From assembly GCA_038329865.1 (NCBI GenBank), contig JBBQNK010000005.1:1-64000 (forward strand): 64,000 nucleotides of DNA, in the 5' to 3' direction. Below are positions 1-64,000 of this stretch, one piece after another. The position numbers and the translations under genes were made by a program. Numbering within the stretch: position 1 is the first letter of the stretch; the number at the start of each line of letters is the position of its first letter. The notes under the pieces were generated by a model that did no database searches, was not told the origin of the DNA, and saw only the letters and a list, made by a program, of their open reading frames with translations. The stretch is from Tepidisphaerales bacterium (lineage in GTDB: Bacteria > Planctomycetota > Phycisphaerae > Tepidisphaerales > Tepidisphaeraceae).

Positions 1-195
1 GCCCGCGTCTGCGGGTGAAGTACGATCCGTCGCTGTTCCATTGGCTGGCATCCCTTCCGGCCTCGTTGACGCGAGGCCCTTGTGTGAAGCGGATGCCAGT
101 TTTAATACATCTTCGAGATTCGCGCGCTCCTATTTAGATCCTTCGGAGTACATCAGGATGACGATTTCTTTCAAGCGAACGGGTTTGGAAACGGG

Positions 196-1491
196 CTACG
201 CGCGAAATTCCGCGGACCGCGAAGGCGTGATTTCAGGCTGCGTCGTCGTCGCCGGTGGGAGCATTTCGCCGGTGGCGGGCGCCACGCGGTCGCTCTTGCG
301 GCGTTTGAGTTTGTCGATCCGCTTCTGCTCGTGCACCATGCCCATCTTGTACGCGGCCACGATGATCGAGCCGAAAATCACCATGTACAGCGCGCCGGCG
401 TAGCGGGTTCGCAGGAAGACCATGCTCACGCCGAGCAGCGCGAAGAGGAACGCCAGGCCGTACTCGATCAGGACGGTCTGCTTCACCGTAAAGCCGCGGT
501 CCTGCAGTTGATGGTGGAAGTGCTGGCTGTCCGCGCTGAAGAGCGGCCGGCCGCCCACCCAGCGGCGGGCGAAGGCGAGGCTCGTATCCAGCACCGGCAG
601 CGCGAACATCACCATGGCGGCCAGGAACCACTTGGGGCGTTCCTCGGCCATCAGGATGATCATCGTGCCGCAGCTGAAGCCCAAGAACATGCTGCCGGTA
701 TCGCCCATGAAGATGCTGGCGGGGTTGAAGTTGTAGGGGACGAATCCGAGTACCGCGCCGAGCAGGGCAAGTCCCATCACGATGCGGAGCGCATCGGCGT
801 TGGTGTGCAGCCCGCCGCCGAACATCGCGAGGTTGACGGCGACGAAAAGGAAGCCGGCCGCGATGATCGCCGTCACCCCGCCGCACAGGCCGTCTACGCC
901 GTCCATTAAATTTGAAGCGTTGCAGCAACCGACGATGACGGCCACGACGAGGAAGCTGCTGAAGAACTGAATGATCCCGATGCTGATCGGCGGCAGCCCG
1001 GTGTAGACGGTGAGCTTCTGGCTGATCGGAATCAGGATCGGCCCGAGGCAAGTCGTGCCGACGCCGTCGTACAGCAGCAGCGCGGCGGCGAAGATCTGCC
1101 CCGCGATTTTAATGCCCGGCGTGAGCTTGTAGATGTCGTCCCACAACCCGAGCATGACGATCACGGCCGCGCCCAGAACGATGCTGAACTTGATGACGAG
1201 AAAATCCGTCGGCCAACCGGGCTCGATGCGGTGCAGTTGCAATTTCTGGCTGATCGCCAGCCCCGCGAGCCAGCCGAGGAACACCGCCACGCCGCCCAAG
1301 TAGGCGATCGGCGATTTGTGCAGCTTGCGTTTCTGGTCGGGCCGATCGATGACGTTGAAGTAGATCGCGATCATCCGCATCAGCGGCGTGAAGATAAACG
1401 CGATGATAAAGGCTGCATAAAAAACGTAGACGTACGGCGACAGCACTTCATCGGCGGTGAAAATCTTGGATGCAAGTCCCGAAGTCTGCAT
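196..1491 (-). CDS. UDP-GlcNAc:undecaprenyl-phosphate GlcNAc-1-phosphate transferase-like (MraY/WecA glycosyltransferase family 4)
   Basis: 431-aa polytopic membrane protein carrying the NASNLMDGVDGL-type motif and multiple TM segments typical of MraY/WecA polyprenyl-phosphate sugar-phosphate transferases. Confidence 0.75.
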   Translation of the reverse strand: MQTSGLASKIFTADEVLSPYVYVFYAAFIIAFIFTPLMRMIAIYFNVIDRPDQKRKLHKSPIAYLGGVAVFLGWLAGLAISQKLQLHRIEPGWPTDFLVIKFSIVLGAAVIVMLGLWDDIYKLTPGIKIAGQIFAAALLLYDGVGTTCLGPILIPISQKLTVYTGLPPISIGIIQFFSSFLVVAVIVGCCNASNLMDGVDGLCGGVTAIIAAGFLFVAVNLAMFGGGLHTNADALRIVMGLALLGAVLGFVPYNFNPASIFMGDTGSMFLGFSCGTMIILMAEERPKWFLAAMVMFALPVLDTSLAFARRWVGGRPLFSADSQHFHHQLQDRGFTVKQTVLIEYGLAFLFALLGVSMVFLRTRYAGALYMVIFGSIIVAAYKMGMVHEQKRIDKLKRRKSDRVAPATGEMLPPATTTQPEITPSRSAEFRA

Positions 1492-1619
1492 ACGACATTC
1501 CGTAGCCCCCGTGCTATCCGGCTCCAGCCTTCAGGCCGAGCCGGCGAATATGAGCGATCCAACACCGCCGCACAATCCGTACAAACCCTCATTCAATTTC
1601 GACGATACGACCGCGCGGC

Positions 1620-2624
1620 TTAACCCGCCTGCTTCTGCTCGGCGATCACGGCTCCGATAATCTGCTCCAGATTGAACTGCCGATTGAATGGGATCACCGA
1701 ACGAATGCGTTCCAGCTTCGGCACGCGACGAGGCAAATCGTCAAACGCCTGGCCGTAGGCTTTTTCGTACGGGACGTAATCTATACCACTGCGGGAGCCG
1801 GAAAGTTCGATGACTTTTTTGGCTAAATCGAGGATGGAAATCTCTTCATCACTGCCGAGATTGAAGACCTGCCCGACCGCCTTGGGCGCGGCCATCAGGC
1901 TGAGCATGGCGTCGATCACATCAGCGACGTGGCAGAAGCAGCGGGTCTGCTTGCCGTCGGCGTAAACCTGCAGCGGCTTGCCGGCCAGCGCCGCCGTTAC
2001 GAATCGCGGCAGCACCATGCCGTACATGCCCACCTGCCGCGGGCCGACTGTATTGAATAGCCGCACGATCGTCACTGGCAACCCCGACTGCTTGTAATAC
2101 GCCAGTCCGAGGAATTCATCAATCCCCTTGCTGTACGCGTAACTCCAGCGGCTGAATCGCGTTGCGCCCATGACGACGTCGTCGTCTTCACTGAACGGCA
2201 CGCGGGCGCCTTTGCCGTAAACTTCCGAGCTGCTGGTGATCAGCACCGGCCGGTTGAATTTAAACGCGGCCTCAAGAACGACTTCCGTGCCGTGAATGGT
2301 GGTTTTGATCGTGCGGACGGGCTCATCCAGAATCAACTGCACGCCGACAGCGCTGGCCAGATGGAAGACCACATCGCACTGGCTCATGAGCGTGCCGACG
2401 GTGGCCTCGTTTTCGACGGAGTCGCGAACGAGATGAAACTTGGGATTTCCCCGCAAAAGGGCCACGTTGCTCTCGCGGCCGGTGGAAAGATCATCCAGCA
2501 CGGTGACGGCGCACCCGTCGCGAACGAGCCGCTCCGCCAGGTGCGAGCCGATGAATCCCGCCCCGCCGGTAACTAACACATTTTTGCCGCTAAACGCCGA
2601 TGAGGTCATGGGATGAGGCATCAT
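1620..2624 (-). CDS. NAD-dependent epimerase/dehydratase (SDR family; UDP-sugar epimerase/decarboxylase-like)
   Basis: N-terminal Rossmann motif VLVTGGAGFIGSHL, a catalytic YxxxK (YAYSK) and a length of about 330 aa. Confidence 0.8.
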   Translation of the reverse strand: MMPHPMTSSAFSGKNVLVTGGAGFIGSHLAERLVRDGCAVTVLDDLSTGRESNVALLRGNPKFHLVRDSVENEATVGTLMSQCDVVFHLASAVGVQLILDEPVRTIKTTIHGTEVVLEAAFKFNRPVLITSSSEVYGKGARVPFSEDDDVVMGATRFSRWSYAYSKGIDEFLGLAYYKQSGLPVTIVRLFNTVGPRQVGMYGMVLPRFVTAALAGKPLQVYADGKQTRCFCHVADVIDAMLSLMAAPKAVGQVFNLGSDEEISILDLAKKVIELSGSRSGIDYVPYEKAYGQAFDDLPRRVPKLERIRSVIPFNRQFNLEQIIGAVIAEQKQAG

Positions 2625-2838
2625 AACGAGTTAAGACGGGTATAGTAGATTTATTTCCCGCCATGACGGACGCGCCGGAGAGTTTGCCCATCTTTGCAAT
2701 GCCCGGCCGCATTTTTCGAAGAATTATTGGGTTTTTGTTGACGCAGTACGCGCTTGGCGAGTAAGTTAGGGATTGGAAGGGAGAGGCCAGTGCCCCGGGG
2801 GCAAATCCTCTTCAAGTAGTTCGCAAATTTGAGGGCCT

Positions 2839-3504
2839 GTGAAATCTACGCTCGCCATTACTGCCGGATTCCTGCTCGCCGCCTTGGCGGTTGGTGATAC
2901 CGTCTATCGCATCGCCCCGCGCGAAGGCCGGACCTATCCCGATGTCGTCATCGCTAAAGGCGTCCTCGGCGACACTAGCCTGCTGACCGATCAAGACGAC
3001 GACGCCATGACCAAAAATCTGGACGATCTCTTCGCCCAGGATTCCAAGGACGGCATCGACGCCGACGAGCTGGCCAGCATCCGCGAACTCGCCGCCATCG
3101 CCAAGCCGCACGATTCCTCGTGGGGCGAAGACTTCTTCAAAGCAGCCGACGGAAAAGTCGGCGGCGTAACCCCGTACCTGATGGCCTGCACCACCGGCGC
3201 GTGGGACCCCACGCTCGGCGCTTCCATGGCCACCTCCGCAACCAGCGGACCGATGTCCTACTTCTCCTCCGGCTCCAATAACGGCGGAGCATTAGTCGAC
3301 CAGTTCGCCCTCGGCGGCGGTGGAGAATCCGAATCCGCCCAATACCGCGGCGGCGGCAGCAGCGGCGGATCGTCCCGCGGCAAAACCGCGTTCAACGCGT
3401 CAGTAAGCAACGCCCAAACCTTCGCCGTTCCTGAGCCGGCCAGCTTGAGCCTCCTTGCACTCGGCGCGCTCTCGCTGATGGGCCGCAAGCGCCGGGCGAA
3501 GTAA
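2839..3504 (+). CDS. PEP-CTERM sorting-domain secreted protein (putative exosortase substrate)
   Basis: N-terminal signal peptide (MKSTLAITAGFLLAALAVG), a Gly/Ser-rich C-terminal region and a terminal VPEPASLSLLALGALSLMGRKRRAK, which is a canonical PEP-CTERM motif plus TM helix plus basic tail. Confidence 0.75.
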   Translation: MKSTLAITAGFLLAALAVGDTVYRIAPREGRTYPDVVIAKGVLGDTSLLTDQDDDAMTKNLDDLFAQDSKDGIDADELASIRELAAIAKPHDSSWGEDFFKAADGKVGGVTPYLMACTTGAWDPTLGASMATSATSGPMSYFSSGSNNGGALVDQFALGGGGESESAQYRGGGSSGGSSRGKTAFNASVSNAQTFAVPEPASLSLLALGALSLMGRKRRAK

Positions 3505-3518
3505 ATCTTCGACCGACT

Positions 3519-4115
3519 TCAGCGATTCAAATCCAAATTCCAGATCAGCATCGCCTCGTCGGCGATCTCCGCGCAGTGGCGGTATCGTTGCGGGTCGATC
3601 CGCACCAACTCGCATCCCATGCTCGCGTAGAACCGGCAGGCGGCGACGTTGACGTTTTGCGTTTCGATTTTCAGGTGCGAGCAGCCCTTCGTCTTCGTCC
3701 AATGCGACGCCGCTTGAAATAGTGCAGATCCGACGCCTCGCCGCTGGTGCGAAGATCGGACGCGAAGATCCCACAGCACGGCCAGATCACGTCGGCCGTC
3801 GAGCATCTCAACGCTGGGCGTATTCCACGCGACGGCCGCCCCGCCGACGGTTTCGCCGGCGTCGAGCGCGAGCCAGAATCCCCAGTTGGAGAGATCAAAC
3901 CGCCCCGGCCAATTCAGCGGCCCGCCGTCGGCGTAGGTGTCGTAGTTTTTGGTGTACGGCCTGTTCACCGGCCGCTCGGTGAAGCCGAGCGCGCCAAGGC
4001 CGGCCGGAATTTTTTCGACGACCATCTCCGATCGAACCTCGCACAACATCGGCACGCTCGCGTACTCCACCAGCCGATCCGCGCTGATTTTTTCGATCAC
4101 CACGGCCATGTGCAT
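3519..4115 (-). CDS. GNAT family N-acetyltransferase
   Basis: 198-aa protein with the acetyl-CoA-binding motif QRRGVGSALF and a GNAT-typical length. Confidence 0.65.
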   Translation of the reverse strand: MHMAVVIEKISADRLVEYASVPMLCEVRSEMVVEKIPAGLGALGFTERPVNRPYTKNYDTYADGGPLNWPGRFDLSNWGFWLALDAGETVGGAAVAWNTPSVEMLDGRRDLAVLWDLRVRSSHQRRGVGSALFQAASHWTKTKGCSHLKIETQNVNVAACRFYASMGCELVRIDPQRYRHCAEIADEAMLIWNLDLNR

Positions 4116-4403
4116 CGCTCCAGGAAATCAACGATCGGTTCGCGTCCGGTTGCAGTCGCATGGGCTACCAGCCCATGCTTTTGCGTTAAGAGGCATGGGC
4201 TGTTAGCACATGCGACGAAAATCCGATTTGCACTGCACCCCAACCCATTTATCCCGCCGCCAGTGTGCTCAGATCGTCTCACCCGCAAGCGGTTTTCGCG
4301 CGCAGAGATAAATCGGCGACGATTCCCTTGTACGCCGTCCGCCACGAATCCACCTGCACGCGGGCGAGCGCGGGAATATCGGATGCTTCGGCAGGACGGA
4401 TAT

Positions 4404-4934
4404 TCATTCGCGTGGGGCCACGGCGGGCGTGGGTTTGCCGTCGACGGGTTGCAGGCTTTCAACATCCACGGTGTAAAGGCTGCCGATGTATCCGTCGTCT
4501 GTCTTTTCAACTTTGATGTGCAATATCCCCACGATTCGCACCGGCGCTTCGATGTAAGTCACGCCGGCGTTGTCGGCGGTTTTGCACTTGAAAAAATCCT
4601 GCACACACGGTGGCCCGCGGAAGGACCACTTCGTTTTCGAATAGACCGCTTCGAAGCGAGTCACCTTCTCGCCGAGTTCCGCCCGGCACCACATCTCGCC
4701 GACGAACGTCACACGCTTTCCGTCCAGGTCCTGGAAGGATTTCGGAAGGTCATTGATCGTGCCGCTCGTCTGATCGAAGTCAAAATTCCCCAGCGTCTTT
4801 AAGTTGATCGACGTCGCGCTGGCCGCCGCCTGCGTGGTTGCGGGCTTTGTTGATGGCCGGGACGTTGGCCCGGCACCGAGTGCAAGCAGCGACACGGCAA
4901 TGACCACGAAAATTCGGCAAAGCGTTGTGTTCAT
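4404..4934 (-). CDS. hypothetical secreted protein
   Basis: An internal Met followed by a signal-peptide-like hydrophobic stretch (MNTTLCRIFVVIAVSLLALGAG). The 5' part of the 199-aa ORF upstream of this Met is probably not translated. Confidence 0.45.
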   Translation of the reverse strand: MNTTLCRIFVVIAVSLLALGAGPTSRPSTKPATTQAAASATSINLKTLGNFDFDQTSGTINDLPKSFQDLDGKRVTFVGEMWCRAELGEKVTRFEAVYSKTKWSFRGPPCVQDFFKCKTADNAGVTYIEAPVRIVGILHIKVEKTDDGYIGSLYTVDVESLQPVDGKPTPAVAPRE

Positions 4935-5113
4935 GGAAGGCCCCGACTTTCTCCGCATTTGGTAGGACAGACATTCCTGTCTGTCATGGACGGATGTACT
5001 CATCTGCCCATCTCACCTGACGAAAACCGCATCCGCGTACGAATCGAGGCGTTCCTCGCTTCGTGACAGACAGAAATGTCTGTCCTACTGAATGCGCAAA
5101 CGCAAACACGCGA

Positions 5114-6973
5114 TCACTGCAGCGGCGAAGGAATCGGCGTCTCCATCGGGCGGCGCCAGAGCAGGTGCATGCGCCAGTGCTGATCGTCCTTCGCGGGATA
5201 ATCCAGCCGGTAGTGTGTGCCGCGGCTTTCGGTTCTGGCATGGGCGGCCATCGTGATCAGCGTGCAGGCGGTGAGCATGTTCTGCAGTTCCCAGCCGTTC
5301 TCCGCGGCGGCGGGGCCGATGACTTTCGGGTCGAAGACCTTGTCCATCACATAGCGGCTCCAGAAGGTGATGATCTCGCGGGTTTCTTCCAGGCGCTGGC
5401 CGTCGCGCTCGATGCCGACGTTGCGCCACATCACGCTGCGCAGGCTGTTGCGAACGTCGGCGATGTCGAGCTCCGTCTTCGTGCTCGGCGGAACGCGGTG
5501 CTCTAGATGAATCGGAAATTTCACTTCCTCCGCGCACGCCGCGGCCGCGTGCGCGCCGGCGCGCGAGCCGTAGGCGAGCCCTTCGAGCAGTGAATTGCTC
5601 GCCAGGCGGTTTGCGCCGTGCAGGCCGGTGCAGGAGGCTTCGCCGATCGCGTACAGGCCCGGCAAACTCGTGCAGCCGAAGTCGTCGGCGTCGACGCCGC
5701 CCATGATGTAGTGCATGGCCGGGTGAATCGGGATCAGATCCTTCGCTGGGTCGATCTCGAACTCCACCAGCAGCTTGGCCAGCTGCGGGAAGCGCTCGGT
5801 AAACGCCGCGCCGGCGAGATGGCGAACGTCCAGGAAAACGTGCGTGAAATTCGTCTTGCGGATTTGCGCGATGATCGCGCGGCTGACGATATCGCGCGGC
5901 GCCAGCTCGCCGGCCGGGTCGTAATCTTTCATGAAGCGATAGCCGTTGCGATCGACGAGGTACGCCGCCTCGCCGCGGACGGCCTCGGTGATCAGCGCTC
6001 GGCTCGCACCGGCGACGTACAGCGTGGTCGGATGGAACTGCACCATCTCCATGTCTTTGAGCGTCGCGCCCGCGCGGTACGCCATCGCGTGCCCGTCGGC
6101 CGTCGCGACCGACGGGTTGGTCGTTTCACGATAAAGCTGCCCCGCCCCGCCGCTGGCGAGAATCGTTCGCTTGGCCCAGATGATGTTGACCTGCCCGTCG
6201 ATCATGACGATCGCGCCGAGGCATCGCGGGCCTTTCGGAAGCGACGCGGCGGGGCCCACGCCCAGCGGAGCAGAGGCGCCGGCGCGAAGCTCCGTCGAAG
6301 AGCCTGTTCCGTGAGTGCTCGTTGCGCCCGCTCCGCGCTCAGCCGAATCGCCTTCCCCGCGCTCAGTCGAGGCGCTTGTCCCGAGCGAAGTCGAAGGGCC
6401 CGCCCCGGACGAAGTCGAGGGATCGTCGGTGAGAAAATCGATCGCGAAACTGTTCTCGCTCATGCGTACGCCTTCGCGCGAGCGGACGGTTTTGATCAGC
6501 GTCTGCGCCAGCTCCTTGCCGGTCGCGTCGCCGTAGGCGTGAACGATCCGCGCGAACGAGTGCCCGCCCTCGCGGCCGAACGCCAGGTCGTGCGGGTTGC
6601 CGGGCTTCTTGTCAAAATGCGCGCCCCACTCAAGCAACTCCAGCACGCGCTGCGGCCCTTCCTTCACGGTGATATCCACCGCCCGCCGATCGCAAAGCCC
6701 CGCGCCGGCGGCGAGCGTGTCGTTCACATGCGACTCGATGGAATCCAGCGGCTGCAACACCGCCGCGATGCCGCCCTGCGCGTACCAGGTGTTGGATTGG
6801 TCGATCGTGTCCTTCGTGAGGAGCAGCACGTCGACGCCCGCGTCGGCAGCCGCGATCGCCGCGCGCAACCCCGCGACCCCGCCGCCGATGACTAGCACGT
6901 CAGTAAACTGCTGCGGCAGCCGTGCGGCTTTGAACGGGAGCAGGTAACGGCGCTGGGTGAGGGATTCAAGCAT
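5114..6973 (-). CDS. nadB: L-aspartate oxidase with a ~70-aa low-complexity insertion
   Basis: N-terminal FAD motif VLVIGGGVAGLRAA, the succinate-dehydrogenase/fumarate-reductase flavoprotein-like core (HYxMGG, RLASNSLLEG) and an internal Ser/Thr/Gly-rich insert (DDPSTSSGAGPSTSLGTSAST...). Confidence 0.85.
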   Translation of the reverse strand: MLESLTQRRYLLPFKAARLPQQFTDVLVIGGGVAGLRAAIAAADAGVDVLLLTKDTIDQSNTWYAQGGIAAVLQPLDSIESHVNDTLAAGAGLCDRRAVDITVKEGPQRVLELLEWGAHFDKKPGNPHDLAFGREGGHSFARIVHAYGDATGKELAQTLIKTVRSREGVRMSENSFAIDFLTDDPSTSSGAGPSTSLGTSASTERGEGDSAERGAGATSTHGTGSSTELRAGASAPLGVGPAASLPKGPRCLGAIVMIDGQVNIIWAKRTILASGGAGQLYRETTNPSVATADGHAMAYRAGATLKDMEMVQFHPTTLYVAGASRALITEAVRGEAAYLVDRNGYRFMKDYDPAGELAPRDIVSRAIIAQIRKTNFTHVFLDVRHLAGAAFTERFPQLAKLLVEFEIDPAKDLIPIHPAMHYIMGGVDADDFGCTSLPGLYAIGEASCTGLHGANRLASNSLLEGLAYGSRAGAHAAAACAEEVKFPIHLEHRVPPSTKTELDIADVRNSLRSVMWRNVGIERDGQRLEETREIITFWSRYVMDKVFDPKVIGPAAAENGWELQNMLTACTLITMAAHARTESRGTHYRLDYPAKDDQHWRMHLLWRRPMETPIPSPLQ

Positions 6974-7311
6974 GTGCGGTGATTATAGAGCGGAATTCGC
7001 CTCCGGTCGCGATCGCGCACGGGCTGGAAAGTTCCGTCTCGTCAGAGCCGTCCACGCCGGTCGCTGTGCGGCCGGATTCATGTTTCGCGAGCGCCCAGAA
7101 TCCGGACGCACAGCGACCGGCGTGAATGGATCATTTCTTGACTTTCACGTATCGATCCTGAAACCACGTTGACCGATAAATCGCCGGCCAAAGCGTGGCG
7201 GTGGTGATGCCGAGAATGGCCACGATCAGCAGCACAATCACGCCGGCCCGGAAGGTGATTTGCAGCCAGCCTGATCGCATGAAAGTAGCATGGCGGAGAT
7301 CGGCGGAGAGT

Positions 7312-7821
7312 TCAAGCGGCGGAAGCGTTCGCGGGCACGGCCCCGCACTCGGGACAGCGATCGGGCGTGGCACGGAGGTCGTAGCCGCACTCTCTGCATA
7401 GACCGGAATTGTATTCGGGTCGCCTCAGCCGCCGAACAATCGCGACCAACGGAAGCAAGGCTGTTCCCGCAATCGCATACCAGATCGAAAAAGATCCTGT
7501 AAACAATTGCGTTGACCTGATTGGATTTCTGAGGGTATGCAGATGAGTCAACATGATCTGCCGAACAAAAACGCCGTAACTATGAAATCCAGAATCAAAC
7601 GGAAAGCTTCGGCCCGGGACACCGCCTTGATTTTGATTCCCGCATTTCCTGAACCAAATTTTTGAATCTACAACGGACACTCCGAACCAGATTTGTTTGT
7701 TTCCTGCAGGTGAAAATGCATACGAGCACCCACCGGGAAGACTTCCGAACTGTGCCCCACAAATGTAAATGCAAATCACAAACGATAGGACCGACGCAAT
7801 GGTAAACAGGCGTTGCTTCAC
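7312..7821 (-). CDS. two-TM membrane protein with C-terminal C4 zinc ribbon (CRECGYDLRATPDRCPECG family)
   Basis: N-terminal TM helix, a ~90-aa loop, a second TM helix, a basic stretch RRLRRP and then CRECGYDLRATPDRCPECGAVP. This is a paralogue of the ORFs at 32031-32531 and 59733-60980. Confidence 0.6.
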   Translation of the reverse strand: MKQRLFTIASVLSFVICIYICGAQFGSLPGGCSYAFSPAGNKQIWFGVSVVDSKIWFRKCGNQNQGGVPGRSFPFDSGFHSYGVFVRQIMLTHLHTLRNPIRSTQLFTGSFSIWYAIAGTALLPLVAIVRRLRRPEYNSGLCRECGYDLRATPDRCPECGAVPANASAA

Positions 7822-7938
7822 AGTTTCATCTTAATCCATCCAAACGATCTTAGATTTGATTAATTTTCGAATTTTCGATTTTCGAATCAATCCCACCCGA
7901 AACTGGATCGCTCTCTCCAAATCATCCAAGATGTTGGG

Positions 7939-9189
7939 ATGGGATTGCAGTTTAACATCGCCGTCGTCGGTTGCGGCGTGGCCGGGGCTACGGCGGCGTT
8001 GATGCTCGCCCGTCGCGGGCATCGGGTGACGTTGTTCGAGCAGTCGGAACGCGTCGGGCCGGCCGGGGCGGGGATTTTGTTGCAGCCTTCCGGCCAAGGG
8101 GTGTTGCGCGGGATCGGGTTGCTCGATGAGGTGATCGCGTCGGCCGAGCCGATTCGGGAAATTTACGCGACGACGCATCGCGGGCATGAACTGATCCGGC
8201 TGCGGTATGCGGATCTGTCGCCGAAGCGGTCCGGTTACGGCCTGCATCGCGGCGACCTTTTCACGGTGCTGCACCTCGCGATGCTCGCGGCGGGTGTCGA
8301 CCTGCGGCTGAATCAGCCGGTGACGAGCTTCGCACAAAATGCGGATCACGTTTGGCCGATCGCCGCGGACGGTGTGCAAAGCAGTCGCAGTTCATCAGGC
8401 GGGTCTGCGCCGCGTGACACGCATCGCGCGCAGCCGCAACACGAAATCAAAAAGTCGCTCGGCGAGTTTGATCTGCTGATCGCCGCTGACGGGTCGCGGT
8501 CTCGCCTGCGGGAATCGTCGGGCATCGCGCACTGGACACTGCCGTACGCGGGCGGCGCGGCGTGGGTGGTCGGGCGGAATGAATCGATCCGCGGGCAACT
8601 TCGGCAAGTCACGCACGGCACGCGCCGGCTCTGCGGGCTGCTGCCGATGGGCGGCGGGCGGTGCTCGCTCTTCTGGGGGATGCACGAGCGCGAACAGGCG
8701 GCCGTTTGGGCTGGGGAATTTTCGGCGTGGCGGGAGGATGTCGTGCGGCTCATGCCACAGGCCTCGCCGATGTTCGATCAGCTTTCCGATTTCGCCGGCG
8801 TGAAGTTCGTGCGGTATCAGCACGTTTCGATGAGTCGGTGGCACTCGGGCCGGGCCGTCTTCATCGGCGACGCGGCCCATGCAATGAGCCCGCACCTGGG
8901 CCAGGGCGTGAACCTGGCGCTGGTCGATGCGCGGGAATTGTGCACCGCGATCGACCGACAAGCGAACGTGAAGCAGGCCGTCATCGACTACGAGCGCCGC
9001 CGGCGCCGGGCGCTGGCGACTTACGCAGCCGTCACCTTTAGTGTTGCGCCATACTTCCAGTCAGTCGTGCCGCTATTAGGGTGGGGACGCGATCTCGCCC
9101 TGCCGTGGATGCCGCGCTTTAAACCGTTGCGGCAGTTGATGCTGCGAACACTTTGCGGGGGATTGGGTGCGTCGCGCGGGAGTAGGTAG
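7939..9189 (+). CDS. FAD-dependent monooxygenase (UbiH/salicylate-hydroxylase-like)
   Basis: GxGxxG motif VVGCGVAGATAA at the N-terminus, DG motif (LIAADGSRS) and GD motif (FIGDAAHAMSPHLGQG). Confidence 0.75.
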   Translation: MGLQFNIAVVGCGVAGATAALMLARRGHRVTLFEQSERVGPAGAGILLQPSGQGVLRGIGLLDEVIASAEPIREIYATTHRGHELIRLRYADLSPKRSGYGLHRGDLFTVLHLAMLAAGVDLRLNQPVTSFAQNADHVWPIAADGVQSSRSSSGGSAPRDTHRAQPQHEIKKSLGEFDLLIAADGSRSRLRESSGIAHWTLPYAGGAAWVVGRNESIRGQLRQVTHGTRRLCGLLPMGGGRCSLFWGMHEREQAAVWAGEFSAWREDVVRLMPQASPMFDQLSDFAGVKFVRYQHVSMSRWHSGRAVFIGDAAHAMSPHLGQGVNLALVDARELCTAIDRQANVKQAVIDYERRRRRALATYAAVTFSVAPYFQSVVPLLGWGRDLALPWMPRFKPLRQLMLRTLCGGLGASRGSR

Positions 9190-9794
9190 AGATTGCCGGT
9201 CGTAGAATATTGGTTTCGATCGATTCTTGGAGATTGTGGAGCGCCTTTTCGAAGCCAATTGCCGACTTTTTAAGTGATTTCAACGCTTCTCCCGCGTAGG
9301 GACCAGCGGCTTGCGCCATAGGTGCGATTTTCATCACAGCCTGCGCAATTGTTATGCGGGAAGCCTCGTTCTGGTGAACAATCATGCATCAAAAGTGGGC
9401 AGCCTCTAAAGCGGAATCGCGGCCAATGCTTTTGAACTGACAAATCTCTCCAAAATCGCCGGTATTGAGAAAATTATCGCGAAAATCGGTTCTGGCACGG
9501 GCGTTGTTATAGAGCATTTCGTCATCGTCGCGGTGACGATGATGAGTGACCTCGAGAGTCACTGTCAATCATGGAGCGCGGTTGGTTCCCACGGGCGGTG
9601 TCGCCTAGCCGACGGTCGGCTAGGCGACACGCTTGCCCGGGGTTTTCCAAAGGCCTTTCCTGATTACCGCGGTTTTGCACTTCTCCCCCTCATTTGAAAT
9701 TTTGCAGCTGTAACCAAAGGTTCGACGCACTAAGGGGCGGTCGGACCTTCGCTGCATTTTTATCTGTATCTTGCGAATCGCTTTCATTCTAAAA

Positions 9795-9818
9795 GCCCAC
9801 GGCAGGCCTGCCGTGGGC
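9795..9818. terminator. perfect 12-bp-stem hairpin gcccacggcagg/cctgccgtgggc with a T-run on the minus strand
   Basis: A perfect palindrome preceded on the plus strand by ttctaaaa, which reads as a U-run after the hairpin on the minus strand. It lies at the edge of a 690-bp AT-richer non-coding region. Confidence 0.35.
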
Positions 9819-9886
9819 TTGGCTGCTTATCCGCGAGAGCCAGAGCCTAGGTCCGGTTCGTTTCTCGCTCTACAATCCGCCGCACC

Positions 9887-10636
9887 ATGGCGTTCATCGA
9901 TTACCATTTTTCCAGCGGCGTTTTGAGCAAGCAAACCTCGGCGTACGTGATCACGCCCGACACCGGACGCGGGCCGTTCCCGGTGTTCTACTTGTTGCAC
10001 GGGCTGTCGGATGATCACACCGTCTGGCACCGCCGCACGCGGATCGAGCAGTACGTGCAAGGCCTGCCGCTGATCGTGGTGATGCCCGACGGCGGGCGGA
10101 GTTTTTACACCGACGCGCACCAGGGCCACGCCTTCGCGAAGCATTTCGGCCAAGAGCTTCCGGCGAAAATCGAAGAGACCTTCCACGCCAAAACCACCGG
10201 CAAGGCGAGGTGCATCGGCGGGCTCTCGATGGGCGGGTACGGCGCGTTCCGCATCGGCCTGGGTTTTCCCGGGCGATACACCAGCGTCACCAGCCACAGC
10301 GGCGCGATGCAGATCGATCGCCACCGCCTCAACCGCGGCCCGGCCGGTGAGTTCGACCGAATCTTCGGCCCCTACCGCGCCGGCTCCGATCACGACCTAC
10401 TCGCGCTCGCGAAAAAAGCCAAACGACAATGTAAACTCCCCCGCCTTCGCATCGACTGCGGCACGGCCGACTTCCTGCTCGAACAAAACCGCAGCTACCA
10501 CACCGCGCTGCAAAAGGCCGGCGTGCCGCACGAGTACGAAGAATTCTCCGGGGAGCACAACTGGGATTACTGGGATCTGCACGTGCGCGAGGCGATTGAG
10601 TTTCACTGCAGGGCGCTGGGGATTAAGCGGGCGTGA
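9887..10636 (+). CDS. esterase-family alpha/beta hydrolase (esterase D / S-formylglutathione hydrolase-like)
   Basis: GLSMGG nucleophile elbow, HG oxyanion-type motif (LLHGLSDD) and a length of 249 aa. Confidence 0.75.
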   Translation: MAFIDYHFSSGVLSKQTSAYVITPDTGRGPFPVFYLLHGLSDDHTVWHRRTRIEQYVQGLPLIVVMPDGGRSFYTDAHQGHAFAKHFGQELPAKIEETFHAKTTGKARCIGGLSMGGYGAFRIGLGFPGRYTSVTSHSGAMQIDRHRLNRGPAGEFDRIFGPYRAGSDHDLLALAKKAKRQCKLPRLRIDCGTADFLLEQNRSYHTALQKAGVPHEYEEFSGEHNWDYWDLHVREAIEFHCRALGIKRA

Positions 10637-10845
10637 TCGCGTGAGTCTGACTTTTGTGGCACGGGCGGCTCGCCCTTGTGTTTGCTACACACCGAAGACC
10701 ATGGGCGAGCCGCCCATGCCACTCCGGACAACGTCATTGCAACTCGATTCCACCGATTTGGAACAGAAAATAAAAACCCGCCGGCGACTCGGAAAGTCAT
10801 CGCCGGCGGGCATCTTGTGGCTTGTTGCCGTCGCGCGTTGTTTGA

Positions 10846-11343
10846 TTACGCGGCGAGCGGCTGAGTGCTGAGGTACAGGCCGAGCATGCCGCGGTCCATT
10901 TCGTCCATGTCAACGAGCCGGCCGCAGACTTCGGCCTGGCTGTCGTCAATCTTCATCACGCGGGCGACGGTCATCCAGCCGATCCATTCACGCTTGGGCT
11001 TCGGATCATTGCTGCTTGTGTCGACGAACGGGCAGATGCCGGCGTAGTCGGGGAGGGCGAGCTTCACGCGAATTTGGCCGTCGGCTTTGATGTTGGCTTC
11101 CTGCGTGCGGATGCGAACCCCGCCGGCGGAGAGATCGACGAGCTGGCCCATTGTCTGGCCGGACTTGCGGGCGCCGTCCCAGCGCTCGACCGTGATGCCG
11201 GACTGTTCCAGATCATGCCGGCGGTGCTGGCGACGCTCGGATCCGGGCTTGGATTGGAACGGACCAATTTTCATCGAATTCTTTCGGCCGTGCTCGTGAA
11301 GGGTCGTCATCGCTGGCTCCTTTAGGACTGTGAACTGTGACAC
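10846..11343 (-). CDS. PilZ domain protein (putative c-di-GMP receptor)
   Basis: RRQHRR (RxxxR) and VDLSAGGVRIR (DxSxxG) PilZ signature pair. Confidence 0.65.
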   Translation of the reverse strand: MSQFTVLKEPAMTTLHEHGRKNSMKIGPFQSKPGSERRQHRRHDLEQSGITVERWDGARKSGQTMGQLVDLSAGGVRIRTQEANIKADGQIRVKLALPDYAGICPFVDTSSNDPKPKREWIGWMTVARVMKIDDSQAEVCGRLVDMDEMDRGMLGLYLSTQPLAA

Positions 11344-11482
11344 TCGATGCTGCTATCATCGGACGACTTTATGAATTGCTTGTGTTAATTTGGGTAGTTT
11401 TGGTAATTGGGGTATAAATTCTTTTATAGGACGGTTTTTTGCATCTAAAACCGCACTTTCCCGGAAATCGGGCGCTCACGCC

Positions 11483-11554
11483 GGTGTCTGAGGTACTCCG
11501 AAGGCCCGGATCGGTCGGGCGAAGAATCCGGGTCTTCGGAGTACCTCAGACACC
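11483..11554. repeat. REP/MITE-like palindromic element, family A (GAGGTACTCCGAAGG core)
   Basis: Inverted repeat ggtgtctgaggtactccgaaggcccggat ... atccgggtcttcggagtacctcagacacc. The same core recurs at 22561-22639 and 39440-39635. Confidence 0.7.
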
Positions 11555-11704
11555 AGCGTGTGAAAATTTGCCCGAAAATGAGCCCCGAGTGACCCGTTTC
11601 GAGAATGTTTCACCCCGCCCAAGGATTTTCTCGACGCGTTCCACACCATGTTGTAATGTTGGATCAATCAACACCCCGGCGATCGCACACGAGGCTTTTT
11701 CACT

Positions 11705-13243
11705 GTGTCTCTCTATCTGATGTATCTGTTCATCCTGTGGATGCTCTGGCGGCCGGGCCAAACGCCGATGACGGGGCACTTAGCCCTTCGCGTCAGCATG
11801 TTCTTCGGCTTTTACGTGCTGCTGATTCTCACCCTCGGGCTCTGGTCGCGATTCCTGGCCCGGCGGGTGGTGACGGCCAACCTCCACCGCAGCGTCAATC
11901 GATTCAACCGCATGGTGCATTACGCACGGTGGATGGTGCCGATCTGGTTCGCCGTCGGCATTTGGCTGCTGGGCTGGGGCGATTTGATGCAGATGATTTT
12001 CCCGCCCGTCAAAGAGGGCGAGCCGGTGGCGTGGATGGGATTTCATTCCCCGACGATGCTGCTGGGCATTCTGCCCGGGTTGCTGACGTGGATGGGCCTG
12101 TGGTGGGCGCAGTTTCCGGCCGACCGGGCGCTACGCGAGCAGAATCTGCTCAATCAGCTCGATGCCGACCTGCCGATCATCGACCCGCCGCGCTTCCGGC
12201 AGTATTTCAGCTCAAACTTTCGGATGCAGGTGCTAATGATCGGCATGCCGATGCTGCTGATCGTCGCGGTCGAAGACGTGCTGATGAAAGCCTGGACGCT
12301 TGTGGGCCAAACATCCAACGACACGGTCGAAGGGGTTTGCGCGGTGACGTCGCTGTTGCTGGTGTTCCTATTCGCGCCGCTGCTGCTGGTAAAGGTTCTC
12401 TCGACCGAGCCGCTGCCCGATTCGCCGTTACGGCGACGGCTGATGTCCATCAGCCGACGCGGGGGCGTGAAATGCCGGGATATTCTGCTTTGGAAAACCA
12501 ACGGCAACGTGAGCAACGCGGCCGTCATCGGGCTTGTGCCGCAGGTGCGGTACGTGCTGCTGAGCGACGCGCTGCTCGAGACGATGACCGACGAACACAT
12601 CGAGGCCGTCTTCGCCCATGAAATGGGGCACGTGGTTCACCGCCACATGGTGTGGTATGCGATCTTCTTCATTCTGTGCACCACCGGCGCCGGCGCACTG
12701 GCGGTTTCGTTTCAGAACCGCGTGACACTCGCCGGCCAACAGCTTTACGCGGTGGCCAGCATCGGAACGATGCTCTGGTTCTTCGGATTCTTGAGTCGCC
12801 AATGCGAGCGCCAGGCCGACGTATATGCCGCCCGGCTGATGGAACTCGAACACCGCAACACCTACGGCAGCACGAGCGAACTGGTATGGAACCCGGCCGA
12901 CCTCGTCGCGCCGCTCTCGCCGGCGATCGCGGGGGCGCAATTGGAGTTCATTCAATCGAGTGAGCGAACGTCGTTCCCGAATCCCAGCGTCGGCCGACAC
13001 GGCGCGGGACTTTTCTCAGCGGCCCTGCACCGCGTGGCGGTCGTCAACAACGTGCCGCTCGGAAAATTCGAGTGGCTGCACGGGAGCATCCAAAAGCGAC
13101 TGCATTTCATCCGCGAACTCGCCAGCCATCCCAACCGCACCGACCAGTTCGACCGCCAGATGCAGCGCATGTACGGCCTGCTGCTGCTGGGCTTTTTCGT
13201 GAGCCTTCTCTGGATCAGCGTGACGCAGCTGACGGGACGGTAG
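11705..13243 (+). CDS. membrane-embedded M48 family zinc metallopeptidase
   Basis: Multiple TM helices, HEMGHVVHRH (HExxH) and a downstream ERQADVYAA glutamate motif. Confidence 0.7.
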   Translation: MSLYLMYLFILWMLWRPGQTPMTGHLALRVSMFFGFYVLLILTLGLWSRFLARRVVTANLHRSVNRFNRMVHYARWMVPIWFAVGIWLLGWGDLMQMIFPPVKEGEPVAWMGFHSPTMLLGILPGLLTWMGLWWAQFPADRALREQNLLNQLDADLPIIDPPRFRQYFSSNFRMQVLMIGMPMLLIVAVEDVLMKAWTLVGQTSNDTVEGVCAVTSLLLVFLFAPLLLVKVLSTEPLPDSPLRRRLMSISRRGGVKCRDILLWKTNGNVSNAAVIGLVPQVRYVLLSDALLETMTDEHIEAVFAHEMGHVVHRHMVWYAIFFILCTTGAGALAVSFQNRVTLAGQQLYAVASIGTMLWFFGFLSRQCERQADVYAARLMELEHRNTYGSTSELVWNPADLVAPLSPAIAGAQLEFIQSSERTSFPNPSVGRHGAGLFSAALHRVAVVNNVPLGKFEWLHGSIQKRLHFIRELASHPNRTDQFDRQMQRMYGLLLLGFFVSLLWISVTQLTGR

Positions 13244-13608
13244 CGAAATTCGAATGACGAAATTCGAAATTCGATTGAAATTCGAATTACAAAAAGAATT
13301 CTGGCGTACGGGCTTCAGCCCGCGCGTCAGTCCTTCAACCAAATCACACTCTCCGGTAGCGCGTCAACTTGTATTGTTCCTCTCCCGGTATTCCGGGAAA
13401 GGGTAGGGTGAGGGTTCGGATTCCCGGGCCGAACGGTATTCAAATCGAAAAGACGTTGGCCTCGGTTGCGTTCTATCAATCGCCGATCGTATGAGCAAAC
13501 CGACAGAACCCTCACCCCGCCCTCTCCCGGCGTACCGGGAGAGGGAGAAATGCGCCTGCCGATTGAACGAATTTCGTCATTCAATCGAATTTCGTCATTC
13601 GAATTTTC
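13243..13608. mobile_element. MITE-like composite element with nested inverted repeats (outer cgaaattcgaa-type arms, inner family-B arms)
   Basis: The outer IR is ttcgaatgacgaaattcgaaattcg (13243-13290) against cgaatttcgtcattcaatcgaatttcgtcattcgaa (13562-13608). The inner IR is cctctcccggtattccgggaaagggtagggtgagggttc (13378-13416) against gaaccctcaccccgccctctcccggcgtaccgggagagg (13510-13549). The element has no ORF and lies between convergent genes. Confidence 0.55.
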
Positions 13609-13616
13609 ATCCACAC

Positions 13617-15836
13617 TCAGTGCGTCGTCACATGCGCTTCTTCGTGCCCGCCGTGCACCACGCCTGCGGGTGGTTCGGAAGCCGCAATGACCTGCACTGG
13701 AATCTCCGGCGGGAGCAGCGCTTCCAGACGGCGCTGGAACGTTCCCTTGATCAAGTGATACAGCACGCCCTGCCGGCTGCTGCCGATGAGGACTCGGTCG
13801 CAGCCGTAGATGGCGGCGTTTTCCGCCATCAGCTCGGCGGCGTCGGAGCCGGTGTCGTAGATCGGGAGCACCGGCACGCCCAACGAGTGGCCCCAGTCGA
13901 GGATCTTGCTGAAGGTCCGCAACGCCGCGAGATCGGAATCGATCGTCAGGCGTTTTTCGTCGTATTTGTACGACAGATTCACCTGCCGGATGAAGCAGAC
14001 GACGAGCGTGGAGTTGGATCGCTTCGCCTCGTCCAGCGCCGAGGGCGCCAGCGCTTCCGAGCCGTACGTCCCGAGCAGGATTTTCGGCTTCAGCAGCGCC
14101 GCCGGCGTGAGCTGCTCGGCGATCGCCTGTCGCAGCAGGCTGATTCGCGGACCCTTTCGGTCGGCCAGCCACTTGGTCAGCGCCCGCGCCGTCAGGCCGA
14201 TCGCCATGACGACGATCACGAACAGCAGCGCGTGCAACTTGGTGAACGCCAGCGAAACCCAGATCGCCAGCAGCACGATGCCCAGCAGCACCATCGGAAT
14301 CTTCCGGTGCATTCGGCGTAAGCGCGGGTGCGTCGCGCAGAGCGTGACGTTGATCGCCACCGCGCCGATCACGCCGATCGCGTAGAGCGCGGCCAGCGCT
14401 TCAAGATCGTGGCTGATCAACAGCACGAGAATCGGCACGGTCGCGGCGACGACGGCCGGCACCCACGGCACGCCGAAGCGGTTGAGCTTCTGCATGAAAA
14501 CGGGCAGCTCGCCGTCGCGGGCCATGAGGTATTGCACGGAGATCATGTCGGTCAGCGCGGTGTTCGTCGCCGAGAGCAGAAGGATGCCTCCGACGATCTG
14601 CACGAGTAGCTTGCCAATGCCGAGCGTGTAGTGATCGGTATACAAGCCCGCGAGGTACGCGAGCATGTCGGCGGTGTGATGCGAGCGGTCGAGCGGGAAG
14701 ACGGCGATCATCGCAAAAGCCAGGATCACGTTAAAGATCGCGACTTCCGCCGTCACGACCCAGATCGCTTTTTTAGCCGTGTGAGCGACGGGCTTTTTCA
14801 TCACGCCGGTGAGATTGGCGATCGCCTCCACGCCCGACAGCGCCAGCACGATCGATACGAACGCGATCCACATCTCGCCGGGGCGAATGTGCGTGCTGGT
14901 ATCGAGCAGGTTGGCCCAGTGGATGTGGTGGTAATCGATCTGCGGCAGCGCGAACGCGGTGATGAGCAGCGTGATGACGATCATGCCGACGGCCGCGAAG
15001 ATCGCGAACCCGCCGGTGTGCTTCGGGCCCATCAGGTTGAACATGCCGATGCCTGCAATAGCGACAATCGCCCACAGGCCCGGCGAATCCCACTCCAGCA
15101 GCGACTCGCTCGCCTGCGGCTGCGAGTCTTCGTAGAGCTGCTGCACGTCGGCGCGGTAACTCGCGTCGGCCGAGAGCGCCTTGAGCCGTTGGTACTCCTC
15201 CTCGGTCATCGGGCGATCGAACACCACCCACTGCTTGCCTTCAAAGACGAGCATTTGCTTGTCGGTGTCGTACTTGAGCAGGGCTTTGAAGACCGGCGAC
15301 GCCAGCACTTCCGCCGGCGGAGCGGCGGCTGCGAGGTGCGGGGCGTTTTCTACATTCAACCCCGCCCCGGCGTCTTTTACTTTCGATGTTTCGGTTCCTG
15401 CAGCAGCGGCGGCGGCGCTTTCGTCGGTCTGAACCTGGTGATGGCGCGGCAGGCCGAAATAGTGGAACGCATCGAGCGCGCTCAGGCTGGCCGTGACGGT
15501 GTAGTCGGCGAAGAGCAGCAGCGCGCCGACGACCGCGAGCGTTTTACTCTTGGATTTCGCCGCCGTGTAAACGCCGCCGCCGTCGGGGTAGATGCGGCAG
15601 ATCTGCGTGTACGCCCAACCGACGGCCACGATCAGAAGGCTCATCAGCAGGATGAGGTAAAAGCTCGTCCGCCCGGCGAAGAGGAACGCGAGCCCGAGCA
15701 CGTACAGTCGACTCGTGCCCCAGTCGCCGAACAAGAGCCCCGCCGCCTGCAGCCAGGTGACGTTGCGTGGCCGTTCAGCCGCGAGCAGGGATAAAGCCTC
15801 AGGCTTTGCCTTGCCACCAGTGGGAGCGGAATGCAT
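13617..15836 (-). CDS. KUP/APC-superfamily transporter fused to C-terminal universal-stress-protein (Usp) domain, paralogue 1
   Basis: About 12 TM helices. The N-terminal GDWGTSRLYVLGLAF resembles the KUP K+ transporter signature GD(I/L)GTSPLY. The C-terminal ~140 aa form a Usp-like alpha/beta domain (VVCFIRQVNLSY...VLIGSSRQGVLYHLIKGTF). It contains an Ala/Glu-rich low-complexity insert that is absent from paralogue 2. Confidence 0.7.
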   Translation of the reverse strand: MHSAPTGGKAKPEALSLLAAERPRNVTWLQAAGLLFGDWGTSRLYVLGLAFLFAGRTSFYLILLMSLLIVAVGWAYTQICRIYPDGGGVYTAAKSKSKTLAVVGALLLFADYTVTASLSALDAFHYFGLPRHHQVQTDESAAAAAAGTETSKVKDAGAGLNVENAPHLAAAAPPAEVLASPVFKALLKYDTDKQMLVFEGKQWVVFDRPMTEEEYQRLKALSADASYRADVQQLYEDSQPQASESLLEWDSPGLWAIVAIAGIGMFNLMGPKHTGGFAIFAAVGMIVITLLITAFALPQIDYHHIHWANLLDTSTHIRPGEMWIAFVSIVLALSGVEAIANLTGVMKKPVAHTAKKAIWVVTAEVAIFNVILAFAMIAVFPLDRSHHTADMLAYLAGLYTDHYTLGIGKLLVQIVGGILLLSATNTALTDMISVQYLMARDGELPVFMQKLNRFGVPWVPAVVAATVPILVLLISHDLEALAALYAIGVIGAVAINVTLCATHPRLRRMHRKIPMVLLGIVLLAIWVSLAFTKLHALLFVIVVMAIGLTARALTKWLADRKGPRISLLRQAIAEQLTPAALLKPKILLGTYGSEALAPSALDEAKRSNSTLVVCFIRQVNLSYKYDEKRLTIDSDLAALRTFSKILDWGHSLGVPVLPIYDTGSDAAELMAENAAIYGCDRVLIGSSRQGVLYHLIKGTFQRRLEALLPPEIPVQVIAASEPPAGVVHGGHEEAHVTTH

Positions 15837-16464
15837 AGGTCGAATCGCTTTCGATTGGAGCGATCTGACGCGACCATCCGTCACGGTTCACAACGAACTT
15901 GCGTTCGTGGCTACCGACGGATTCGGATCTTCACGTCAAAAAGCCCAGACGTTCAACACCCTCAACGATTTTCATCGTTGAAACGCGGAAACGTCTTCAT
16001 CGCACAGCGCTGGCTCGGAAGGTGATCAACACTGAATGTGCTGATCCACAGAGGCTTCGCCTCTGCACAGTGGAGCTTGCGTTGCGCCCTTTCACAGGCC
16101 TACGGGGTTAGCTGACGGGCTAGGGCTTGAAAGTGCCCCGGGACTTTTGTGAGTCCCTTAGCCCCCGGTGAGCAGTAACTTCCTTCTGCTCACCCTTGGG
16201 TTCCCCGCGTCGCACCATCGGGCACGACCTCGGCGGTCACATAACACGGCTGATAGCGTGACACGTTTTTGGGAGATGTCAATGGTCTTTTTGCACACGC
16301 GTTTTGCACATTCGCTCAATCGTTTGCAAGGGCGGGAGTTATGAACAATCTTGGGGAAAAGTTGAGTTTCGGGGCTCGAATTTCGGGTTTCAGGGATGAT
16401 GGATTTGATCCACTCAGGACTCGATACTCGCAAACCCAGACCTCAGGACCCGGAGCCCCAGGAG

Positions 16465-18474
16465 TCACTTCACCGGCTCCGTCTCTTTCAACTTGTCGGC
16501 GGCTTCGGTGTCGATTTGTGCTTGCGTCGGCTCGGTCGTGTGGACGACTTCGACCTGCATGTCGGGCGGCAGGAGCGATTCGAGCTTTCGCTGGAAGCTC
16601 CCCTTGATCAGGTGGTGCAGCGAGCTTCGCCGGCTTGAGCCAATCAGCACTTTATCCACGCCGTTGATGGCGGCGGTCTCGGCGATCAGCTCCGCCGAGT
16701 TCGGGCCGGTGTCGTACATCGGGATGATCGGCACGCCGAAACGGTGGCCGAGATCGAGGAAGTCGACGAACAGCGCCTGGGCGGCCGGGTCGGTGTCGAG
16801 CGTGAGCGTGACGTCGCTCTCGACCTTATACGACAGCGCGACTTCGCGCACGTAGCAGACGACGAGCGCGGCATTGAGCGATTTGGCCAGTTCCAGCGCC
16901 GGCGTGGCCAGCCGGGAAGAGCCGGCGGTCGAGAGCAGGATCTTCGGCTTCATCAGCGCTTCGGGCGTGAGTTGCTCGACGATCGCCTGGCGCAGCAGCG
17001 AAGGCTTGGGCCGTTTCGTCGCTGCGAAGCGCGTGAGCTGCCGCGCCGTCAGGCCGACGACCATCACGATCGACACGAAGATCAGCGCGTGAATCTTGGT
17101 GTACGCGAGCGTCGCCCACACGCCGATCAGCAGCAGGCCGATCGCCAGCATGAAAATCTTGCGCCGCACCTTGCGCAAGCGCGGGTGGAACGCCGTCAGC
17201 AAACAGTTGATTGAGACCGCCCCGACAATGCCGATCGCGTAGAGCTGCGCGAGCTTTTCAAGATCGTGAAAGAACAGCAGCACGGCAGCGGGGACGATCG
17301 TCGCAATCACGCAGCCGATCCACGGCGAGCCGAAGCTGTTGAGCTTCTGCAGCACCTGCGGGAGCTCGCTGTCGCGGCTCATGACGTACACGGTGCTCAT
17401 CAGTGCGCCGATGGCGGTGTTGGTCGCGCTCAGCAGCAGCACGCCGCCGACGATTCGCACCGGCCATTCGCCCCACGGGCCGACGTAATGCCCGGCGAGG
17501 AACGCGAGCATGTCTTCCTTGTGCCCTTCGCGTCCCAGGCCCGACGTGGAGACCATGATTAGCGCCAGCAGCAGGTTGAAGACCGCCACCTCGGCCGCCA
17601 CGAGCCAGATCGATTTGCTCGCGGTTTTGTAGACCGGCTTGTGCATCACGCCGGTGAGATTGGCGATCGCCTCCACGCCTGATAGCGCAAGCACCACCGC
17701 CACGAACGCCTGCCACATGTCCAGCGGCGGCTGGTGTAAAGTGCCGACGTTTATCTCCGACCATTTCAGCTGCGGCAGCGCAAAGAGCGTGACCAGGAGC
17801 GTGATGGCGATCATCCCCACCGCCGCCATGATCGCCGGGCCGGCCGTGTGCTTGGGGCCGAGGAGATTCAGTGCGCCGATCAGAAAAATCGCGAAGATCG
17901 CCCACAATCCGGGGCTGTCCCAGTGCCACAACGTCGGCGTTTTGAAGGATTTCCTCTCCAGCACCTTGGCGGGCTCGCCACTGGGCTGGGTTTCCTCGAT
18001 TTTCACGACGACGGTCTCGACCTTGTCGGATTCGAGCCGCACGTCGTCGCCGGCGTCTTCTTCAGCCACCAGCGCCGCGCGGTGCTCACCAAGCCCGAAG
18101 TAGTGGAACGCTTCCACGGCGCTGAGCGAAGCGGTGATCGTGTAGTCGGAAAATAAGAGCAGCGCCCCTACCACGCCGAGCAGCGCATTGCGATGCCTCG
18201 CCGCGGTGTAAACGCCGCCGCCGTCGGGGTAGATTCGGCAGACCTGCGTGTACGCCCAGGCGACAAGCAGAATGAGAATGCTCATCGCCGCGATGAGGAA
18301 AAAGCTGCTCCGCCCCGCGACCAGGAACGCCAGGCCCAGCACGTACAGCCGGCTGGTGCCCCAATCGCCGAACAGCAGACCGGCCGCCCCGAACCATCCG
18401 AGATTGCGCGGGCGCTTGCTGGCCAGAAGGGAAAGGGCTTGCGGTCGATGCGGATCGGCGTGTGAATCGCTCAT
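16465..18474 (-). CDS. KUP/APC-superfamily transporter fused to C-terminal Usp domain, paralogue 2
   Basis: It shares near-identical N-terminal blocks (GDWGTSRLYVLGLAF, CRIYPDGGGVYTAA) with the ORF at 13617-15836 and has the same domain order. Confidence 0.7.
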   Translation of the reverse strand: MSDSHADPHRPQALSLLASKRPRNLGWFGAAGLLFGDWGTSRLYVLGLAFLVAGRSSFFLIAAMSILILLVAWAYTQVCRIYPDGGGVYTAARHRNALLGVVGALLLFSDYTITASLSAVEAFHYFGLGEHRAALVAEEDAGDDVRLESDKVETVVVKIEETQPSGEPAKVLERKSFKTPTLWHWDSPGLWAIFAIFLIGALNLLGPKHTAGPAIMAAVGMIAITLLVTLFALPQLKWSEINVGTLHQPPLDMWQAFVAVVLALSGVEAIANLTGVMHKPVYKTASKSIWLVAAEVAVFNLLLALIMVSTSGLGREGHKEDMLAFLAGHYVGPWGEWPVRIVGGVLLLSATNTAIGALMSTVYVMSRDSELPQVLQKLNSFGSPWIGCVIATIVPAAVLLFFHDLEKLAQLYAIGIVGAVSINCLLTAFHPRLRKVRRKIFMLAIGLLLIGVWATLAYTKIHALIFVSIVMVVGLTARQLTRFAATKRPKPSLLRQAIVEQLTPEALMKPKILLSTAGSSRLATPALELAKSLNAALVVCYVREVALSYKVESDVTLTLDTDPAAQALFVDFLDLGHRFGVPIIPMYDTGPNSAELIAETAAINGVDKVLIGSSRRSSLHHLIKGSFQRKLESLLPPDMQVEVVHTTEPTQAQIDTEAADKLKETEPVK

Positions 18475-18644
18475 GAGTCTGAAGTCTTGATTTTCAATTC
18501 AAACGAACCGCCCGAGTCGCGTTTCACACGACACAATCCTGCGCGATATCAGGCGGCAGACAGGTTGACTTGCTTCGCTGCAAATTCCCCGGCAATCGTC
18601 AACTTTTCCTGCGCTCACACCCTATCAGAGACGAGGCTGACCGG

Positions 18645-19874
18645 TCAAAGATTATGGCCCATCTTTTCTTTTTTAGTTTGGAGATATTTTTGATTATGAC
18701 GGCCCGGCACGATGCGGATCGGCACTTCTTCGACCACTTTCAGCCCGTACCCTTCGATGCCGTAAATCTTCTTCGGATTGTTGGTCATGATGCGGATATT
18801 CTGTAGGCCCAAATCGCGCAGAATCTGGCTGCCGATGCCGTAATCTCGCTTGTCGACGGGCAGGCCTAGCCGCTGGTTGGCTTCGACGGTGTCGAGCCCC
18901 TTTTCCTGCAGCGCGTAAGCGTGGAGCTTGTTCGCCAGGCCGATGCCGCGGCCTTCCTGGCGCAGGTAGAGCAGCACGCCGGAGCCGGCCTCTTCGATCA
19001 TCGTCATCGCGGCCGAAAGCTGGTCGCCGCAATCGCATTTGCCGGAGCCGAAGATGTCGCCAGTGAGGCACTCGCTGTGGACGCGCACGAGCGTGGGCGA
19101 CGGGTGCGGCACCATCTTGCCGGCACCATCGAGCTCGCCGATTCCGCCCTTACATAACGCCAGGTGCGGCTGCGGGTCGATCGCGCTCTGGTACGCGTGC
19201 AGCCGGAAGTCGCCCCACGCTGTTGGCAGCGTGATGCTTTCGATCCGCTTCACGAACTGCTCGCGCTTGAGGCGGTAGCTGATCAGGTCGGCGATCGTCG
19301 CCATCTTCAGATCGTACTGCTGACAATACTTTTCAAGGCCAACGCGGCGCATCATCTCGCCGTCTTCCTCCATGATCTCACAGATCACCGCCGCGGGCTT
19401 CAGGCCGGCCAATCGACAGAGATCGACGCTTCCTTCGGTCTGCCCCGATCGCACGAGCACCCCGCCGTCGCGGGCGCGCAGCGGATTGATATGGCCCGGC
19501 CGATTCAGATCCTGGGGCTGCGCGTCCTCGGCGATGGCGACCTGGATCGTCATCGCGCGGTCTTTCGCGCTCACGCCGGTGGAAACGCCGAAGCGTTTGT
19601 GTGCGTCAACGGTCACGGTGAAGGCCGTGCCGAGTTGGGCGGTGTTGAACTGAGTTTGCGGATGCAGGCGCAGTTTTTCGCAGCGATCTTCGGTCAGCGC
19701 CAGACACACCACGCCGCGGGCATGGCGGACCATGAAGTTGATCGCCTTGGCGTCGCAGAACTCCGCTGCGTAGACGATGTCCCCTTCGTTCTCGCGGTCT
19801 TCATCATCAACAAGGACGATCGGCTTGCCCTTCTTGAGATCTTCAATCACTTCTGGAATCGTTGCGAACGACAT
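18645..19874 (-). CDS. ribBA: bifunctional 3,4-dihydroxy-2-butanone-4-phosphate synthase / GTP cyclohydrolase II
   Basis: The DHBP synthase N-half (DDEDRENEGD, RxxxGxxCL) and the GTP cyclohydrolase II C-half with its zinc cysteines (CLTGDIFGSGKCDCG) are both present in 409 aa. Confidence 0.9.
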   Translation of the reverse strand: MSFATIPEVIEDLKKGKPIVLVDDEDRENEGDIVYAAEFCDAKAINFMVRHARGVVCLALTEDRCEKLRLHPQTQFNTAQLGTAFTVTVDAHKRFGVSTGVSAKDRAMTIQVAIAEDAQPQDLNRPGHINPLRARDGGVLVRSGQTEGSVDLCRLAGLKPAAVICEIMEEDGEMMRRVGLEKYCQQYDLKMATIADLISYRLKREQFVKRIESITLPTAWGDFRLHAYQSAIDPQPHLALCKGGIGELDGAGKMVPHPSPTLVRVHSECLTGDIFGSGKCDCGDQLSAAMTMIEEAGSGVLLYLRQEGRGIGLANKLHAYALQEKGLDTVEANQRLGLPVDKRDYGIGSQILRDLGLQNIRIMTNNPKKIYGIEGYGLKVVEEVPIRIVPGRHNQKYLQTKKEKMGHNL

Positions 19875-19915
19875 AAATCACGTACTCCTTAACTTCTCTC
19901 AATTCTCAAACGCGG

Positions 19916-20014
19916 ATTATTACCACAGAGGCCAAAGAGGCTCACAGAGAGGGCAGAGAGAGGAAATCCAAAACACTTCTCTGTGCTCTCTGTGAAGCTT
20001 TGTGAGCTCTGTGG
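19916..20014. repeat. palindromic repeat, family C (CACAGAG / CTCTGTG arms)
   Basis: ccacagaggccaaagaggctcacagagagggcagagagagg ... ctctgtgctctctgtgaagctttgtgagctctgtgg. A related copy lies at 33538-33610. This one sits between the pgsA stop and the ribBA start. Confidence 0.55.
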
Positions 20015-20674
20015 TTAATTCTTTTCCGCGTCGGCCTCAGTCTGCAATTGCCGCACACCTTGCACCACATAATCCACCGCCGCGACGCAAGCGACGACTG
20101 CCGTCGCCCACCACAAGCTTTTCAGCAGCGGCGAAACGACGCCCGGATGAATCCGGTAGAGATCATCCGCGAGGATCGTCGCCATGACCAGCGCCAATTG
20201 TATCGCCGTGCCGAGCTTACCGGCGAGTCGGGGCTTGATGCTCACTTTTCCGCGGAGCACGAGCAGCACAATCGTGCCGACGCCCAGCAGCACGTCTTTG
20301 GCGTAAACTATGACCACAACAGGAATTGGGATCGCCCAAAGCCCGCCCGCGACGGCCGGGGAGCTGAGCAGGACGAGGGAGGCCGCCACCAGCAGCTTGT
20401 CGGCCACTGGGTCGAGCAGCGCCCCGAGTTTACTGGCCTGGTTGAGCCGCCGGGCGAGGTAGCCGTCGAGCTTGTCGGTGATCGCCATGACCGCAAATAC
20501 CGCCAGCGCGGCGTACTTGTGGGGCCGCCCCGCCGACTGATCCACCGGCACGTCCGCCAGCAGCAGCCAGATGAAGACCGGCAGCAATAGCAGTCGCAGG
20601 AACGTCAACCCCATCGGCCAAGTGATCGGGCCGGTAGGTTTTGTGATGTCGAGATGGAGCTGCCGGTGCGGCAC
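20015..20674 (-). CDS. pgsA: CDP-alcohol phosphatidyltransferase (phosphatidylglycerophosphate synthase-like)
   Basis: DKLDGYLARRLNQASKLGALLDPVADK, which is the D-G-x-x-A-R...G-x-x-x-D-x-x-x-D signature, in a ~200-aa 4-6 TM protein. Confidence 0.8.
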   Translation of the reverse strand: MPHRQLHLDITKPTGPITWPMGLTFLRLLLLPVFIWLLLADVPVDQSAGRPHKYAALAVFAVMAITDKLDGYLARRLNQASKLGALLDPVADKLLVAASLVLLSSPAVAGGLWAIPIPVVVIVYAKDVLLGVGTIVLLVLRGKVSIKPRLAGKLGTAIQLALVMATILADDLYRIHPGVVSPLLKSLWWATAVVACVAAVDYVVQGVRQLQTEADAEKN

Positions 20675-20692
20675 GTGTTAATCATAAGGGGA

Positions 20693-20800
20693 AATGCAGA
20701 ATGCGGAATGCAGATTGCAGAATGAAATTCGCCGCCTTCCATTCTGCATTCCGCATTCTGCATTCCGCATTTCGCCCTCCCTCTGCATTCCGCATTCTGC
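20693..20800. repeat. long hairpin built from tandem heptamers (GCATTCT/GCATTCC) in inverted orientation
   Basis: gcagaatgcggaatgcagattgcagaatg - spacer - cattctgcattccgcattctgcattccgc, then a further ctgcattccgcattctgc. It lies in the 150-bp divergent region between pgsA and the ORF at 20824. Confidence 0.6.
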
Positions 20801-20823
20801 TTTTCCTCCGTAGAATCCCCCGC

Positions 20824-21552
20824 ATGCCCGACGTACAAACGCTCTGCGAAATCGGCTCTGAAGAATTGCTCGAGATGCGTTACCTCGAATCGATCCTAAC
20901 GTTCGAGCAGGCCGAGAAGATCGCGCTGAATAATAAGGATTGGGACACGATCGCCCGGCTGTACATGCCGCTGCAGGAAGCCCGCCGGCAAGTCCGCCAG
21001 CGCTGCGGCGAAGGGATCGTGCAGCTCGATCTGCTCGCCACATCGCCCAGCGACCAGCCGGACGGCGTCGCGATTATTCAGCGACTGCCCCACGGCCAAT
21101 TACTCGTGGCGGGCTGGGCGTCGATCGCGCCCGCGATTCAACTCCGGCGACTCGCCAGGGAGAAAAAACTCTACGTGGAAACGTATCTCGCCGCGGTTTA
21201 CCCCGTCGGCGAAGGACGCGTCGTCGCGATCGTGCCAACGGCCGACGTGAAATTGCCCAACGACTCGCCGCGATCGATCGACAAGCTCATCAATCTACTG
21301 CCGCTGCATTCGATCGTCTTGCCGATCAGCGAGCTGCCAAAAGGCCCGCGGCTCGGCACGCCGGAGACGTACGCCGAAACAATGGCGATCTGGGAACGCC
21401 TGGCCGCCCCCTTCCTGGCGGCGGCGGATATGCAGGTCGATCCGGTCCAGAAGATTCATGGCTACCGGGCTACAATCGCCGTGGATTATGCGTGTGAGTT
21501 GGCGCATCAGAAACTATCCGATGTGGCCAGGGAATTGGGAAGAAAAAGATAG
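20824..21552 (+). CDS. hypothetical protein
   Basis: A 242-aa ORF starting at the first ATG after the heptamer hairpin. I did not recognise any motif. Codon usage is consistent with its neighbours. Confidence 0.45.
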   Translation: MPDVQTLCEIGSEELLEMRYLESILTFEQAEKIALNNKDWDTIARLYMPLQEARRQVRQRCGEGIVQLDLLATSPSDQPDGVAIIQRLPHGQLLVAGWASIAPAIQLRRLAREKKLYVETYLAAVYPVGEGRVVAIVPTADVKLPNDSPRSIDKLINLLPLHSIVLPISELPKGPRLGTPETYAETMAIWERLAAPFLAAADMQVDPVQKIHGYRATIAVDYACELAHQKLSDVARELGRKR

Positions 21553-21627
21553 GGATTTGGTATTTGGTATTGGGTATTTGGTTTGATCCTGATACCAAAT
21601 ACCCAATACCCAATACCAAATACCCAC
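21552..21627. repeat. long perfect hairpin built from tandem heptamers (GGTATTT/GGTATTG)
   Basis: gggatttggtatttggtattgggtatttggt - ttgatcctga - taccaaatacccaataccaaatacccac. AT-richer than the flanks. It lies between two co-directional genes. Confidence 0.65.
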
Positions 21628-21640
21628 AACCAGAGAAACC

Positions 21641-22534
21641 ATGTCCATCTTCGGTTCCAACCAATACAACTCGCAACCTTCCCGCGGCATCAGCCTCCGC
21701 TTCATCATCGGCCTGGTGATTGCCGGCATCGGCGTCGTCTCGTATCTCACGCATACCGAGATCAATCCCGTCACCGGCGAAAAGCAGCACATTTCGATCT
21801 CGGCCGACCAGGAGATCGCGCTCGGCCTGCAGGCGGCTCCGCAGATGGCGGCGGAGATGGGCGGCGTGGTCGACCAGCGCGACCCGCGCGAGCAGAACGT
21901 GCAGCGCATCGGCCAGCAACTGCTGCAACGCAGCGACGCGGGAAAGAGCCCGTACACCGGCTATTTTCATTTCAACCTCTTGGCCGACCCGCAGACGATC
22001 AACGCCTTCAGCCTGCCCGGCGGGCAGGTGTTCATCACCGTGGCGCTTTACGACCGGCTGGAGAATGACGCGCAGGTGGCCGGCGTGCTCGGTCACGAGA
22101 TCGGCCACGTCATCGGCCGGCACGGCGCGGAAAACATGGCGACCGGCAACCTCGGCAACATGATCGTGACGGCCGTCGCCGTCGGCGCCAGCGACCGCAA
22201 CAACGGCCAATTCGCCGCTGCCGCTGCCGCCATGGCGAACCAGATGTTCCAGCTCAAATACTCCCGCTCCGACGAATTCGAAGCCGACCATTTCGGCCTG
22301 CAGTTCATGAGCCAGGCGGGTTACGACCCTTCACAGATGCGCCGCGTGATGGAAATTTTGAAACAATCCGCGAGAGGCTCCGGCGGCTCGGCGATCTTTC
22401 AAACGCACCCGGACCCGGACGCACGCATCGACCGGATCGATCAATTTTTGAAAGAAACGTATCCCAGCGGCGTGCCGGGGAATCTGACGACGGGGAATGC
22501 ATTGCGAGCGTCACGGCAGCGCGACGTGGAGTGA
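21641..22534 (+). CDS. M48 family zinc metallopeptidase (LoiP/BepA-like, single N-terminal TM)
   Basis: HEIGHVIGRH (HExxH) and the downstream EFEADHFG glutamate motif. Confidence 0.75.
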   Translation: MSIFGSNQYNSQPSRGISLRFIIGLVIAGIGVVSYLTHTEINPVTGEKQHISISADQEIALGLQAAPQMAAEMGGVVDQRDPREQNVQRIGQQLLQRSDAGKSPYTGYFHFNLLADPQTINAFSLPGGQVFITVALYDRLENDAQVAGVLGHEIGHVIGRHGAENMATGNLGNMIVTAVAVGASDRNNGQFAAAAAAMANQMFQLKYSRSDEFEADHFGLQFMSQAGYDPSQMRRVMEILKQSARGSGGSAIFQTHPDPDARIDRIDQFLKETYPSGVPGNLTTGNALRASRQRDVE

Positions 22535-22560
22535 ATCAGCTCATCATACTAAAAGACAAT

Positions 22561-22639
22561 CGTCATCCTGAGGTACTCCGAAGGATCTAGCCCACTCGCG
22601 CGAATAAGCTAGATCCTTCGGAGTACCTCAGGATGACGA
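22561..22639. repeat. REP/MITE-like palindromic element, family A
   Basis: cgtcatcctgaggtactccgaaggatctagc ... gctagatccttcggagtacctcaggatgacg is a near-perfect 31-bp inverted repeat. Confidence 0.75.
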
Positions 22640-22751
22640 GTTTTCCTAAGTCGATCTATTTTCAGCGTATTAGGCACCCTCTCGACATCTCGACTAGTTC
22701 TGCAAAAAAGCAGCGCAGACATTTCTGTCCGCGCCGCCACTTTTGATCTCA

Positions 22752-24995
22752 TCAATTCCCATTGTTCTTACCGGGCTTGATCTCTCCCGTTCGCGACGCC
22801 AGCGCCGCCGGGATCGCCGGCGGGGCTTCCATCGAGTCCATGATCTGCTTGCTCATGCGATCGGCGAACTCCTTCACCGCGGCGGTGTCGGCCGAGTCGG
22901 TCATCTGGAAACCGCTCTTCTCCGCCACGAGCAAACTCATGAGCGTGCCCATCAGGCCCGTGCTCGCGGCGCCGTCGCCGTTGCTGGAACCTGCGCCCGG
23001 CGACATGAAGACGCGCTCTGGCACGAGCGGCTGGCTGCTCTTGCTCAGGTGCTCGGCCACGAGCGCCAATGCGTACAGCCGTGGGTCGCCGTAGCTAGCG
23101 ATTTTCCGCATCAGCACCGCCGACTCGCTCAAGCCGACCTGCATGAGCCGCTGACCTTCACCCTTGCCGGCCAGCACGCGCTGCTCGGACTCGGCCTTGG
23201 CGGTGACAACCATCTGCTCGGCCTGCCGCTTGGATTGCTCCAGCTGCGCCTCGGCCATCACGATGTTCTGCTGCGCCTGCTTTCTCGCGCGGGCCAAATC
23301 GGCGTCGCCCTGGTTCTCGGCGATGCGAATCTGCACCTGCGAGTTGGTGAGCTCCGCCTGCTTGGCGGCGATGGCTTCTGCTTCCTTCAGGCTCTTGAGC
23401 TTTTCGCTGGCCGCACGTTGGCGGTCGAAGGTTTCAAGCTGTTCGAACGCCAGTTGCCGCATCCGGAGCTGTTCGAGGAGCGTTTCGATCTTGCCGGATT
23501 TTTCGTCCGTCTCCGGCTTGCCGATCAGCACGTCCACGCATTCGATATCGAACTCGAGGAACCGCGCACGCAAGGTGTCGCGGGCTTCGGTCTGCATCGC
23601 GTCGCGCTGCTGGAGCAATTCCAACATCGTGCGCTTGTGAGCCACGTCGCGGAAGAAGGCGCTCAGCATCGGGTCGAGCGTTTGCGTGATCAATCGCTTG
23701 ACGTCGCCGAAGCGCTGGATGACGGACGGCGCTTTCATGTAGTCGATGTGCACGACGACACTCAGCGGCAGCATCGGCTCGTACGCGTCTTTGGTGACGA
23801 TGTCGATCGTCTTCAACCCTTCATCGTACCGGTGCGATTCCGATCGCCCGGTGATCCAGTGCAGGACGAAGTTGGTCGTCGGCACGAGCACGGTGTGCCC
23901 CGCGTAGGTGTTGAACGGGTACTTTCCCGGGCCGAGCGGTTTTTCCCACACGCCGCGCTCGCCGCGCACGACGCGCTCGCCGTGGCGGAATTTATCGCCG
24001 GAAACGTCGGTCCCTACCGGCCCGTGGTAGCTGATGACGACGCCGGCGTAGCCGATCGGCACGAGTGTTTTCGGGCTCATCTCGATCGTGGCGAACCAGC
24101 GGTTGATAAAATACGTGCCATCGGTCAGCGGCACGTACTGCCTGCCGCGTCGTCCGCCGGCGCGGAGGAATGCTTCGGGATCCTGGAAGCTGTTGTGATA
24201 GTTGATGTCGCTCGCATCACTGCCGACGCTCGGCGCGATGATTTCGCCCGGCGCGAGGCTCGGGCCGTCATGCACGGTGGCGATGCCGATGGAGTCGATG
24301 ACCAGGTCCTTGCCAGGCGTGAGCGGGTCGCCGATTTTCATCAGCCCGCCGATGACGACGGGATCGAACCCGCCGATCTCCTTCAGCTCGTTCTGCCAGC
24401 CCATGAGGGTCTGCAGCTCGGACTTGCCGTGCATATCGAGGCGGTAAACGAAGTCTTCGGTAACGACGACGAACGCCGCCGTGTTGATCGCATAAACGCC
24501 TTCGCGAAGGATCGCCCGCTGTCGGCCGCGCTGCCCGATGACTCCGCCGCCGGCGGTTTTTGGCGATTGGCCGAAGAATGTGCGTGTGTCCTGAAAGTTA
24601 TTGCTCGGCGTGACGCGCCCGAGCGTCTGCCCGGGCATGAGCGACTCGCCGTCGCGTGCGTACACGTACCCAATCTTCCCCTGCGCAACCGTCACCAGCG
24701 GCACGGTATGAATCTTGTACTGCCACCGCCAATACCCCACGTGAATGCCGCCGCGCAGCAGCTCCACTTGATAACCGGCCTCGCCGCTGAGCGCGATGAT
24801 GTGCCCTTCCGTGATCGACCCGCCGCCGGACCAGAGCTTCTCCACAATGCCCACGCGGTTGTTGGAGATGTACCGCAGGCCGATGGCGAAACTCACGAGG
24901 ATCAGCGCAACGATCAACCCCACGACCCAAAATGCGATCGTGAACAGGAACGAAAAATCGGGCATTTCGTTCGAAGCAAGAAATGACGCAAGCAT
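22752..24995 (-). CDS. flotillin-like SPFH/band-7 domain protein with a large Gly-rich insertion and C-terminal coiled coil
   Basis: N-terminal TM helix, an SPFH-like core, a long Ala/Gln/Glu-rich coiled-coil segment (AEAIAAKQAELTNSQVQIRIAENQGDADLARARKQAQQ...) that is typical of flotillins, and a ~250-aa Gly-rich middle insertion. Confidence 0.6.
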   Translation of the reverse strand: MLASFLASNEMPDFSFLFTIAFWVVGLIVALILVSFAIGLRYISNNRVGIVEKLWSGGGSITEGHIIALSGEAGYQVELLRGGIHVGYWRWQYKIHTVPLVTVAQGKIGYVYARDGESLMPGQTLGRVTPSNNFQDTRTFFGQSPKTAGGGVIGQRGRQRAILREGVYAINTAAFVVVTEDFVYRLDMHGKSELQTLMGWQNELKEIGGFDPVVIGGLMKIGDPLTPGKDLVIDSIGIATVHDGPSLAPGEIIAPSVGSDASDINYHNSFQDPEAFLRAGGRRGRQYVPLTDGTYFINRWFATIEMSPKTLVPIGYAGVVISYHGPVGTDVSGDKFRHGERVVRGERGVWEKPLGPGKYPFNTYAGHTVLVPTTNFVLHWITGRSESHRYDEGLKTIDIVTKDAYEPMLPLSVVVHIDYMKAPSVIQRFGDVKRLITQTLDPMLSAFFRDVAHKRTMLELLQQRDAMQTEARDTLRARFLEFDIECVDVLIGKPETDEKSGKIETLLEQLRMRQLAFEQLETFDRQRAASEKLKSLKEAEAIAAKQAELTNSQVQIRIAENQGDADLARARKQAQQNIVMAEAQLEQSKRQAEQMVVTAKAESEQRVLAGKGEGQRLMQVGLSESAVLMRKIASYGDPRLYALALVAEHLSKSSQPLVPERVFMSPGAGSSNGDGAASTGLMGTLMSLLVAEKSGFQMTDSADTAAVKEFADRMSKQIMDSMEAPPAIPAALASRTGEIKPGKNNGN

Positions 24996-25118
24996 AGATG
25001 CCTCCCTTTCAGAGTGAGTATCTTACCGGGGATTTTTGGAGTGTCGCGTTAGAGAAAGGGGGAAATGCTATAGGGAGAGGTAACCGACGAAATTCGCAGG
25101 ACTTGCAACCTCTTCCTC

Positions 25119-25769
25119 GGTCCGTCCCGCTTCAGCGGGACAGACTCATCTCTGATATCTCTTGTAAGGAACATGAGACAAAAACCCGTTTCGGTTCTTT
25201 GCGAATTCAACGAACTTCTCCAGATCGATCAACGCATGGGTATCAGGATACGTGCTCCACTCCTTTACGAGTCGCCCGCGCACGGCTTGTAGCAACGTAT
25301 GCCGATAAGCAGCCCGACACTGCTTCTCATCGCGAATACAACCATCAAAGTATTCGCGACCTTTCATATCTCGCCAGAAATTCTGGCGACGCTCGGGCAA
25401 CAAATCGTTGACGAGCTTCGCAACTGAACCGTGAAGTCGTTGGATGAATTTTTCGAGATTTGTCCCCGCATGGAGAAATCCTATCGAGTGATAGTGATTA
25501 TTCATCAATGTGGTTACCGCGAGTTCGTATCCGAATTCTTTGGAATAGTGATCGAAGCGATTCCAAAAGATCGCGCGAGCTTCGGGTATTTCGAACGCGG
25601 GATATTTCTCGCGACATCGAGCGGTGATGAAATAGACCTGCTCATCAACGTACCAATGCTCAAAGCGGTGTTTTCCGTCCCGGTACTCGGGATAATCCCG
25701 CGAGCCTTTGATGATGCGCTTGTGCAAAGCGCCCCTAGGTGCATGTCCCGCTAAAGCGGGACGGACCAA
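25119..25769 (-). mobile_element. REP-flanked IS200/IS605-like (RAYT-like) tyrosine transposase unit
   Basis: The ORF (25146-25769) is flanked by mutually inverted 23-bp hairpin-forming repeats: ggtccgtcccgcttcagcgggac at 25119-25141 and gtcccgctaaagcgggacggacc at 25745-25767. This is the REP-RAYT-REP arrangement. Confidence 0.5.
25146..25769 (-). CDS. putative REP-associated tyrosine transposase (IS200-like Y1 HuH superfamily)
   Basis: A 207-aa basic protein with an HuH-like motif (NNHYHSIGF) and a downstream conserved Tyr region (AAYRHTLLQ). The size and the flanking inverted hairpins fit RAYT. The assignment is by motif only. Confidence 0.45.
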   Translation of the reverse strand: MVRPALAGHAPRGALHKRIIKGSRDYPEYRDGKHRFEHWYVDEQVYFITARCREKYPAFEIPEARAIFWNRFDHYSKEFGYELAVTTLMNNHYHSIGFLHAGTNLEKFIQRLHGSVAKLVNDLLPERRQNFWRDMKGREYFDGCIRDEKQCRAAYRHTLLQAVRGRLVKEWSTYPDTHALIDLEKFVEFAKNRNGFLSHVPYKRYQR

Positions 25770-25784
25770 AGAAAACCAGAACTC

Positions 25785-28327
<2,543 letters not shown>

Positions 28328-28568
28328 TCAGGCTCCTCAAAAGCGTTGGAAATTGCGGCATTTCAGACCGGTCGGGGCAATCGAACAATTGTCGCAAAAT
28401 TCCGTAAAAATGCCATGCGCACCCACGCCGAAATCGAACGGATTTTCGAACTGTTTTTCGCTTGCAATGTGGTCGGCCGTATCTTCGTAATTGCGGACGA
28501 TTTCGACCGGGCCGACTGCGGTTTGGTCGGCGAATTACCTTTCTCTCTGTCGATGAAATTGGTTACGA

Positions 28569-30320
28569 TTGCCCGCCATGCGTCGATCGCTTCTCGCATT
28601 GTGCCTGCCGCTGCTGCTGGTGGGCGCTGCGCCCGCCACGCAGCCGGATGAAAGCACGCCCGTTCCGGTGCTGATCGAAGAGCTCGGCGATGCGCGTTCG
28701 GTCATCCGCGAGGCGGCCACCACGCAGCTCATCGCCCGCGGGCTCGCGATCCGCAATGATCTGATCGAAGCCAGTAAGTCTGAAGACCCGGAAATCTCCC
28801 TTCGCGCCGGCGCCATCCTTCGCTCGTTCCCATGGGAGCGTCCGAACGATCCGCCGGCGGTGAAGCAGATACTCATCCGTTACAAAGTGGTGCTCGCCAC
28901 GCAACGCGCGCCGATCATTCAGCAATTGCTGAAGCTGCCCAACGATCAGGGGCTCGACGCCATTTTTCGCCTGCTCCAGGAAGAGACCGACCCGCGCATC
29001 CGCTGGACGATCGTGCAGTCACTGCGCAAATCATGGAGCCAGGACAAATCCCTGGACGGCGTGGATACTGCCAAGTCGCTGGATGTCACCGCGAATGATC
29101 CGCCGATCCTCTGCACGGTCGCGCAGGCGATTCTGCCCGACCAGCCGCAGGCCGCCGTTGCGCTGTACCTTCGCGCGGCACAGAATGCCGATTTCAGCGG
29201 CAACGACGATCTCGGGGAGATCGATTTTGCCGTCCGCAACGCGATCATTACATGCAAATCGCTCAAGCAGTACGACCAGATGGCGAAGTTCATTCGCTGC
29301 CGCACCCAGCGGACCAATGCCGTGCGAATCGCCGGCGTGCCTGACGCAGTCTGCGAGCTTTTCGCGCTGCACGCCAGGTACGGCCCGCTCGCCGGTTATG
29401 CGGCGGACTGCCGGCAGTACTCGGCCTACCTGCTTTCCCCGCCGATTCTTTACACGCATGCGCAACTGCTCCTGATGCACCGTCACCCGCTGGCCGCTTC
29501 GGCGGTGAATCGGCTCGCCCTTTTCAGCGGCAGTGCACAGCCTGTGCCGCATCACGAAATCGGCGACTTCCTGCAGTTCAACGGCTGGCAGCGAGCGGCC
29601 GTCGGCGAGTTCAAACAATTCCTTGCGATACAGTCCGATGACGATTCGCCGCAGACGAAGGCGGACCTGGCCAATGCGCATTTCTCGCTCGGCAATATCT
29701 ACAGCTCCGCCGAAGAGCACGGACTGGCGGCCACCGAGATCGAACAAGGACTGGCCCTGATCGACCAGCTGCCGACGGCGGTCAATCGCATGCGTGGCGG
29801 GCGCACGTTCATGGGCGAAGACGCCAAGCTCGACCTCAAGCGCGACGCGATCGGCCAGCACTTCCTCGACGCCGTCGCGCGGAATGACCCGACCGAAATC
29901 GCCGCCCGGCTGAAGGAATTGCAGGCCGCCAAGGCGGACGATCCGGAGATCGTGCAGGAGATGGTCGCGCAGCTGACCAAGGCCGGCGATCAAAACGCCG
30001 CCGACCAGCTCTTCACGCCGATCGAAGCGAAGCTGCGGGCGGACTTGGCCGCCAATCCCACGTCGCCTCAGGAGATGAATTCCGTCGCGTGGTTTCTGGC
30101 GCGCAGCGGCCGTAAGCTGGATGACGCGCTCAAGTTCGCCGAGCAGGCGGTCGCGGCTGATCCGAAAAACGGCGCGCTGATCGACACGCTGGCCGAAGTG
30201 CATTTCCAGCGCGGCGAGTCGAAAGAAGCGGTGGCGCTCGAAACCAAAGCCCTAGCCGCCGATCCGGGCCGGCCGGAGTTGGAAAGACAGATGCGTCGGT
30301 TTAAATCTGGAAAAAATTGA
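28569..30320 (+). CDS. secreted TPR-like repeat protein
   Basis: Signal peptide MPAMRRSLLALCLPLLLVGAAPA followed by an all-helical repeat architecture. Confidence 0.55.
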   Translation: MPAMRRSLLALCLPLLLVGAAPATQPDESTPVPVLIEELGDARSVIREAATTQLIARGLAIRNDLIEASKSEDPEISLRAGAILRSFPWERPNDPPAVKQILIRYKVVLATQRAPIIQQLLKLPNDQGLDAIFRLLQEETDPRIRWTIVQSLRKSWSQDKSLDGVDTAKSLDVTANDPPILCTVAQAILPDQPQAAVALYLRAAQNADFSGNDDLGEIDFAVRNAIITCKSLKQYDQMAKFIRCRTQRTNAVRIAGVPDAVCELFALHARYGPLAGYAADCRQYSAYLLSPPILYTHAQLLLMHRHPLAASAVNRLALFSGSAQPVPHHEIGDFLQFNGWQRAAVGEFKQFLAIQSDDDSPQTKADLANAHFSLGNIYSSAEEHGLAATEIEQGLALIDQLPTAVNRMRGGRTFMGEDAKLDLKRDAIGQHFLDAVARNDPTEIAARLKELQAAKADDPEIVQEMVAQLTKAGDQNAADQLFTPIEAKLRADLAANPTSPQEMNSVAWFLARSGRKLDDALKFAEQAVAADPKNGALIDTLAEVHFQRGESKEAVALETKALAADPGRPELERQMRRFKSGKN

Positions 30321-30489
30321 TGAACCACGGAGGCGCGGAGACACCGAGCCACGCCCGACCGACCCGCGCCGCTCCGCCGGCTTGGCCACACCTCAACACA
30401 AATATCCAGGAGGCAAGATTGTACAAAACGCTGAGGGCGCCTCCGTGTCTCCGTGCCTCCGTGGCAAATTTACCGCTATACTAGCAGGC

Positions 30490-31284
30490 ATGTTTCGCCT
30501 CACCCGTGAAGTCCGCTTCTCTATCAACGCTACGCCCGACGATCAGCTCGCCGGCAAGCCGACGAACAGCTTCGGCGGGTTTCCCTCGCTCACCGGGCTC
30601 GGGCATTATTTCACGCTGCAGGCGACGCTCGTCGGACCGCTGGATTCCGCCAGCCGGTATCTGCGGAACATCAAGGAGATCGACGCCGTCGTCCGCAAGC
30701 TTGCTGTGCCGTTTGTGGAGAAGGTGATCCGCGAAAAATCCTTCGGCGGCGGTGGGAATGTGGTGCGTGACCTGTTCGAACTGCTCAAAGACCAGTGGCC
30801 GGGCGCGACGCTTGAGCAGGTTTCGCTCGCGCAGACGCCGTTTCAATCATGGCACGTTTTAGCCAGGGAGTTACCGATGGTGCGACTGAGTCAAAAATTC
30901 GAATTCTCCGCCAGCCACCGCCTGCACAACCCGGCGTTGCCCGCCGACGTAAACGAAAAAACCTACGGCAAGTGCAACAACCCAAATGGACACGGGCACA
31001 ACTACGAAGTGCAGGTCACGCTAGCCGGCCGGCCGAACGCAAGCGGCGTGCTCATCGATGTTCCCGCGATGGAGCGCCTCGTGAACGAGGCCGTCATCGT
31101 CCGATTCGATCACAAAAATCTCAACCTGGAGCTGCCGGAATTTAAAGACGTGATCCCGACGGTGGAAAACATCGCGATGACGATTTTTCGCCTGCTCAAG
31201 CCGAAGTTCAGCCCGGCAGGCGCAACGCTGGCGAGCGTGACGGTATGGGAAACGCCCAAGACCTGGTGCGAGTATTCAGAGTGA
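30490..31284 (+). CDS. two-domain 6-pyruvoyl-tetrahydropterin synthase family protein (PTPS/QueD-like)
   Basis: The C-terminal module carries the PTPS zinc/catalytic signature CNNPNGHGHNYEV and SASHRL. The N-terminal module is a degenerate duplicate. Start taken at the ATG at 30490. Confidence 0.7.
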   Translation: MFRLTREVRFSINATPDDQLAGKPTNSFGGFPSLTGLGHYFTLQATLVGPLDSASRYLRNIKEIDAVVRKLAVPFVEKVIREKSFGGGGNVVRDLFELLKDQWPGATLEQVSLAQTPFQSWHVLARELPMVRLSQKFEFSASHRLHNPALPADVNEKTYGKCNNPNGHGHNYEVQVTLAGRPNASGVLIDVPAMERLVNEAVIVRFDHKNLNLELPEFKDVIPTVENIAMTIFRLLKPKFSPAGATLASVTVWETPKTWCEYSE

Positions 31285-31353
31285 TTGCGGATTGCGAATT
31301 GCCTAACGCCTAACGCCGACCCTATTCAACTTTCAATCAACAATCCCCAATCC

Positions 31354-31557
31354 CTACACCGCGTCGCCGCGGCCCAGGGCATACCACAGAATCGGGCCCA
31401 GCAACGGCAGGATCAACACCAGCACGATCCAGAGGATCTTCTTTCCAGCGTCGCCGCTGCCGCCAACGATTTGCATAATGACAAAGATGTCGAGGACAAG
31501 GATCAAAATTCCGACGATGCTATACATGGCAAGCTCCCGCTGACTTCCGCGATTCAA
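31354..31557 (-). CDS. small membrane protein (PLD-nuclease N-terminal-like / cardiolipin-synthase N-terminal-like helix pair)
   Basis: A 58-67 aa protein with two TM helices (IVGILILVLDIFVIMQI and ILWIVLVLILPLLGPILWY). An alternative ATG lies at 31527. Confidence 0.5.
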   Translation of the reverse strand: MNRGSQRELAMYSIVGILILVLDIFVIMQIVGGSGDAGKKILWIVLVLILPLLGPILWYALGRGDAV

Positions 31558-31781
31558 CTACGCGTACGTCAGTCGAGCACGGTTAGGCATTTACTTCCAT
31601 CGGGGATTTCTCGATGCAGGGGTGATGTTTTCCAGCAGGCACGACCGTCCGGGGCCGGATGTTCGATTTTGAATCTGCCGCCTATTCTTCTTTCGGCAGG
31701 GTTCGGTTGCCGATCGAACTTTTAAGACGCGTGTCTCCAACGCTCGATCGGCGAACGCACTCATCAACAAGGGAGCGTAGT

Positions 31782-31979
31782 ATGAAAGTCCTTTATTCTC
31801 TGAGTCTCGTGACAGCGTTGTGCGTCGGCGGTTTCGCCTCGATCGGCTGCGAGGAATCGCACACCGAGTCCACCAAGACCAACCCGATCACCGGCACGCA
31901 GACGCACAAGGAAACCACCGTGCGTGAAAACCCCGTCACCGGCGACCGCACGGTCGATCACACGGAAACCAAGAACTAA
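31782..31979 (+). CDS. small secreted lipoprotein with NPxTG repeats
   Basis: GGGAG RBS 8 nt upstream, signal peptide ending in a lipobox-like ASIGC, and a 65-aa product (NPITGTQTHKETTVRENPVTGD). Confidence 0.5.
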   Translation: MKVLYSLSLVTALCVGGFASIGCEESHTESTKTNPITGTQTHKETTVRENPVTGDRTVDHTETKN

Positions 31980-32006
31980 TTTTCGCGTGTTTGGCCAATT
32001 TGTAAT

Positions 32007-32058
32007 AAGGGCCGGGCGGCTTGGACGTACTCAAGCCGCCTGGCCTGTTTTTGTTTCC
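32007..32058. terminator. bidirectional intrinsic terminator between convergent genes
   Basis: GC-rich stem aagggccgggcggcttg / caagccgcctggcct followed by gtttttgtttcc on the plus strand, with an A/T-rich tract on the other side. Confidence 0.6.
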
Positions 32059-32531
32059 GGGACGGCGCCGCATTCAGGACAGCGATCGGGCGTGGCGCGG
32101 AGGTCGTAGCCGCAGTCTTGGCAGAGTTCGCCGAGCCTTCCCCCATGTCGATTTCGAAAATTGAATACGATTGCGGTTTCAATTGCCGCGAGCAATTCGA
32201 TCGGCCACGAAAGATGAAGATAGAAATTAGCTCCGTCTGGAGTTGTCCATCCCCATGGCAGGCGCCAACTTAAAGGACAGAGTTCAATGACATAACGGGA
32301 ATCACGAAGCTCGCGACTGCAATTCCATTGAGCTGGGTTTTGCGGACATGCCTCAGACCAGAAAAGAACATGGCCGTGAGTCAATAGGATTCCTCGCTCC
32401 GTGAAATTGACTGTGTTTTGCGAAATGGTGTAGGTGTATCGCAGGCTATCCACCCAAAGCCCGCCGAGCGCGAGCATCATCATGAAAATGCCCACGCCCG
32501 CGATCTTCAGCCGTCTGCCGCGCTTTTTCAT
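32031..32531 (-). CDS. two-TM membrane protein with C-terminal C4 zinc ribbon (CQDCGYDLRATPDRCPECG family)
   Basis: An internal ATG at 32531 gives MKKRGRRLKIAGVGIFMMMLALGG (TM1), a ~90-aa loop, TM2, NFRNRHGGR and CQDCGYDLRATPDRCPECGAVP. The longer ORF upstream of this Met is a GC-frame artefact that overlaps the PhyH gene. Confidence 0.6.
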   Translation of the reverse strand: MKKRGRRLKIAGVGIFMMMLALGGLWVDSLRYTYTISQNTVNFTERGILLTHGHVLFWSEACPQNPAQWNCSRELRDSRYVIELCPLSWRLPWGWTTPDGANFYLHLSWPIELLAAIETAIVFNFRNRHGGRLGELCQDCGYDLRATPDRCPECGAVPETKTGQAA

Positions 32532-32551
32532 GATGGATTTCGATCCGCCGC

Positions 32552-33486
32552 TCAGCAGATCCGCCGCTTCGGCTGCAGGAGCGACGTGTCCCACTCGCTC
32601 ATCTTCAGCGGCGACTCGCGCCAATAGTATTTGAGGTCTTCCGACTTCCAACCCGCGTAGATTTCCTCCCACGTCAGCTCGCAGTGCGGCCGAAGTGAGC
32701 CGCCTTCCACCACTTCGTCGATCGGCTGATACCGCACATCGAGCGAGAGCCGCACCTGCTCGCGCAACTGGCTCTTCACGCCGCGGTGGACGGTATAGCT
32801 GGTGAACGTGAGCACGTCGCCGGCAACGTAGTCGGTGGTGAGCCATTCGATTTCGCCGGGGCAGAGCTGCACGGCGATTCCGCCCGCGCCCTTGGCGGGC
32901 TGGATCGGGAGGTAGCCGCTGCGGTGCGAACCGCGCAGCACCGCCAGCCCGCCCATCGCGCGCGGGCAATCGCCCATCGGCATCCAGCACGTCCAGGTGT
33001 TGCCGGTCCCCTGGATCAGCGGAAAATCCTGGTGCGGCGGCGTAGGCGAGATGGCCGGGTGCGAGGTGATCATCCGCCCGATGTGCCGCGGATGCACCAG
33101 CACTTCGCGGCCGAAAAGCGTGCAATAAAGCTGCAGAAGTTTCGGATGGTGCGGCAGCCGATGAAACGCCTCCAGCCGCTGCACGTCGTGATAAACCGAA
33201 GCCGGCACACCGATGTCGGTACGGTGCATCTCGGCGTCGGTGACTTTGCTCATCGCGTCAAAGTCGAGCCGCCCGCCGAGCGAATCCTGCCCCGCCCCTC
33301 GCCACCCGACTTCGTCCATCGCCGCCAGCATCTGCCGGCGGAGTTCCAACACCGGCTCGCGCGGGAGCAGGCTTTTGAAGAACAGGTACCCGTCCGCCGT
33401 CGCCCGGGAACGCAGCGCATCGCCGTCGTGAAGCAGCGGCGTGGAGTCGACGAACGAGCCCATCTTGTCGGGCATTTTCGGCATGG
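32552..33486 (-). CDS. phytanoyl-CoA dioxygenase (PhyH) family Fe(II)/2-oxoglutarate oxygenase
   Basis: PhyH-like HxD...H arrangement (PHQDFPLIQGTG ... SYTVHRG) at ~310 aa. It sits immediately upstream of, and co-oriented with, the zinc-ribbon ORF. Confidence 0.65.
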
Positions 33487-33537
33487 CAGTCGGTGCTTCG
33501 TTCACGAGTGAAATTTCCTGTCGGTGACAGATGAATT

Positions 33538-33610
33538 TACCACAGAGAACACAGAGGACACTAAGTAGGGCAAACGCTTGTTCACAGTGTTCTCTGTGAA
33601 CTCGGTGGCT
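33538..33610. repeat. palindromic repeat, family C (CACAGAG arms)
   Basis: ccacagagaacacagagga ... cagtgttctctgtgaactcggtgg. It lies in the divergent region between PhyH and the lipoprotein gene. Confidence 0.55.
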
Positions 33611-33790
33611 CACTTGTTTTTTCGTTCGATCCGCATTCAATTTTACCACACGGGAGGGCGATTTTCCATAGCGATTTGTCGCGTGAATTCCCGCCATCGT
33701 GTCGGAATCCGACCCTTCCGGCCGGTTTTGCGATTGAATTGCGGATTCCTTCAGACCGCTGCCGCCTCGAACTCGCGTCATATAGATTTA

Positions 33791-34477
33791 ATGCTCGCAG
33801 CGGTTACCGTATCGCAGGTGTCTTCACGGCGATTCATCCTCGGCTCGCTCCTTCTTGTCCTGATTGTGCTGCAGACAGGTTGCCGATCTACCGGCGAGTT
33901 GTGGCACGATGCGCTGGTCAGTCGGTACGACCATCCCAAGGTCAGCGCCGTCTTCCCGCCCACCGGCGCCGACCCCGGCGGCGTGATCGTCCGCTACGGC
34001 AGCGGCGATTCGTTCGACGTCTGGCTGCCGTTCGACAGCACCGGCCGTGTGCCGCCGCCGCTGGGGTTTGAAGCGCAATCCCCGCGCGAGCTGCGACAGG
34101 CCCGCACGCCGGGCCGCATCAAGGCGATCGCCGACTTCCAGTTCACGCCTGCCAGCCGCGATGAAGCAGCCGCCCGCTTTCCAACTTCATTGGAGCTGAT
34201 TACTCCGAGGATCGAAGACGACGGCGTTTTCCTCGAAGGCGTGCCCGCGAAAGTCTATTTCGTCGATCCAGGCGATCCCACCCGCGACCCCGCCGACATG
34301 CGCACGAATTTCCCCTCCTTCGACACCACGCTGCCGACTGCCCAACCCGTGAATCTCCCCGACTCCCAGCCGCAACCGAACAATCGCCTCGGCGCGGTGG
34401 GTCGAGCCATTCTCCTGACACCGGCCATGATGTTCATCGACACAGTGTTTTTCTTTTTGCCAATGCCGAAGTGTTAA
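33791..34477 (+). CDS. hypothetical lipoprotein
   Basis: An internal ATG gives MLAAVTVSQVSSRRFILGSLLLVLIVLQTGC (signal peptide plus Cys). It is Pro/Asp-rich with no recognised domain. Confidence 0.45.
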   Translation: MLAAVTVSQVSSRRFILGSLLLVLIVLQTGCRSTGELWHDALVSRYDHPKVSAVFPPTGADPGGVIVRYGSGDSFDVWLPFDSTGRVPPPLGFEAQSPRELRQARTPGRIKAIADFQFTPASRDEAAARFPTSLELITPRIEDDGVFLEGVPAKVYFVDPGDPTRDPADMRTNFPSFDTTLPTAQPVNLPDSQPQPNNRLGAVGRAILLTPAMMFIDTVFFFLPMPKC

Positions 34478-34716
34478 TGGGACTCGGCTCGTGCGTATCG
34501 CAATGGCGGCTTTCGCCCCTCGATTTCGCATGATTTCCAGCACGCCCCGCGCAAATTGACACCCTTTCCCCCCACTTCTATACTCCGCCCTCTTTCGCGG
34601 TAACCGAGGATGATCGTGCGGAGCAGTTCAGCGAAAGGCCGCTTCCGATCCACCCTTATACACAATCCGGTTGATGCGCATTGAGTGCGGATCGATCGAC
34701 ATCGACAACAGGAGTC

Positions 34717-37419
34717 ATGGCAATGGCAAAGGCAGCTAAGAAGTCCAAAAAAGCGAGTTCGAAGTCCGTCAAACGCGTTTACTTTTTCGGTAATGGTAAG
34801 GCCGAGGGCGGGGCGCATCTGAAGGATCTGCTGGGCGGCAAGGGCGCGAACCTGGCGGACATGACGCTCGTGCCGCTGCCGGTGCCGCCGGGGTTTACGA
34901 TCACCACCGAAAGCTGCGGCGAGTACAACGACCTCGGCCAGAAGCTGCCGAAGGGGCTGATGGACGAAGTTCGCGCGAATATCGCGAAAGTCGAGAAGGC
35001 CACCGGCAAGACGTTCGGCGATTCAAAGAACCCGCTGCTGGTCGCTTGCCGATCGGGCGCGAAAGTTTCCATGCCGGGCATGATGGACACGGTGCTCAAC
35101 ATCGGCCTGAATGACACGGTCGTCGAAGGCCTCGCCAAGCTCGCCGGCAACGAGCGGTTTGCGTACGACAGCTACCGCCGGCTGATCAACATGTTCGGCG
35201 ATACCGTCATGGGCGTGGATCACGAGCACTTCGAGCACGAGCTGAGCGCGGTGAAGAAGGCCAAGGCCGTGGCGCTGGATACCGATCTGTCGACGGAAGA
35301 TTTGAAGGAAGTCGTCAGCCGTTACAAGCACGTTTACAAGATGCACGTCGGCAGTGAGTTTCCGACCGACGGCTTTAAGCAGCTGCAATTGTCGATCGAC
35401 GCCGTCTTCAAGAGCTGGATGGGCGATCGCGCGATCAAGTATCGCGAGTTGAATGAAATCCGCGGCCTGCGGGGAACGGCGGTCAACGTGCAGTCGATGG
35501 TGTTCGGCAACATGGGCGATGACTCGGCCACCGGCGTGGCCTTCACGCGCGATCCGAGCACGGGCGAAAATATTTTCTACGGCGAATTCCTCGTCAACGC
35601 TCAGGGCGAGGATGTCGTTGCCGGCATCCGCACGCCGCTCGAGTGCAACAGCGAGATGGGCAAGTGGAGCCAGAAGAGCTGGAAGGAACTGCTCGCGGTG
35701 AAGAAGACCCTCGAGAAGCGGTACAAGGACGTGCAGGATTTCGAGTTCACGATCGAAAAAGGCAAGCTGTACATGCTGCAAACCCGCAACGGCAAGCGCA
35801 CCGCCGCGGCGGCGGTGAAGATCGCCGTGGACATGGTGAAGGAAAAACTCATCGACGAGAAGACGGCCGTGCTGCGAGTGGATCCGGCGTCGCTCGATCA
35901 ACTGCTGCACCCGACGTTCAATCCGAAAGCGAACAAGACGCAGATCGCCAAGGGCCTGCCGGCGAGCCCCGGCGCGGCGGTCGGCAAGATCGCCTTCACG
36001 GCTGAAGAGGCCGAGCATCGCTTCGCGGCCGGTGAGCAGAATCTCATCCTCGTTCGTCGCGAGACTGAGCCGGCGGACATCGGCGGCATGCACGTGGCCA
36101 AGGGAATCCTCACCAGCACCGGCGGGATGACCAGCCACGCGGCGGTCGTCGCCCGCGGCATGGGCCGGCCGTGTGTTGCTGGAGCCGGAATGCTCAACAT
36201 CGACGCCAAGGCCAAGACCCTCACCGTCAACGGCAAAACCTACGGCCCGAACGATGTGCTCAGCCTCGACGGCGGCCTCGGTCAGGTGTACGAAGGCGCG
36301 GTCGAGACTCAGAAGGCGGAGCTCAGCGGCCCGTTCGGTATTCTGATGAAGTGGGCCGACAAGTACCGCACGCTCAAGGTTCGCACGAACGGCGATACGC
36401 CGACCGACGCGAAGGTGGCCAAGGGCTTCGGCGCCGAAGGCATCGGCCTATGCCGCACCGAGCACATGTTCTTCGATCCGCAGCGCATACACCACATGCG
36501 TGAGATGATCCTCGCGACCGATATCGAAGCCCGTAAGACCGCCCTGCACAAACTGCTGCCGTACCAGCGCGAAGATTTCATCGGCCTGTTCCAGGAAATG
36601 AAGGGCTTGCCCGTCACCATTCGTCTGCTCGATCCGCCGCTGCACGAGTTCCTGCCGCACAACGAAAAGGATCAGGAAGAGCTGGCCCGCAGCCTCGGCA
36701 AGACGTTGAAGGAAGTTCAGGACCGCGTGCAGCAGCTGCACGAATCCAACCCCATGCTCGGCCATCGCGGCGACCGCCTGGCGATCACTTATCCGGAAAT
36801 CCTGGAGATGCAGGTGCGGGCGATCATCGAGGCCGCGTGCGAATCCAAGAAGGCCGGCGTGAAAGTGCTGCCGGAAATCATGATCCCGCTCGCCGGCACG
36901 AAGGCGGAGCTCGACTACCTCAAGAAGTACACCGTCGCCACGGCCGACGCCGTGATGAAGGAGAAGAAGACGAAGGTCGAGTACATGTACGGCACGATGA
37001 TCGAAGTGCCGCGCGCCGCCATCACCGCCAATGAGCTGGCGGAAACGGCCGAGTTCTTCAGCTTCGGCACGAACGACCTGACGCAGATGACGTTCGGCTA
37101 CAGCCGCGACGACGCGGGCAGCTTCCTGCCGGAATACGTGAAGAAGGAAATCCTGGAGCGCGACCCGTTCCAATCCCTCGATATCGGCGGCGTTGGCCTG
37201 CTGATGGAAATCGCCGTGAAGAAAGGCCGCAGCGTGAAGAAGGATTTGAAGTGCGGCATCTGTGGCGAACACGGCGGCGATCCGGCCTCCGTCGAATTCT
37301 GCCACAACGTGGGACTTAACTACGTTTCATGCTCGCCATACCGCGTTCCGATCGCCCGACTTGCTGCGGCTCACGCAGCCTTGAAGGCGAGCGGATCGAA
37401 AGGTTACTCCACCAAGTAA
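34717..37419 (+). CDS. ppdK: pyruvate, phosphate dikinase
   Basis: PEP-utilising phosphohistidine motif GGMTSHAAVVARGMGRPCVAG, the TIM-barrel motif GLCRTEHMFF, the N-terminal ATP-grasp region and a length of ~900 aa. Confidence 0.95.
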   Translation: MAMAKAAKKSKKASSKSVKRVYFFGNGKAEGGAHLKDLLGGKGANLADMTLVPLPVPPGFTITTESCGEYNDLGQKLPKGLMDEVRANIAKVEKATGKTFGDSKNPLLVACRSGAKVSMPGMMDTVLNIGLNDTVVEGLAKLAGNERFAYDSYRRLINMFGDTVMGVDHEHFEHELSAVKKAKAVALDTDLSTEDLKEVVSRYKHVYKMHVGSEFPTDGFKQLQLSIDAVFKSWMGDRAIKYRELNEIRGLRGTAVNVQSMVFGNMGDDSATGVAFTRDPSTGENIFYGEFLVNAQGEDVVAGIRTPLECNSEMGKWSQKSWKELLAVKKTLEKRYKDVQDFEFTIEKGKLYMLQTRNGKRTAAAAVKIAVDMVKEKLIDEKTAVLRVDPASLDQLLHPTFNPKANKTQIAKGLPASPGAAVGKIAFTAEEAEHRFAAGEQNLILVRRETEPADIGGMHVAKGILTSTGGMTSHAAVVARGMGRPCVAGAGMLNIDAKAKTLTVNGKTYGPNDVLSLDGGLGQVYEGAVETQKAELSGPFGILMKWADKYRTLKVRTNGDTPTDAKVAKGFGAEGIGLCRTEHMFFDPQRIHHMREMILATDIEARKTALHKLLPYQREDFIGLFQEMKGLPVTIRLLDPPLHEFLPHNEKDQEELARSLGKTLKEVQDRVQQLHESNPMLGHRGDRLAITYPEILEMQVRAIIEAACESKKAGVKVLPEIMIPLAGTKAELDYLKKYTVATADAVMKEKKTKVEYMYGTMIEVPRAAITANELAETAEFFSFGTNDLTQMTFGYSRDDAGSFLPEYVKKEILERDPFQSLDIGGVGLLMEIAVKKGRSVKKDLKCGICGEHGGDPASVEFCHNVGLNYVSCSPYRVPIARLAAAHAALKASGSKGYSTK

Positions 37420-37537
37420 CTTTCGCGGCCACTTTCGCGATTTCCAAAACTTTTACCTGTGGGCTGGTCGGCTTTCCGACCAGCCCACTTCTATTTAAGA
37501 TCGTTCGTCGCAGTCCGTTAAATCTCCAAGGCCGATC

Positions 37538-38242
37538 ATGATCGAGTGGATGTCTAATCTCTCCTTCGCCAAGGCGGCCGGCTTACTTTTGCTGCAAAAC
37601 GGGCTTCTGTTCCTGCTCGCGCTCGCGGCCGGCGAGTGGCTCGTTCGGAGGTTTAAGAATCGCCCGGTCACACCGCCACCCGATCCGATGCAGCCTGCGG
37701 AACTTCTGCTCGCGCTCGCGTGCGTCCTGCTCAACACCTGCGTCGCCATTGGCGGATGGTTTCTCTGGAAGCAAGGCGTGATTGTTCTACGGAATGAATT
37801 CAGTTGGCGGATCATCCTTGATGTCCTGGTCCTTCTGATCGCAATGGATTTGCTGATGTACCTCTTCCATCGAATCGCACATCACCGGCTGATCTTCCCG
37901 ATCGTCCACAGCACCCACCACCGCTACGACCGGCCGCGCCCGCTGAACCTGTTCGTGCTGAATCCGTTTGAAGTCCTCGGCTTTGGCGCACTCTGGCTGA
38001 CGGTACTGTCGATCTATTCGTTCACATGGATCGGCATAATCGTGTACTTGATCATGAACCTGGCCTTCGGCACGATCGGCCATCTCGGCGTAGAGCCATT
38101 CCCGCGACTCTGGTCTCGCTTGCCGATCGTGAAACACCTCGGCAGCAGTACCTTTCACGCGAATCATCATCAGGATGCACACGTGAATTTCGGCTTCTAT
38201 ACTGATCTCTGGGATCGCCTGTTCCGAACGCTTCGTATCTGA
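37538..38242 (+). CDS. fatty acid hydroxylase / sterol desaturase superfamily membrane protein
   Basis: Three His boxes (HRIAHH, HSTHHRY and HANHHQDAH) in a 4-TM protein. Confidence 0.75.
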   Translation: MIEWMSNLSFAKAAGLLLLQNGLLFLLALAAGEWLVRRFKNRPVTPPPDPMQPAELLLALACVLLNTCVAIGGWFLWKQGVIVLRNEFSWRIILDVLVLLIAMDLLMYLFHRIAHHRLIFPIVHSTHHRYDRPRPLNLFVLNPFEVLGFGALWLTVLSIYSFTWIGIIVYLIMNLAFGTIGHLGVEPFPRLWSRLPIVKHLGSSTFHANHHQDAHVNFGFYTDLWDRLFRTLRI

Positions 38243-38664
38243 AGAGACCACGTGCGCAGCACCTATGATTGGCTCGCCGGCGTGAGAGGGTTCGGTTTTT
38301 TCGGCTGGAACATTTCGCCTAGCGCTTCCTCGTCGAAACGTCTTTCCGCGCCAGGTTTCCGCGTGAGGCGTGCTTGGTGTTTCCGGAATACGTCGGGCTC
38401 ATGTCACGGCGATCGCCGCGATGGTCGCCGGCGCTGATGGATCGATTCACGCCGGTCTTTTGTTCGCTTTGCGTATGCGGTTGGGTTGATGCCTTTGAAT
38501 CAACCTTGCCAACCGGTCGGCTGCGACGGCGGGCGGGCTTGATGGCTTTCGGATTCATTGTTGCTCCTTGGTGCAACCCCCTGAATGGCGCACATTGTCG
38601 CACTTTGGATTTCTTCCGTCATCGGGGATGAGCCGACATATTCAAAACGTTTCGGCCCGCGTCC

Positions 38665-39417
38665 TTGTCGCGATATGATTCACCGATGCCTTCCTCCGCA
38701 TCTTTTTCGCCCGCCGCGTTGAGCTTTTTTCGCCAGCTTGCGAAGAACAACCGCCGCGAGTGGTTTCAGCCGCGGAAGGAGAAGTTTGATGATGTGATTC
38801 GCCGGCCGATGCTCGAACTGGTCGGGCTGGTGAATGACGATTTTCGGAAATTCGCAATCGATTACGTTTTCGCCGACCCGGCCAAGGCGATCTACCGGAT
38901 TTATCGCGACACGCGGTTCAGCAAGGACAAAACGCCTTACAAAACGCACATCGCCGCGCATTTTCAGCATCAGAAACTGCCGAAGAACCGGGCGGCGGGG
39001 TTTTATTTTTCGGTCTCGAACACTGAGATCGAAATCGCCGGCGGGATTTACATGCCCGGCCCGGAAGAACTGGCGGCCGTGCGGGCGGCGATAATTTCCA
39101 CCCCGGTGGCGTTTGGAAAATTGATCCGCACGCCGGCACTGGTTCGAAAACTCGGGCCGCTGCAGGGGGCGAAGCTCGCCCGCGTGGCGAAGGGCTTTTC
39201 GCCCGACGATCCCGCGGCGGAGTGGTTGCGGATGAAGCAGTTTTACTTCAACGTGACGCTCGATCCTTCGCACGCGCTCAAGCCGGGATTTCGGAAAGCG
39301 ATCGTCGATCATTTTCGGCTGCTTGTGCCGATCGTGAGTTTTTTCAATGCTGCTGTGATTGCGGCGATGGAGCCGGAAAAGGTCGATCGACCGGTGCGGC
39401 CGGCGCCGATGTTTTGA
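38665..39417 (+). CDS. DUF2461 (TIGR02453) family conserved hypothetical protein
   Basis: FFRQLAKNNRREWFQPRKEKF and YRIYRDTRFSKDKTPYKTH are characteristic blocks of this family. Confidence 0.65.
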   Translation: MSRYDSPMPSSASFSPAALSFFRQLAKNNRREWFQPRKEKFDDVIRRPMLELVGLVNDDFRKFAIDYVFADPAKAIYRIYRDTRFSKDKTPYKTHIAAHFQHQKLPKNRAAGFYFSVSNTEIEIAGGIYMPGPEELAAVRAAIISTPVAFGKLIRTPALVRKLGPLQGAKLARVAKGFSPDDPAAEWLRMKQFYFNVTLDPSHALKPGFRKAIVDHFRLLVPIVSFFNAAVIAAMEPEKVDRPVRPAPMF

Positions 39418-39439
39418 TCGCCAATAGAATTTCCGTTGT

Positions 39440-39635
39440 GAGAATTCGTCATTCTGAGAGGGTATTTAAAAGATCCCCCACAGCGTCATCCCGAGGTACT
39501 CCGAGGGATCTCGGAAGGACCGAAGTCGCTGGATATCCCGAGATTCCTCGGAGTACCTCGGAATGACGGAGTTTTATAAATTGAGCTCTGGAGACTTTTA
39601 AGACACCCTTTGAGGTGCTCCGAAGGATGACGAGC
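39440..39635. repeat. cluster of REP/MITE-like family A copies (one full palindrome plus degenerate half-copies)
   Basis: The full copy is cgtcatcccgaggtactccgagggatctcgg ... ccgagattcctcggagtacctcggaatgacgg (39485-39570). Partial copies are cgtcattctgagagg and tgaggtgctccgaaggatgacgag. Confidence 0.7.
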
Positions 39636-39682
39636 AAGATAAAGCCGCGCTGCTTTCCGATGCCTCGCGAAAAACGCGGTCA

Positions 39683-40990
39683 TCACACTTTAAACAACTG
39701 CCCCAACTGATCCCGCAGCGCCGCATGTGCCACCTCGCCCGGCGCGGATTTGCGTTGCGAAGCCATCGCCGCCGCTGTCCCGGCGGCCTGGCCGAGCGCT
39801 ACTGCAACGCCGGTCACGCGGTAGCTTGAGTGCGCCAAAAAATCCCCGCTGATGCACCGGCCGGCCATCATCAGGTTGTCGAAATCCTTGGACAGCAGCG
39901 CCCGCAGCGGGATGTCGTACGGCTGGCTCTTGAACGGCTCGGTCTCGAAACCCTTCCCTTCCTTCGGGTTGGTCGAATGCACGTCGATCCAGTACGTCAC
40001 GCGGCACACGGCGTCGTCGTGACGTGCACCGACGCGAATATCCTCGTCCGAAACCTTGTACCGCCCGTGGATTCGCCGGCCCTCGCGCGTGCCGACCTGC
40101 TCGGGGGTGGCGACGAGGAGCAGATCCTTCCACACGCCGCCCTTCTTCCGCAGCGTGTCGACCACGCGGTTTACTTCCGCCCGGCCCTGCAGCGTGGCGC
40201 GCGTTACGTCGCGCTCGTTGATCGGCGAGACGTTGTATTCGTGATTGATCATCAGCGCCAGCAACTGGCCGCGCAGGTGGAAGAGTGTGGAGGCGTGGTA
40301 CGACGGCTCGACCCCGGCGTCGCACATTTCGGTGTAAAAGCGCTTCGTCGGGCCGGTGAAGCTTTCGTGGATGAATCCGTTGGTGAAGACGATGAACGGC
40401 CGCAGCGCGTCCACGTCGGCCGCGGTGATGAGCGCCATGTACGTGAACGGCTGGAGCGCCCCGCTGCCGGGTTTACCGAGATCGAACGAGCAACCAGCGC
40501 GGGCGGCAAGGTCGCCGTCGCCGGAGGCGTCGATGAACTGATCCGCCGACCATGCCTCTCGGCCGGACTTGCTCTCGGTCACCACCGCTTTGATTTTTTT
40601 GCCATCATTGATCGTCGCGACGACGCGGCTGTGGAGATGAATCTGCACGCCGGCGGCGGTGAGCATCTCTTCCAAAAGGATCTTCATCGCTTCGACGTCG
40701 TAGGCGTATTTATCGGTGATGTGCGTGCAGATATTGTGCCGGGCGCCACGGCGGTCGAGTTCATTCGTGATTTCCCGCGTGATGCCCGGCTGATCCATCT
40801 CGAACAGCCACGCCAGCAGCCCGGCCGTCCATACCCCGCCGACGCAGCCGTTGGTTTCGATCAGCCGGACTTTCGCGCCGGCGCGCGCCGCGGCGATGGC
40901 GGCGCCGATGCCCGCCGGCCCGCCGCCGGCGATGAGGACGTCGGAATGGCCTTGGACAGGAATCGATCGCGCAGGCTCTTGGATTTGCAT
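39683..40990 (-). CDS. FAD-dependent oxidoreductase (FAD_oxidored family)
   Basis: DVLIAGGGPAGIGAAIAAARAGAKVRLIE dinucleotide-binding motif. The start is taken at an internal ATG (MQIQEPARS); the 5' extension is probably artefactual. Confidence 0.65.
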   Translation of the reverse strand: MQIQEPARSIPVQGHSDVLIAGGGPAGIGAAIAAARAGAKVRLIETNGCVGGVWTAGLLAWLFEMDQPGITREITNELDRRGARHNICTHITDKYAYDVEAMKILLEEMLTAAGVQIHLHSRVVATINDGKKIKAVVTESKSGREAWSADQFIDASGDGDLAARAGCSFDLGKPGSGALQPFTYMALITAADVDALRPFIVFTNGFIHESFTGPTKRFYTEMCDAGVEPSYHASTLFHLRGQLLALMINHEYNVSPINERDVTRATLQGRAEVNRVVDTLRKKGGVWKDLLLVATPEQVGTREGRRIHGRYKVSDEDIRVGARHDDAVCRVTYWIDVHSTNPKEGKGFETEPFKSQPYDIPLRALLSKDFDNLMMAGRCISGDFLAHSSYRVTGVAVALGQAAGTAAAMASQRKSAPGEVAHAALRDQLGQLFKV

Positions 40991-41140
40991 GATCGGAATA
41001 TCGTAACGGATCGGGGAATGAATTCGAGCGAGAGAATCATTTGAGTTTTGCGGCTTTCGTGGCACGGGCGGCCCGCCCGTGTTTTGCATCAGCTGAAAAC
41101 CATGGGCGAGCCGCCCATGCCACTTCAAACTGACCACGAC

Positions 41141-41635
41141 CTACGCCGGCGTGCCGTTGATTCTCGCGAGGATTCCGTCGATCAGCTTGCCGTTTTTCAC
41201 GATCGCCGCGTATTCGGGCATGGCCACGAGCGCGTTGATGACGATCGCCGCGATCGCCGCGCCGAAATGCCACCGTGCCGAAATCGCGTAGTTGTCCGCC
41301 GCCGCGCCGAGGACGGCCGTGACGAAGACCGACGCCATCGCCAGCAGCGCCGCCGGGAATGCCTGCAACTTGAATGACCGCGTCGGCTCGATCAGCTCGG
41401 CCGGCAGGGATTTCACGCTCACGGCGTGTTGAATCCACTTGGCCGTCGCGATGAAGTACGTGAAGACGATGCAGTGAACGGCGATGCACGCCATTGTCGT
41501 CATCACGCCGAGCATCATGTGCAGGCTGCTCGCGTGCCCCTTGCCGGCCAGCGCGTAGCCCATGCACGTGGTGGTGATGAGGCAGAGAAGATTGAAGGCG
41601 GTCAGGCCGAGGAAAAGCGGGATCATGAATTTCAA
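41141..41635 (-). CDS. hypothetical integral membrane protein (about 5 TM helices)
   Basis: A 164-aa hydrophobic ORF with consistent codon usage and no recognised motif. Confidence 0.4.
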   Translation of the reverse strand: MKFMIPLFLGLTAFNLLCLITTTCMGYALAGKGHASSLHMMLGVMTTMACIAVHCIVFTYFIATAKWIQHAVSVKSLPAELIEPTRSFKLQAFPAALLAMASVFVTAVLGAAADNYAISARWHFGAAIAAIVINALVAMPEYAAIVKNGKLIDGILARINGTPA

Positions 41636-41653
41636 TCGTCAACGGCGGCGGCG

Positions 41654-44034
41654 TCAGTTGCTGAAGAACGATTTCGCTGGCTTGGTAGCCGGCGTAGTGG
41701 CCGGGTCTGGTGTTGGGGGAGGCGCGGGAGTCGGCGCCGGGGCCGCGGGCTTGGGCTCCTCTACGGTGCTGTTGTACGTGAGAATGCGCGTCATCAGGTT
41801 CGTCGCCGTCGCGGGCGAATAGCCGGTGATCCCGGCGACGGACTGACCGACGAGCCCGACGCTCAAATCCTCTCGGCTGTAAATCACCGCGAGCCGGCCG
41901 TTGATCGTAATGCCCTGCAGCCGCGGGACATTCATTTTCCCCACGCCATTTTTAATCGCGAACGACCGATACGTGACCGGATCCACCGGCCCGCCGCCTG
42001 CCAGGTAGAGCGCATGATCGGGCGGCAGAATTTCCGGTTTATCTTTCGGAAAGGCTTTGGTCAGCATCTCTTCAACGGATGTGACGAAGCTGCTGTTACC
42101 GCCGGCGCAATCGATGATCAGCGTGCCGCCGGCCGTGATGAACTTTTTCAGTTCGTCGCACTGGGCGTCGGTGAATTTGTATTCGTACGTGCCGGTGAGG
42201 TGCGCGATTTTGGCCGTGCCGAGCTCGTTCTTCCCGAGTTCGGCGACGGTGACGGGGACGGTGGTTGCCTTCCGCTGGACGAGCGTATTGCTCAATCGCC
42301 GCCAGCCGCCGGGCTCGGGGTCCCACGCACCGGGGTACTTCAATCGCACGACGGGAATGGATTTGGTCACGTTGATGCTGGGGTCTTCCGGCACGTAAAA
42401 TCGGTCACCGCGGTTGCGGAGGTTCTGCTGATCCACGGAGTAGAGAAACAAATCCGCCGCCAGCTCGAAGAGTTCAACCTTCGATTTAGAGTCCTGCAAC
42501 TGCCACGCCTTGCCGGGATCGGCCTGCGGGAAGAGCACGATCAGGTTTCGCGCGCCGTTGTTCAATGTCAGCACGCTGGGCTTGGATTTCCATTTACTGC
42601 GGGGGTAATAGGTGGTGTATATGAGATCGTCCTCGGGCAGCTCGCTGAACTCGGTGTAGGGGAACATTTCCTTGCCGAGCGCCTTAATCGAAGCGGTAAA
42701 CTCCTCGCCGCCGCAGTCGGCGTTGGCGATGAGGATGCCGCCGCCTTCGATGTACGCCTTGATCTTGATCTTTTCTACGTCGGGCAACGCCAGCTTTTCG
42801 TTCCCGGAGATGTACAGAAGCGGCGCTTCAAGCAGATCAGCCAGCGAGGCGTTTTCGTCCAGGACCTGGAACGCCAGATCACGTTCGATGGTTCGGCCGA
42901 CCCATTTGATCATGTTGGGAACGTCGCGGGAGCGCTGGTCCCACTTGCCTTCCTTGCCGTTGATGCCGTTGTAGTGCAGCTTGCTGATGGCGATCGGCGC
43001 ACGCCCCTTGGCGAGAAACAACATCGCAAAACAAGTGTCGGCCAGCTGCGGCACGGCATCGGGCGTGGCGGATGACCAGCTTCCGTCAGCGGCTTGCCGC
43101 TTGATAGCCCAATCGGCGCCTTTTTCGTACCAGTCGATCCCGCCGAAATACCGGTACCCGCTGGCGGCGCCAACGCGCTCGTACGCGTAGAGCGTGGGAT
43201 AAACAAAATCGCGAGCGTACGGCTGATCGGTGGCGAATTTGCCCATGTTGTCGCCGAGCCACTTGATGCCTCGATCGATCGCGTCGTTGCTGTCATTCCC
43301 GCGGCAGGTGATGCCTTCGGGCGCGTGCAGATATTCCTGCGTAATGAACAGGCTCGCCACGCCAACGGTGGTCATGCCCGGCGTGGGCTGCCACTTGGTG
43401 TCGGCGGGATTGGCGTAAGTCCACCCGCCGCTCAGGTCCTGGTTGCGGCGCCAGGCTTCTTCGACCATTTTCCAGTAAGAGTCGGGCACATCGCCGCCGG
43501 CCTGATCCGCCGCCCACATGCCCAGCACGGCGTATTGCGATCGGCTGTGGCTGTATGATTTTCCGGTGGGATTGGGCGTGTAATCGTACATGCCTCGGCC
43601 GGGGCCGGTGGTTTTGATCGACCCGAAAAGGAAGCCTGCGTCGCGCTTGAGCGCTTCGCGGATTGCAGGCGTTTGCGGCAGCATCGCCCACATCTGGCAG
43701 CGGATGCCCAGGGCGTATACGCCCTTGGTGGGAGTTTTGAGGAGAAAGTCGACGGCATCCTTGATCCGCGGATCCTGCGGGCTCTCGCCGGTGTTCAGGA
43801 GCGCCAAAACCGCCAGCGCCGTTGGGCCGGTGAATTGGCCGCCCTTGGCGTCGCGATTTTTGCCCTTCGGATCAGGCGCGGGGAGTTCTTCCCAGTTGCC
43901 GTTCTGCTGGTGCTGATAGAGCCACGTCGTCGCCATGCCGATCGACTTGTTGACGGCTTCGGGCGTTGCCCCACGCGCGCAGACCGCAATGAGACACAAA
44001 GTAATCAGGACAGAAATGTAGGGCTTAAGCACGG
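41654..44034 (-). CDS. large secreted protein: prenyltransferase/squalene-oxidase-like alpha-alpha toroid repeats plus a DUF4159-like C-terminal domain
   Basis: A GTG at 44034 with GGAGAGG 7 nt upstream gives a signal peptide (LKPYISVLITLCLIAVCARG). There are repeated QW-like aromatic/Gly motifs, and the C-terminal region (GGTLIIDCAGGNSSF ... NGRLAVIYSREDLSVG) resembles DUF4159 / class-I-GATase-like domains that are common in Planctomycetota and Verrucomicrobia. The ORF's 5' 50 codons overlap rpsA and are not counted. Confidence 0.5.
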
Positions 44035-44057
44035 ATCGCCTCTCCCGTGAATGGCCA

Positions 44058-45518
44058 TCAGAAATCCAAACCGCCGCGCAGTTCCGGACGTTTCTTCTTT
44101 TTAACCGGAGCCGCCTCCGCAGCCGGTGCCGAAGGCGCCGCCGCGACAGCCTGCCGCATGGACAGGCCGATGCGTCGCGCTTCCACATCAACGCTCAGCA
44201 CCCGAACGCGAACGTCCTGCCCGGGTTTGACGACATCGCCCGGCGAGCGGACGCGCTGATTCGAAAGCTCGCTGACGTGAATCAACCCTTCAAGCCCCGG
44301 CTCGAGCTCGACGAACGCCCCGAAATCGGCGGCACGAGTTACTTTCGCGTCTACCATTTCGCCGACATGATACCGATCCAGCGCCGTCGTCCAGGGGTTC
44401 GGGCCGGCCTGCTTCAGGCTGAAGCTGATCTTTCGCTGCAGCTCGTCTACTTTTAATACCACCAGTTTCACCGTATCGCCAACTTTTACGACATCGCTCG
44501 GGTGATTGATCCGCTGAAAACTCATTTCGCTGATCGGCAAAAGGCCTTCAACGCCTTCTTCGACTTCGATGAACGCGCCGAACGGCTCGATGTTGCTCAC
44601 GCGCCCGGTGATCGTGGTGCCGGCGGAATATTTTGTGGCGGCGTCGGCCCAAGGATCAATCCCTCGCGCCTGCTTCAGGCTGAGCGACATCTTGCCGGTC
44701 TCATTATCGAGCTTCATGATTTTTACGTCGACGATGTCGCCGACTTTCACCAGGTCGCTGGCCTTGTTGCCGCGGCGGAAGCTCATTTCGCTTACGTGAA
44801 GCAGTCCATCCAAACCGCCGAGATCGACGAACGCGCCGTAGTCCATCACGCTGCGGATCGTGCCGCGGCGGATCTGGCCTTCGGAAATCTCCAGCAGCAT
44901 TTTCTTTTTCTGCTCTTCCTTTTCGCGCTCGAGGATATTCCGGCGGCTGACGATCAGGTTCTTCGCGTCGCGCTCGAACTGCGTCACCTCGACCTGGAAC
45001 TTCTGGCCGATGAGCGTGGAGAGATCTTTCTGGAAATAAATATCCACCTGCCCGGCGGGCATGAACGCGCGCATGTTCTTGATTTCCATCTCCAACCCGC
45101 CCTTGTTCACGCCGGTGACGGTGCCTTCAACGATCTGGCCGATCTCCATGTTTTCCCACGAAACATTGCTCGCGAGCGAGCCTTTCTTCGTAAGGATGAG
45201 CAACCCTTCGCTGGCGTCGTAGCGCTCGACATTGAACTCGATTTCATCGCCCACGTTCGGCGGCTCTTCGCCAAACTGCAGCAGTGATGCGATGCCCTGG
45301 CTCTTGCCGCCGAAATCGACGAAGACGTCGTCTTTCCCGACCGAAACGATCCGGCCCTTGCGCATGCCTGTCGTTGATGCGGCGCTCACCTGCGGCTTAT
45401 CGAAGCCGTAGAGCGCGTCCATCGAAACGTCCGCCAGCGCCGCATCCACCTGCTGATCGAGCGCTGATTCGTCCGGGCGGAATTTTTTCTTGTATTCTTC
45501 GTCGAGCTTCTTGGCCAT
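44058..45518 (-). CDS. rpsA: 30S ribosomal protein S1
   Basis: Five or six tandem S1 domains (repeated GxVxG...VKVL/VDVKI motifs) and a length of 486 aa. Confidence 0.9.
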   Translation of the reverse strand: MAKKLDEEYKKKFRPDESALDQQVDAALADVSMDALYGFDKPQVSAASTTGMRKGRIVSVGKDDVFVDFGGKSQGIASLLQFGEEPPNVGDEIEFNVERYDASEGLLILTKKGSLASNVSWENMEIGQIVEGTVTGVNKGGLEMEIKNMRAFMPAGQVDIYFQKDLSTLIGQKFQVEVTQFERDAKNLIVSRRNILEREKEEQKKKMLLEISEGQIRRGTIRSVMDYGAFVDLGGLDGLLHVSEMSFRRGNKASDLVKVGDIVDVKIMKLDNETGKMSLSLKQARGIDPWADAATKYSAGTTITGRVSNIEPFGAFIEVEEGVEGLLPISEMSFQRINHPSDVVKVGDTVKLVVLKVDELQRKISFSLKQAGPNPWTTALDRYHVGEMVDAKVTRAADFGAFVELEPGLEGLIHVSELSNQRVRSPGDVVKPGQDVRVRVLSVDVEARRIGLSMRQAVAAAPSAPAAEAAPVKKKKRPELRGGLDF

Positions 45519-45620
45519 TCACGTCTCCTAAATATCTCTGAGCGGCCATGATACCGGCACCGCGTTATTTGCAACACCGAAGGCTATAGTTGTAACAATC
45601 TTTAGTATGTGAGGCCGTTG

Positions 45621-46925
45621 ATGGAAAACAAAACTCCGCTGGTGGCGGTGATCGGGGCCGGCTTTGCCGGGCTTAAAGTCGTCAAAGGGCTGCGGAAAGT
45701 GCCTTGCCGCATCATGCTCGTCGATCGGCACAACTACCACCTGTTTCAGCCGTTGCTCTACCAGGTGGCGACGGCCGCCCTCTCGCCGGCGGATATCGCC
45801 TACCCGATCCGGCGGATTTTTCGCTCGCAAAAGAACGTGGCCGTCGCGCTGGGCGAGGTGGAGTTCGTCGACCTTGCCAAAAGCACCTTCGGCGGCGCGC
45901 AGGCGAGCATTCCGTTCGATTATCTCGTCATCGCCGCTGGCGCCACGCATTCTTACTTCGGCCACGACGACTGGATGCCGCTCGCACCCGGGCTCAAGTC
46001 GATCGACGACGCGACGAACATCCGCCGCAAGATGCTGCTGGCGTTTGAAGAAGCCGAGTACGAGGCCGATCCCGTCGCGATGAAGTCTAAGCTCACGTTC
46101 GTGATCATCGGCGGCGGGCCGACGGGCGTGGAGATGGCGGGCGCGATCCGCGACATCGCCGTCAATGACATGCCGCGCGATTTCCGTTCGATCGACACGG
46201 CGATGGCGTGCGTAATCCTCGTGCAAAGCGGCGACCGCCTGCTGCCGGGCTTTCCGCCGGAGCTTTCCGAGCGCGCCAAGAGCGACCTTGAATCCGTCGG
46301 CGTGCAGGTGCGGCTCAACTCGCGCGTGACCAACGTAGACGCCGACGGCGTGTGGATGGGCGACGAGCAGATCCGCGCCAGCACCGTTCTCTGGGCCGCC
46401 GGCGTGCAGGCGCCGCCGCTGCTCAAGACGCTCAACGTGCCGACCGACAAATCCGGCCGGGTGATCGTGAACGCCGACCTTTCCGTGCCCGACCATCGCA
46501 ATGTTTTCGTCATCGGCGATGCCGCATTGGTGAAAAACCCGAAATCCGGCGAGCCCGTGCCCGGCGTAGCGCCGGCGGCGATGCAGATGGGCGAGTTCGT
46601 CGCGAAACTCCTCAAGGCAGAAATCGCCGCGACCACGCCCCCGCCGCGGCCGACGTTTGAATATTTCGACAAAGGCACGATGGCCACCATCGGCAAACGC
46701 CGCGCCGTGGCGGATATCAGGGGTTTCAAGTTCGGCGGGATTTTCGCCTGGCTTCTCTGGTGCTTCGTTCACCTCTCCTTCCTCGTCAGTTTCCGCAACC
46801 GAATGTGGGTGATGCTCAGCTGGATCTACGAATACTTCACGCACGGCCGCGAGGCGCGGCTGATTACGGGCGATATCAAAGTCAAAATTAAGAAAGTTCG
46901 CACCGACAACATGCCCATGCCCTGA
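45621..46925 (+). CDS. ndh: type II NADH:quinone oxidoreductase (NDH-2)
   Basis: Two dinucleotide-binding motifs (VAVIGAGFAGL and FVIIGGGPTGVEMAG) and a C-terminal membrane-anchor helix. Confidence 0.8.
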   Translation: MENKTPLVAVIGAGFAGLKVVKGLRKVPCRIMLVDRHNYHLFQPLLYQVATAALSPADIAYPIRRIFRSQKNVAVALGEVEFVDLAKSTFGGAQASIPFDYLVIAAGATHSYFGHDDWMPLAPGLKSIDDATNIRRKMLLAFEEAEYEADPVAMKSKLTFVIIGGGPTGVEMAGAIRDIAVNDMPRDFRSIDTAMACVILVQSGDRLLPGFPPELSERAKSDLESVGVQVRLNSRVTNVDADGVWMGDEQIRASTVLWAAGVQAPPLLKTLNVPTDKSGRVIVNADLSVPDHRNVFVIGDAALVKNPKSGEPVPGVAPAAMQMGEFVAKLLKAEIAATTPPPRPTFEYFDKGTMATIGKRRAVADIRGFKFGGIFAWLLWCFVHLSFLVSFRNRMWVMLSWIYEYFTHGREARLITGDIKVKIKKVRTDNMPMP

Positions 46926-47029
46926 TGCGATTCTTTGCTCACTCGCCTGGTATTCCGGGATGCGGACAGATCGGGCGCATTTCGACTGGCTCACGTGACT
47001 TTTCCTGCCGCTCCGGCTTCAATCCTTGA

Positions 47030-48544
47030 ATGAGCACTCCGCAACAAGCCTATGAATCGTTGATCAAATCCCTCCGCGAAATTTCCGTCCTCGGATCGAT
47101 CGGATCGGTCCTGCACTGGGACGAGCGCACGCAGCGCCCGCCGGCCGGGGCGGAGCACCGGGCGGAGCAGATTTCGCTCATCGCCACCATGACGCACGCG
47201 AAGTTCACCTCGCCGCAAATCGGCGAGTGGCTGGCGGCCGTTGAAAGTTCGCCGTTGGTGAAGGAACCGACCAGCGACGCGGCCGTCAACGTCCGCCACA
47301 CCCGGCGGGCGTACGATCGCGCGACCAAGCTGCCGCTGTCGCTCGTGGAGGAGATGGCCAAGACCACCTCGCTCTCAGAGAACGCGTGGGAGTCGGCCAA
47401 GAAGAATTCGGACTTCAAATCCTTCGCGCCGTGGCTGGCGAAGGTGCTGGAACTCAAGCGCGCCGAGGCCGACTGCGTGGCGCCGGGGAAAAATCGGTAC
47501 GACACGCTGCTCGACGAGTACGAGCCCGGCGAAACGTCGGCGAACCTGCAGAAAGTCTTCGCCGATTTGCGCGGGCCACTGGTGGAGCTGATCGGCAAGA
47601 TTACCTCGAGCGGACGAGTCGCGCCGACTGAAATCCTCGAGCGCGATTACCCCGCCGACGCCCAGGAACAGCTCGCCCGCGCCGCAAGCGCCGCCGTCGG
47701 CTTCGACTTTAACGCCGGCGTGCTCGCCCGCTCCGTCCACCCCTTCTGCACCATGATCGGCCCCGGCGATACGCGCATGACCACCCGCTACGACGAAAAA
47801 TACTTCGGCGACGCCTTCTTCGGCGTCCTGCACGAGACCGGCCATGCACTTTACGACCAGGGATTGCCCAAGGAGCATTTCGGCCTCCCCCGCGGCGAAT
47901 ACGTTTCACTGGGCATTCACGAAAGCCAGTCGCGCATGTGGGAAAACCTGGTCGGGCGGTCGAAATCGTTCTGGAAGGCATTGCTGCCGAAGGCGCGCGA
48001 GACGTTCCCGAAAGCGCTCGCCGGCGTTTCCGAGCAGGACTGGTACTTTGCCATCAATGATGTGCGCCCGAGCCTGATCCGCACCGAATCCGACGAAGCC
48101 ACCTACAACCTCCACGTGCTGCTCCGCTTCGAGATCGAACAAGCCCTGCTCAGCGGCGAGCTGCCTGTGAACGATCTCCCGACCGAATGGAACGCCCGGA
48201 TGAAAAAATACCTCGGCCTCACCCCGCCCGACGACGCGCGCGGCTGCCTCCAAGACGTCCACTGGTCCGGCGGCGGGATCGGCTATTTCCCGACGTACAC
48301 GCTGGGCAACCTGTACGCCGCGCAGTTCTTCGAGCAGGCCCGCAAGGATTTAGGCGACCTCGACGCCCAATTCGCGAGAGGCGATTTCGCCCCCCTGCTC
48401 GGCTGGCTAAGGAAGAATATCCACGCGCACGGCAAGACTTATTCCGCCGGCGAACTCGCGCAACGCATCACGGGTCGGGCGTTGACGTCGAAGCCGTTGA
48501 TCGATCATCTCAAGCGAAAGGCGAGCGAGCTTTATGGGGTATGA
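47030..48544 (+). CDS. M32 family carboxypeptidase (carboxypeptidase Taq-like)
   Basis: HETGHALYDQG (HExxH), HPF and IRTESDEATY motifs, plus GIHESQSRMWEN. Confidence 0.85.
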   Translation: MSTPQQAYESLIKSLREISVLGSIGSVLHWDERTQRPPAGAEHRAEQISLIATMTHAKFTSPQIGEWLAAVESSPLVKEPTSDAAVNVRHTRRAYDRATKLPLSLVEEMAKTTSLSENAWESAKKNSDFKSFAPWLAKVLELKRAEADCVAPGKNRYDTLLDEYEPGETSANLQKVFADLRGPLVELIGKITSSGRVAPTEILERDYPADAQEQLARAASAAVGFDFNAGVLARSVHPFCTMIGPGDTRMTTRYDEKYFGDAFFGVLHETGHALYDQGLPKEHFGLPRGEYVSLGIHESQSRMWENLVGRSKSFWKALLPKARETFPKALAGVSEQDWYFAINDVRPSLIRTESDEATYNLHVLLRFEIEQALLSGELPVNDLPTEWNARMKKYLGLTPPDDARGCLQDVHWSGGGIGYFPTYTLGNLYAAQFFEQARKDLGDLDAQFARGDFAPLLGWLRKNIHAHGKTYSAGELAQRITGRALTSKPLIDHLKRKASELYGV

Positions 48545-49221
48545 TCATCGTCGAATGCGATGGATTCCCTCAGCAATTCTGGTGCTACTATTCGCGGTCG
48601 CGTGTCGCGCCGGCAGAGGTTCGGATCGGGTATTCGCGGATTCGCATTGAGGCGGATCAATCGATCGTCATCACCACGCCGACGATGATCATCCGCGACG
48701 GAGAAGACGGGAAGCCGGTTCTGCTTACGGCCGATCGCATCACGCTGCGGCCCGAGGGGAAGTTGGATCTGAACAAGCCGCTGACGCTTGCGGCGATTGA
48801 ATTCGAACGGCCGATTCTGAACCTGATGATGCTGCCACGCGCAGGGGCGATGCCATCGACTCGCCCGGCATCGCGGCCTTCGATCGACCCGGTGCGGGAA
48901 GTCATGAAGTCACTCACCTTATTGAAGATCCATGACGGCATAACTCTTTTTCCCATCGGTGAAATGTCGGATGGTGCGAATATCGTGCGCGGAAGTGCGT
49001 CGGCCCAGCGAGATGAACACGGGGAGTGGAAGGCCCACATCGATTCCAGTGGCATCGGCGGACCGTTTGCAGGGATATTTCTTCCGGCTTCAACGAAGGT
49101 CGATCTGCGATTCAAGATCGATTACGACAACGAAAAACTCTCGGTGCAGTTGGACATCAACGCGATGATGAAAGGTGAATTGCTTAAGAAACGTGTGACG
49201 ACAAGGCCGAATTCTCGTTAG
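48541..49221 (+). CDS. hypothetical protein (translationally coupled to the M32 peptidase via an ATGA overlap)
   Basis: The ATG at 48541 overlaps the upstream stop. The product is a 226-aa protein with no recognised motif. The larger ORF at 48187-49221 has an artefactual 5' end. Confidence 0.45.
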   Translation: MIIVECDGFPQQFWCYYSRSRVAPAEVRIGYSRIRIEADQSIVITTPTMIIRDGEDGKPVLLTADRITLRPEGKLDLNKPLTLAAIEFERPILNLMMLPRAGAMPSTRPASRPSIDPVREVMKSLTLLKIHDGITLFPIGEMSDGANIVRGSASAQRDEHGEWKAHIDSSGIGGPFAGIFLPASTKVDLRFKIDYDNEKLSVQLDINAMMKGELLKKRVTTRPNSR

Positions 49222-49679
49222 CGCTTTACCGCATCCGCCGCGGCTTTTTCAAGCACGACGATATCCGCTTTATGGTCTGCGATGTGGCTCTTCAGAACGG
49301 CCAGCACGGCCGGGTCCACGCCCGGCAGCGAGGTGATCACGTTTTCGTACCGCTCGATCATCAGCTTCTTATCGCTCATCAATTTCGGCAATAAAAACTT
49401 GATCGACAGGTAGGCCAGGTATTGTTCTTCCGGCTGGACGGAGCGGAGGGAAGGAACTCCATTGAGCGACTCGATCAGGGCGGCGATTTCTTCGGCGTGG
49501 CGTTCGCTGGTGGCGACCATGCCCAGCAGCGGTACGCGCATTTCAACAGTCGCGCGGTTGAGGTACGGGGAGCCTTCGCCCATGAAGCGGAAGAGGCTGT
49601 TGAGTTCCGCCTCGACGAGGCTGTTGAGAGCGTCGACGATCTGCAGCGGGCCGGTGGACATGATCGGTGCGTTTGCCAT
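49218..49679 (-). CDS. hypothetical protein, last gene of the nuo-containing transcription unit
   Basis: A 153-aa helical protein starting 8 bp after the nuoN stop, with no recognised motif. Confidence 0.4.
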   Translation of the reverse strand: MANAPIMSTGPLQIVDALNSLVEAELNSLFRFMGEGSPYLNRATVEMRVPLLGMVATSERHAEEIAALIESLNGVPSLRSVQPEEQYLAYLSIKFLLPKLMSDKKLMIERYENVITSLPGVDPAVLAVLKSHIADHKADIVVLEKAAADAVKR

Positions 49680-49686
49680 TTAATCC

Positions 49687-51315
49687 CTATTTCGCCATCG
49701 AGACGGCCGGCGCGGCGGCGTTGACCGACGGCACTGCGGTGAAGTGCATGCGGCCGTAGTTTTCGGTCAGTTTGTTCAGCGGACTGTAACCGACGAACAT
49801 CACCACCAGCATGATCGCGCACATGAGTGAGACCGCGACGCCCAGCGGGTTGCCCATGAAGGCCGGCTGATCGGAGTTGAGCAGGAACATCGACCGCACC
49901 ACGCGCATGTAGAAGTAGAGGCTGAGCACCGTGTTGATCAGGATGACCACCACCAGCAGCCACCACCAACCGCCGGTCTGGATCAGGGCCATGAGGATGT
50001 TGAACTTCGCGAAGAATCCCGCGAGCGGCGGTAAGCCAACGAAGCTGAACATGAACGCCGCCATGCAAACTGCCAGCACCGGGTTTCGCCGCGAAAGGCC
50101 GGCGTACCCTTCGAGCGTTTCAATGCCCGTCTGCTTGAACACCAGGCCGGCCACGGTGAACGCGCCCAGGTTCATGAACAGGTACACCGCGAGATAAAAC
50201 AGAATCGTGCGGGCGGAGATCGAAGTCGGATCGGTCACGCTGCCGGCCTTGAGCAGCAGGGACATCGCACACAGCATGTAACCGGCATGGGCGATGGAGC
50301 TGTAAGCGAGCAGGCGCTTGATGTTGTTCTGCACGAAAGCGGCCGTGTTGCCGAGGGTGGCGGAGAGAGCGCCCATCACGCCGAGCACGATCGCGATGAC
50401 CGCCGGCGCGGAAAGCAGTTCGCCGTTCATGCCGTTGAAGTGGTACGCGTCGGCGATGTTGTTCACGACGCGCAGCAGCAGGACAAGGGCCGCGCCCTTG
50501 CTGGCGACGGAGAGGAACGTCGTCACTTCGATGGCCGCGCCTTCGAACACGTCCGGGCACCAGAAGTGGAACGGCACGGCCGCGATTTTGAAACCGATGC
50601 CGACGACCAATCCAAAAACCGCGACAACGAGCAGCGCCGTTCCGCCGGTGGTGGCGGGCATCTTAGAGGCCAACTCGGAGAGGTTCAGCGTGCCGTACAG
50701 CCCGTAGAGCAGCGACATGCCGTACGTCATCACCGCGCTGGTGGCGGCGCCGAACAGCACGTACTTGAGGCTCGCTTCAGCGTCGGTCTTGTTGGTCTTA
50801 CGGAAGCCGGCCAGCACGTAGCTGGGGAAGCTGGCGAGTTCCACCGCGAGCAGGATCATGAGCAGGTTGTTGGCCGACGCCATGAGGGCCATGCCGGTGG
50901 TCGCACCGAGGAGCAGGACGAAGAACTCAGGGCCGTCGCCTTCATGCATGTCGGCGGCACTGGTGGCGAACCACATCATGATCACGCCGATCACGAAGAC
51001 CAGCAGCAGGATTTTCCAGAGGAACGCGATCGGATCGGCCACCAGCATCGGCGCGAACTTAGTGGCCTGCAGGCCCGCATCAGGGCTGACGTATTGAACG
51101 TAAAGAAGGCTGAGCAGCGCGATCACCAATCCCGCCAGTGCCACCAGGCCGCACGCGGTGTTCGACTTTTTCACGAAGAACGGCGTGAGCAGCACCGCGA
51201 CGATCGTGCCGATGAGCGTGAGCTCGGCGATGAACGGGCGCAGCTCCGTCCAGCCGGGGATGAAGGGTAAGCCGATACTTGCAAGAGACAGGATCATCAT
51301 TCGCTTTCGTAGCAT
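49687..51315 (-). CDS. nuoN: NADH-quinone oxidoreductase subunit N
   Basis: 14-TM antiporter-like subunit; its position after nuoM. Confidence 0.85.
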   Translation of the reverse strand: MLRKRMMILSLASIGLPFIPGWTELRPFIAELTLIGTIVAVLLTPFFVKKSNTACGLVALAGLVIALLSLLYVQYVSPDAGLQATKFAPMLVADPIAFLWKILLLVFVIGVIMMWFATSAADMHEGDGPEFFVLLLGATTGMALMASANNLLMILLAVELASFPSYVLAGFRKTNKTDAEASLKYVLFGAATSAVMTYGMSLLYGLYGTLNLSELASKMPATTGGTALLVVAVFGLVVGIGFKIAAVPFHFWCPDVFEGAAIEVTTFLSVASKGAALVLLLRVVNNIADAYHFNGMNGELLSAPAVIAIVLGVMGALSATLGNTAAFVQNNIKRLLAYSSIAHAGYMLCAMSLLLKAGSVTDPTSISARTILFYLAVYLFMNLGAFTVAGLVFKQTGIETLEGYAGLSRRNPVLAVCMAAFMFSFVGLPPLAGFFAKFNILMALIQTGGWWWLLVVVILINTVLSLYFYMRVVRSMFLLNSDQPAFMGNPLGVAVSLMCAIMLVVMFVGYSPLNKLTENYGRMHFTAVPSVNAAAPAVSMAK

Positions 51316-51375
51316 GGGCTACCAGCCCATGTCATGGTGCGCACCGGGTCACGGGCTGGTAGCCCGTGCTACGCT

Positions 51376-52998
51376 TCATCCTAACAACTTGAACATCGCC
51401 GCCACCGTCGTGCTGGTGTAGGCGAAGAAGAACGCCGTCGGCAAAATGCCGAGCAGCACCGCCATGATGGCCAGCGGCGTGAGGACGGTCAGCTCGCGCT
51501 GGTCGACCTCGGGGAAGCTCTTGTACTCGGCCTTTTCCGGACCGAAGAAAACGCGCTGGACGGTCCAGAGCATGTAGCCGGCCGTCAGCACCACGCCGAA
51601 GCAGGCGATTACGGCGAGCGTCATGATGTACGGGTAAGCGTGGCCGTTGGTGGCGATCATGATGACCGAATCCGGCTTGGCGGCTTGGAAGCTGCCGAGC
51701 AGGACCATCACTTCACCGATAAAACCGGCAAGGCCCGGCAAGCCCAGGTTGCTGAAGCACGCCACGATGCTGAAGCCGGTGTAAACAGGCATCGTCGTCG
51801 CCATGCCGCCCATTCGGCCGAGCTCGCGGTGGTGAGCACGGTCGTACACCACGCCGACGACAAAGAACATCATCGCGCTGGTCACGCCGTGGGCGATCAT
51901 CATGAACTGTGCGCCGTTGATCGACGCCTCGGTCATCATCGCCGCGCCGAGCACGACGAATCCCATGTGCGATACGCTGCTGTAAGCTACGAGTTTCTTG
52001 AAATCGGTCTGGGCCATTGCGCACAGCGCGCCATAGATGATGCTCACCACGCCCACGAGTGCGAAGAGCCACCACAGGTCTTTGCCGGCATCGGGGAAGA
52101 GCGGGTACGCGATCCGGAAGATGCCGTACCCGCCGAGCTTGAGCAGGATGGCGGCCAGGATCATGCTCATCGGCGTGGGGGCTTCGACGTGCGCGTCCGG
52201 GAGCCACGTGTGAACGGGGACGGCCGGCACTTTGATCAGGAAGCCAAGCATCGCCAGGATGAAGAACGTCTTAGCCACTCCTGCCATACCGGCCGCCATC
52301 AGGCCCTTCTGCACGTCCGTTGAAGCGAGTTTCACGAGATCGAACGTGCCGTTCGGCAACCCCGGCAGGCCGCGGCTGTAGAGATACGTGCCGATCAGCA
52401 CGATCAGCAGACCGACCGAACCAACCAGCGTGTACAGGAAGAACTTGATCGCAGCGTACTCTTTGCGAGGCCCGCCCCAGATGCCGATCAGGAAATACAT
52501 CGGCAGCAGGCTGATTTCGAAGAAGACATAGAAGAGGAAAAAATCGAGCGAGAGGAACACGCCAAGGATGCCCGTCTCAAGAAACAGGAACAACGCCATG
52601 TACCCTTTGAGCTGCTTTTCAATATTCCAGCTCGCGATGCACGCCAGCACACAGACGAACGTCGTCAGGACGATCAGCGGAAAGCTCAGCCCGTCGATGC
52701 CGAGCTTGTATTGCACGTTAAACGCGGGAATCCAGTCGCACGACTGAACCATCTGCACCACGCCGCTGTTGGCTACGTATTCGCCGGTCTTTGCATCGTA
52801 CTGGGCGTAAGCGTACGGGCCGCTGGTCTTCCAGTTGAAGGTGATGAACAGCATCAGCGAGAGAATGAACGTGACGATCGTGGTGCCCAGCGCCGTCCAA
52901 CGCACGGCGTCGCGGCCCTTGGCGAAGAGCACGAGCGCCGCGCCGATCGTCGGCACGAAGATCAGGATCGACAGCAGATAGTGATTTAAGAAGTCCAT
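51376..52998 (-). CDS. nuoM: NADH-quinone oxidoreductase subunit M
   Basis: Antiporter-like subunit with the characteristic WLPDAHVEAPTPMSMILAAILLKLGGYG block. Confidence 0.9.
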   Translation of the reverse strand: MDFLNHYLLSILIFVPTIGAALVLFAKGRDAVRWTALGTTIVTFILSLMLFITFNWKTSGPYAYAQYDAKTGEYVANSGVVQMVQSCDWIPAFNVQYKLGIDGLSFPLIVLTTFVCVLACIASWNIEKQLKGYMALFLFLETGILGVFLSLDFFLFYVFFEISLLPMYFLIGIWGGPRKEYAAIKFFLYTLVGSVGLLIVLIGTYLYSRGLPGLPNGTFDLVKLASTDVQKGLMAAGMAGVAKTFFILAMLGFLIKVPAVPVHTWLPDAHVEAPTPMSMILAAILLKLGGYGIFRIAYPLFPDAGKDLWWLFALVGVVSIIYGALCAMAQTDFKKLVAYSSVSHMGFVVLGAAMMTEASINGAQFMMIAHGVTSAMMFFVVGVVYDRAHHRELGRMGGMATTMPVYTGFSIVACFSNLGLPGLAGFIGEVMVLLGSFQAAKPDSVIMIATNGHAYPYIMTLAVIACFGVVLTAGYMLWTVQRVFFGPEKAEYKSFPEVDQRELTVLTPLAIMAVLLGILPTAFFFAYTSTTVAAMFKLLG

Positions 52999-53034
52999 AG
53001 CAATTCTCTTATTTCAACCGGCCAGCATGCCCGG

Positions 53035-55377
53035 CTACCGAGACAACACCACCACGATCGCACCTGCGATCGAGACGGCGATCACGCACATCAGCACGGT
53101 CACGTACAGCCGAACGCGGCCGGTCTGCGGCGAGCGGACGGCTGAGCCGATCGACTGCGCCAGCGCGCCGGCGCCGTTCACCGCGCCATCGACGATGTAC
53201 TTATCATTCGCGCCCATCAGGAACGCCGTCTGCCGGCCCAAGTACGCGACGAAGTTCACCGCGCCGTCGACGATCAGCCGATCGAACGCCGCCGCCAGGT
53301 ACGACAGGAACAGCACCGTGCCGACGAAGACGAACTTGTACAGCTCATCAAAGTACATGCGGCGGTACAGCCACGTGTGAATCCACTGCAGCGGCGGAAT
53401 CTTCATCAACGCGTTGGCGATGCCGTAGCCGTTCATGTACATGAAAAAGCCCAGGCCGAGCGCGATCAGCCACGCCCATCCGCCGAGCAGTGCGTCCTTC
53501 ATTTGTTCTTCGCCGTGCTCGAGCAGTTCCTTGGTGGTGTGAAGCGTGTGCGGGACTTCGGCGTTGTCGACGTTCGTCTTCCCGCCGATGGCTCCGCCGG
53601 TGGCTTTGGGGGATTGGCCGTGCGTGGCGCCCGGTTCTTCCGCGACGTGTTCGGAATGCGCCGCTTCGGGCGTGGCGGGCGTGACGCCTTCAGGCGGAGG
53701 CGTCGGCCAGGCGTTGGCGAACAGGTCGGTCGCAGGGTGCCCTTCGACCTGCACGATCTTGTTCATTTCCGTCTCAGCCGCCTCGATCATCTCGCGCACG
53801 CCGAGGAACCGCCCGCCGATGATCGCGGCGATCGCCAGCACCACCAGCGGGATGTACAGGATCGGCGACTCATGCGCGTGATCGTAAAGTGCCTGGTTCC
53901 GCGGCTTGCCCCAGAACGTCAGCGTCCAGCACCGCATCATGTAGAACGGCGTGACGTACGCGATGATCGCCGGGCACCAGAAGAGCAGCCACATGTAGTT
54001 ATGCCCGCCGGGAACCTTCGTTTGATCGGTGAGGAACCCGAACGCCGCCGCGTGCTGAAGAATCAAGTCCTTGGAATAAAAGCCGCTGAACGCGACCGTG
54101 AAATGCTCGGAGAAGGTGATCCCGAACCCGGCGATCGCAAAGACCGCGACAAGGAACGTGATGGCTGTCACCGGAATCTTGCGAAGCAGCCCGCCGTACT
54201 GCGGCAGCTCCTGCTCGTGGTGGGCGGCGTGGATCACGCTGCCGGAACCGAGGAAGAGCAAGGCTTTGAAGAACGCGTGCGTGATCAGGTGGAATAGCGC
54301 CCCCACCCAGCTGCCGACGCCGATCGCCAGGATCATGTAGCCCAGTTGCGAGAGCGTGCTGTAGGCCAGCACCTTTTTAATGTCGGATTGCGCGATCGCG
54401 ATCAGCGCCGCCATAGTGAGCGTGGTGCAGCCGATGATGCCGATAAAGAGCTTCGCGTCGGGCGTGAGAACAGGGAAAATTCGACCACAGAGATACACGC
54501 CGGCGGCCACCATCGTGGCGGCATGGATTAAAGCGCTGACGGGAGTCGGGCCTTCCATCGCGTCGGGCAGCCACACGTGCAGCGGGAACTGGGCCGACTT
54601 GCCCATGGCGCCGAAGAACAGACCGATGCCCATGATCGTCAGCAGCCCGCTGGAAAAGACCGTGCCGTTCGGCAGCGTGATCGCCGCGCCCGTGCCGGCC
54701 GTGTGCAGCAGGCCCCACATGCTCGGCAGGCTCACGTTGCCCAGGTGGTAGAACAAAATGCCAAAGCCGATGAGGAACCCGAAATCGCCGACGCGATTGG
54801 TGACGAACGCCTTGATGGCCGCGTTGCTGGCGGACTTTTTCTCGTACCAGAAGCCGATCAGCAGGTAGCTGCACAGGCCGACGAGTTCCCAGAAGATGAA
54901 CAGGTGCAGCGCCGTCCCGCCGATCACCAGGCCGAGCATGGAAAAGCAGAACAAACCTAAATACGTAAAAAATCGCGGGTAGCGTTTGTCCTCAGACATG
55001 TAGCCGATGCTGAAGATGTGCACGAGCGTCGCCACACCGGTGATCATGAAGAACATGACGACCGTGAGGCTGTCGACGTAAACGCCGACGTCGAGAAACC
55101 CGGTGTGATCCTGCGACAGCCCACTGCCGACAGGAATCCACTTCATCGGCAGGTTGATCGGCGCCTTGCCGAAGCCCCAGTCCTTGCCGTCGTGCTTGCC
55201 GCCGTCGAGCCAGGCGAACGTCGCCGCCGCCGAGCAAAGCAGGCTGCCGGCGATGAAGAGCGTGCCGACGTATCCCGCGATGGGGTTGCCCATCTTCTTG
55301 CCGAGAAACACGAGCACGATAAAGCTCACCAGCGGCAGCAGGACGGCGATCGAAAGTAGTAAAGCTGGAAGTGGCAT
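53035..55377 (-). CDS. nuoL: NADH-quinone oxidoreductase subunit L (with Pro/Glu-rich insertion)
   Basis: FPLHVWLPDAMEGPTPVSALIHAATMVAAGVYL block and the long C-terminal lateral helix. An insert (VEGHPATDLFANAWPTPPPEGVTPATPEAAHSEHVAEEPGATHGQSPKATGG) is present. Confidence 0.9.
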   Translation of the reverse strand: MPLPALLLSIAVLLPLVSFIVLVFLGKKMGNPIAGYVGTLFIAGSLLCSAAATFAWLDGGKHDGKDWGFGKAPINLPMKWIPVGSGLSQDHTGFLDVGVYVDSLTVVMFFMITGVATLVHIFSIGYMSEDKRYPRFFTYLGLFCFSMLGLVIGGTALHLFIFWELVGLCSYLLIGFWYEKKSASNAAIKAFVTNRVGDFGFLIGFGILFYHLGNVSLPSMWGLLHTAGTGAAITLPNGTVFSSGLLTIMGIGLFFGAMGKSAQFPLHVWLPDAMEGPTPVSALIHAATMVAAGVYLCGRIFPVLTPDAKLFIGIIGCTTLTMAALIAIAQSDIKKVLAYSTLSQLGYMILAIGVGSWVGALFHLITHAFFKALLFLGSGSVIHAAHHEQELPQYGGLLRKIPVTAITFLVAVFAIAGFGITFSEHFTVAFSGFYSKDLILQHAAAFGFLTDQTKVPGGHNYMWLLFWCPAIIAYVTPFYMMRCWTLTFWGKPRNQALYDHAHESPILYIPLVVLAIAAIIGGRFLGVREMIEAAETEMNKIVQVEGHPATDLFANAWPTPPPEGVTPATPEAAHSEHVAEEPGATHGQSPKATGGAIGGKTNVDNAEVPHTLHTTKELLEHGEEQMKDALLGGWAWLIALGLGFFMYMNGYGIANALMKIPPLQWIHTWLYRRMYFDELYKFVFVGTVLFLSYLAAAFDRLIVDGAVNFVAYLGRQTAFLMGANDKYIVDGAVNGAGALAQSIGSAVRSPQTGRVRLYVTVLMCVIAVSIAGAIVVVLSR

Positions 55378-55447
55378 AATTCAGTCGGCAGCGGGCAGCG
55401 GGCAGCGGGCAGTTCATACTGCCCGCTGCCCGCTGCCATCTGCCCGC

Positions 55448-55798
55448 TTATCCTTTAAGGTTCGAAGCACGCTCCACGTCGATCGTTGTAAAATTGTTGT
55501 AGAAGTTCAGGAAAATCGCCAACGCCACCGCCGCCTCAGCAGCGGCCAGAACGATCACGAAGACCGCGAAGATCTGCCCGTTCAGCGCCGGCTCGCCGTG
55601 CGTGCCGGCGTAGCTGAAATAGTTGAACGCGACGAGATTCACGTTGGCCGCGTTCAACACCAACTCCACGCCCATCAGAATGCCGATCGCGTTGCGCTTG
55701 AGGAGGATCGTCATCAACCCGCAAACGAACAGAAACGCGCCCAGCACCAAATAATGGTGCAGGCCGATCGTCGTAACGGTGATGGCGAGAACGTTCAT
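55448..55798 (-). CDS. nuoK: NADH-quinone oxidoreductase subunit K
   Basis: A ~100-aa 3-TM protein with the conserved LNAANVNLVAF region and the Glu residues. Confidence 0.85.
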   Translation of the reverse strand: MNVLAITVTTIGLHHYLVLGAFLFVCGLMTILLKRNAIGILMGVELVLNAANVNLVAFNYFSYAGTHGEPALNGQIFAVFVIVLAAAEAAVALAIFLNFYNNFTTIDVERASNLKG

Positions 55799-55825
55799 TC
55801 CTCTTCCCTGTTTACTAACTGGTCG

Positions 55826-55885
55826 CCCCGTTTCAGCGGGTCGTCTGCGATTTCAAGAGCGACCCGCTGATGCGGGGCGACCGGT
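55826..55885. repeat. imperfect 22-bp-arm palindrome in the nuoK-nuoJ intercistronic spacer
   Basis: gtcgccccgtttcagcgggtcg ... cgacccgctgatgcggggcgac. Confidence 0.5.
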
Positions 55886-55891
55886 TTAGCT

Positions 55892-56479
55892 TTACGACCA
55901 CTGCCGCATCGTCTTCGATGCAGGTGTTCTCCCGAGTTTCAAATCTTCCGCTTCGTGACGGCGTCCCTTCGCGAGGTACGCCGCGCCGATCATCACTACC
56001 AGCAGCAGCACGCTGGCGATTTCAAACGGGATCAGATAATCGCCCAGCAGTGCCTGCCCGAGAGCGAGCAGCGGGTACTTGCCTTCCAGGTTCGGCTCAG
56101 CCGCCGGGAACGGGAAGCTGTGAAGCGCCAGCACGAGCGCTGCGAAAAGCACCGTACCGACGACGAGCGCGATCGCCACTTCGCCCGGCTTAGGCTCGAA
56201 CTTGCTGAACGGCGATTTGCTGGTCAGCATCACACCGAAAATAATCAGGATCAGCGTGCCGCCCGCGTACACCACGAGTTGCACAGCCGCCAGAAATTCC
56301 GCGTGCAGCAGGAAGTACAACCCCGCCACGCCCATCAGCGTGAACAGCAAACAAACGGCCGTCCGAACAATGTTCCGCGACAGCACCAGCAGCAGCGCCG
56401 AGATCGCAGCCATCCCGGCGAAGGCGTAGAAGAGCACGGCTTCGGCGTTGGCGTTCGTGATTGAGTTGATGGCGTCCAT
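55892..56479 (-). CDS. nuoJ: NADH-quinone oxidoreductase subunit J
   Basis: VVYAGGTLILIIF and FEIASVLLLVVMIGA blocks. Confidence 0.85.
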   Translation of the reverse strand: MDAINSITNANAEAVLFYAFAGMAAISALLLVLSRNIVRTAVCLLFTLMGVAGLYFLLHAEFLAAVQLVVYAGGTLILIIFGVMLTSKSPFSKFEPKPGEVAIALVVGTVLFAALVLALHSFPFPAAEPNLEGKYPLLALGQALLGDYLIPFEIASVLLLVVMIGAAYLAKGRRHEAEDLKLGRTPASKTMRQWS

Positions 56480-56488
56480 TTTTGTTTC

Positions 56489-56557
56489 GGCGTTGGGCGT
56501 TGAGCGTTAGGCGTTGGGGGTCGATTGATCCCTAACGCCTAACGCCAAACGCCTAAC
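56489..56557. repeat. long hairpin built from tandem heptamers (GGCGTTG/AGCGTTA) in the nuoH-nuoJ spacer
   Basis: ggcgttgggcgttgagcgttaggcgttggggg - tcgattgatc - cctaacgcctaacgccaaacgcctaac. The loop shares ttgatcc with the hairpin at 21552-21627. Confidence 0.65.
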
Positions 56558-56565
56558 TACTTTCG

Positions 56566-58017
56566 TTAGGCCTTCACCAAATTCTCAGTCCCTTCATCGA
56601 TCGGCGACGGATCAGTCAACCGCTGCTTATGCCCGCGGCCTGTGGCGGCGGAGTAGAGCACCCAGCCGACGACCATGCCGAATCCTGTCAGGCCCACCAG
56701 CGTCAATACAACTTGCGTGATCAGCGAAGCCAGGCCGTCGTGCGCCCACGCGGCGAAATTCCACGGGTTGAAACCGTCCACCCACGGCAGGCCGGGATGA
56801 TCGGGGACGATCAACTGCCAGACCGCCCCGCACAGCAGCAGGATCATGCTCATCGGCAGCAGCACTTTGACGCAGGCGTAAAGCACTTGATCGATTCGCG
56901 GGCGCGGGACCGTCCAGCGAATCCACATCTGCACGAAGACGATTCCCATCGCCTTGGTGACGAAAATGCCGGCGGCCACGCAGTTGAGCAGCAGCAGCGG
57001 GATCGCGTTATTGACCGACGGGTCGGCCGCGTAAGTGACGTTCAAACTGTGGTTGAAGTAGCCGATCAGGCCGAACGGATCATTCCAGCCGCCGAGGAAG
57101 AGCGCCGTCTGAATTCCGCCGACGACGAACATTGCGGCGTATTCGGCGAAGAAGAAAAAGCTGAACCGCAGGCCGCTGTATTCCGTGTGGAAGCCGGCGA
57201 CCAGTTCCGACTCCGATTCCGGCAGATCGAACGGCGCCCGCTTGTTGCTGGCCAGCGAGGCAACGAAAAATACAAAAAACGAGAGGAAAACGAACGGATT
57301 TTTGTAAATCAGCCAAGTGTGAATCCCGCCCGACTGCATGTGGCCGAGCTCCACCATGTTCAGCGTGCCGGCCGCCATGATCGCGACCAGGATGCTGATG
57401 CCCAGCGGGATTTCGTAGCTCACCATCTGGCAGGCTTCACGCATCGCACCGTAAATCGACCACTTATTATTGGACGCCCAGCCGGCGAGGATCACGCCCA
57501 TCACTTCCACCGACAACATCGCGAGAATCCAGAACACGCCGACGTTCAGCATCGGCTCAAAGCAGAAGCTCGGCCCGAACGGCAACGCCAGGAACACCGC
57601 GAACGCCGGGGCGAACGCGAGGTACGGAGCCAGTCTATATAGAAAGTGGTCAGCCGAGGTGGGGATCAGGTCTTCTTTGAGAATCAGCTTCGCGCCGTCG
57701 GCCAAGGACTGCAGCAACCCGATCGGCCCGACGCGGTTAGGCCCCAGCCGCGCCTGCATGTGGCCGGCGACTTTTCGCTCCCACCAGATGCTGAACATCG
57801 CGACCAGCGAGACCGCCGGCAGGAAAATCGCCGCGCAAAGCGTCACGCCGTACACGAGTGTGAGCACCGGCCCGCGCTGGAGGCCGAGTTGGTCCTGGAG
57901 CAATTGCTGCAAGGAGAACGAAGGCACTTCCGCAGCGATCGGAATCGAGAAAGAAGTCATGGTCGCGCGCCAAATCGTGAAAAACGGCACGAATCCAACT
58001 GATACGCCCGCCGCCAA
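56566..58017 (-). CDS. nuoH: NADH-quinone oxidoreductase subunit H (extended N- and C-termini)
   Basis: ARLGPNRVGPIGLLQSLADGAKL and YAAMFVVGGIQTALFLGGW blocks. The ORF begins with TTG at 58017; an alternative start is the ATG at 57960. Confidence 0.85.
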   Translation of the reverse strand: MAAGVSVGFVPFFTIWRATMTSFSIPIAAEVPSFSLQQLLQDQLGLQRGPVLTLVYGVTLCAAIFLPAVSLVAMFSIWWERKVAGHMQARLGPNRVGPIGLLQSLADGAKLILKEDLIPTSADHFLYRLAPYLAFAPAFAVFLALPFGPSFCFEPMLNVGVFWILAMLSVEVMGVILAGWASNNKWSIYGAMREACQMVSYEIPLGISILVAIMAAGTLNMVELGHMQSGGIHTWLIYKNPFVFLSFFVFFVASLASNKRAPFDLPESESELVAGFHTEYSGLRFSFFFFAEYAAMFVVGGIQTALFLGGWNDPFGLIGYFNHSLNVTYAADPSVNNAIPLLLLNCVAAGIFVTKAMGIVFVQMWIRWTVPRPRIDQVLYACVKVLLPMSMILLLCGAVWQLIVPDHPGLPWVDGFNPWNFAAWAHDGLASLITQVVLTLVGLTGFGMVVGWVLYSAATGRGHKQRLTDPSPIDEGTENLVKA

Positions 58018-58068
58018 TTACAAATCGATTGGGTTGTTGTAATGGGGTGGGTTGGAGGTGTCAAGAAT

Positions 58069-58159
58069 AGGACTAAGGACTTAGGACTAAGGACTTAGTG
58101 AAGAAAAAATCGCTCCCGCATTTCTTTCACTAAGTCCTAAGTCCTGAGTCCTAAGTCCT
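58069..58159. repeat. long hairpin built from tandem heptamers (AGGACTA/AGGACTT)
   Basis: aggactaaggacttaggactaaggacttagtgaagaaa ... tttctttcactaagtcctaagtcctgagtcctaagtcct. It overlaps the last codons of the PCD gene and precedes the nuoH start. Confidence 0.65.
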
Positions 58160-58534
58160 CTGAATTCCCTCCACCTTCGCCGCGCAGATGAAGTCATTTT
58201 CCGTGACATCTCCCGCCGAGTGCGTGCTGTAAACCACGCCGCACTTGTTGTAACTCACCGCCAACTCCGGGTGATGGTTTTCCTTGTGGCTGATCTCGGC
58301 GATGGCGTTCACGAACGCGATCGTCTGGTGATAGTCCTTGAAGTTGAACGTCTTCTGAAGCAACTTCCCTTCCAGCGTCCACCCCGGCAGCGCGGCCAGG
58401 TCAAACTCGATATCCCCGGCCGCCACCACCTTGGGTTTGGTCGTGCAGTGTTTCTTGAGCAATTCGGCGTGGCGTTTATTGATGGTCATGGTGTCTCCGT
58501 GTTGGCAATATGATAGCACGATCGCCCGAATCAT
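58151..58534 (-). CDS. pterin-4a-carbinolamine dehydratase (PCD/DCoH)
   Basis: EGKLLQKTFNFKDYHQTIAFVNAIAEISHKENHHPELAVSYNKCGVVYSTH matches the PCD family core, including the HHP motif. The probable start is at MTINKR. Confidence 0.8.
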   Translation of the reverse strand: MIRAIVLSYCQHGDTMTINKRHAELLKKHCTTKPKVVAAGDIEFDLAALPGWTLEGKLLQKTFNFKDYHQTIAFVNAIAEISHKENHHPELAVSYNKCGVVYSTHSAGDVTENDFICAAKVEGIQRT

Positions 58535-58623
58535 CCCTCTGCATTCTGCCTTCTGCCCTCTGACTTCTCTTTAGGTTATGCTCCCCGGCTCAAACTTTTT
58601 TTTGAGACGAATCGAAAACCGCC

Positions 58624-59733
58624 ATGGCCGACCAATCCGCATCCAACACTGCCCTGCTTCGAAAGCTTGAAGAGCAGTTCAATTATTATAACTCGCTGCA
58701 GGAACAGATGAGCGACCCGGCCATCCAGAGCAACGGCGCACGGCTGGTGGCCATCAGCAAAGAAGCCGGCAAACTCGAGCCGGTGATCGGCAAATACCGC
58801 GACTATAAATCCGCCGCCGCCGCCGTGAAAGAACTAACGGAGCTGAGCTCGAACAAGGCCGATGCGGAAATGTCCGAACTGGCCGCGCTGGAACTTCCCG
58901 ACGCCCAGGCCAAAGCGAACGAGATGCTCGAGGGCCTGAAGGACGAATTTATCGCCGCCGACGATAATTCCGTCGAGCAGTTCTTCATCGAGCTCCGGGC
59001 CGGCACGGGAGGTGACGAAGCCGCCCTCTTCGTCGGCAATCTCTACGAGATGTACCGCAAATACGTAGAAACCCACGGCTGGCGGTTCGACGTCTCCGAC
59101 TTCTCCAACTCCGAGCGCGGCGGGTTCAAGGAACTCATCGCCACCATCAAGGGCCGCGGCGCGTACCGGCATTTGCAATACGAAGCCGGCGGCCATCGCG
59201 TGCAGCGCGTTCCGGAGACCGAAACGCAAGGCCGCATCCACACCAGCGCCGCGACGGTCGCCATCCTGCCTGAACTGCCGGACGTCAAAATCGAAATCAA
59301 TTCAAAAGACGTAGAAGAATTCGGCTGCCGCGGCGGCGGCCCCGGCGGGCAGAACGTGAACAAGGTCGAAACCGGCTGGTACATCAAGCACAAGCCCAGC
59401 GGCATCCAGTTCAAGATGACCGAGCACAAGAGCCAGACGCAAAACAAGGAACGCGCCTGGGCCCTGCTCCGCGCCACGCTGTATGAAACCGAACGCCAGA
59501 AACAACACGCCGCCCAGATGGGCACAAGAAAAGCCATGATGGGCTCCGGCGACCGCAGCGCGCGTATCCGCACCTACAACTTCCCCCAAAACCGCTGCAC
59601 CGACCACCGCTTAGGCGGCGAGGGAGGCGGCGAAAAAAACTTCAACCTCGACCAAATCATGCTCGGCCAACTCGATCCGCTGGTCGCAGCGCTGCTGGAA
59701 TTGGATAAGCAGCAGAAGCTGGAAAATCTGTGA
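58624..59733 (+). CDS. prfA: peptide chain release factor 1
   Basis: GGQ motif (RGGGPGGQNVNKVETG), the PxT-type recognition region and a length of 369 aa. Confidence 0.9.
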   Translation: MADQSASNTALLRKLEEQFNYYNSLQEQMSDPAIQSNGARLVAISKEAGKLEPVIGKYRDYKSAAAAVKELTELSSNKADAEMSELAALELPDAQAKANEMLEGLKDEFIAADDNSVEQFFIELRAGTGGDEAALFVGNLYEMYRKYVETHGWRFDVSDFSNSERGGFKELIATIKGRGAYRHLQYEAGGHRVQRVPETETQGRIHTSAATVAILPELPDVKIEINSKDVEEFGCRGGGPGGQNVNKVETGWYIKHKPSGIQFKMTEHKSQTQNKERAWALLRATLYETERQKQHAAQMGTRKAMMGSGDRSARIRTYNFPQNRCTDHRLGGEGGGEKNFNLDQIMLGQLDPLVAALLELDKQQKLENL

Positions 59734-60386
59734 TGGCCCACCAAGATGGAGTCCGCTTGAGGGGATCTGTCGCCAATTCACGCAAATACTTGCGAAGCTT
59801 GAAATGGGCCGTGCTGATCGGCAGCACGGCGGTTGCATTAGCGATCATTTATCTTCAAGTCCGCAGTTATTCCTGCAGCGATAGACTTGAATGTACGCGG
59901 TGGACCCAAACTCAAGAAGGGCTCGTGATTCAATACCGTGCCGTCAGAACCATGAATACCTGGCTACTGTTCGAAAATGCTACATGGCACGCTCCTGACG
60001 CGGAAACGCTGGAGAAAAATGGATACGGAATTCCCCAACCCGGCCTGACGCTTACTCGGGACTACGAGATTTACGAAGTCTCGACTTCAGGTACGCCTTG
60101 GATTTTTGGGTTACGACGATCGTCTCTCGTAAACCCGTTGGCCTACTCCAGCCAACTTGCCGTTCCGCTTCGGCTGCCGGCGATTCTCTTCGGCACTTTG
60201 CCGATGTCGTACTTTGCGTGGCGGGTGATCGCAGCGCGTCGCAACCGTAATCGGCTGGCCGCGGGGCAGTGCGCGGCGTGCGGATACGATCTTCGCGCGA
60301 CGCCCGATCGCTGCCCGGAATGCGGGCACGTCATAATTCAGATTCCCTCAACGGATCAGGCACATCCAACGCCGGAGCGTCATTGA
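59733..60386 (+). CDS. two-TM membrane protein with C-terminal C4 zinc ribbon (family member A, 217 aa)
   Basis: The ATG overlaps the prfA TGA (TGATG). It has TM1, a ~100-aa loop, TM2, RRNRNR and CAACGYDLRATPDRCPECGHV. Confidence 0.6.
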   Translation: MAHQDGVRLRGSVANSRKYLRSLKWAVLIGSTAVALAIIYLQVRSYSCSDRLECTRWTQTQEGLVIQYRAVRTMNTWLLFENATWHAPDAETLEKNGYGIPQPGLTLTRDYEIYEVSTSGTPWIFGLRRSSLVNPLAYSSQLAVPLRLPAILFGTLPMSYFAWRVIAARRNRNRLAAGQCAACGYDLRATPDRCPECGHVIIQIPSTDQAHPTPERH

Positions 60387-60676
60387 GAGTCCAATGGGCC
60401 ATCCTCCGTTTCCTCGCACTTGGCCTGTTCCTCGGGCTGATTTCGTTCGGCGTGATGCGGATATTTCTTGTCACGGGCCTCTCGGCGAGGATCATCATGG
60501 CCGCGATGTGGGTCATCGCCGGGTTTGAAACGTGGCGAAAATACCAGGCCGACACCAAAGCTCTGGCGGCCAGCCCGTTCGCGTGTCCGAAGTGCGGGTA
60601 TGACATGCGGGCCACGCCGGACCGATGTCCAGAGTGCGGACGCGAGGCGTCGACTCCGCCGGCAAAGAAGGATTAG
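60383..60676 (+). CDS. two-TM membrane protein with C-terminal C4 zinc ribbon (family member B, about 98 aa)
   Basis: A TTG at 60383 overlaps the upstream stop (alternative starts are GTG 60452 and ATG 60455). It has two TM helices and then CPKCGYDMRATPDRCPECGRE. Confidence 0.5.
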   Translation: MRVQWAILRFLALGLFLGLISFGVMRIFLVTGLSARIIMAAMWVIAGFETWRKYQADTKALAASPFACPKCGYDMRATPDRCPECGREASTPPAKKD

Positions 60677-60680
60677 TCCG

Positions 60681-60980
60681 ATGTTGCGGCTAGGCCGATA
60701 CATGTCCTTGTTGGTGCTTGTCGCGGCGGCCATTTTTTGTGCCGGCCGGATCAATGTTTATTTCCGATTGACCGATGCCAAAGGCCTGCTCGTGTCGTGC
60801 GTCACGATGGTGGTCGCGCTCGTCGGTTGGGTCGTCTGGGTCAGTCGTGGCCCTCGGAAAACATTGCGTAGGAATGCCGACGATCGATTGCGGCTGGCGC
60901 GGATTTGCCCGGTTTGCGGTTACAACATGCGGGCCACGCCGGATCGCTGCTCTGAGTGTGGGTATGAGGTCACGCAATGA
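60681..60980 (+). CDS. two-TM membrane protein with C-terminal C4 zinc ribbon (family member C, 99 aa)
   Basis: ATG at 60681 with AAGGA upstream, two TM helices, a basic stretch and CPVCGYNMRATPDRCSECGYE. The stop overlaps the next start (ATGA). Confidence 0.6.
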   Translation: MLRLGRYMSLLVLVAAAIFCAGRINVYFRLTDAKGLLVSCVTMVVALVGWVVWVSRGPRKTLRRNADDRLRLARICPVCGYNMRATPDRCSECGYEVTQ

Positions 60981-63652
60981 AATATGCTTTTTACTTTGCG
61001 CTCGCCGTGATTGTGGCGTTGGCGATCCACCCTCCAATCGCCGGCGCTTCGGTCCTCTGGATCGAAGGCGAAGCCGCCGTTCAATCCGTCGTGCAGCGGC
61101 ATCCGTCGTGGTACGACAAAGTCGACACCAATGAGCTAGCCGGCGGGGATTTTATTTCCAACTGGTCGGACAAGCCCGGCGAGATGACCTACAACGTGGC
61201 CGCGCCGGCGGCGGGTGCTTATCAGTTCTGGGTGCGGGCGAATCCGACGGCGACGAAACTTTCCGCACGCATTAATGGCGGCGCGTGGCAGGCGATCGAC
61301 TTCGCTCACGCGGTGGGGAACACCAACATCGCCGCCGACGGCAAGGTGGATCTTCGGTTCATCGCGTGGGTGGACGCGGGCAGCGTGCAGCTCAAGAAGG
61401 GGAAGAACGTCGTCGACTTCCGCATGGATAGCGACAACCACAACCACGGCATGCTCGATTGTTTCGTGCTGGCCGACGAGGCGTTTCATCCGCGCGGGGC
61501 GCTGAAGCCCGAGCAGATGGCCTCCGAAGCCGCGAAGGACGCCGCCGCCAACGATGGTTGGTTCGCGTTCGATCCGAAGGAAGATTCGTTCGCCAAAGAT
61601 GCCGGGCTCGATCTTCGCTCGATGAACGAAGCCTTCGCTGGCGAAGGCGGGTTCATCGCCGCCAAAGGGCCGCAGTTCGTGCACAGCAAGACCGGCCAGC
61701 CCGTGCGCTTCTGGGCGGTGAACCAGGCGGCCGACGCGAAGGATTACGACTCGGCCGTCCCCGTCGCCAAGATGCTCGCCAAGCACGGCGTGAATCTGGT
61801 TCGCCTGCACGGCGGCCTGTATGACCGCGACGGCAAGCTCGATCCGAAACAGATTCAGCGCATCCTCGGCATCGTCGACGCCATGCGCGAGCAGGGAATA
61901 TACGTTCACCTTTCGATCTACTTCCCGTTGTGGATGTCGCCGTCGCCGAACAACGCCTTCCTGCAAGGTTATGACGGCAAGACCAACCCGTTCGCCGCGC
62001 TCTACTTCAATCCCGATTTTCAAAAGCAGTACTACTCGTGGTGGACCGCCCTGCTCACCACGCCTAGCCCGCGGACAAACAAAAAACTGATCGACGAGCC
62101 GGCCGTCTTCGGCTGCGAGGCGATCAATGAAGACTCGCTCTTTTTTTACACGTTCACCGACCAGAAAATCCCCGACGCACAGATGCGCCCGATCGAGAAA
62201 CTCTTCGGCGACTGGGCCGCGAAGAAGTATGGCTCGATCGACAAAGCCCTGGCTGCGTGGGGAACCAAAACCCGCCGCGACAACGTCGCCGAAGGTCGGC
62301 TCGGCATGCGGCCGATGTGGAACATCGCCAACGAGCGCCGGCCGCGCGATATCGATACCGTCAAATTCCTGGCCGAACGGCAAACCGCGTTTTACGACGA
62401 CACGGCGAAGTTCCTCCGCAAAACCGGCTTCAAAGGCGTCATCACCGCCAGCAACTGGACCACCGCCAGCGCACAATACCTCGGCCCGGTCGAAAAACTC
62501 ACCTACCTGCCCGGCGATTTCCTCGACCGGCACGGCTACTTCAGCAACGACCACAACGGCGACAACGCCGCCTGGTCCATCCGCAACGGCCACACATTTT
62601 TTGAACGCAGCGCACTCCGATTCGATCCGGAAACGCCCGGCGGAAAGCCCGCGTTCTCGCACCCGGCGTTTGATACAACGTACGACGACAAGCCCACCAC
62701 GATCACCGAAACCACCTGGGAGCGGCCCAACCGTTTCCGCAGCGAAGCCCCACTCTATTACGCCGCCTACGGATCGCTCCAGGACACCGACGCGATTTTT
62801 CACTTCGCACTCGACGGCAAGAACTGGAACGTAAAGCCGGGATTTTTCATGCAGCCGTGGACGCTCATGACGCCCACGATGATGGGCCAATTCCCCGCGG
62901 CCGCGATCGTGTACCGCAAGTCGCTCATCTCGCCGGGCGACGTGCTGGTCGATGTGAATCTGAAAATCGATGACGTGCTCTCGCTCAAAGGTACGCCGCT
63001 GCCCGAGGGCGCTGCGTTTGATGAGCTCCGCAAGAAAGACATCCCGGCCGGCGTGACGCAGGAGATGGATCAGCAGATCGACCCGCTGGTTCACCTGGCC
63101 GGGCAGACGCGCGTGGAATTTTCTGACAAGCCCAGCTCCGCGAAGATCGGATCGCTCGCCAAGTACATCGACCGCAAGGCCGGCGTCGTCACCAGCACCA
63201 ACGGCCAGCTCAAGCTCGACTACCACGCCGGCCTGCTGCTGATGAGCGCACCGCGCGTGCAGGGCGCCAGCGGCAACCTCGCGGCCGGCAAGACGATCGA
63301 CCTGCCGGACGTGAAAATCAGCAGCGATCTCGATTTAGCGAACGTGGTGCTGGTCAGCTTGGATGACAAACCGATCGCCACCAGCGGCAGACTGCTGCTG
63401 CAGGTGATGACGGAGGAAAAATCCACCAGCTTCAAGACCGAACCCGCCGGGCCGCTGCTTAAGATCATCGACATCGGCCGCGACCCGTGGCTGGTGCGCG
63501 ACGTGCGGGGCAGCGTCACGCTGAAGCGGGCCGATGCGAAATCGCTCAAGCTCACGCCGCTGGATTTCAACGGCTATCGGACGTCGGCCAAGCCGATCGC
63601 CGGGCCGATCGAACTGCAGCGGGACGTGGTGTATTACTTGATCGAGAAGTAG
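60977..63652 (+). CDS. secreted glycoside-hydrolase-like protein (TIM-barrel GH5/GH42-like core with an N-terminal beta-sandwich carbohydrate-binding-like module)
   Basis: Signal peptide MKYAFYFALAVIVALAIHPPIAGA, a glycosidase-barrel-like region (VNLVRLHGG ... YVHLSIYFPLW ... INEDS) and a length of 891 aa. The family assignment is tentative. Confidence 0.45.
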   Translation: MKYAFYFALAVIVALAIHPPIAGASVLWIEGEAAVQSVVQRHPSWYDKVDTNELAGGDFISNWSDKPGEMTYNVAAPAAGAYQFWVRANPTATKLSARINGGAWQAIDFAHAVGNTNIAADGKVDLRFIAWVDAGSVQLKKGKNVVDFRMDSDNHNHGMLDCFVLADEAFHPRGALKPEQMASEAAKDAAANDGWFAFDPKEDSFAKDAGLDLRSMNEAFAGEGGFIAAKGPQFVHSKTGQPVRFWAVNQAADAKDYDSAVPVAKMLAKHGVNLVRLHGGLYDRDGKLDPKQIQRILGIVDAMREQGIYVHLSIYFPLWMSPSPNNAFLQGYDGKTNPFAALYFNPDFQKQYYSWWTALLTTPSPRTNKKLIDEPAVFGCEAINEDSLFFYTFTDQKIPDAQMRPIEKLFGDWAAKKYGSIDKALAAWGTKTRRDNVAEGRLGMRPMWNIANERRPRDIDTVKFLAERQTAFYDDTAKFLRKTGFKGVITASNWTTASAQYLGPVEKLTYLPGDFLDRHGYFSNDHNGDNAAWSIRNGHTFFERSALRFDPETPGGKPAFSHPAFDTTYDDKPTTITETTWERPNRFRSEAPLYYAAYGSLQDTDAIFHFALDGKNWNVKPGFFMQPWTLMTPTMMGQFPAAAIVYRKSLISPGDVLVDVNLKIDDVLSLKGTPLPEGAAFDELRKKDIPAGVTQEMDQQIDPLVHLAGQTRVEFSDKPSSAKIGSLAKYIDRKAGVVTSTNGQLKLDYHAGLLLMSAPRVQGASGNLAAGKTIDLPDVKISSDLDLANVVLVSLDDKPIATSGRLLLQVMTEEKSTSFKTEPAGPLLKIIDIGRDPWLVRDVRGSVTLKRADAKSLKLTPLDFNGYRTSAKPIAGPIELQRDVVYYLIEK

Positions 63653-63665
63653 CGGTCTGCCGAAC

Positions 63666-63800
63666 GCCGTAACTTCCGTTCCTCTCCCGGTAATCCGGGA
63701 GTGGGCAGGGCGAGGGTTCTGCCGCGATTTTCGAACAGGTCGGCGAAGGGAACAGAACCCTCATCCCCCCTTCTCCCGGCGTACCGGGAGAAGGAGTAAG
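63666..63800. repeat. palindromic repeat, family B (CCTCTCCCGGTAxxCCGGGAG...GAGGGTTC arms)
   Basis: cctctcccggtaatccgggagtgggcagggcgagggttctg ... cagaaccctcatccccccttctcccggcgtaccgggagaagg. It is the same family as the inner IR of the element at 13378-13549. Confidence 0.65.
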
Positions 63801-63897
63801 ACGCTCGCCCCCTTCGGCGTATTGACGCCCGACAAGACAATCGCCCCCGGCCCGAGTAAGATTCCCGGTTCACTAAAGCTCTCAAAGGACTCGTAAC

Positions 63898-64000
63898 ATG
63901 GCGAAAAAGAAATCCGAATCAGCGGTGGCCCCCAAAGCCGCTGCGAAAAAAGAACCGACCAAAAAGCCGGCGGCGATGCCGTCGGGAGATATGCCTTCGA
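63898..64000 (+). CDS. partial (5' end only) Lys/Ala/Pro-rich basic protein, possibly histone-H1-like / nucleoid-associated
   Basis: An ATG at 63898 gives MAKKKSESAVAPKAAAKKEPTKKPAAMPSGD. The gene runs off the window. Confidence 0.3.
   Translation, partial: MAKKKSESAVAPKAAAKKEPTKKPAAMPSGDMPS

Follow-up and report, generated by a model that had tools for sequence, protein, structure and literature searches.

The question raised by this locus is what two adjacent, transporter-like genes with a universal stress protein (Usp) tail move across the membrane, and under what control. Both are encoded on the minus strand of the window, the 64,000-nucleotide stretch of DNA analyzed here. The first, P1 (16465-18474), begins 170 nt past the stop codon of ribBA and encodes 669 amino acids from an ATG start. 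The second, P2 (13617-15836), encodes 739 amino acids from an ATG at position 15836. An alternative GTG start at 15884 would give a protein of 755 amino acids (13617-15884); the 739-residue form is preferred because alignment with P1 and with orthologues favors it. The initial annotation of two co-oriented paralogous genes of these lengths agrees with the open reading frames. Its description of their N-terminal blocks as near-identical was overstated: the paralogue alignment that it called for gives 67% identity across the N-terminal 144 residues and 56% across the C-terminal 500 (BLASTP), with a variable loop separating the two blocks, although the motif GDWGTSRLY is indeed identical in P1 and P2. 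The same order of P1, spacer and P2 is also present in related genomes (L002, L003, and L030), and thus the pairing is not due to chance. The wider family comprises more than 7,000 clusters at 90% identity and occurs on at least 591 genomic stretches. Where a source names its members, they are called "amino acid transporter" or "universal stress protein."

Pfam assigns P1 to AA_permease_2 (PF13520; E = 5e-20) and Usp (E = 3e-7). With AA_permease_2 the two proteins score 72 and 102 bits, above its cut-off of 27, and K_trans (PF02705) has no match at E ≤ 1 for either. NCBIfam returns amino-acid-permease models only, at 8-25 bits vs cut-offs of 380-870. These calls could be taken to indicate APC permeases for amino acids, polyamines or osmolytes that carry a Usp regulatory tail and are under c-di-AMP control, an option raised by the fact that c-di-AMP also governs osmolyte uptake. 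We consider this unlikely, in part given the very low NCBIfam scores. The permease label itself is uninformative, because KimA (YdaO), the K+/H+ symporter of Bacillus subtilis, is likewise scored by Pfam only as AA_permease_2 and had been annotated as an amino-acid permease; the profile therefore does not define the substrate. Searched against all PDB sequences, the family profile (A2) finds KimA first (6S3K; E = 3.2e-25, 92 bits) and the amino-acid transporter ApcT second (E = 5e-9), so that E-values favor KimA by 16 orders of magnitude. Profile-profile alignment (hhalign) with the KimA family reaches 99.1% probability (E = 1.3e-18, 466 columns), and with Escherichia coli Kup 90.4% (E = 1.4e-6, 352 columns). 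The AlphaFold2 (AF2) model of P1, a body of 12 transmembrane helices (TM) followed by a beta/alpha domain, has the KimA structures 8b70, 8b71, and 6s3k as its top PDB matches in Foldseek, with alignments of ~660 columns. KimA is the closest homologue of solved structure by both sequence profile and fold; the KimA subfamily is characterized by a domain-swapped homodimer, and the models built here are monomers.

The authors who described KimA called it a KUP subfamily. It lacks the KUP xFGD motif in TM1 and has SSDALSSVAY instead (PMC6994465). In the family studied here TM1 carries a KUP-type motif, and for this reason we do not file it inside the KimA subfamily proper. The motif GDWGTSRLY lies at 18343-18369 in P1 (G36-Y44, with D37 a putative K+ ligand and Y44 a putative outer gate) and at 15702-15728 in P2, both on the minus strand. 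The TM1 block, LLFGDWGTSRLY, and the signature of E. coli Kup, VVYGDIGTSPLY, line up in every column (hhalign 90%, E = 1.4e-6), and the block fits the KUP-type signature (V/I)(F/Y)GDxGTSPLY; the pattern [LM]L[FY]GDWGTS[RK] is found in nearly all diverse family representatives. The earlier proposal, which combined a KUP-like signature with an APC-like body and a Usp tail, is borne out, and the placement of the membrane domain in an unrelated family without this signature, which would have spoken against it, is not what Pfam gives. The family probably represents a PVC-superphylum lineage placed between KimA and the canonical Kup/HAK/KT transporters. Its bridging position, nearer to Kup than KimA is, has to be read with the low diversity of the KimA alignment in mind (Neff 1.5 vs 3.6), and the apparent nearness may partly be an effect of it.

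The residues that would handle the ion are retained. According to hhalign, D37 of P1 aligns with D36 of KimA and D23 of Kup, Y44 with KimA Y43, D110 with KimA D117 and Kup E116, and E268 with KimA E233 and Kup E229; further equivalences between P1 and KimA are T114 = T121, S118 = S125, S265 = T230, and Y412 = Y377. The roles of these KimA and Kup residues were established by mutagenesis (PMC6994465). Among 86 full-length family members, D37, Y44, T114, S265, E268, and Y412 are 100% conserved, S118 99% and D110 90%. The equivalents of the KimA K+ site (D36/Y43/T121/S125/T230/Y377) and proton site (E233) are therefore 99-100% conserved, and the essential acidic residues of Kup (D23, E116, and E229) are matched by residues conserved at 100%, 90%, and 100%, respectively. 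A KUP signature in TM1 and a K+-ligand Asp invariant in 86/86 members argue further against amino-acid permeases. Another monovalent cation (NH4+, Na+, or Cs+) as substrate, or a role mainly as K+ exporters or sensors, would be compatible with a substrate assignment drawn from homology only, with the Ser found at the KimA T230 position in all 86 members, and with a large periplasmic loop that is absent from KimA. Against this stand the retained K+-binding and H+-coupling residues and the finding that KimA T230A has no phenotype (PMC6994465). In B. subtilis, moreover, the riboswitch class described below governs the importers kimA and ktrAB, whereas the effect of c-di-AMP on exporters is a stimulation at the protein level (PMC10636490). 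We regard a different cation or an export role as very improbable.

The loop just mentioned connects TM3 and TM4 and is enlarged in P2 (residues 127-250; 15087-15458, minus strand), where it is predicted to be periplasmic. Alignment of the loops of 15 relatives delineated an Ala-rich stretch at its start, a DAG(D) motif and a conserved module of ~70 residues (15117-15329) common to L002b, L015, L018, and L011. AF2 folds the loop into three short strands plus two helices (pLDDT 50-75), and a search of 5.8 billion proteins returned no match to it. An Ala/Glu-rich low-complexity insert had been noted initially; the Ala-rich start is present, in the 739-residue protein, but the insert is more than low complexity because the module is conserved in four orthologues.

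Between P1 and P2 lies the decisive element of the locus, a c-di-AMP riboswitch that was absent from the initial annotation. The aptamer (RF00379, ydaO/yuaA leader; 16082-16245, minus strand) scores 63.7 bits in cmscan against a gathering score of 38 (E = 2e-12 for the whole window) and covers positions 1-134 of the 134-position model. It starts 219 nt past the P1 stop codon and ends 245 nt ahead of the P2 ATG, on the same strand as both. This is the sole Rfam match in the 64 kb, and an Rfam E-value scan of 15700-19000 gave no second credible RNA and no riboswitch upstream of P1. Orthologous positions in L002, L003, L030, and others carry RF00379 at 49-67 bits. Across 79 related loci drawn from Planctomycetota, Verrucomicrobiota, and Omnitrophota, 28 of the 30 riboswitches found are directly upstream of a family gene, on the same strand. 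The neighbor-joining tree separates a P1-type clade, in which one of nine members has a riboswitch, from a P2-type clade, in which 16 of 25 do; P1 and P2 of the window group with P1 and P2 of L002, respectively (79% identity). A terminator-like hairpin followed by UUUUU (15938-15997, minus strand; stem dG -23.8 kcal/mol by RNA folding, then a T5 run in the DNA) lies between the aptamer and P2 and is a candidate expression platform, and the whole P2 leader has a z-score of -4.7 vs shuffles. The hairpin is not consistently present among orthologues. No diadenylate cyclase gene was found in the 64-kb window. Riboswitches of this class act in B. subtilis by terminating the transcription of kimA and ktrAB, while ktrCD is constitutive (PMC10636490). 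Genes unrelated to K+ are also under c-di-AMP riboswitches in other phyla, for example a Corynebacterium cell-wall peptidase in the available text of PMC9960051. Planctomycetota do not appear in the phylum list for this riboswitch in the available text of PMC6488665, nor in the literature searched.

A C-terminal Usp-like domain in both proteins, as originally described, was confirmed by a profile match to PF00582 and an alpha/beta fold. In P1 it spans residues 508-645 (16540-16953, minus strand; Pfam Usp 31.4 bits), and in P2 residues 583-720 (13677-14090, minus strand), inside the 56%-identical block, where AF2 predicts five strands and four helices. The family profile also matches Usp structures including MJ0577 and TeaD. 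As in KimA, a cytosolic domain of the nucleotide-binding type with this composition follows TM12 (AF2, hhalign, and Foldseek), and in the alignment the first half of the P1 domain falls on beta1-alpha1-beta2 of the KimA domain. The canonical ATP-binding Usp motif, G-x2-G-x9-G-(S/T) together with a beta1-alpha1 Asp (PMC8214093), is missing. P1 has G612-x2-R615-x9-G625-S626; the second Walker Gly is R/K/Q/H in 84/86 members (G-x2-[RKQH]-x9-G), the first Gly, which contacts the ribose, does not vary, and R/Y/A/K take the place of the Asp in 86/86. The "stress-regulated" module of the initial annotation is better described as regulated by c-di-AMP/K+, and the Usp domain, lacking this motif, is a putative stress sensor.

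One tentative possibility is that the Usp domain is a c-di-AMP receptor, as are the KimA domain and KdpD-USP, in which case P2 would be controlled at both the RNA and protein levels and P1 at the protein level only. The domain occupies the same place as the c-di-AMP-binding domain of KimA, with which its beta1-alpha1-beta2 part aligns. None of the 86 members has the Asp characteristic of ATP-binding Usps, a residue that would clash with c-di-AMP, and replacement of the second Walker Gly alongside an invariant first Gly is also a feature of KdpD-USP (PMC8214093). Of the KimA residues that contact c-di-AMP (R337, P479, and H579-S582), R337 is replaced by Q in P1 and by V in P2 and is kept as R in only 21/86 members, P479 aligns with S515, and H579-S582 fall outside the hhalign alignment; A481/G482 align with A517/G518.

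We favor, with a probability of roughly 70%, the reading that P1 and P2 arose by an old duplication and both import K+ in a proton-coupled manner, P2 being repressed by c-di-AMP and P1 being riboswitch-free. Each protein has a 12-TM LeuT-fold body that, by homology, would bind K+ where TM1 and TM6 are unwound, through D37, T114, and Y412 (P1 numbering), with Y44 as outer gate, E268 as proton-coupling site and D110 as inner, trans-inhibition site. The Usp-fold domain sits where KimA has its nucleotide-binding domain. High c-di-AMP is a signal of K+ sufficiency in studied bacteria; here it would turn P2 expression off through the leader riboswitch, and P1 would provide basal K+ uptake.

A bolder and doubtful extension is that the PVC-wide family constitutes a third, hitherto unrecognized branch of KUP/KimA K+/H+ symporters, in which the non-canonical Usp domain serves as a new type of receptor for c-di-AMP or another nucleotide within a two-level c-di-AMP/K+ circuit, with possible heterodimers of the paralogues and an external regulatory input through the conserved periplasmic loop module of P2. 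On this proposal, the combination of a KimA-like body and a Kup TM1 signature would link KimA to canonical Kup, and the circuit would be a Firmicute-style one in Planctomycetes and Verrucomicrobia.

If these proteins are K+ importers, K+ homeostasis is mis-annotated in soil and freshwater Planctomycetota, Verrucomicrobiota, and Omnitrophota. A c-di-AMP riboswitch ahead of a KimA-type gene is textbook logic in Bacillus; its counterpart at P2 extends that logic to a little-studied bacterial group and adds no new principle. The linkage widens the c-di-AMP/K+ regulon to phyla without c-di-AMP work in the searchable literature. With its KimA-like core, Kup TM1 motif and Usp tail, the family is a useful comparator for K+ binding by KUP transporters and for their gating by cytosolic nucleotide-binding domains.

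Among known systems, KimA (PDB 6S3K, 8B70) is the best match in sequence profile and structure, sharing the 12-TM LeuT fold, the cytosolic domain, the K+ and H+ residues (with Ser for T230) and the ydaO riboswitch ahead of the gene. Identity to KimA is only ~17-19%, and the family differs from it in the KUP xFGDxGTSxLY motif of TM1 (PMC6994465), in a long TM3-TM4 loop, in the non-conserved R337 and in its hosts, PVC bacteria rather than Firmicutes; the KimA cytosolic domain has been described as PPAT-like without a Pfam Usp call, whereas that of the family is a recognizable Usp. Kup (TrkD) of E. coli, of the KUP/HAK/KT transporters, shares the TM1 signature (V/L)(Y/F)GDxGTSxLY and three essential acidic residues (PMC6994465). 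Unlike Kup, the family has no K_trans match, the hhalign probability of 90% falls short of certainty, and the alignment stops at Kup residue 417, leaving the Kup C-terminal domain unaligned with Usp. ApcT and other APC amino-acid transporters have the same fold and Pfam family but a far weaker profile match and no such cation signature in TM1. The Usp domain of KdpD (PDB 7JI4) binds c-di-AMP and is fused to a kinase, whereas that of the family is fused to a transporter and lacks the KdpD motif AxSxSx2N(Y/F). As in the kimA and ktrAB leaders of Bacillus and the kdpFABC leader of the B. cereus group, a full-length RF00379 aptamer lies 5' of a K+-transporter-like gene; here, by contrast, it is set within a tandem pair of paralogues, behind the stop codon of the upstream one, with a long leader to the ATG and an expression platform in which no intrinsic terminator is clearly conserved. 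The combination of one riboswitch-free and one riboswitch-controlled putative uptake system parallels that of KtrCD with KimA/KtrAB.

The two co-oriented open reading frames that the initial annotation described as a transporter-Usp pair are both present on the minus strand. P1 (16465-18474, -) starts with ATG and encodes 669 aa, and P2 (13617-15884, -) encodes 755 aa from a GTG codon, or the 739 aa noted earlier if the ATG at 15836 is used. In BLASTP, their N-terminal 144 aa are 67% identical and their C-terminal 500 aa 56%, with a variable loop between; their GDWGTSRLY copies are identical. Pfam assigns AA_permease_2 to both P1 and P2 (E 5e-20 and 4e-29) and Usp to P1 (31.4 bits, cut-off 24), and the same search of the two proteins gave no match to K_trans. 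In NCBIfam, the only matches for either were GABA and ethanolamine permeases, far below threshold. The main alternative to K+ transport, that P1 and P2 are amino-acid or osmolyte permeases under c-di-AMP control, leans on these Pfam labels, which are also given to KimA; we consider this reading improbable.

Profile comparisons place the pair close to K+ transporters. Single-sequence phmmer searches of the PDB with P1 and P2 returned nothing meaningful (only SRP54 and YetJ at E 0.008-0.1), and KimA was reached by profiles only. A profile of 21 close homologues matched KimA (6S3K), a K+ transporter of Bacillus subtilis, with E 2e-11, the next match being at 0.002, and a profile from 29 diverse members of the family of KimA/KUP-like transporters with a C-terminal Usp-fold domain matched KimA at E 3.2e-25, against 5e-9 for the best amino-acid transporter, ApcT. 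A Foldseek search with an AF2 model of P1 (pLDDT 70.6) gave KimA entries as its top three matches (E 2e-16). This comparison of a predicted structure agrees with kinship to KimA yet discriminates less, so K+ and amino-acid transport are not separable by fold alone; it is the sequence evidence that separates them. With hhalign, the family aligned to the KimA family at 99.1% probability (E 1.3e-18, 466 columns) and to Escherichia coli Kup at 90.4% (E 1.4e-6, 352 columns), pairing AAGLLFGDWGTSRLYVLG of the family with AIGVVYGDIGTSPLYTLR of Kup, whereas the KimA family and Kup aligned at only 1%. On these scores the family would fall between KimA and Kup, the KimA alignment being shallow (Neff 1.5 versus 3.6).

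The residues that serve transport in KimA and Kup are conserved. In KimA, D36 and Y43 are essential, T121 and Y377 aid K+ binding, S125 contributes to high-affinity binding, E233 couples protons and D117 forms an inner K+ site, with D23, E116 and E229 as Kup counterparts (Tascon et al., PMC6994465). By hhalign, the P1 equivalents of the KimA/Kup transport residues are D37, Y44, T114, S118, Y412, E268 and D110. In a set of 86 full-length members drawn from 79 genomes, the invariant positions are D37, Y44, T114, S265 (corresponding to T230), E268 and Y412, and S118 and D110 are conserved in 99% and 90%, respectively. Unlike other KUPs, KimA lacks the VFGD/IYGD motif in TM1 (PMC6994465); the family differs from KimA in carrying the xFGD motif, and hhalign aligns its TM1 block with that of Kup. 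The KUP signature suspected in the initial annotation is thus genuine.

The spacer between the genes contains a feature that the initial annotation, correct about the transporter-Usp pair, had overlooked. A full-length c-di-AMP riboswitch (RF00379, ydaO/yuaA leader; 63.7 bits, gathering score 38, E 2e-12) at 16082-16245 (-) is the sole Rfam match in the whole window and lies in the 628-nt P1-P2 spacer, 219 nt past the P1 stop and 245 nt ahead of the P2 ATG. Control of kimA by a c-di-AMP riboswitch is a textbook case, and since ydaO is the former name of kimA, P2 shares its leader RNA class with its closest characterised homologue. RNA folding indicates that the P2 leader is more stable than shuffled controls (z -4.7) and reveals a strong, terminator-like hairpin followed by UUUUU at 15938-15997 (-; dG -23.8), a candidate expression platform for P2; among 23 orthologous aptamers, a terminator followed inconsistently. 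The start of P1 is 170 nt beyond ribBA, and no other RNA family scored credibly around it in Rfam. A scan of 13300-20000 detected no sigma-70 promoter. A perfect TTGACA occurs at 16277-16282 (-), 31 nt ahead of the aptamer, with no acceptable -10 hexamer at 16-19 nt spacing. Searching all six frames of the window for the diadenylate-cyclase motifs GTRH and RHRxA yielded no credible gene.

The surroundings are ordinary chromosomal DNA (G+C 57-63%) with ribBA, gyrB, nuoH-N and a PEP-utilising enzyme, a context confirmed by the run of NADH:quinone oxidoreductase membrane-arm genes at 49687-58017 (-; NuoH, J, K, L, M and N types by Pfam). Neighbours of P1 and P2 encode RibBA, a CDP-alcohol phosphatidyltransferase, a small PilZ-domain protein (10846-11343, -) and two M48-family metallopeptidases flanking the region (11705-13243, +, a 512-aa membrane form with HEMGH; 21593-22534, +); they give no functional link to the pair.

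The family is large: it forms over 7,200 clusters at an identity level of 90% and 1,808 at 50% (E<=1e-3), and occurs in at least 591 genomic stretches. The closest relatives are from Tepidisphaerales MAGs (Phycisphaerae, Planctomycetota), with identities of up to 79% for genome loci and up to 84% for proteins in databases. All listed loci belong to Planctomycetota, Verrucomicrobiota or Omnitrophota, except for two that bear the labels Chlorobiaceae and Bacillota and four that lack a phylum label. The contig titled as a Bacillota MAG (JBLNDH010000519.1) carries a riboswitch and a family gene 56-63% identical to the window proteins that nests within the Tepidisphaerales P2 clade, and is probably mis-binned.

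Rfam was run on each of the 79 loci retrieved, and their family genes were mapped. Thirty c-di-AMP riboswitches were found in 29 loci, and 28 of them are directly upstream of a family gene on the same strand, in 17 of the 29 loci of Tepidisphaerales type and in 11 of the 50 distant ones (32-38% identity). The P1-riboswitch-P2 tandem is kept in three loci (L002, L003 and L030) and, with extra spacing, in two more (L005 and L026). In a neighbour-joining tree the Tepidisphaerales sequences form two clades, with a riboswitch in 1/9 of the P1-type and 16/25 of the P2-type sequences; the copies have retained different regulation. P1 and P2 each match their own counterpart in L002 at 79% identity, which, with the two-clade tree, indicates an old duplication, at roughly order level. 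A recent tandem duplication was rejected: identity between P1 and P2 is 58%, and their 79% orthologues in L002 are arranged in the same order.

Independent tandem pairs occur in one Phycisphaeraceae locus (L067) and two Verrucomicrobiota loci. In the latter (L041:3782-7729 and L079:3766-7679), a single riboswitch precedes two successive family genes, separated by 3 nt in L041 and overlapping by 8 nt in L079. First and second copies form separate clades in the tree, and the arrangement would fit heterodimeric transporters. L005 has two riboswitches back to back on opposite strands (6413-6891). The plus-strand copy (6727-6891, 67 bits) precedes a family gene, and the minus-strand copy (6413-6625, 58 bits) precedes a 340-aa ORF (5287-6309) with no Pfam match, followed by a 395-aa ORF (3999-5186) that looks like a histidine kinase. 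In locus L012, a riboswitch at 94-318 and the family gene (start ~680) are on different strands, and the riboswitch is directed off the contig end.

The paralogues also differ in the TM3-TM4 loop, which measures 62 aa in P1 but 124 aa in P2 (aa 127-250; 15087-15458, -, by loop alignment). We infer a periplasmic location from the topology of the LeuT fold, from RPRN, which is conserved ahead of TM1, and from the N-in/C-in arrangement of KimA. A short acidic DAGD motif occurs in this loop in nearly all Tepidisphaerales members. The P2 loop consists of an Ala-rich stretch and then a ~70-aa module (SPVFKALLKYD...VFDRPMT...LYE) confined to a subset of P2-type proteins: P2, the second L002 gene and those of L015, L018 and L011. 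The module had no match among 5.8 billion proteins and was in none of 390 proteins retrieved. A low-confidence AF2 model, built essentially on a single sequence, suggests that it has three short strands along with two helices.

The C-terminal domain is a genuine Usp fold, not of the ATP-binding type; the corresponding part of the diverse-member profile matches MJ0577 and other Usp structures. ATP-binding Usp domains have a beta1-alpha1 Asp and G-x2-G-x9-G-(S/T) (PMC8214093). Across the 86 members this Asp is never present, being replaced by R, Y, A or K (Ala in P1, Tyr in P2), and the Walker-like motif reads G-x2-[R/K/Q/H]-x9-G-[D/S/H], with its first and last Gly invariant. The c-di-AMP-binding KdpD-USP likewise lacks the Asp and the full Walker motif and keeps the first Gly, but its binding motif is absent here. 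The cytosolic domain of KimA is described as PPAT-like (PMC10284832) and has Ala-Gly at the aligned position; the family alignment reaches its first strand-helix-strand, and KimA R337 is not conserved. We offer c-di-AMP as a possible, rather doubtful ligand of the Usp domain, a hypothesis and not a finding.

Our literature search found no paper on the family, nor on c-di-AMP or KimA in Planctomycetes. In several phyla, Verrucomicrobia among them, c-di-AMP riboswitches have been predicted ahead of ktr, trk, kdp and kup genes (PMC6488665). We rate the family as a branch of its own within the KimA/KUP clade, one that has been mis-annotated. It combines the TM1 motif of Kup with a Usp-type tail and an insert in the periplasmic loop, and is deployed as paralogue pairs under differing regulation. 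Judging from homology, residue conservation, the riboswitch with its conserved linkage, and the paralogue split, we put at about 70% the probability that P1 and P2 are proton-coupled K+ importers of which P2 alone is repressed through its leader. Both would import K+ coupled to protons; P1 expression would be free of c-di-AMP control at the RNA level, and c-di-AMP binding to the leader would repress P2. B. subtilis offers a parallel: its ktrCD is constitutive, and riboswitches control kimA and ktrAB, which are induced when K+ is low (PMC10636490).

Follow-up and report, generated by a model that had tools for sequence, protein, structure and literature searches.

Tandem heptanucleotide repeats form the arms of intergenic hairpins in a Tepidisphaerales bacterium

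Organization of the locus

The window, that is, the whole 64,000-nucleotide stretch of Tepidisphaerales DNA that was analysed (GCA_038329865.1, JBBQNK010000005.1:1-64000), contains two gene regions in which long hairpins lie between neighbouring genes. In the first region, Pfam assignments place a CDP-alcohol phosphatidyltransferase gene (20015–20674, minus strand) divergently to a gene encoding a 242-aa protein (20824–21552, plus strand), which is conserved and belongs to no Pfam family; the gene of an M48 peptidase comes next. The second region, which is encoded on the minus strand throughout, comprises the genes for pterin-4a-carbinolamine dehydratase, nuoH, nuoJ, nuoK and nuoL. The best match of NuoH, with 90% identity, is found in a Tepidisphaerales metagenome-assembled genome, and the other matches belong to Phycisphaerae and other Planctomycetota.

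Tandem Repeats Finder and an inverted-repeat search together revealed five repeat-armed heptamer hairpins in the 64-kb window. All are located in intergenic spacers and consist of three to five tandem heptamers followed by the inverted array, with arms of 22–39 nt that are 84–100% complementary. These hairpins and the other repeat elements of the window are the following.

20688–20806, unstranded: heptamer element of three arrays, lying between the divergent CDP-alcohol phosphatidyltransferase and 242-aa genes
21552–21626, unstranded: heptamer hairpin with four copies of GGTATTT/GGTATTG, an 11-nt loop and the inverted array, from the repeat and inverted-repeat searches
55382–55444, unstranded: heptamer hairpin with 3.7 copies of GGCAGCG, a loop of 4 nt and the inverted array, occupying the nuoK–nuoL spacer
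56489–56557, unstranded: heptamer hairpin with GGCGTTG/AGCGTTA, then CCTAACG, occupying the nuoH–nuoJ spacer
58068–58160, unstranded: heptamer hairpin with four copies of AGGACTA/AGGACTT, a loop and the inverted array, in the spacer between the pterin-4a-carbinolamine dehydratase gene and nuoH
30325–30464, unstranded: octamer-armed hairpin (CCACGGAG.../CTCCGTGT CTCCGTGC CTCCGTGG) with 92 nt in its loop, located 5' of the PTPS gene
19922–20015, unstranded: hairpin with arms of 9–10-nt repeats (CACAGAGRG / CTCTGTG), in the spacer between ribBA and the phosphatidyltransferase gene
31283–31319, plus strand: two adjoining tandem arrays, GATTGCG in 2.9 and GCCTAAC in 2.4 copies, starting inside the PTPS stop codon
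58537–58564, plus strand: solo heptamer array with four copies of TCTGCCT/TCTGCCC, in a divergent spacer, 3 nt 5' of the dehydratase gene start
13244–13286, plus strand: solo degenerate heptamer array with six copies of CGAAATT, beginning right behind a stop codon
7862–7887, plus strand: solo 7/8-nt array with three copies of AATTTTCG, in a divergent spacer

A first-pass annotation had reported four of the five heptamer hairpins, and the sequence and both searches place them where it did; the hairpin at 55382–55444 was absent from its list. Its description of the elements is essentially accurate, including the settings in which they occur: a divergent spacer, spacers of co-directional genes and the nuo operon. 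It had described the stems as perfect over 25–38 bp, which applies to none of them in that length: the only perfect stem is the 22-bp pairing of arrays A and B in the first element, and the others have one to five mismatches.

Little of each spacer is left outside the five heptamer hairpins. Their starts range from 6 nt within the preceding gene to about 10 nt past its stop codon, and most of them end 4–17 nt before the next start; the exception is the hairpin at 58068–58160, which ends 51 nt before nuoH. A strong hairpin is present at five of the six junctions of the pter-nuoH-J-K-L-M-N string, three of the hairpins separate cistrons of the conserved nuoH-J-K-L-M-N string, and one occupies a divergent spacer. 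A deposited protein model whose start falls inside one of the hairpins appears to be a miscall of the gene caller.

Anatomy of the repeat elements

The element at 20688–20806 is formed by a G-rich array A (20693–20724, units AATGCAG/AATGCGG) and two C-rich arrays, B (20738–20775) and C (20782–20806), with units CATTCTG/CATTCCG. Array A can pair with either B (22 of 22 positions) or C (24 of 25). The predicted RNA fold has an energy of −58.8 kcal/mol on the plus strand and −64.9 kcal/mol on the minus strand (z = −7.9 and −8.3), and the DNA fold has a z-score of −7.5. The hairpin at 21552–21626 has arms of 31 nt that are 94% complementary (−45.1 kcal/mol, z = −8.4); it begins with the final G of the preceding TAG stop codon (21550–21552), and about 14 nt separate its end from the M48 peptidase start codon (ATG, 21641).

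In the nuo region, the nuoK–nuoL hairpin has arms of 27 nt with 25 of 27 positions paired (93%; −61.4 kcal/mol, z = −10.8), and its (GGCAGCG)n repeat is the only one with regular G3 tracts. The arms of the nuoH–nuoJ hairpin, 31 nt long, are 84% complementary and fold with −42.7 kcal/mol on the mRNA strand versus −54.3 kcal/mol on the other strand. The hairpin at 58068–58160 has the longest arms (39 nt, 87% complementary; −55.8 kcal/mol, z = −8.9), the first of which, as transcribed, runs over the final codons and stop codon of the preceding gene. It is the only element in the window with an edge that enters the last codons of a gene, all elements being located between Pfam-supported or long open reading frames.

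The repeat unit is made up of a conserved core and two to three variable positions. Stem mismatches fall mostly at a variable position of the unit, which produces 1 × 1 internal loops every 7 bp. The hairpin loops vary from 4 to 92 nt and are not conserved. Each hairpin has a unit of its own, and at least seven different units occur within the 64-kb window. The loop word TTGATCC, which the first-pass annotation had pointed out in two of the hairpins, is indeed present at 21583 and 56525, but it occurs 14 times in the window and is therefore weak evidence. A 14-nt superperiod was found at 58068–58098 (100% match) and at 20740–20800 (72% match), which fits slippage by two units.

Among the other elements, the octamer-armed hairpin folds with −71.1 kcal/mol (z = −6.2), and the hairpin at 19922–20015 has a fold z-score of −5.9 and a unit family that also occurs in the related loci L001, L017 and L028. 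The two arrays at 31283–31319, previously annotated as tandem-only, form no hairpin (z = +0.26). The second unit is the plain complement, not the reverse complement, of the first; it matches the arm at 56530–56557 of the nuoH–nuoJ hairpin, and the unit CCTAACG is shared by positions 31301 and 56531. The solo array at 58537–58564 is unstructured (z = +0.56), and those at 13244–13286 and 7862–7887 both have a z-score of −1.2; the unit family of the former is also found in L026, L028 and L037.

Statistical support and assembly

The window contains 12 arrays of period 7, against a mean of 0.45 and a maximum of 2 in 100 dinucleotide shuffles. Other periods between 5 and 11 yield 0–5 arrays, and periods 5, 6, 8, 10 and 11 yield 0–2. 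The arrays in the window are longer than chance and are situated in non-coding DNA, as are long heptanucleotide simple-sequence repeats. Folded as RNA, the five heptamer hairpins reach −43 to −65 kcal/mol with z-scores of −7.6 to −11.4 over both strands; the z-scores of the DNA folds range from −7.5 to −10.5, and none of 200 shuffles folds as well. The hairpin class is real and statistically solid.

The Logan assembly of SRR19962015 (L081) reproduces the first element (20688–20806) in full and the second (21552–21626) up to the end of the contig inside the 3' arm. An assembly error as the source of the elements is less likely in view of this separately built sequence, which is not a fully independent check, since it may share reads with the source assembly.

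Terminator, RNA-family and strand analyses

None of the five heptamer hairpins has a T-run or U-tract on its 3' side, and none was returned by a terminator scan. An intrinsic terminator has a U-tract and closes a transcription unit; the five hairpins show neither feature, in line with the first-pass view that they are not classical terminators. Repeat-armed hairpins lie at 14 co-directional, 4 convergent and 5 divergent junctions, against 826, 257 and 234, respectively, among all junctions. They show no preference for a gene context, a result that is only indicative because the gene calls are crude and some are wrong (e.g., nuoJ in L001).

At the gathering threshold, Rfam gave no match at the hairpins, and its sole match in the window is a c-di-AMP riboswitch located elsewhere. 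Below that threshold, the only matches at the hairpins are to models of eukaryotic miRNA precursors; they occur on both strands and reflect the generic shape of a long hairpin. A transition in a stem leaves a G·U pair on one strand and an A·C mismatch on the other, and this asymmetry served as a strand test. No excess of G·U on the mRNA strand was detected in the nuo spacers: G·U and A·C number 8 versus 9 in the repeat-armed hairpins and 20 versus 29, on the transcribed strand, in all nuo-spacer hairpins.

Occurrence in related genomes

Hairpins were collected from 80 related loci together with the window (1.44 Mb) and, as an independent second set, from 79 metagenome contigs with a total of 285 kb; the two sets amount to about 1.7 Mb. 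The first set contains 231 hairpins whose stem measures 16 bp or more and is paired to 85% or more, and 31 of them are non-duplicate hairpins with tandem-repeat arms; this number disregards three entries that L081 and L085, as duplicate contigs, would add. The repeat period is 7 in 22 of the 31 and 8 in six, with one hairpin each of periods 10, 5 and 6. Nine repeat-armed hairpins were found in the second set, seven of them with period 7. Both sets combined, period 7 is present in 29 of 40 non-duplicate repeat-armed hairpins (32 if the duplicate contigs are counted), and periods 4–6 are nearly missing among the repeat arms. The period-7 counts in both sets indicate that the class is real and widespread in the phylum. 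This occurrence in relatives speaks against a mere coincidence, which the first-pass annotation had considered in case the structures were absent elsewhere in the genome.

Orthologous spacers show how these elements change. In the spacer 5' of the 242-aa gene, heptamer hairpins are built from GAATGCR in the window, AGGATGA in L082 and ATTGTCG in L084, and L086 retains a decayed hairpin. The spacer on the 3' side contains GGTATTK in the window, GGTATTN with a long loop in L084, a period-10 GCAGAT hairpin in L086 and L088, and only 9 nt in L082. The genes of L084 and L086 are 83–88% identical, yet this 3' spacer cannot be aligned between them and contains unrelated hairpins. No GGTATT array was found in the 1.7 Mb outside the window and the orthologous spacer of L084, so the element has seemingly persisted since these two lineages split; a flanking protein is 69% identical between them.

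The nuo gene order is conserved among the relatives, and the junctions are occupied by a heptamer, octamer or REP-like hairpin or consist of a spacer of 0–20 nt. At the nuoK–nuoL junction, repeat-armed hairpins with differing units are present in the window, L001, L003, L006, L013 and L016, imperfect hairpins in L009, L011, L012 and L017, and a spacer of only 6–9 nt in L002, L014 and L018. The site recurs, its sequence turns over and the presence of a hairpin is optional. Nothing indicates that the hairpins are essential. A z-score below −3 was obtained for 28 of 82 long nuo spacers in the relatives. Because more than half of these spacers are not significantly structured, structure is not a general requirement of the spacer, and the proposal that only self-folding inserts survive in operon junctions was discarded as a general rule on the same numbers. 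The number of exterior unpaired bases does not differ from that in shuffles.

Regularities in polarity, units and arms

The arms display a marked polarity. In the first set, G outnumbers C in the 5' arm of 27 of the 29 hairpins in which the two bases are unequal in number (p = 1.6e-6); the second set gives 6 versus 3, and the combined count is 33 versus 5, i.e., a G-rich 5' arm in 33 of 38 hairpins. Adjacent arrays follow the same order, G-rich then C-rich in 23 cases and the reverse in one. The rule is strand-independent, since a palindrome reads alike on both strands. This polarity is the same as the convergent orientation of the paired repeats of Xanthomonas considered below. Two ideas for its origin are the avoidance of an exposed C-rich RNA arm onto which Rho could load, and fold-back synthesis in which G-rich single strands act as primers.

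Among 42 pairs of adjacent arrays, the second unit is the reverse complement of the first, with at most one mismatch, in 23, a direct copy in five and the plain complement in one, the pair at 31283–31319 of the window; mirror copies were not found. Of the variant positions, 45 have a mirrored counterpart in the other arm and 75 have none, a mixture that fits inverted copying of a heterogeneous array followed by decay.

The 97 elements in the 1.7 Mb correspond to about 89 distinct units. Separate elements share a unit in 8.6% of pairs within a locus versus 0.64% of pairs between loci, a difference that was reached in 0 of 2000 permutations, and recurrence of a unit within a genome is about 13 times that between genomes. 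Several genomes have GGATGAA hairpins at sites that are not orthologous, and the loops and flanks of these hairpins differ. Single-linkage clustering of the units at one mismatch chains almost all of them together and is uninformative. A role as all-frame stop signals was considered for the arrays and rejected, the 5' arms containing on average 1.0 stop frames versus 1.11 in unit-shuffled arrays.

Comparison with known intergenic repeats

The heptamer hairpins belong to an already described class of bacterial intergenic repeats. According to the account of Mrazek (2007) given in a later paper (PMC4679880), heptanucleotide repeats are the commonest long simple-sequence repeats in most prokaryotes, and polymerase slippage has been proposed for them. 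The GGGAATC repeats of Xanthomonas and the GGGGA(C/T)T repeats of Nostoc are intergenic tandem heptamers with about four units. In Xanthomonas, each genome contains 70–75 convergent GGGAATC pairs that can form stem-loops; the repeats are dispersed, lie usually near the upstream ORF and differ between related species, and no function has been found for them (Rehm et al. 2015, PMC4692102). As in these pairs, two arrays on opposite strands lie close together here in convergent orientation with the G-rich one first. Xanthomonas has a single genome-wide unit capable of forming a G-quadruplex, whereas the present elements almost all differ in their unit, and (GGGANTN)x2 has 2 matches in the 1.7 Mb versus 5 for its mirror control. 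Divergent spacers, which are depleted of repeats in Xanthomonas, are not depleted in our small sample.

A second close parallel is found in Geobacter metallireducens, in which pairs of sites on opposite strands, each with three to five tandem units of 7–9 nt, are separated by variable distances (Aklujkar et al. 2009, PMC2700814). Several unit classes exist, one pair separates proB from proA within an operon, and a related species is without the pairs. The classes are multicopy (8–24 pairs with a consensus) and have been read as sites for IHF/HU-type regulators (PMC2700814). Our elements resemble them as inverted pairs of 3–5-unit arrays with several unit classes and a location within operons, but the Geobacter consensus units are not enriched in these loci. 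The TAACTGA repeats of Beggiatoaceae are direct tandem heptamers, with 169 direct sets and one inverted set in 'Maribeggiatoa' (PMC4679880).

Cyanobacterial STRR sequences have been known since 1990, and for these repeats (in Calothrix and Nostoc) and other cyanobacterial heptamer repeats there is some reporter evidence of regulatory effects. The present elements have in common with STRR and TAACTGA that tandem 7-nt units lie in intergenic DNA near gene ends and occur sporadically across phyla; STRR and TAACTGA are mostly direct arrays of a few specific units, whereas most of those described here are inverted pairs. Elhai and colleagues are said to have described in 2008 that STRR arrays of Nostoc form hairpins which host small mobile repeats. 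Sharing of units with Geobacter, Xanthomonas, Beggiatoa, Nostoc and STRR1–3 was rejected, since two-unit matches are no commoner than those of mirror-image controls; the resemblance of the window octamer to the Geobacter consensus TCTCCGTS was dismissed as not significant, given the same type of control.

REP and BIME elements are imperfect palindromes of intergenic DNA, often in operons, for which effects on mRNA stability, termination and supercoiling have been proposed (PMC3733652). REPs form high-copy families of conserved sequence with an unpaired tag, GTAG or CGTC, at one end, and a RAYT transposase often accompanies them (PMC3733652). The five heptamer hairpins differ from them in that they share no sequence, have no GTAG or CGTC tag at their flanks and have internally repetitive arms. 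True REP-like families also recur in the window, where they share spacers with the heptamer hairpins, and in the relatives. We found no report of such repeats for Planctomycetota in the literature.

Possible origin and function of the heptamer hairpins

The anatomy, statistics, distribution, turnover and polarity of the elements and their lack of terminator features are observations; for the origin of the elements and their effect on RNA we favour one reading, to which we assign a probability of roughly 0.5. The elements would be palindromes with simple-sequence-repeat arms that arise by slippage and inverted duplication and that exert REP-like effects on mRNA. Arrays would lengthen and shorten in place by replication slippage, one or two units per step, and the inverted partner would originate from inverted duplication or from template switching between the arms, a process that may also keep the arms partly in step. 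The resulting elements would be quickly replaced and tolerated in spacers. Where the spacer is transcribed, as is presumably the case for the nuoH-J-K-L-M-N string, the RNA is predicted to form a hairpin of −43 to −65 kcal/mol, which could act as a barrier to 3'-to-5' exonucleases, serve as a substrate for double-strand-specific RNases or occlude the region just 5' of the next start codon. The net effect would be a tuning, not a requirement, of the relative expression of neighbouring cistrons. A generic effect of the REP type is the most likely one, because transcribed elements must form very stable hairpins in the interval from stop to start codon. The role in mRNA stabilization or processing that the first-pass annotation had suggested is a hypothesis. 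We do not think that the elements are terminators, sequence-specific operators or essential elements.

It is unlikely that the hairpins are dedicated RNA elements, selected at junctions such as those of nuo for stabilization of the upstream message or for processing by RNase III or RNase E. Such selection would agree with their position in transcribed spacers, at or within 10 nt of stop codons, with the strong hairpins at five of the six pter-nuoH-J-K-L-M-N junctions and at nuoK–nuoL in many relatives, and with the REP-like hairpins at equivalent junctions elsewhere, which could be functional replacements. It is at odds with the lack of a G·U excess on the mRNA strand, the greater stability of the nuoH–nuoJ hairpin on the antisense strand, the presence of hairpins in divergent spacers and the unconserved loops of 4–92 nt; moreover, the same junctions are without a hairpin in L002, L013, L014 and L018, and one hairpin has decayed in L086. 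Termination at these sites by a U-tract-free mechanism is hardly credible: the very stable stems directly behind stop codons would suit it, but neither a T-run nor a match in the terminator scan was found, three of the hairpins separate nuo cistrons, one occupies a divergent promoter region, and convergent junctions are not enriched in them.

Cold-shock proteins have a heptamer footprint, and the 7–8-nt unit could represent the footprint of a cold-shock-domain, HU/IHF-like or nucleoid protein that binds arrays on DNA or on single strands, in pairs with convergent orientation. This is a quite doubtful explanation. The conserved unit core with two to three variable positions, the strict convergent polarity, the genome-specific unit repertoires and the recurrence of GGATGAA at non-orthologous sites speak for it, as does the proposal of IHF/HU sites for the paired tandem octamers and heptamers of Geobacter (PMC2700814). 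With at least seven units in 64 kb and about 89 in 97 elements, however, the diversity speaks against a single sequence-specific binder, and the single repeat-recognising protein contemplated in the first-pass annotation is disfavoured, every hairpin of the window being different. The published units of other phyla are no commoner than mirror-image controls, and the 14-nt superperiod suggests slippage over selection on each unit. Insertion of preformed hairpins as small mobile elements of the MITE or REP type is very unlikely. The hairpin-containing spacers resemble a compact junction with an insert of 60–230 nt, units recur within a genome, and the niche is shared with REP hairpins of the GTAG/CGTC type; against this, no common terminal sequence, tag or target duplication was found, copies with the same unit differ in loops and flanks, and most elements have a unique unit.

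The favoured reading, palindromes produced by slippage and inverted duplication, is incomplete in one respect: simple slippage leaves the dominance of 7 nt, the polarity, the genome-specific units and the retention of GGTATT without explanation. The 7-nt preference, the polarity, the sharing of units within a locus and the retained GGTATT element hint at a directional mechanism, at dispersal or at a sequence preference. A tentative and rather improbable extension is that the hairpins are the footprint of a machinery, common to several phyla, that makes or reads 7–8-nt units and sets them as convergent pairs. It would fit the near-exclusive period of 7 nt, followed by 8 nt, the polarity that matches Xanthomonas, the genome-specific units and the conservation of a unit across a deep divergence. 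Such a pattern would be expected if a dedicated protein covered seven nucleotides at a time, or if DNA were processed directionally, for instance by fold-back synthesis that starts from G-rich single strands.

Significance

Hairpins of this type break assemblies, and they are relevant to the modelling of operon expression in these bacteria. The Planctomycetota, through the order Tepidisphaerales, are an additional phylum with intergenic heptanucleotide repeats, which in this case are mostly arranged as inverted pairs occupying operon junctions. The elements provide regularities that can be tested, namely a strand-independent polarity with the G-rich arm first, genome-specific units and the recurrence of position despite sequence turnover. 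A machinery shared across phyla, if it exists, would account for the excess of heptanucleotide repeats in prokaryotes.

Recurring hairpins and RNA family matches

Besides the heptamer elements, spacer palindromes that consist of tandem 7-nt units followed by the inverted array, the window holds other recurring palindromes and a riboswitch.

Recurring palindromes and riboswitch (window coordinates unless a related Planctomycetota locus, L, is named)
4155-4216, 51308-51373; L001 14898-14957: REP-like hairpin family (C)GTAGCA/GTCGCATGGGCTACCAGCCCATGC
11477-11560, 22560-22639, 39484-39568: second palindromic family CGTCATCCYGAGGTACTCCGARGGATC
13374-13549, 63683-63791; also L004, L033, L144: third, composite repeat TCTCCCGGTAWTCCGGGAG...GGGTGAGGGTTC
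10656-10722, 41059-41123; also L005, L016: recurring hairpin GTGGCACGGGCGGCYCGCCC
16082-16245, minus strand: c-di-AMP riboswitch (ydaO/yuaA type), 63.7 bits, gathering score 38

The REP-like hairpins are repeated in the window and are found in the nuo operon of the closest relative (L001). The family looks like a representative of the GTAG-tagged REP type of PMC3733652. The stems of the second family span 31-35 bp with 93-100% pairing, and two copies start with a CGTC-like tag. Long hairpins are also formed by the composite repeat, which is carried by several Tepidisphaerales genomes, nuo spacers included, and relatives hold GCACGGGCAGGATGCCCGTGC, a sequence related to the hairpin GTGGCACGGGCGGCYCGCCC.

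The c-di-AMP riboswitch lies upstream of a 755-aa minus-strand gene. The hairpin between nuoK and nuoL (55382-55444) gave a sub-threshold match to the Rfam Chloroflexi-1 RNA (55372-55449, minus strand; 30 bits at E 0.002, where the gathering score is 80), which probably reflects a mere resemblance between G+C-rich hairpins.

Gene models next to the heptamer elements

For the conserved 242-aa gene, the start codon of the deposited 283-aa protein, P0001, is an ATG within the three-array heptamer element of the divergent spacer (20688-20806), so that residues 1-41 of P0001, encoded by 20701-20823, are translated hairpin. Most of its listed homologues have 242-262 aa, and their alignment begins at the ATG at 20824; the start of P0001 appears to be miscalled.

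In the nuo operon, nuoJ directly follows nuoH, with no nuoI in between (55892-58017), and the order nuoH-J-K-L-M-N is common to the window and related loci. NuoH has a long ORF of 483 aa, with the Pfam domain at residues 64-395.

Array orientation and repeat period

Two adjacent tandem arrays begin in the stop codon of the PTPS gene (31283-31319). Of 42 adjacent array pairs, this is the only one in which the second array (here TAACGCC) is a plain complement, rather than a reverse complement, of the first (ATTGCGG). The 56530-56557 arm of the nuoH-nuoJ hairpin has the same unit as this second array.

In some relatives octamer arrays predominate over heptamers (L037 12796-20847, for example CCACTTGG/GAAGTGGT; L027 4761-7107; L003 3649-3776, for example AGGCACGA). 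The preferred period therefore varies from genome to genome.

What the first reader, a model, noticed from the sequence alone, without database searches (positions are those of the whole stretch)
25119..25769. RAYT-like HuH tyrosine transposase flanked by mutually inverted REP hairpins, inserted immediately 3' of gyrB
The 207-aa ORF has an HuH-like HYH motif and a conserved Tyr region. It is bracketed by two 23-bp sequences that are reverse complements of each other, ggtccgtcccgcttcagcgggac and gtcccgctaaagcgggacggacc, each itself a hairpin. This is the canonical REP-RAYT-REP organisation. The upstream REP lies within the first codons of the ORF. The flanking hairpin differs from the three other repeat families in the window, which implies several independent REP/RAYT or MITE systems in this genome.
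Basis: partly seen in the sequence, partly recalled or inferred. Interest (0 to 1): 0.6.

Follow-up and report, generated by a model that had tools for sequence, protein, structure and literature searches.

The report
Tyrosine-less RAYT-like gene with flanking hairpins
This is a single-copy, long-resident relative of the RAYT "domesticated transposases", bracketed by its two cognate DNA hairpins downstream of gyrB; this copy has lost the catalytic tyrosine and the hairpins occur nowhere else in the 64-kb window, so it is a fairly ordinary and probably inactive member of a known kind.

Summary
A minus-strand ORF (25146-25769) encodes an HUH/Y1 protein: Pfam Y1_Tnp 26.8 bits (cut-off 23), and the best fold match is E. 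coli RAYT 4ER8. It is bracketed by two inverted copies of GGTCCGTCCCGCTT(C/T)AGCGGGAC, which match at 22 of 23 bases.

1. Homologues start at residue 15 (TTG at 25727), so the upstream hairpin lies 17 nt before the start, not inside the CDS.
2. The residue that aligns with the catalytic Tyr115 of E. coli RayT is His157 here. It is Tyr in 116 of 119 relatives.
3. The position after gyrB is conserved in relatives that are 54-73% identical, so this is not a recent insertion.
4. The hairpin has no third copy in the window.

Across 84 homologous loci, hairpins of this type (variable, covarying stem; conserved TTCA loop; 5' GG foot) sit at the gene ends about 130 times more densely than elsewhere. 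Distal DNA shows only background density.

Verdict: a divergent RAYT-family locus in REP-RAYT-REP layout, vertically inherited and probably catalytically dead in this genome. No evidence was found for a dispersed REP population. I rate it a new member of a known kind, of moderate-low interest.

The parts
25146..25727 (-). Most likely CDS of the RAYT-like HUH/Y1 protein: 193 aa, TTG start at 25727-25725, TGA stop at 25148-25146.
   Evidence: In alignments of 22 and 119 homologues the family Met aligns to residue 15. In the closest relative with context (L123) a GTG sits at this exact position, and the reading frame upstream is broken by a 1-nt indel. Pfam Y1_Tnp scores 26.8 bits and NCBIfam REP_Tyr_transpos 62.3 bits. 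The AF2 model has pLDDT 87.5 and its top fold hit is 4ER8.
25745..25767 (-). Upstream REP-like hairpin. On the gene strand it reads GGTCC foot + GTCCCGC-TTTA-GCGGGAC. It lies 17 nt after the gyrB stop codon and 17 nt before the TTG start.
   Evidence: It is 26/27 identical in L123, while the neighbouring intergenic bases have diverged.
25119..25141 (+). Downstream REP-like hairpin, inverted relative to the upstream copy. On the + strand it reads GGTCC foot + GTCCCGC-TTCA-GCGGGAC. Its stem starts 4 nt after the stop codon.
   Evidence: A 26-nt stretch covering it is identical in L123.
25488..25496 (-). HuH motif, His92-Tyr93-His94 in 207-aa numbering.
   Evidence: Read. H92 is His in 118/119 and H94 in 119/119 relatives. 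The motif aligns with the H-M-H of E. coli RayT.
25299..25301 (-). Codon CAT = His157, at the position of the catalytic tyrosine.
   Evidence: hhalign places it opposite Tyr115 of E. coli RayT, and Gln161 opposite Asn119. The position is Tyr in 116/119 relatives and in every metagenomic locus where the region could be read. L123 has TAC here. The independent Logan contig L001 is identical over 2050 bp.
25287..25289 (-). Codon CAA = Gln161. Invariant in the family; partner of the catalytic Tyr in the Y-x-x-x-Q motif.
25732..25736 (-). Purine-rich AGGGG, a candidate ribosome-binding site 4 nt upstream of the TTG start.
   Evidence: Read. A GGGGGA run sits at the corresponding place in L123. This is inference only.
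25785..28327 (-). gyrB, the upstream neighbour. It is read as two ORFs because of a frameshift near 27880.
   Evidence: gyrB is also the upstream neighbour in L123, L125, L128, L154, L205 and L206.
22752..24995 (-). SPFH/Band-7 protein gene, the downstream neighbour.
   Evidence: Pfam Band_7. The same gene follows the RAYT-like gene in L123 and L205.

Best explanation
The locus is a chromosomal, single-copy member of a large and tightly conserved family of RAYT-like HUH/Y1 proteins, with its two cognate hairpins. The family is probably from Planctomycetota.

In the family as a whole, the protein most likely binds the flanking hairpins in single-stranded DNA. It would recognise the conserved TTCA loop and the 5' GG foot, and would cut and rejoin DNA with the HuH metal site, Tyr157 and Gln161, as E. 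coli TnpA_REP does with REPs. That step is inferred from homology.

The unit has been inherited vertically downstream of gyrB for a long time. It is not a recent insertion.

In this genome the nucleophile is replaced (Tyr157 to His), so the protein is probably unable to form the covalent DNA intermediate. It is therefore either a DNA-binding relic or on its way to becoming a pseudogene. Sister loci show the same trend: one has lost a HuH histidine and is frameshifted, and another is frameshifted.

The hairpins here are the two gene-linked copies only. No dispersed REP population is visible.
For: Shown:
- Protein identity. Y1_Tnp is above the Pfam cut-off. REP_Tyr_transpos is the only sizeable NCBIfam hit, and all 22 tested relatives match it. 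The model is confident and the best PDB match is 4ER8, RAYT bound to a REP hairpin (E 1.8e-7, TM 0.71 on the target), followed by IS608 and ISDra2 TnpA.
- Catalytic residues. HuH and Q161 are conserved. Position 157 aligns with RayT Y115 and is Tyr in 116/119 relatives but His here. Y155 is replaced by Phe in 5 relatives, so it is unlikely to be the nucleophile.
- Hairpins are linked to the gene. In 84 loci, 129 hairpins of the type lie within 250 nt of the gene ends, against 10 in 418 kb of distal DNA. The background in unrelated loci is 15 in 848 kb.
- The hairpin is a conserved structure. In 90 aligned hairpins all 9 stem pairs show double changes, and the covariation score is 0.648 against 0.193 in shuffles. 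The loop letters T, T and A are invariant, and the 5' G (column 4) is at least 90% conserved.
- Orientation is consistent: the TTCA form is on the sense strand upstream and on the antisense strand downstream.
- Vertical inheritance. gyrB-RAYT linkage is seen in L123, L125, L128, L154, L205 and L206, and SPFH lies downstream in L123 and L205. dN/dS against L123 is about 0.06.
- Decay in the sister loci. L205 has QHH in place of HYH plus a frameshift, and L206 has a C-terminal frameshift.
- No third copy of the hairpin exists in the window.
Against: - The ORF is intact, and its divergence from L123 is overwhelmingly synonymous. The protein may therefore still be functional without Tyr157.
- A single substitution could be a sequencing error, although an independent assembly agrees.
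A dispersed REP population elsewhere in the genome is not excluded.
- The hhalign match to E. coli RayT is statistically weak (probability 5%). The residue equivalence rests on motif register and on the fold match.
- Binding and cleavage of the hairpins are inferred, not shown.
- The frameshifts in L205 and L206 could be metagenome assembly errors.
Confidence: 0.64

Rival explanations
1. Active, canonical REP/REPIN-RAYT system. The protein mobilises a genome-wide population of this hairpin, and the two flanking copies are just the nearest members.
For: The REP-RAYT-REP anatomy is present. In many relatives the flanks carry REPIN-like doublets, for example L003, L005, L006 and L138. A few extra copies identical to the flank lie 0.4-2.8 kb away in L003, L130 and L137. 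Hairpins of the GG-foot/TTCA type also occur without a nearby homologue in three Phycisphaerae genomes.
Against: There is no third copy in 64 kb, even with 3 mismatches allowed. In 370 kb of distal DNA from 39 loci there are only 5 own-type copies, none further than 3 kb from the gene. The generic hairpin density in distal DNA equals the background. The nucleophile Tyr is missing in this copy.
Confidence: 0.12
2. The protein has a domesticated, non-catalytic role. The family's real partner is its pair of private flanking hairpins, and the protein acts as a sequence- and structure-specific DNA (or RNA) binder, for example in autoregulation. In that case loss of the tyrosine would be tolerated.
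For: Hairpins are private to the gene in 36 of 39 loci. The upstream hairpin ends 17 nt before the start, next to the putative ribosome-binding site, and the downstream hairpin abuts or overlaps the stop codon in many loci. Purifying selection is strong and synteny is long-lived. The ORF is intact despite Y157H. The hairpins are perfectly conserved between the window and L123 while neighbouring bases diverged.
Against: Tyr157 is kept in 97% of relatives and the HuH histidines and Gln161 in 99-100%. This indicates that catalysis is selected in the family at large. Sister loci with lesions look like decay rather than a new function. No direct evidence for regulation exists.
Confidence: 0.15
3. 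The hairpins are transcription terminators or mRNA-stabilising stem-loops for gyrB and for the ORF, and have nothing to do with the protein.
For: Both are stable G+C-rich stem-loops at gene ends. Classical REPs are known to have such side roles (background text in PMC3733652).
Against: No T-run follows either hairpin, and no terminator-like site was called. In L123 and L206 an extra ORF separates gyrB from the hairpin, which stays next to the RAYT start. The same loop, foot and inverted orientation accompany the gene in dozens of unrelated genomic contexts. There is no Rfam match.
Confidence: 0.06
4. An autonomous IS200/IS605-type insertion sequence that recently landed behind gyrB.
For: It carries a Y1_Tnp domain and the class-1-like Y-x-x-x-Q spacing, and it is a compact 649-bp unit bounded by hairpins.
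Against: There is one copy in the window and one per homologous locus. Synteny is conserved at 54-73% protein identity. The end hairpins are inverted rather than direct. No tnpB gene is present. The fold is closer to RAYT than to IS608 TnpA. The surroundings are housekeeping genes.
Confidence: 0.03

Closest known systems
E. coli RayT / TnpA_REP (YafM, PDB 4ER8) and the REPtron arrangement; class 2 TnpA_Y1 of Quentin et al. 2018 (PMC6006769); RAYTs of Bertels et al. 2017 (PMC5581495)
   Same: HUH/Y1 fold, with 4ER8 as the best structural match. It has a HuH motif and the Tyr helix in the same register. It is a single-copy gene bracketed by inverted hairpins with an unpaired 5' foot, and its inheritance is vertical and syntenic. 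More distant sequence relatives carry NHYH together with the classical YIHxNP motif.
   Different: The score is below the NCBIfam equivalog cut-off (62 against 80 bits). No PDB hit was found by sequence profile. The Y motif is Y-R-Y-T-L-x-Q (Gln, no Pro) instead of Y-I-x-x-N-P. The foot is GG-N3 (GGTCC here), not GTAG. The loop is a conserved TTCA. No dispersed REP population was detected. This copy has His in place of the catalytic Tyr.
IS200/IS605 TnpA (IS608, ISDra2)
   Same: Same fold, and the same Y-x-x-x-Q spacing of nucleophile and Gln. These enzymes also recognise hairpins near the element ends (established knowledge; PMC6006769).
   Different: The fold match is weaker than to RAYT (E about 1e-4 against 1.8e-7). 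The gene is single-copy and syntenic, the hairpins are inverted, and it has an N-terminal extension (the EHW motif) and a conserved C-terminal tail VPYKRY.
Class 3 TnpA_Y1 of Quentin et al. 2018 (found in Planctomycetes, Acidobacteria and Proteobacteria)
   Same: It is found in the same phylum, has a Q-type Y motif, has extended N-terminal conservation, and is flanked by 'atypical' secondary structures. The authors describe it as intermediate between IS and REPtron.
   Different: The published motifs are NHVH, W[TA], YV[VI]xEQ (Y----Q) and a CnGA foot. Here they are NHYH, FW[RS], YRYTLxQ (Y---Q) and a GG foot. Class 3 hairpins can reach about 600 copies per genome, whereas here none was seen beyond the flanks.

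Membership tests
HUH Y1 transposase superfamily (Pfam PF01797 Y1_Tnp) | Profile match at or above the Pfam gathering score | tested here: met
   26.8 bits against a cut-off of 23, covering residues 48-134. 14 of 22 relatives match at E<=0.01.
HUH Y1 transposase superfamily (Pfam PF01797 Y1_Tnp) | HuH metal-binding motif on the central strand | tested here: met
   H92-Y93-H94 lies on strand 92-99 of the model and aligns with the HMH of E. coli RayT.
HUH Y1 transposase superfamily (Pfam PF01797 Y1_Tnp) | Catalytic tyrosine four residues before a Gln/Asn on the C-terminal helix | tested here: not met
   The window copy has His157-T-L-L-Gln161. The family has Tyr157 in 116/119. The feature is met by the family but not by this copy.
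HUH Y1 transposase superfamily (Pfam PF01797 Y1_Tnp) | TnpA-like fold | tested here: met
   Foldseek against the PDB: 4ER8, 2A6M, 2XMA and others at probability 1.00.
RAYT / TnpA_REP | NCBIfam NF047646 (equivalog) at or above its cut-off | tested here: not met
   62.3 bits against a cut-off of 80. All 22 tested relatives match the model, with a best E-value of 4.2e-20; scores relative to the cut-off were reported only for the window protein.
RAYT / TnpA_REP | Gene flanked by REP hairpins in inverted orientation | tested here: met
   Here. In the family: 66 of 84 loci have at least one and 40 have at least two hairpins of the type near the gene, in a consistent orientation.
RAYT / TnpA_REP | The flanking hairpin is repetitive and dispersed in the host genome (REP/REPIN population) | tested here: inconclusive
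   No further copy was found in the 64-kb window. In relatives there are 5 copies in 370 kb of distal DNA, all within 3 kb of the gene.
RAYT / TnpA_REP | Single copy, vertically inherited, housekeeping-like distribution (Bertels et al. 2017) | tested here: met
   There is one copy in the window. gyrB linkage is conserved across relatives 54-73% identical. dN/dS is 0.06.
RAYT / TnpA_REP | Y-I-x-x-N-P motif and a GTAG-type 5' foot on the REP | tested here: not met
   The motif is Y-R-(Y/H)-T-L-x-Q-A, and the foot is GGTCC, or GG-N3 in the family.
IS200/IS605 insertion sequence | Multiple copies, variable insertion sites, and end hairpins in the same orientation | tested here: not met
   The gene is single-copy, its location is syntenic, and the hairpins are inverted.
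Class 3 TnpA_Y1 (Quentin et al. 2018) | NHVH / W[TA] / YV[VI]xEQ motifs and a CnGA foot on the flanking structures | tested here: not met
   The motifs as published differ from the family consensus. No class 3 sequence was available for a direct comparison.

The most novel reading that the evidence does not exclude
A large, slowly evolving family of HUH proteins, probably from Planctomycetota, whose conserved partner is a private pair of covarying hairpins at its own gene ends rather than a dispersed REP population. On this reading the module works in cis on its own locus (autoregulation, or a locus-specific single-stranded-DNA transaction). The window copy, with an intact ORF and mostly synonymous divergence from its closest relative but no nucleophile, would then show that the retained function does not need DNA cleavage.
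Probability: 0.15. Interest if true: 0.6.

Novelty: new member of a known kind. Interest (0 to 1): 0.35.

Why it matters
Why hosts keep RAYTs is an open question. This family supplies many natural examples in which the gene and its two flanking hairpins are conserved together and covary, with little or no REP amplification. It also supplies copies such as this one that have lost a catalytic residue. That makes it usable material for asking whether RAYTs are maintained for a host function or for REP mobilisation. For genome annotation, the practical points are these: the family falls just under the NCBIfam cut-off, the correct start is 14 codons inside the longest ORF, and this copy should be flagged as probably inactive.

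Tried and rejected
1. I scanned public genomes for CCGTCCCGCTNNAGCGGGAC to find the source genome and count its REPs. None carried a homologue of the protein or any window sequence, and none had the GGT foot except one with a different loop.
2. A sequence-profile search of the PDB with the family alignment did not find any transposase. The link to RAYT had to come from the fold search and from hhalign against E. coli RayT.
3. I looked up the exact protein to obtain the 138-kb NCBI contig. Only a 2-kb Logan contig was returned, and cluster look-ups gave no names or accessions. The organism is therefore inferred, not shown.
4. The terminator/promoter consensus scan and Rfam gave nothing.
5. A search for paralogues or other RayT-like ORFs in the window found none.
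6. A literature search for a description of this family in Planctomycetota found nothing beyond class 3 of Quentin et al., whose motifs do not fit.
7. I considered and rejected a recent IS insertion, because synteny is conserved. I also rejected Y155 as an alternative nucleophile, because it is Phe in five relatives.

Full report
**What is in the sequence**

On the minus strand, ORF 25146..25769 (207 aa) lies 17 nt downstream of the gyrB stop codon (25785-25787) and upstream of an SPFH/Band-7 gene. The 23-mer GGTCCGTCCCGCTTCAGCGGGAC occurs at 25119-25141 on the + strand. It occurs again, with one loop mismatch (TTTA), at 25745-25767 on the - strand. Nothing else in the 64 kb matches with up to three mismatches, against 0.00 expected by chance. 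The inverted arms extend to 30 nt at 90% complementarity. Each copy folds as single-stranded DNA into a stem of at least 7 bp with a 4-nt loop, at -8.1 to -11.6 kcal/mol and z-scores of -3.1 to -4.6.

**The protein**

Pfam Y1_Tnp scores 26.8 bits against a cut-off of 23. NCBIfam REP_Tyr_transpos scores 62.3 bits, below its equivalog cut-off of 80. All 22 tested relatives match the same model, with a best E-value of 4.2e-20.

A search of 5.8 billion proteins returned 1755 relatives. Most are 193-200 aa long and 55-63% identical to the query. JGI names many of them 'REP element-mobilizing transposase RayT', and one NCBI entry comes from a Lacipirellulaceae MAG. At the level of 50%-identity representatives the family is compact, with 58 representatives at E<=1e-30. 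Its more distant neighbours carry NHYH together with the classical RAYT motif YIHxNP.

An AlphaFold model built on 119 sequences is confident (pLDDT 87.5). Its best PDB match is 4ER8, the E. coli RAYT bound to a REP hairpin (E 1.8e-7, TM 0.71 on the target). IS608 and ISDra2 TnpA follow. A sequence profile alone did not reach any solved transposase.

**Start codon**

In alignments of 22 and of 119 homologues, the family methionine aligns with residue 15 of the ORF. In the closest relative with context (L123, 73% identical) a GTG sits exactly where the window has TTG (25727). Upstream of it, the two sequences differ by a 1-nt indel, so the extension is not coding. The CDS is therefore most likely 25146..25727 (193 aa). 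The upstream hairpin then ends 17 nt before the start, next to a GGGG run. It is not within the first codons.

**Catalytic residues**

The HuH motif is H92-Y93-H94, invariant or nearly so in the family. A profile alignment with E. coli RayT (fetched) puts the family's position 157 opposite RayT Tyr115, and Gln161 opposite Asn119. These are the nucleophile and its partner as named in PMC6006769. The hhalign score is weak, but the register IRDE...Y-x-x-x-(Q/N)-x-V-(R/K)-H-G is convincing and agrees with the fold match.

Position 157 is Tyr in 116 of 119 relatives, and in every metagenomic locus where the region could be read. The window has His: codon CAT at 25299-25301, against TAC in L123. An independent Logan assembly is identical over 2050 bp. 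The neighbouring Tyr155 is Phe in five relatives, so it is not a plausible substitute nucleophile. This copy has therefore most likely lost the ability to form the covalent phosphotyrosine intermediate. ISDra2 Y132F, a mutant of the equivalent tyrosine, is among the fold hits.

**The hairpins across the family**

I fetched 84 loci with homologues. Almost all have hairpins of one type at both gene ends: a variable stem of 6-11 bp, closing G-C pairs, a loop reading TTCA (less often TTTA or TTAA), and an unpaired 5' foot that begins with GG.

- Within 250 nt of the gene ends there are 129 perfect hairpins of this type.
- In 418 kb of distal DNA in the same loci there are 10.
- Unrelated genomic loci hold 15 in 848 kb.
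- The enrichment at the gene ends is therefore about 130-fold, and distal DNA is at background.

In 90 aligned, distinct hairpins all nine stem pairs show changes on both sides. There are 221 compensated cells against 73 in shuffles, the covariation score is 0.648 against 0.193, and slid controls score 0.15 or less. One caveat applies: my hairpin finder required the four loop-proximal pairs to be paired, so only the outer pairs are an unbiased test. Pairs 9-24 and 10-23 are nevertheless paired in 98-99% of sequences, with four to five pair types each.

Orientation is consistent. The TTCA form lies on the sense strand upstream and on the antisense strand downstream. Many loci carry REPIN-like doublets on each side, whereas the window has singlets. 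Between the window and L123 the 26-27 nt covering each hairpin are identical or nearly so, while the adjacent intergenic bases have diverged. This is the signature of a structure recognised by a protein, and it matches the REP-RAYT-REP layout.

**Are they REPs, that is, repetitive?**

In the window, no. For each of 39 loci with at least 2 kb of distal DNA (370 kb in all), I searched for the locus's own 24-mer with up to 4 mismatches. Only 5 copies turned up, in 3 loci, and all lay within 3 kb of the gene. An E. coli-like density would have given dozens. A sparse population of the order of one per 100 kb is not excluded.

Bertels et al. 2017 already report RAYT groups whose flanking 16-mers are rare in the genome, so this is not unprecedented.

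**History of the locus**

gyrB is also the upstream neighbour in L123, L125, L128, L154, L205 and L206, whose proteins are 54-73% identical to the window's. The SPFH gene follows in L123 and L205. In L123 and L206 an extra small ORF separates gyrB from the hairpin, which stays next to the RAYT start. Other clades appear to sit at other conserved upstream positions, judging from the shared upstream flanks printed. dN/dS against L123 is about 0.06, with dS saturated. The gene is thus an old resident and not a fresh insertion.

Within the gyrB-linked clade, three of the four closest members (the window, L123, L205, L206) carry lesions:

- Y157H in the window.
- QHH in place of HYH, plus a frameshift, in L205.
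- A C-terminal frameshift in L206.

Elsewhere in the family, several copies have in-frame stops (L158/L160 and L170/L173/L175) or a disrupted reading frame (L165). This looks like ongoing decay in some lineages.

**Mechanism**

The following is shown: the fold, the motifs, the physical linkage of gene and hairpins, stem covariation with a conserved loop and foot, synteny, and loss of the Tyr.

The following is inferred. The family protein binds the hairpins in single-stranded DNA and cuts and rejoins nearby, as TnpA_REP does. The window protein can at most bind.

Alternative roles for the hairpins as terminators are unlikely. No T-run follows them, nothing was called by the consensus scan, and there is no Rfam match.

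**Comparison with known families**

The closest known family is RAYT/TnpA_REP (class 2 of Quentin et al.). The locus differs from it in five ways:

- a Q-type Y motif without Pro;
- a GG-N3 foot instead of GTAG;
- a conserved TTCA loop;
- a score below the NCBIfam cut-off;
- no dispersed population seen.

The published class 3 (found in Planctomycetes, Acidobacteria and Proteobacteria) has different motifs and a CnGA foot. I file this locus as a divergent member of the RAYT kind, not as an equivalog of E. coli RayT.

**Verdict**

However, the locus is a long-resident, probably inactive copy with only its two private hairpins, not evidence of an active REP system. I rate it of moderate-low interest. 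The family-wide 'private hairpin' pattern is the part worth a specialist's attention.

Noticed in passing
window 27860-27900 (gyrB, minus strand): gyrB is split into two overlapping ORFs (27737..28327 and 25785..27887). The frame shifts right after ...DDSAYK, at an AAA run. One extra A would restore [12 protein letters not shown]. For an essential gene this is most likely a homopolymer assembly error.
   Followed up: partly
window 135-166, 11477-11560, 22558-22639, 39484-39568: This is a dispersed palindromic repeat family with core CCTTCGGAGTACCTCAGGATGACG: 4 matches with up to 3 mismatches, against 0 expected. It is mostly arranged as inverted doublets with arms of 31-40 nt. It looks more like a real REPIN-type population than the hairpin of this finding. 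No cognate RAYT is in the window.
   Followed up: partly
window 13374-13417, 13501-13560, 63678-63724, 63752-63809: A second palindromic repeat family (…CCCTCTCCCGGCGTACCGGGAGAGGG…) is present as two pairs of inverted copies about 50 kb apart.
   Followed up: no
window 10651-10682, 41054-41085, 51304-51373: A third short repeat family (CTTTCGTGGCACGGGCGGCCCGCCC…) is present. At 51308-51373 it forms a perfect-spacing palindrome.
   Followed up: no
window 20686-20803, 21546-21651, 55387-55444, 56492-56557, 58069-58159: These are intergenic palindromes built from short tandem units (GCATTCTGCATTCC, GGTATTTGGTATT, GGCAGCG, GGCGTT, AGGACTTAGGACT). Each is a long hairpin made of low-complexity repeats.
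   Followed up: no
window 7334-7401, 32059-32126, 60270-60961: A 54-68 nt coding-looking segment is repeated five times: three tandem copies about 320 nt apart at 60270-60961, and single inverted copies at 7334 and 32059. The Cys codon pattern (TGCCC..TGCGG…TGTCC.GAGTGCGG) suggests a recurring zinc-ribbon-like module in several genes.
   Followed up: no
L205 236-810 and L206 1737-2330 (sister loci downstream of gyrB): In both, the RAYT-like gene is frameshifted near the C-terminus, and the conserved tail VPYKRYxR continues in another frame. L205 also has QHH instead of HYH, and its upstream hairpin has lost one G. These could be pseudogenes or assembly errors.
   Followed up: partly
L158/L160, L170/L173/L175, L165: These further family members have in-frame stop codons or a disrupted frame, so pseudogenisation recurs in the family.
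   Followed up: no
L003 7675-7698: A copy of that locus's own REP (GCGAGCGTCGCTTCAGCGACGCGG) lies inside the gene called as CstA (6093-8249), 2 kb from the RAYT-like gene. It could be a REP inside a coding region or a merged gene call.
   Followed up: no
L029, L033, L037, L046, L055, L061, L024 (Deltaproteobacteria MAG Meg22_1214_Bin_234) and several Candidatus Angelobacter, Terracidiphilus, Desulfobacteraceae and Saccharothrix loci: The exact core CCGTCCCGCTNNAGCGGGAC recurs on many contigs of single unrelated genomes (at least 7 contigs in one deltaproteobacterial MAG). Similar GC-rich hairpins therefore form true repeat populations elsewhere, with no homologue of this protein within 4 kb.
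   Followed up: partly
window 13617-15884 and 16465-18474: These are two adjacent paralogous amino-acid permease genes, with 73-78% identical stretches spaced about 2.6-2.9 kb apart. They are a tandem duplication.
   Followed up: no
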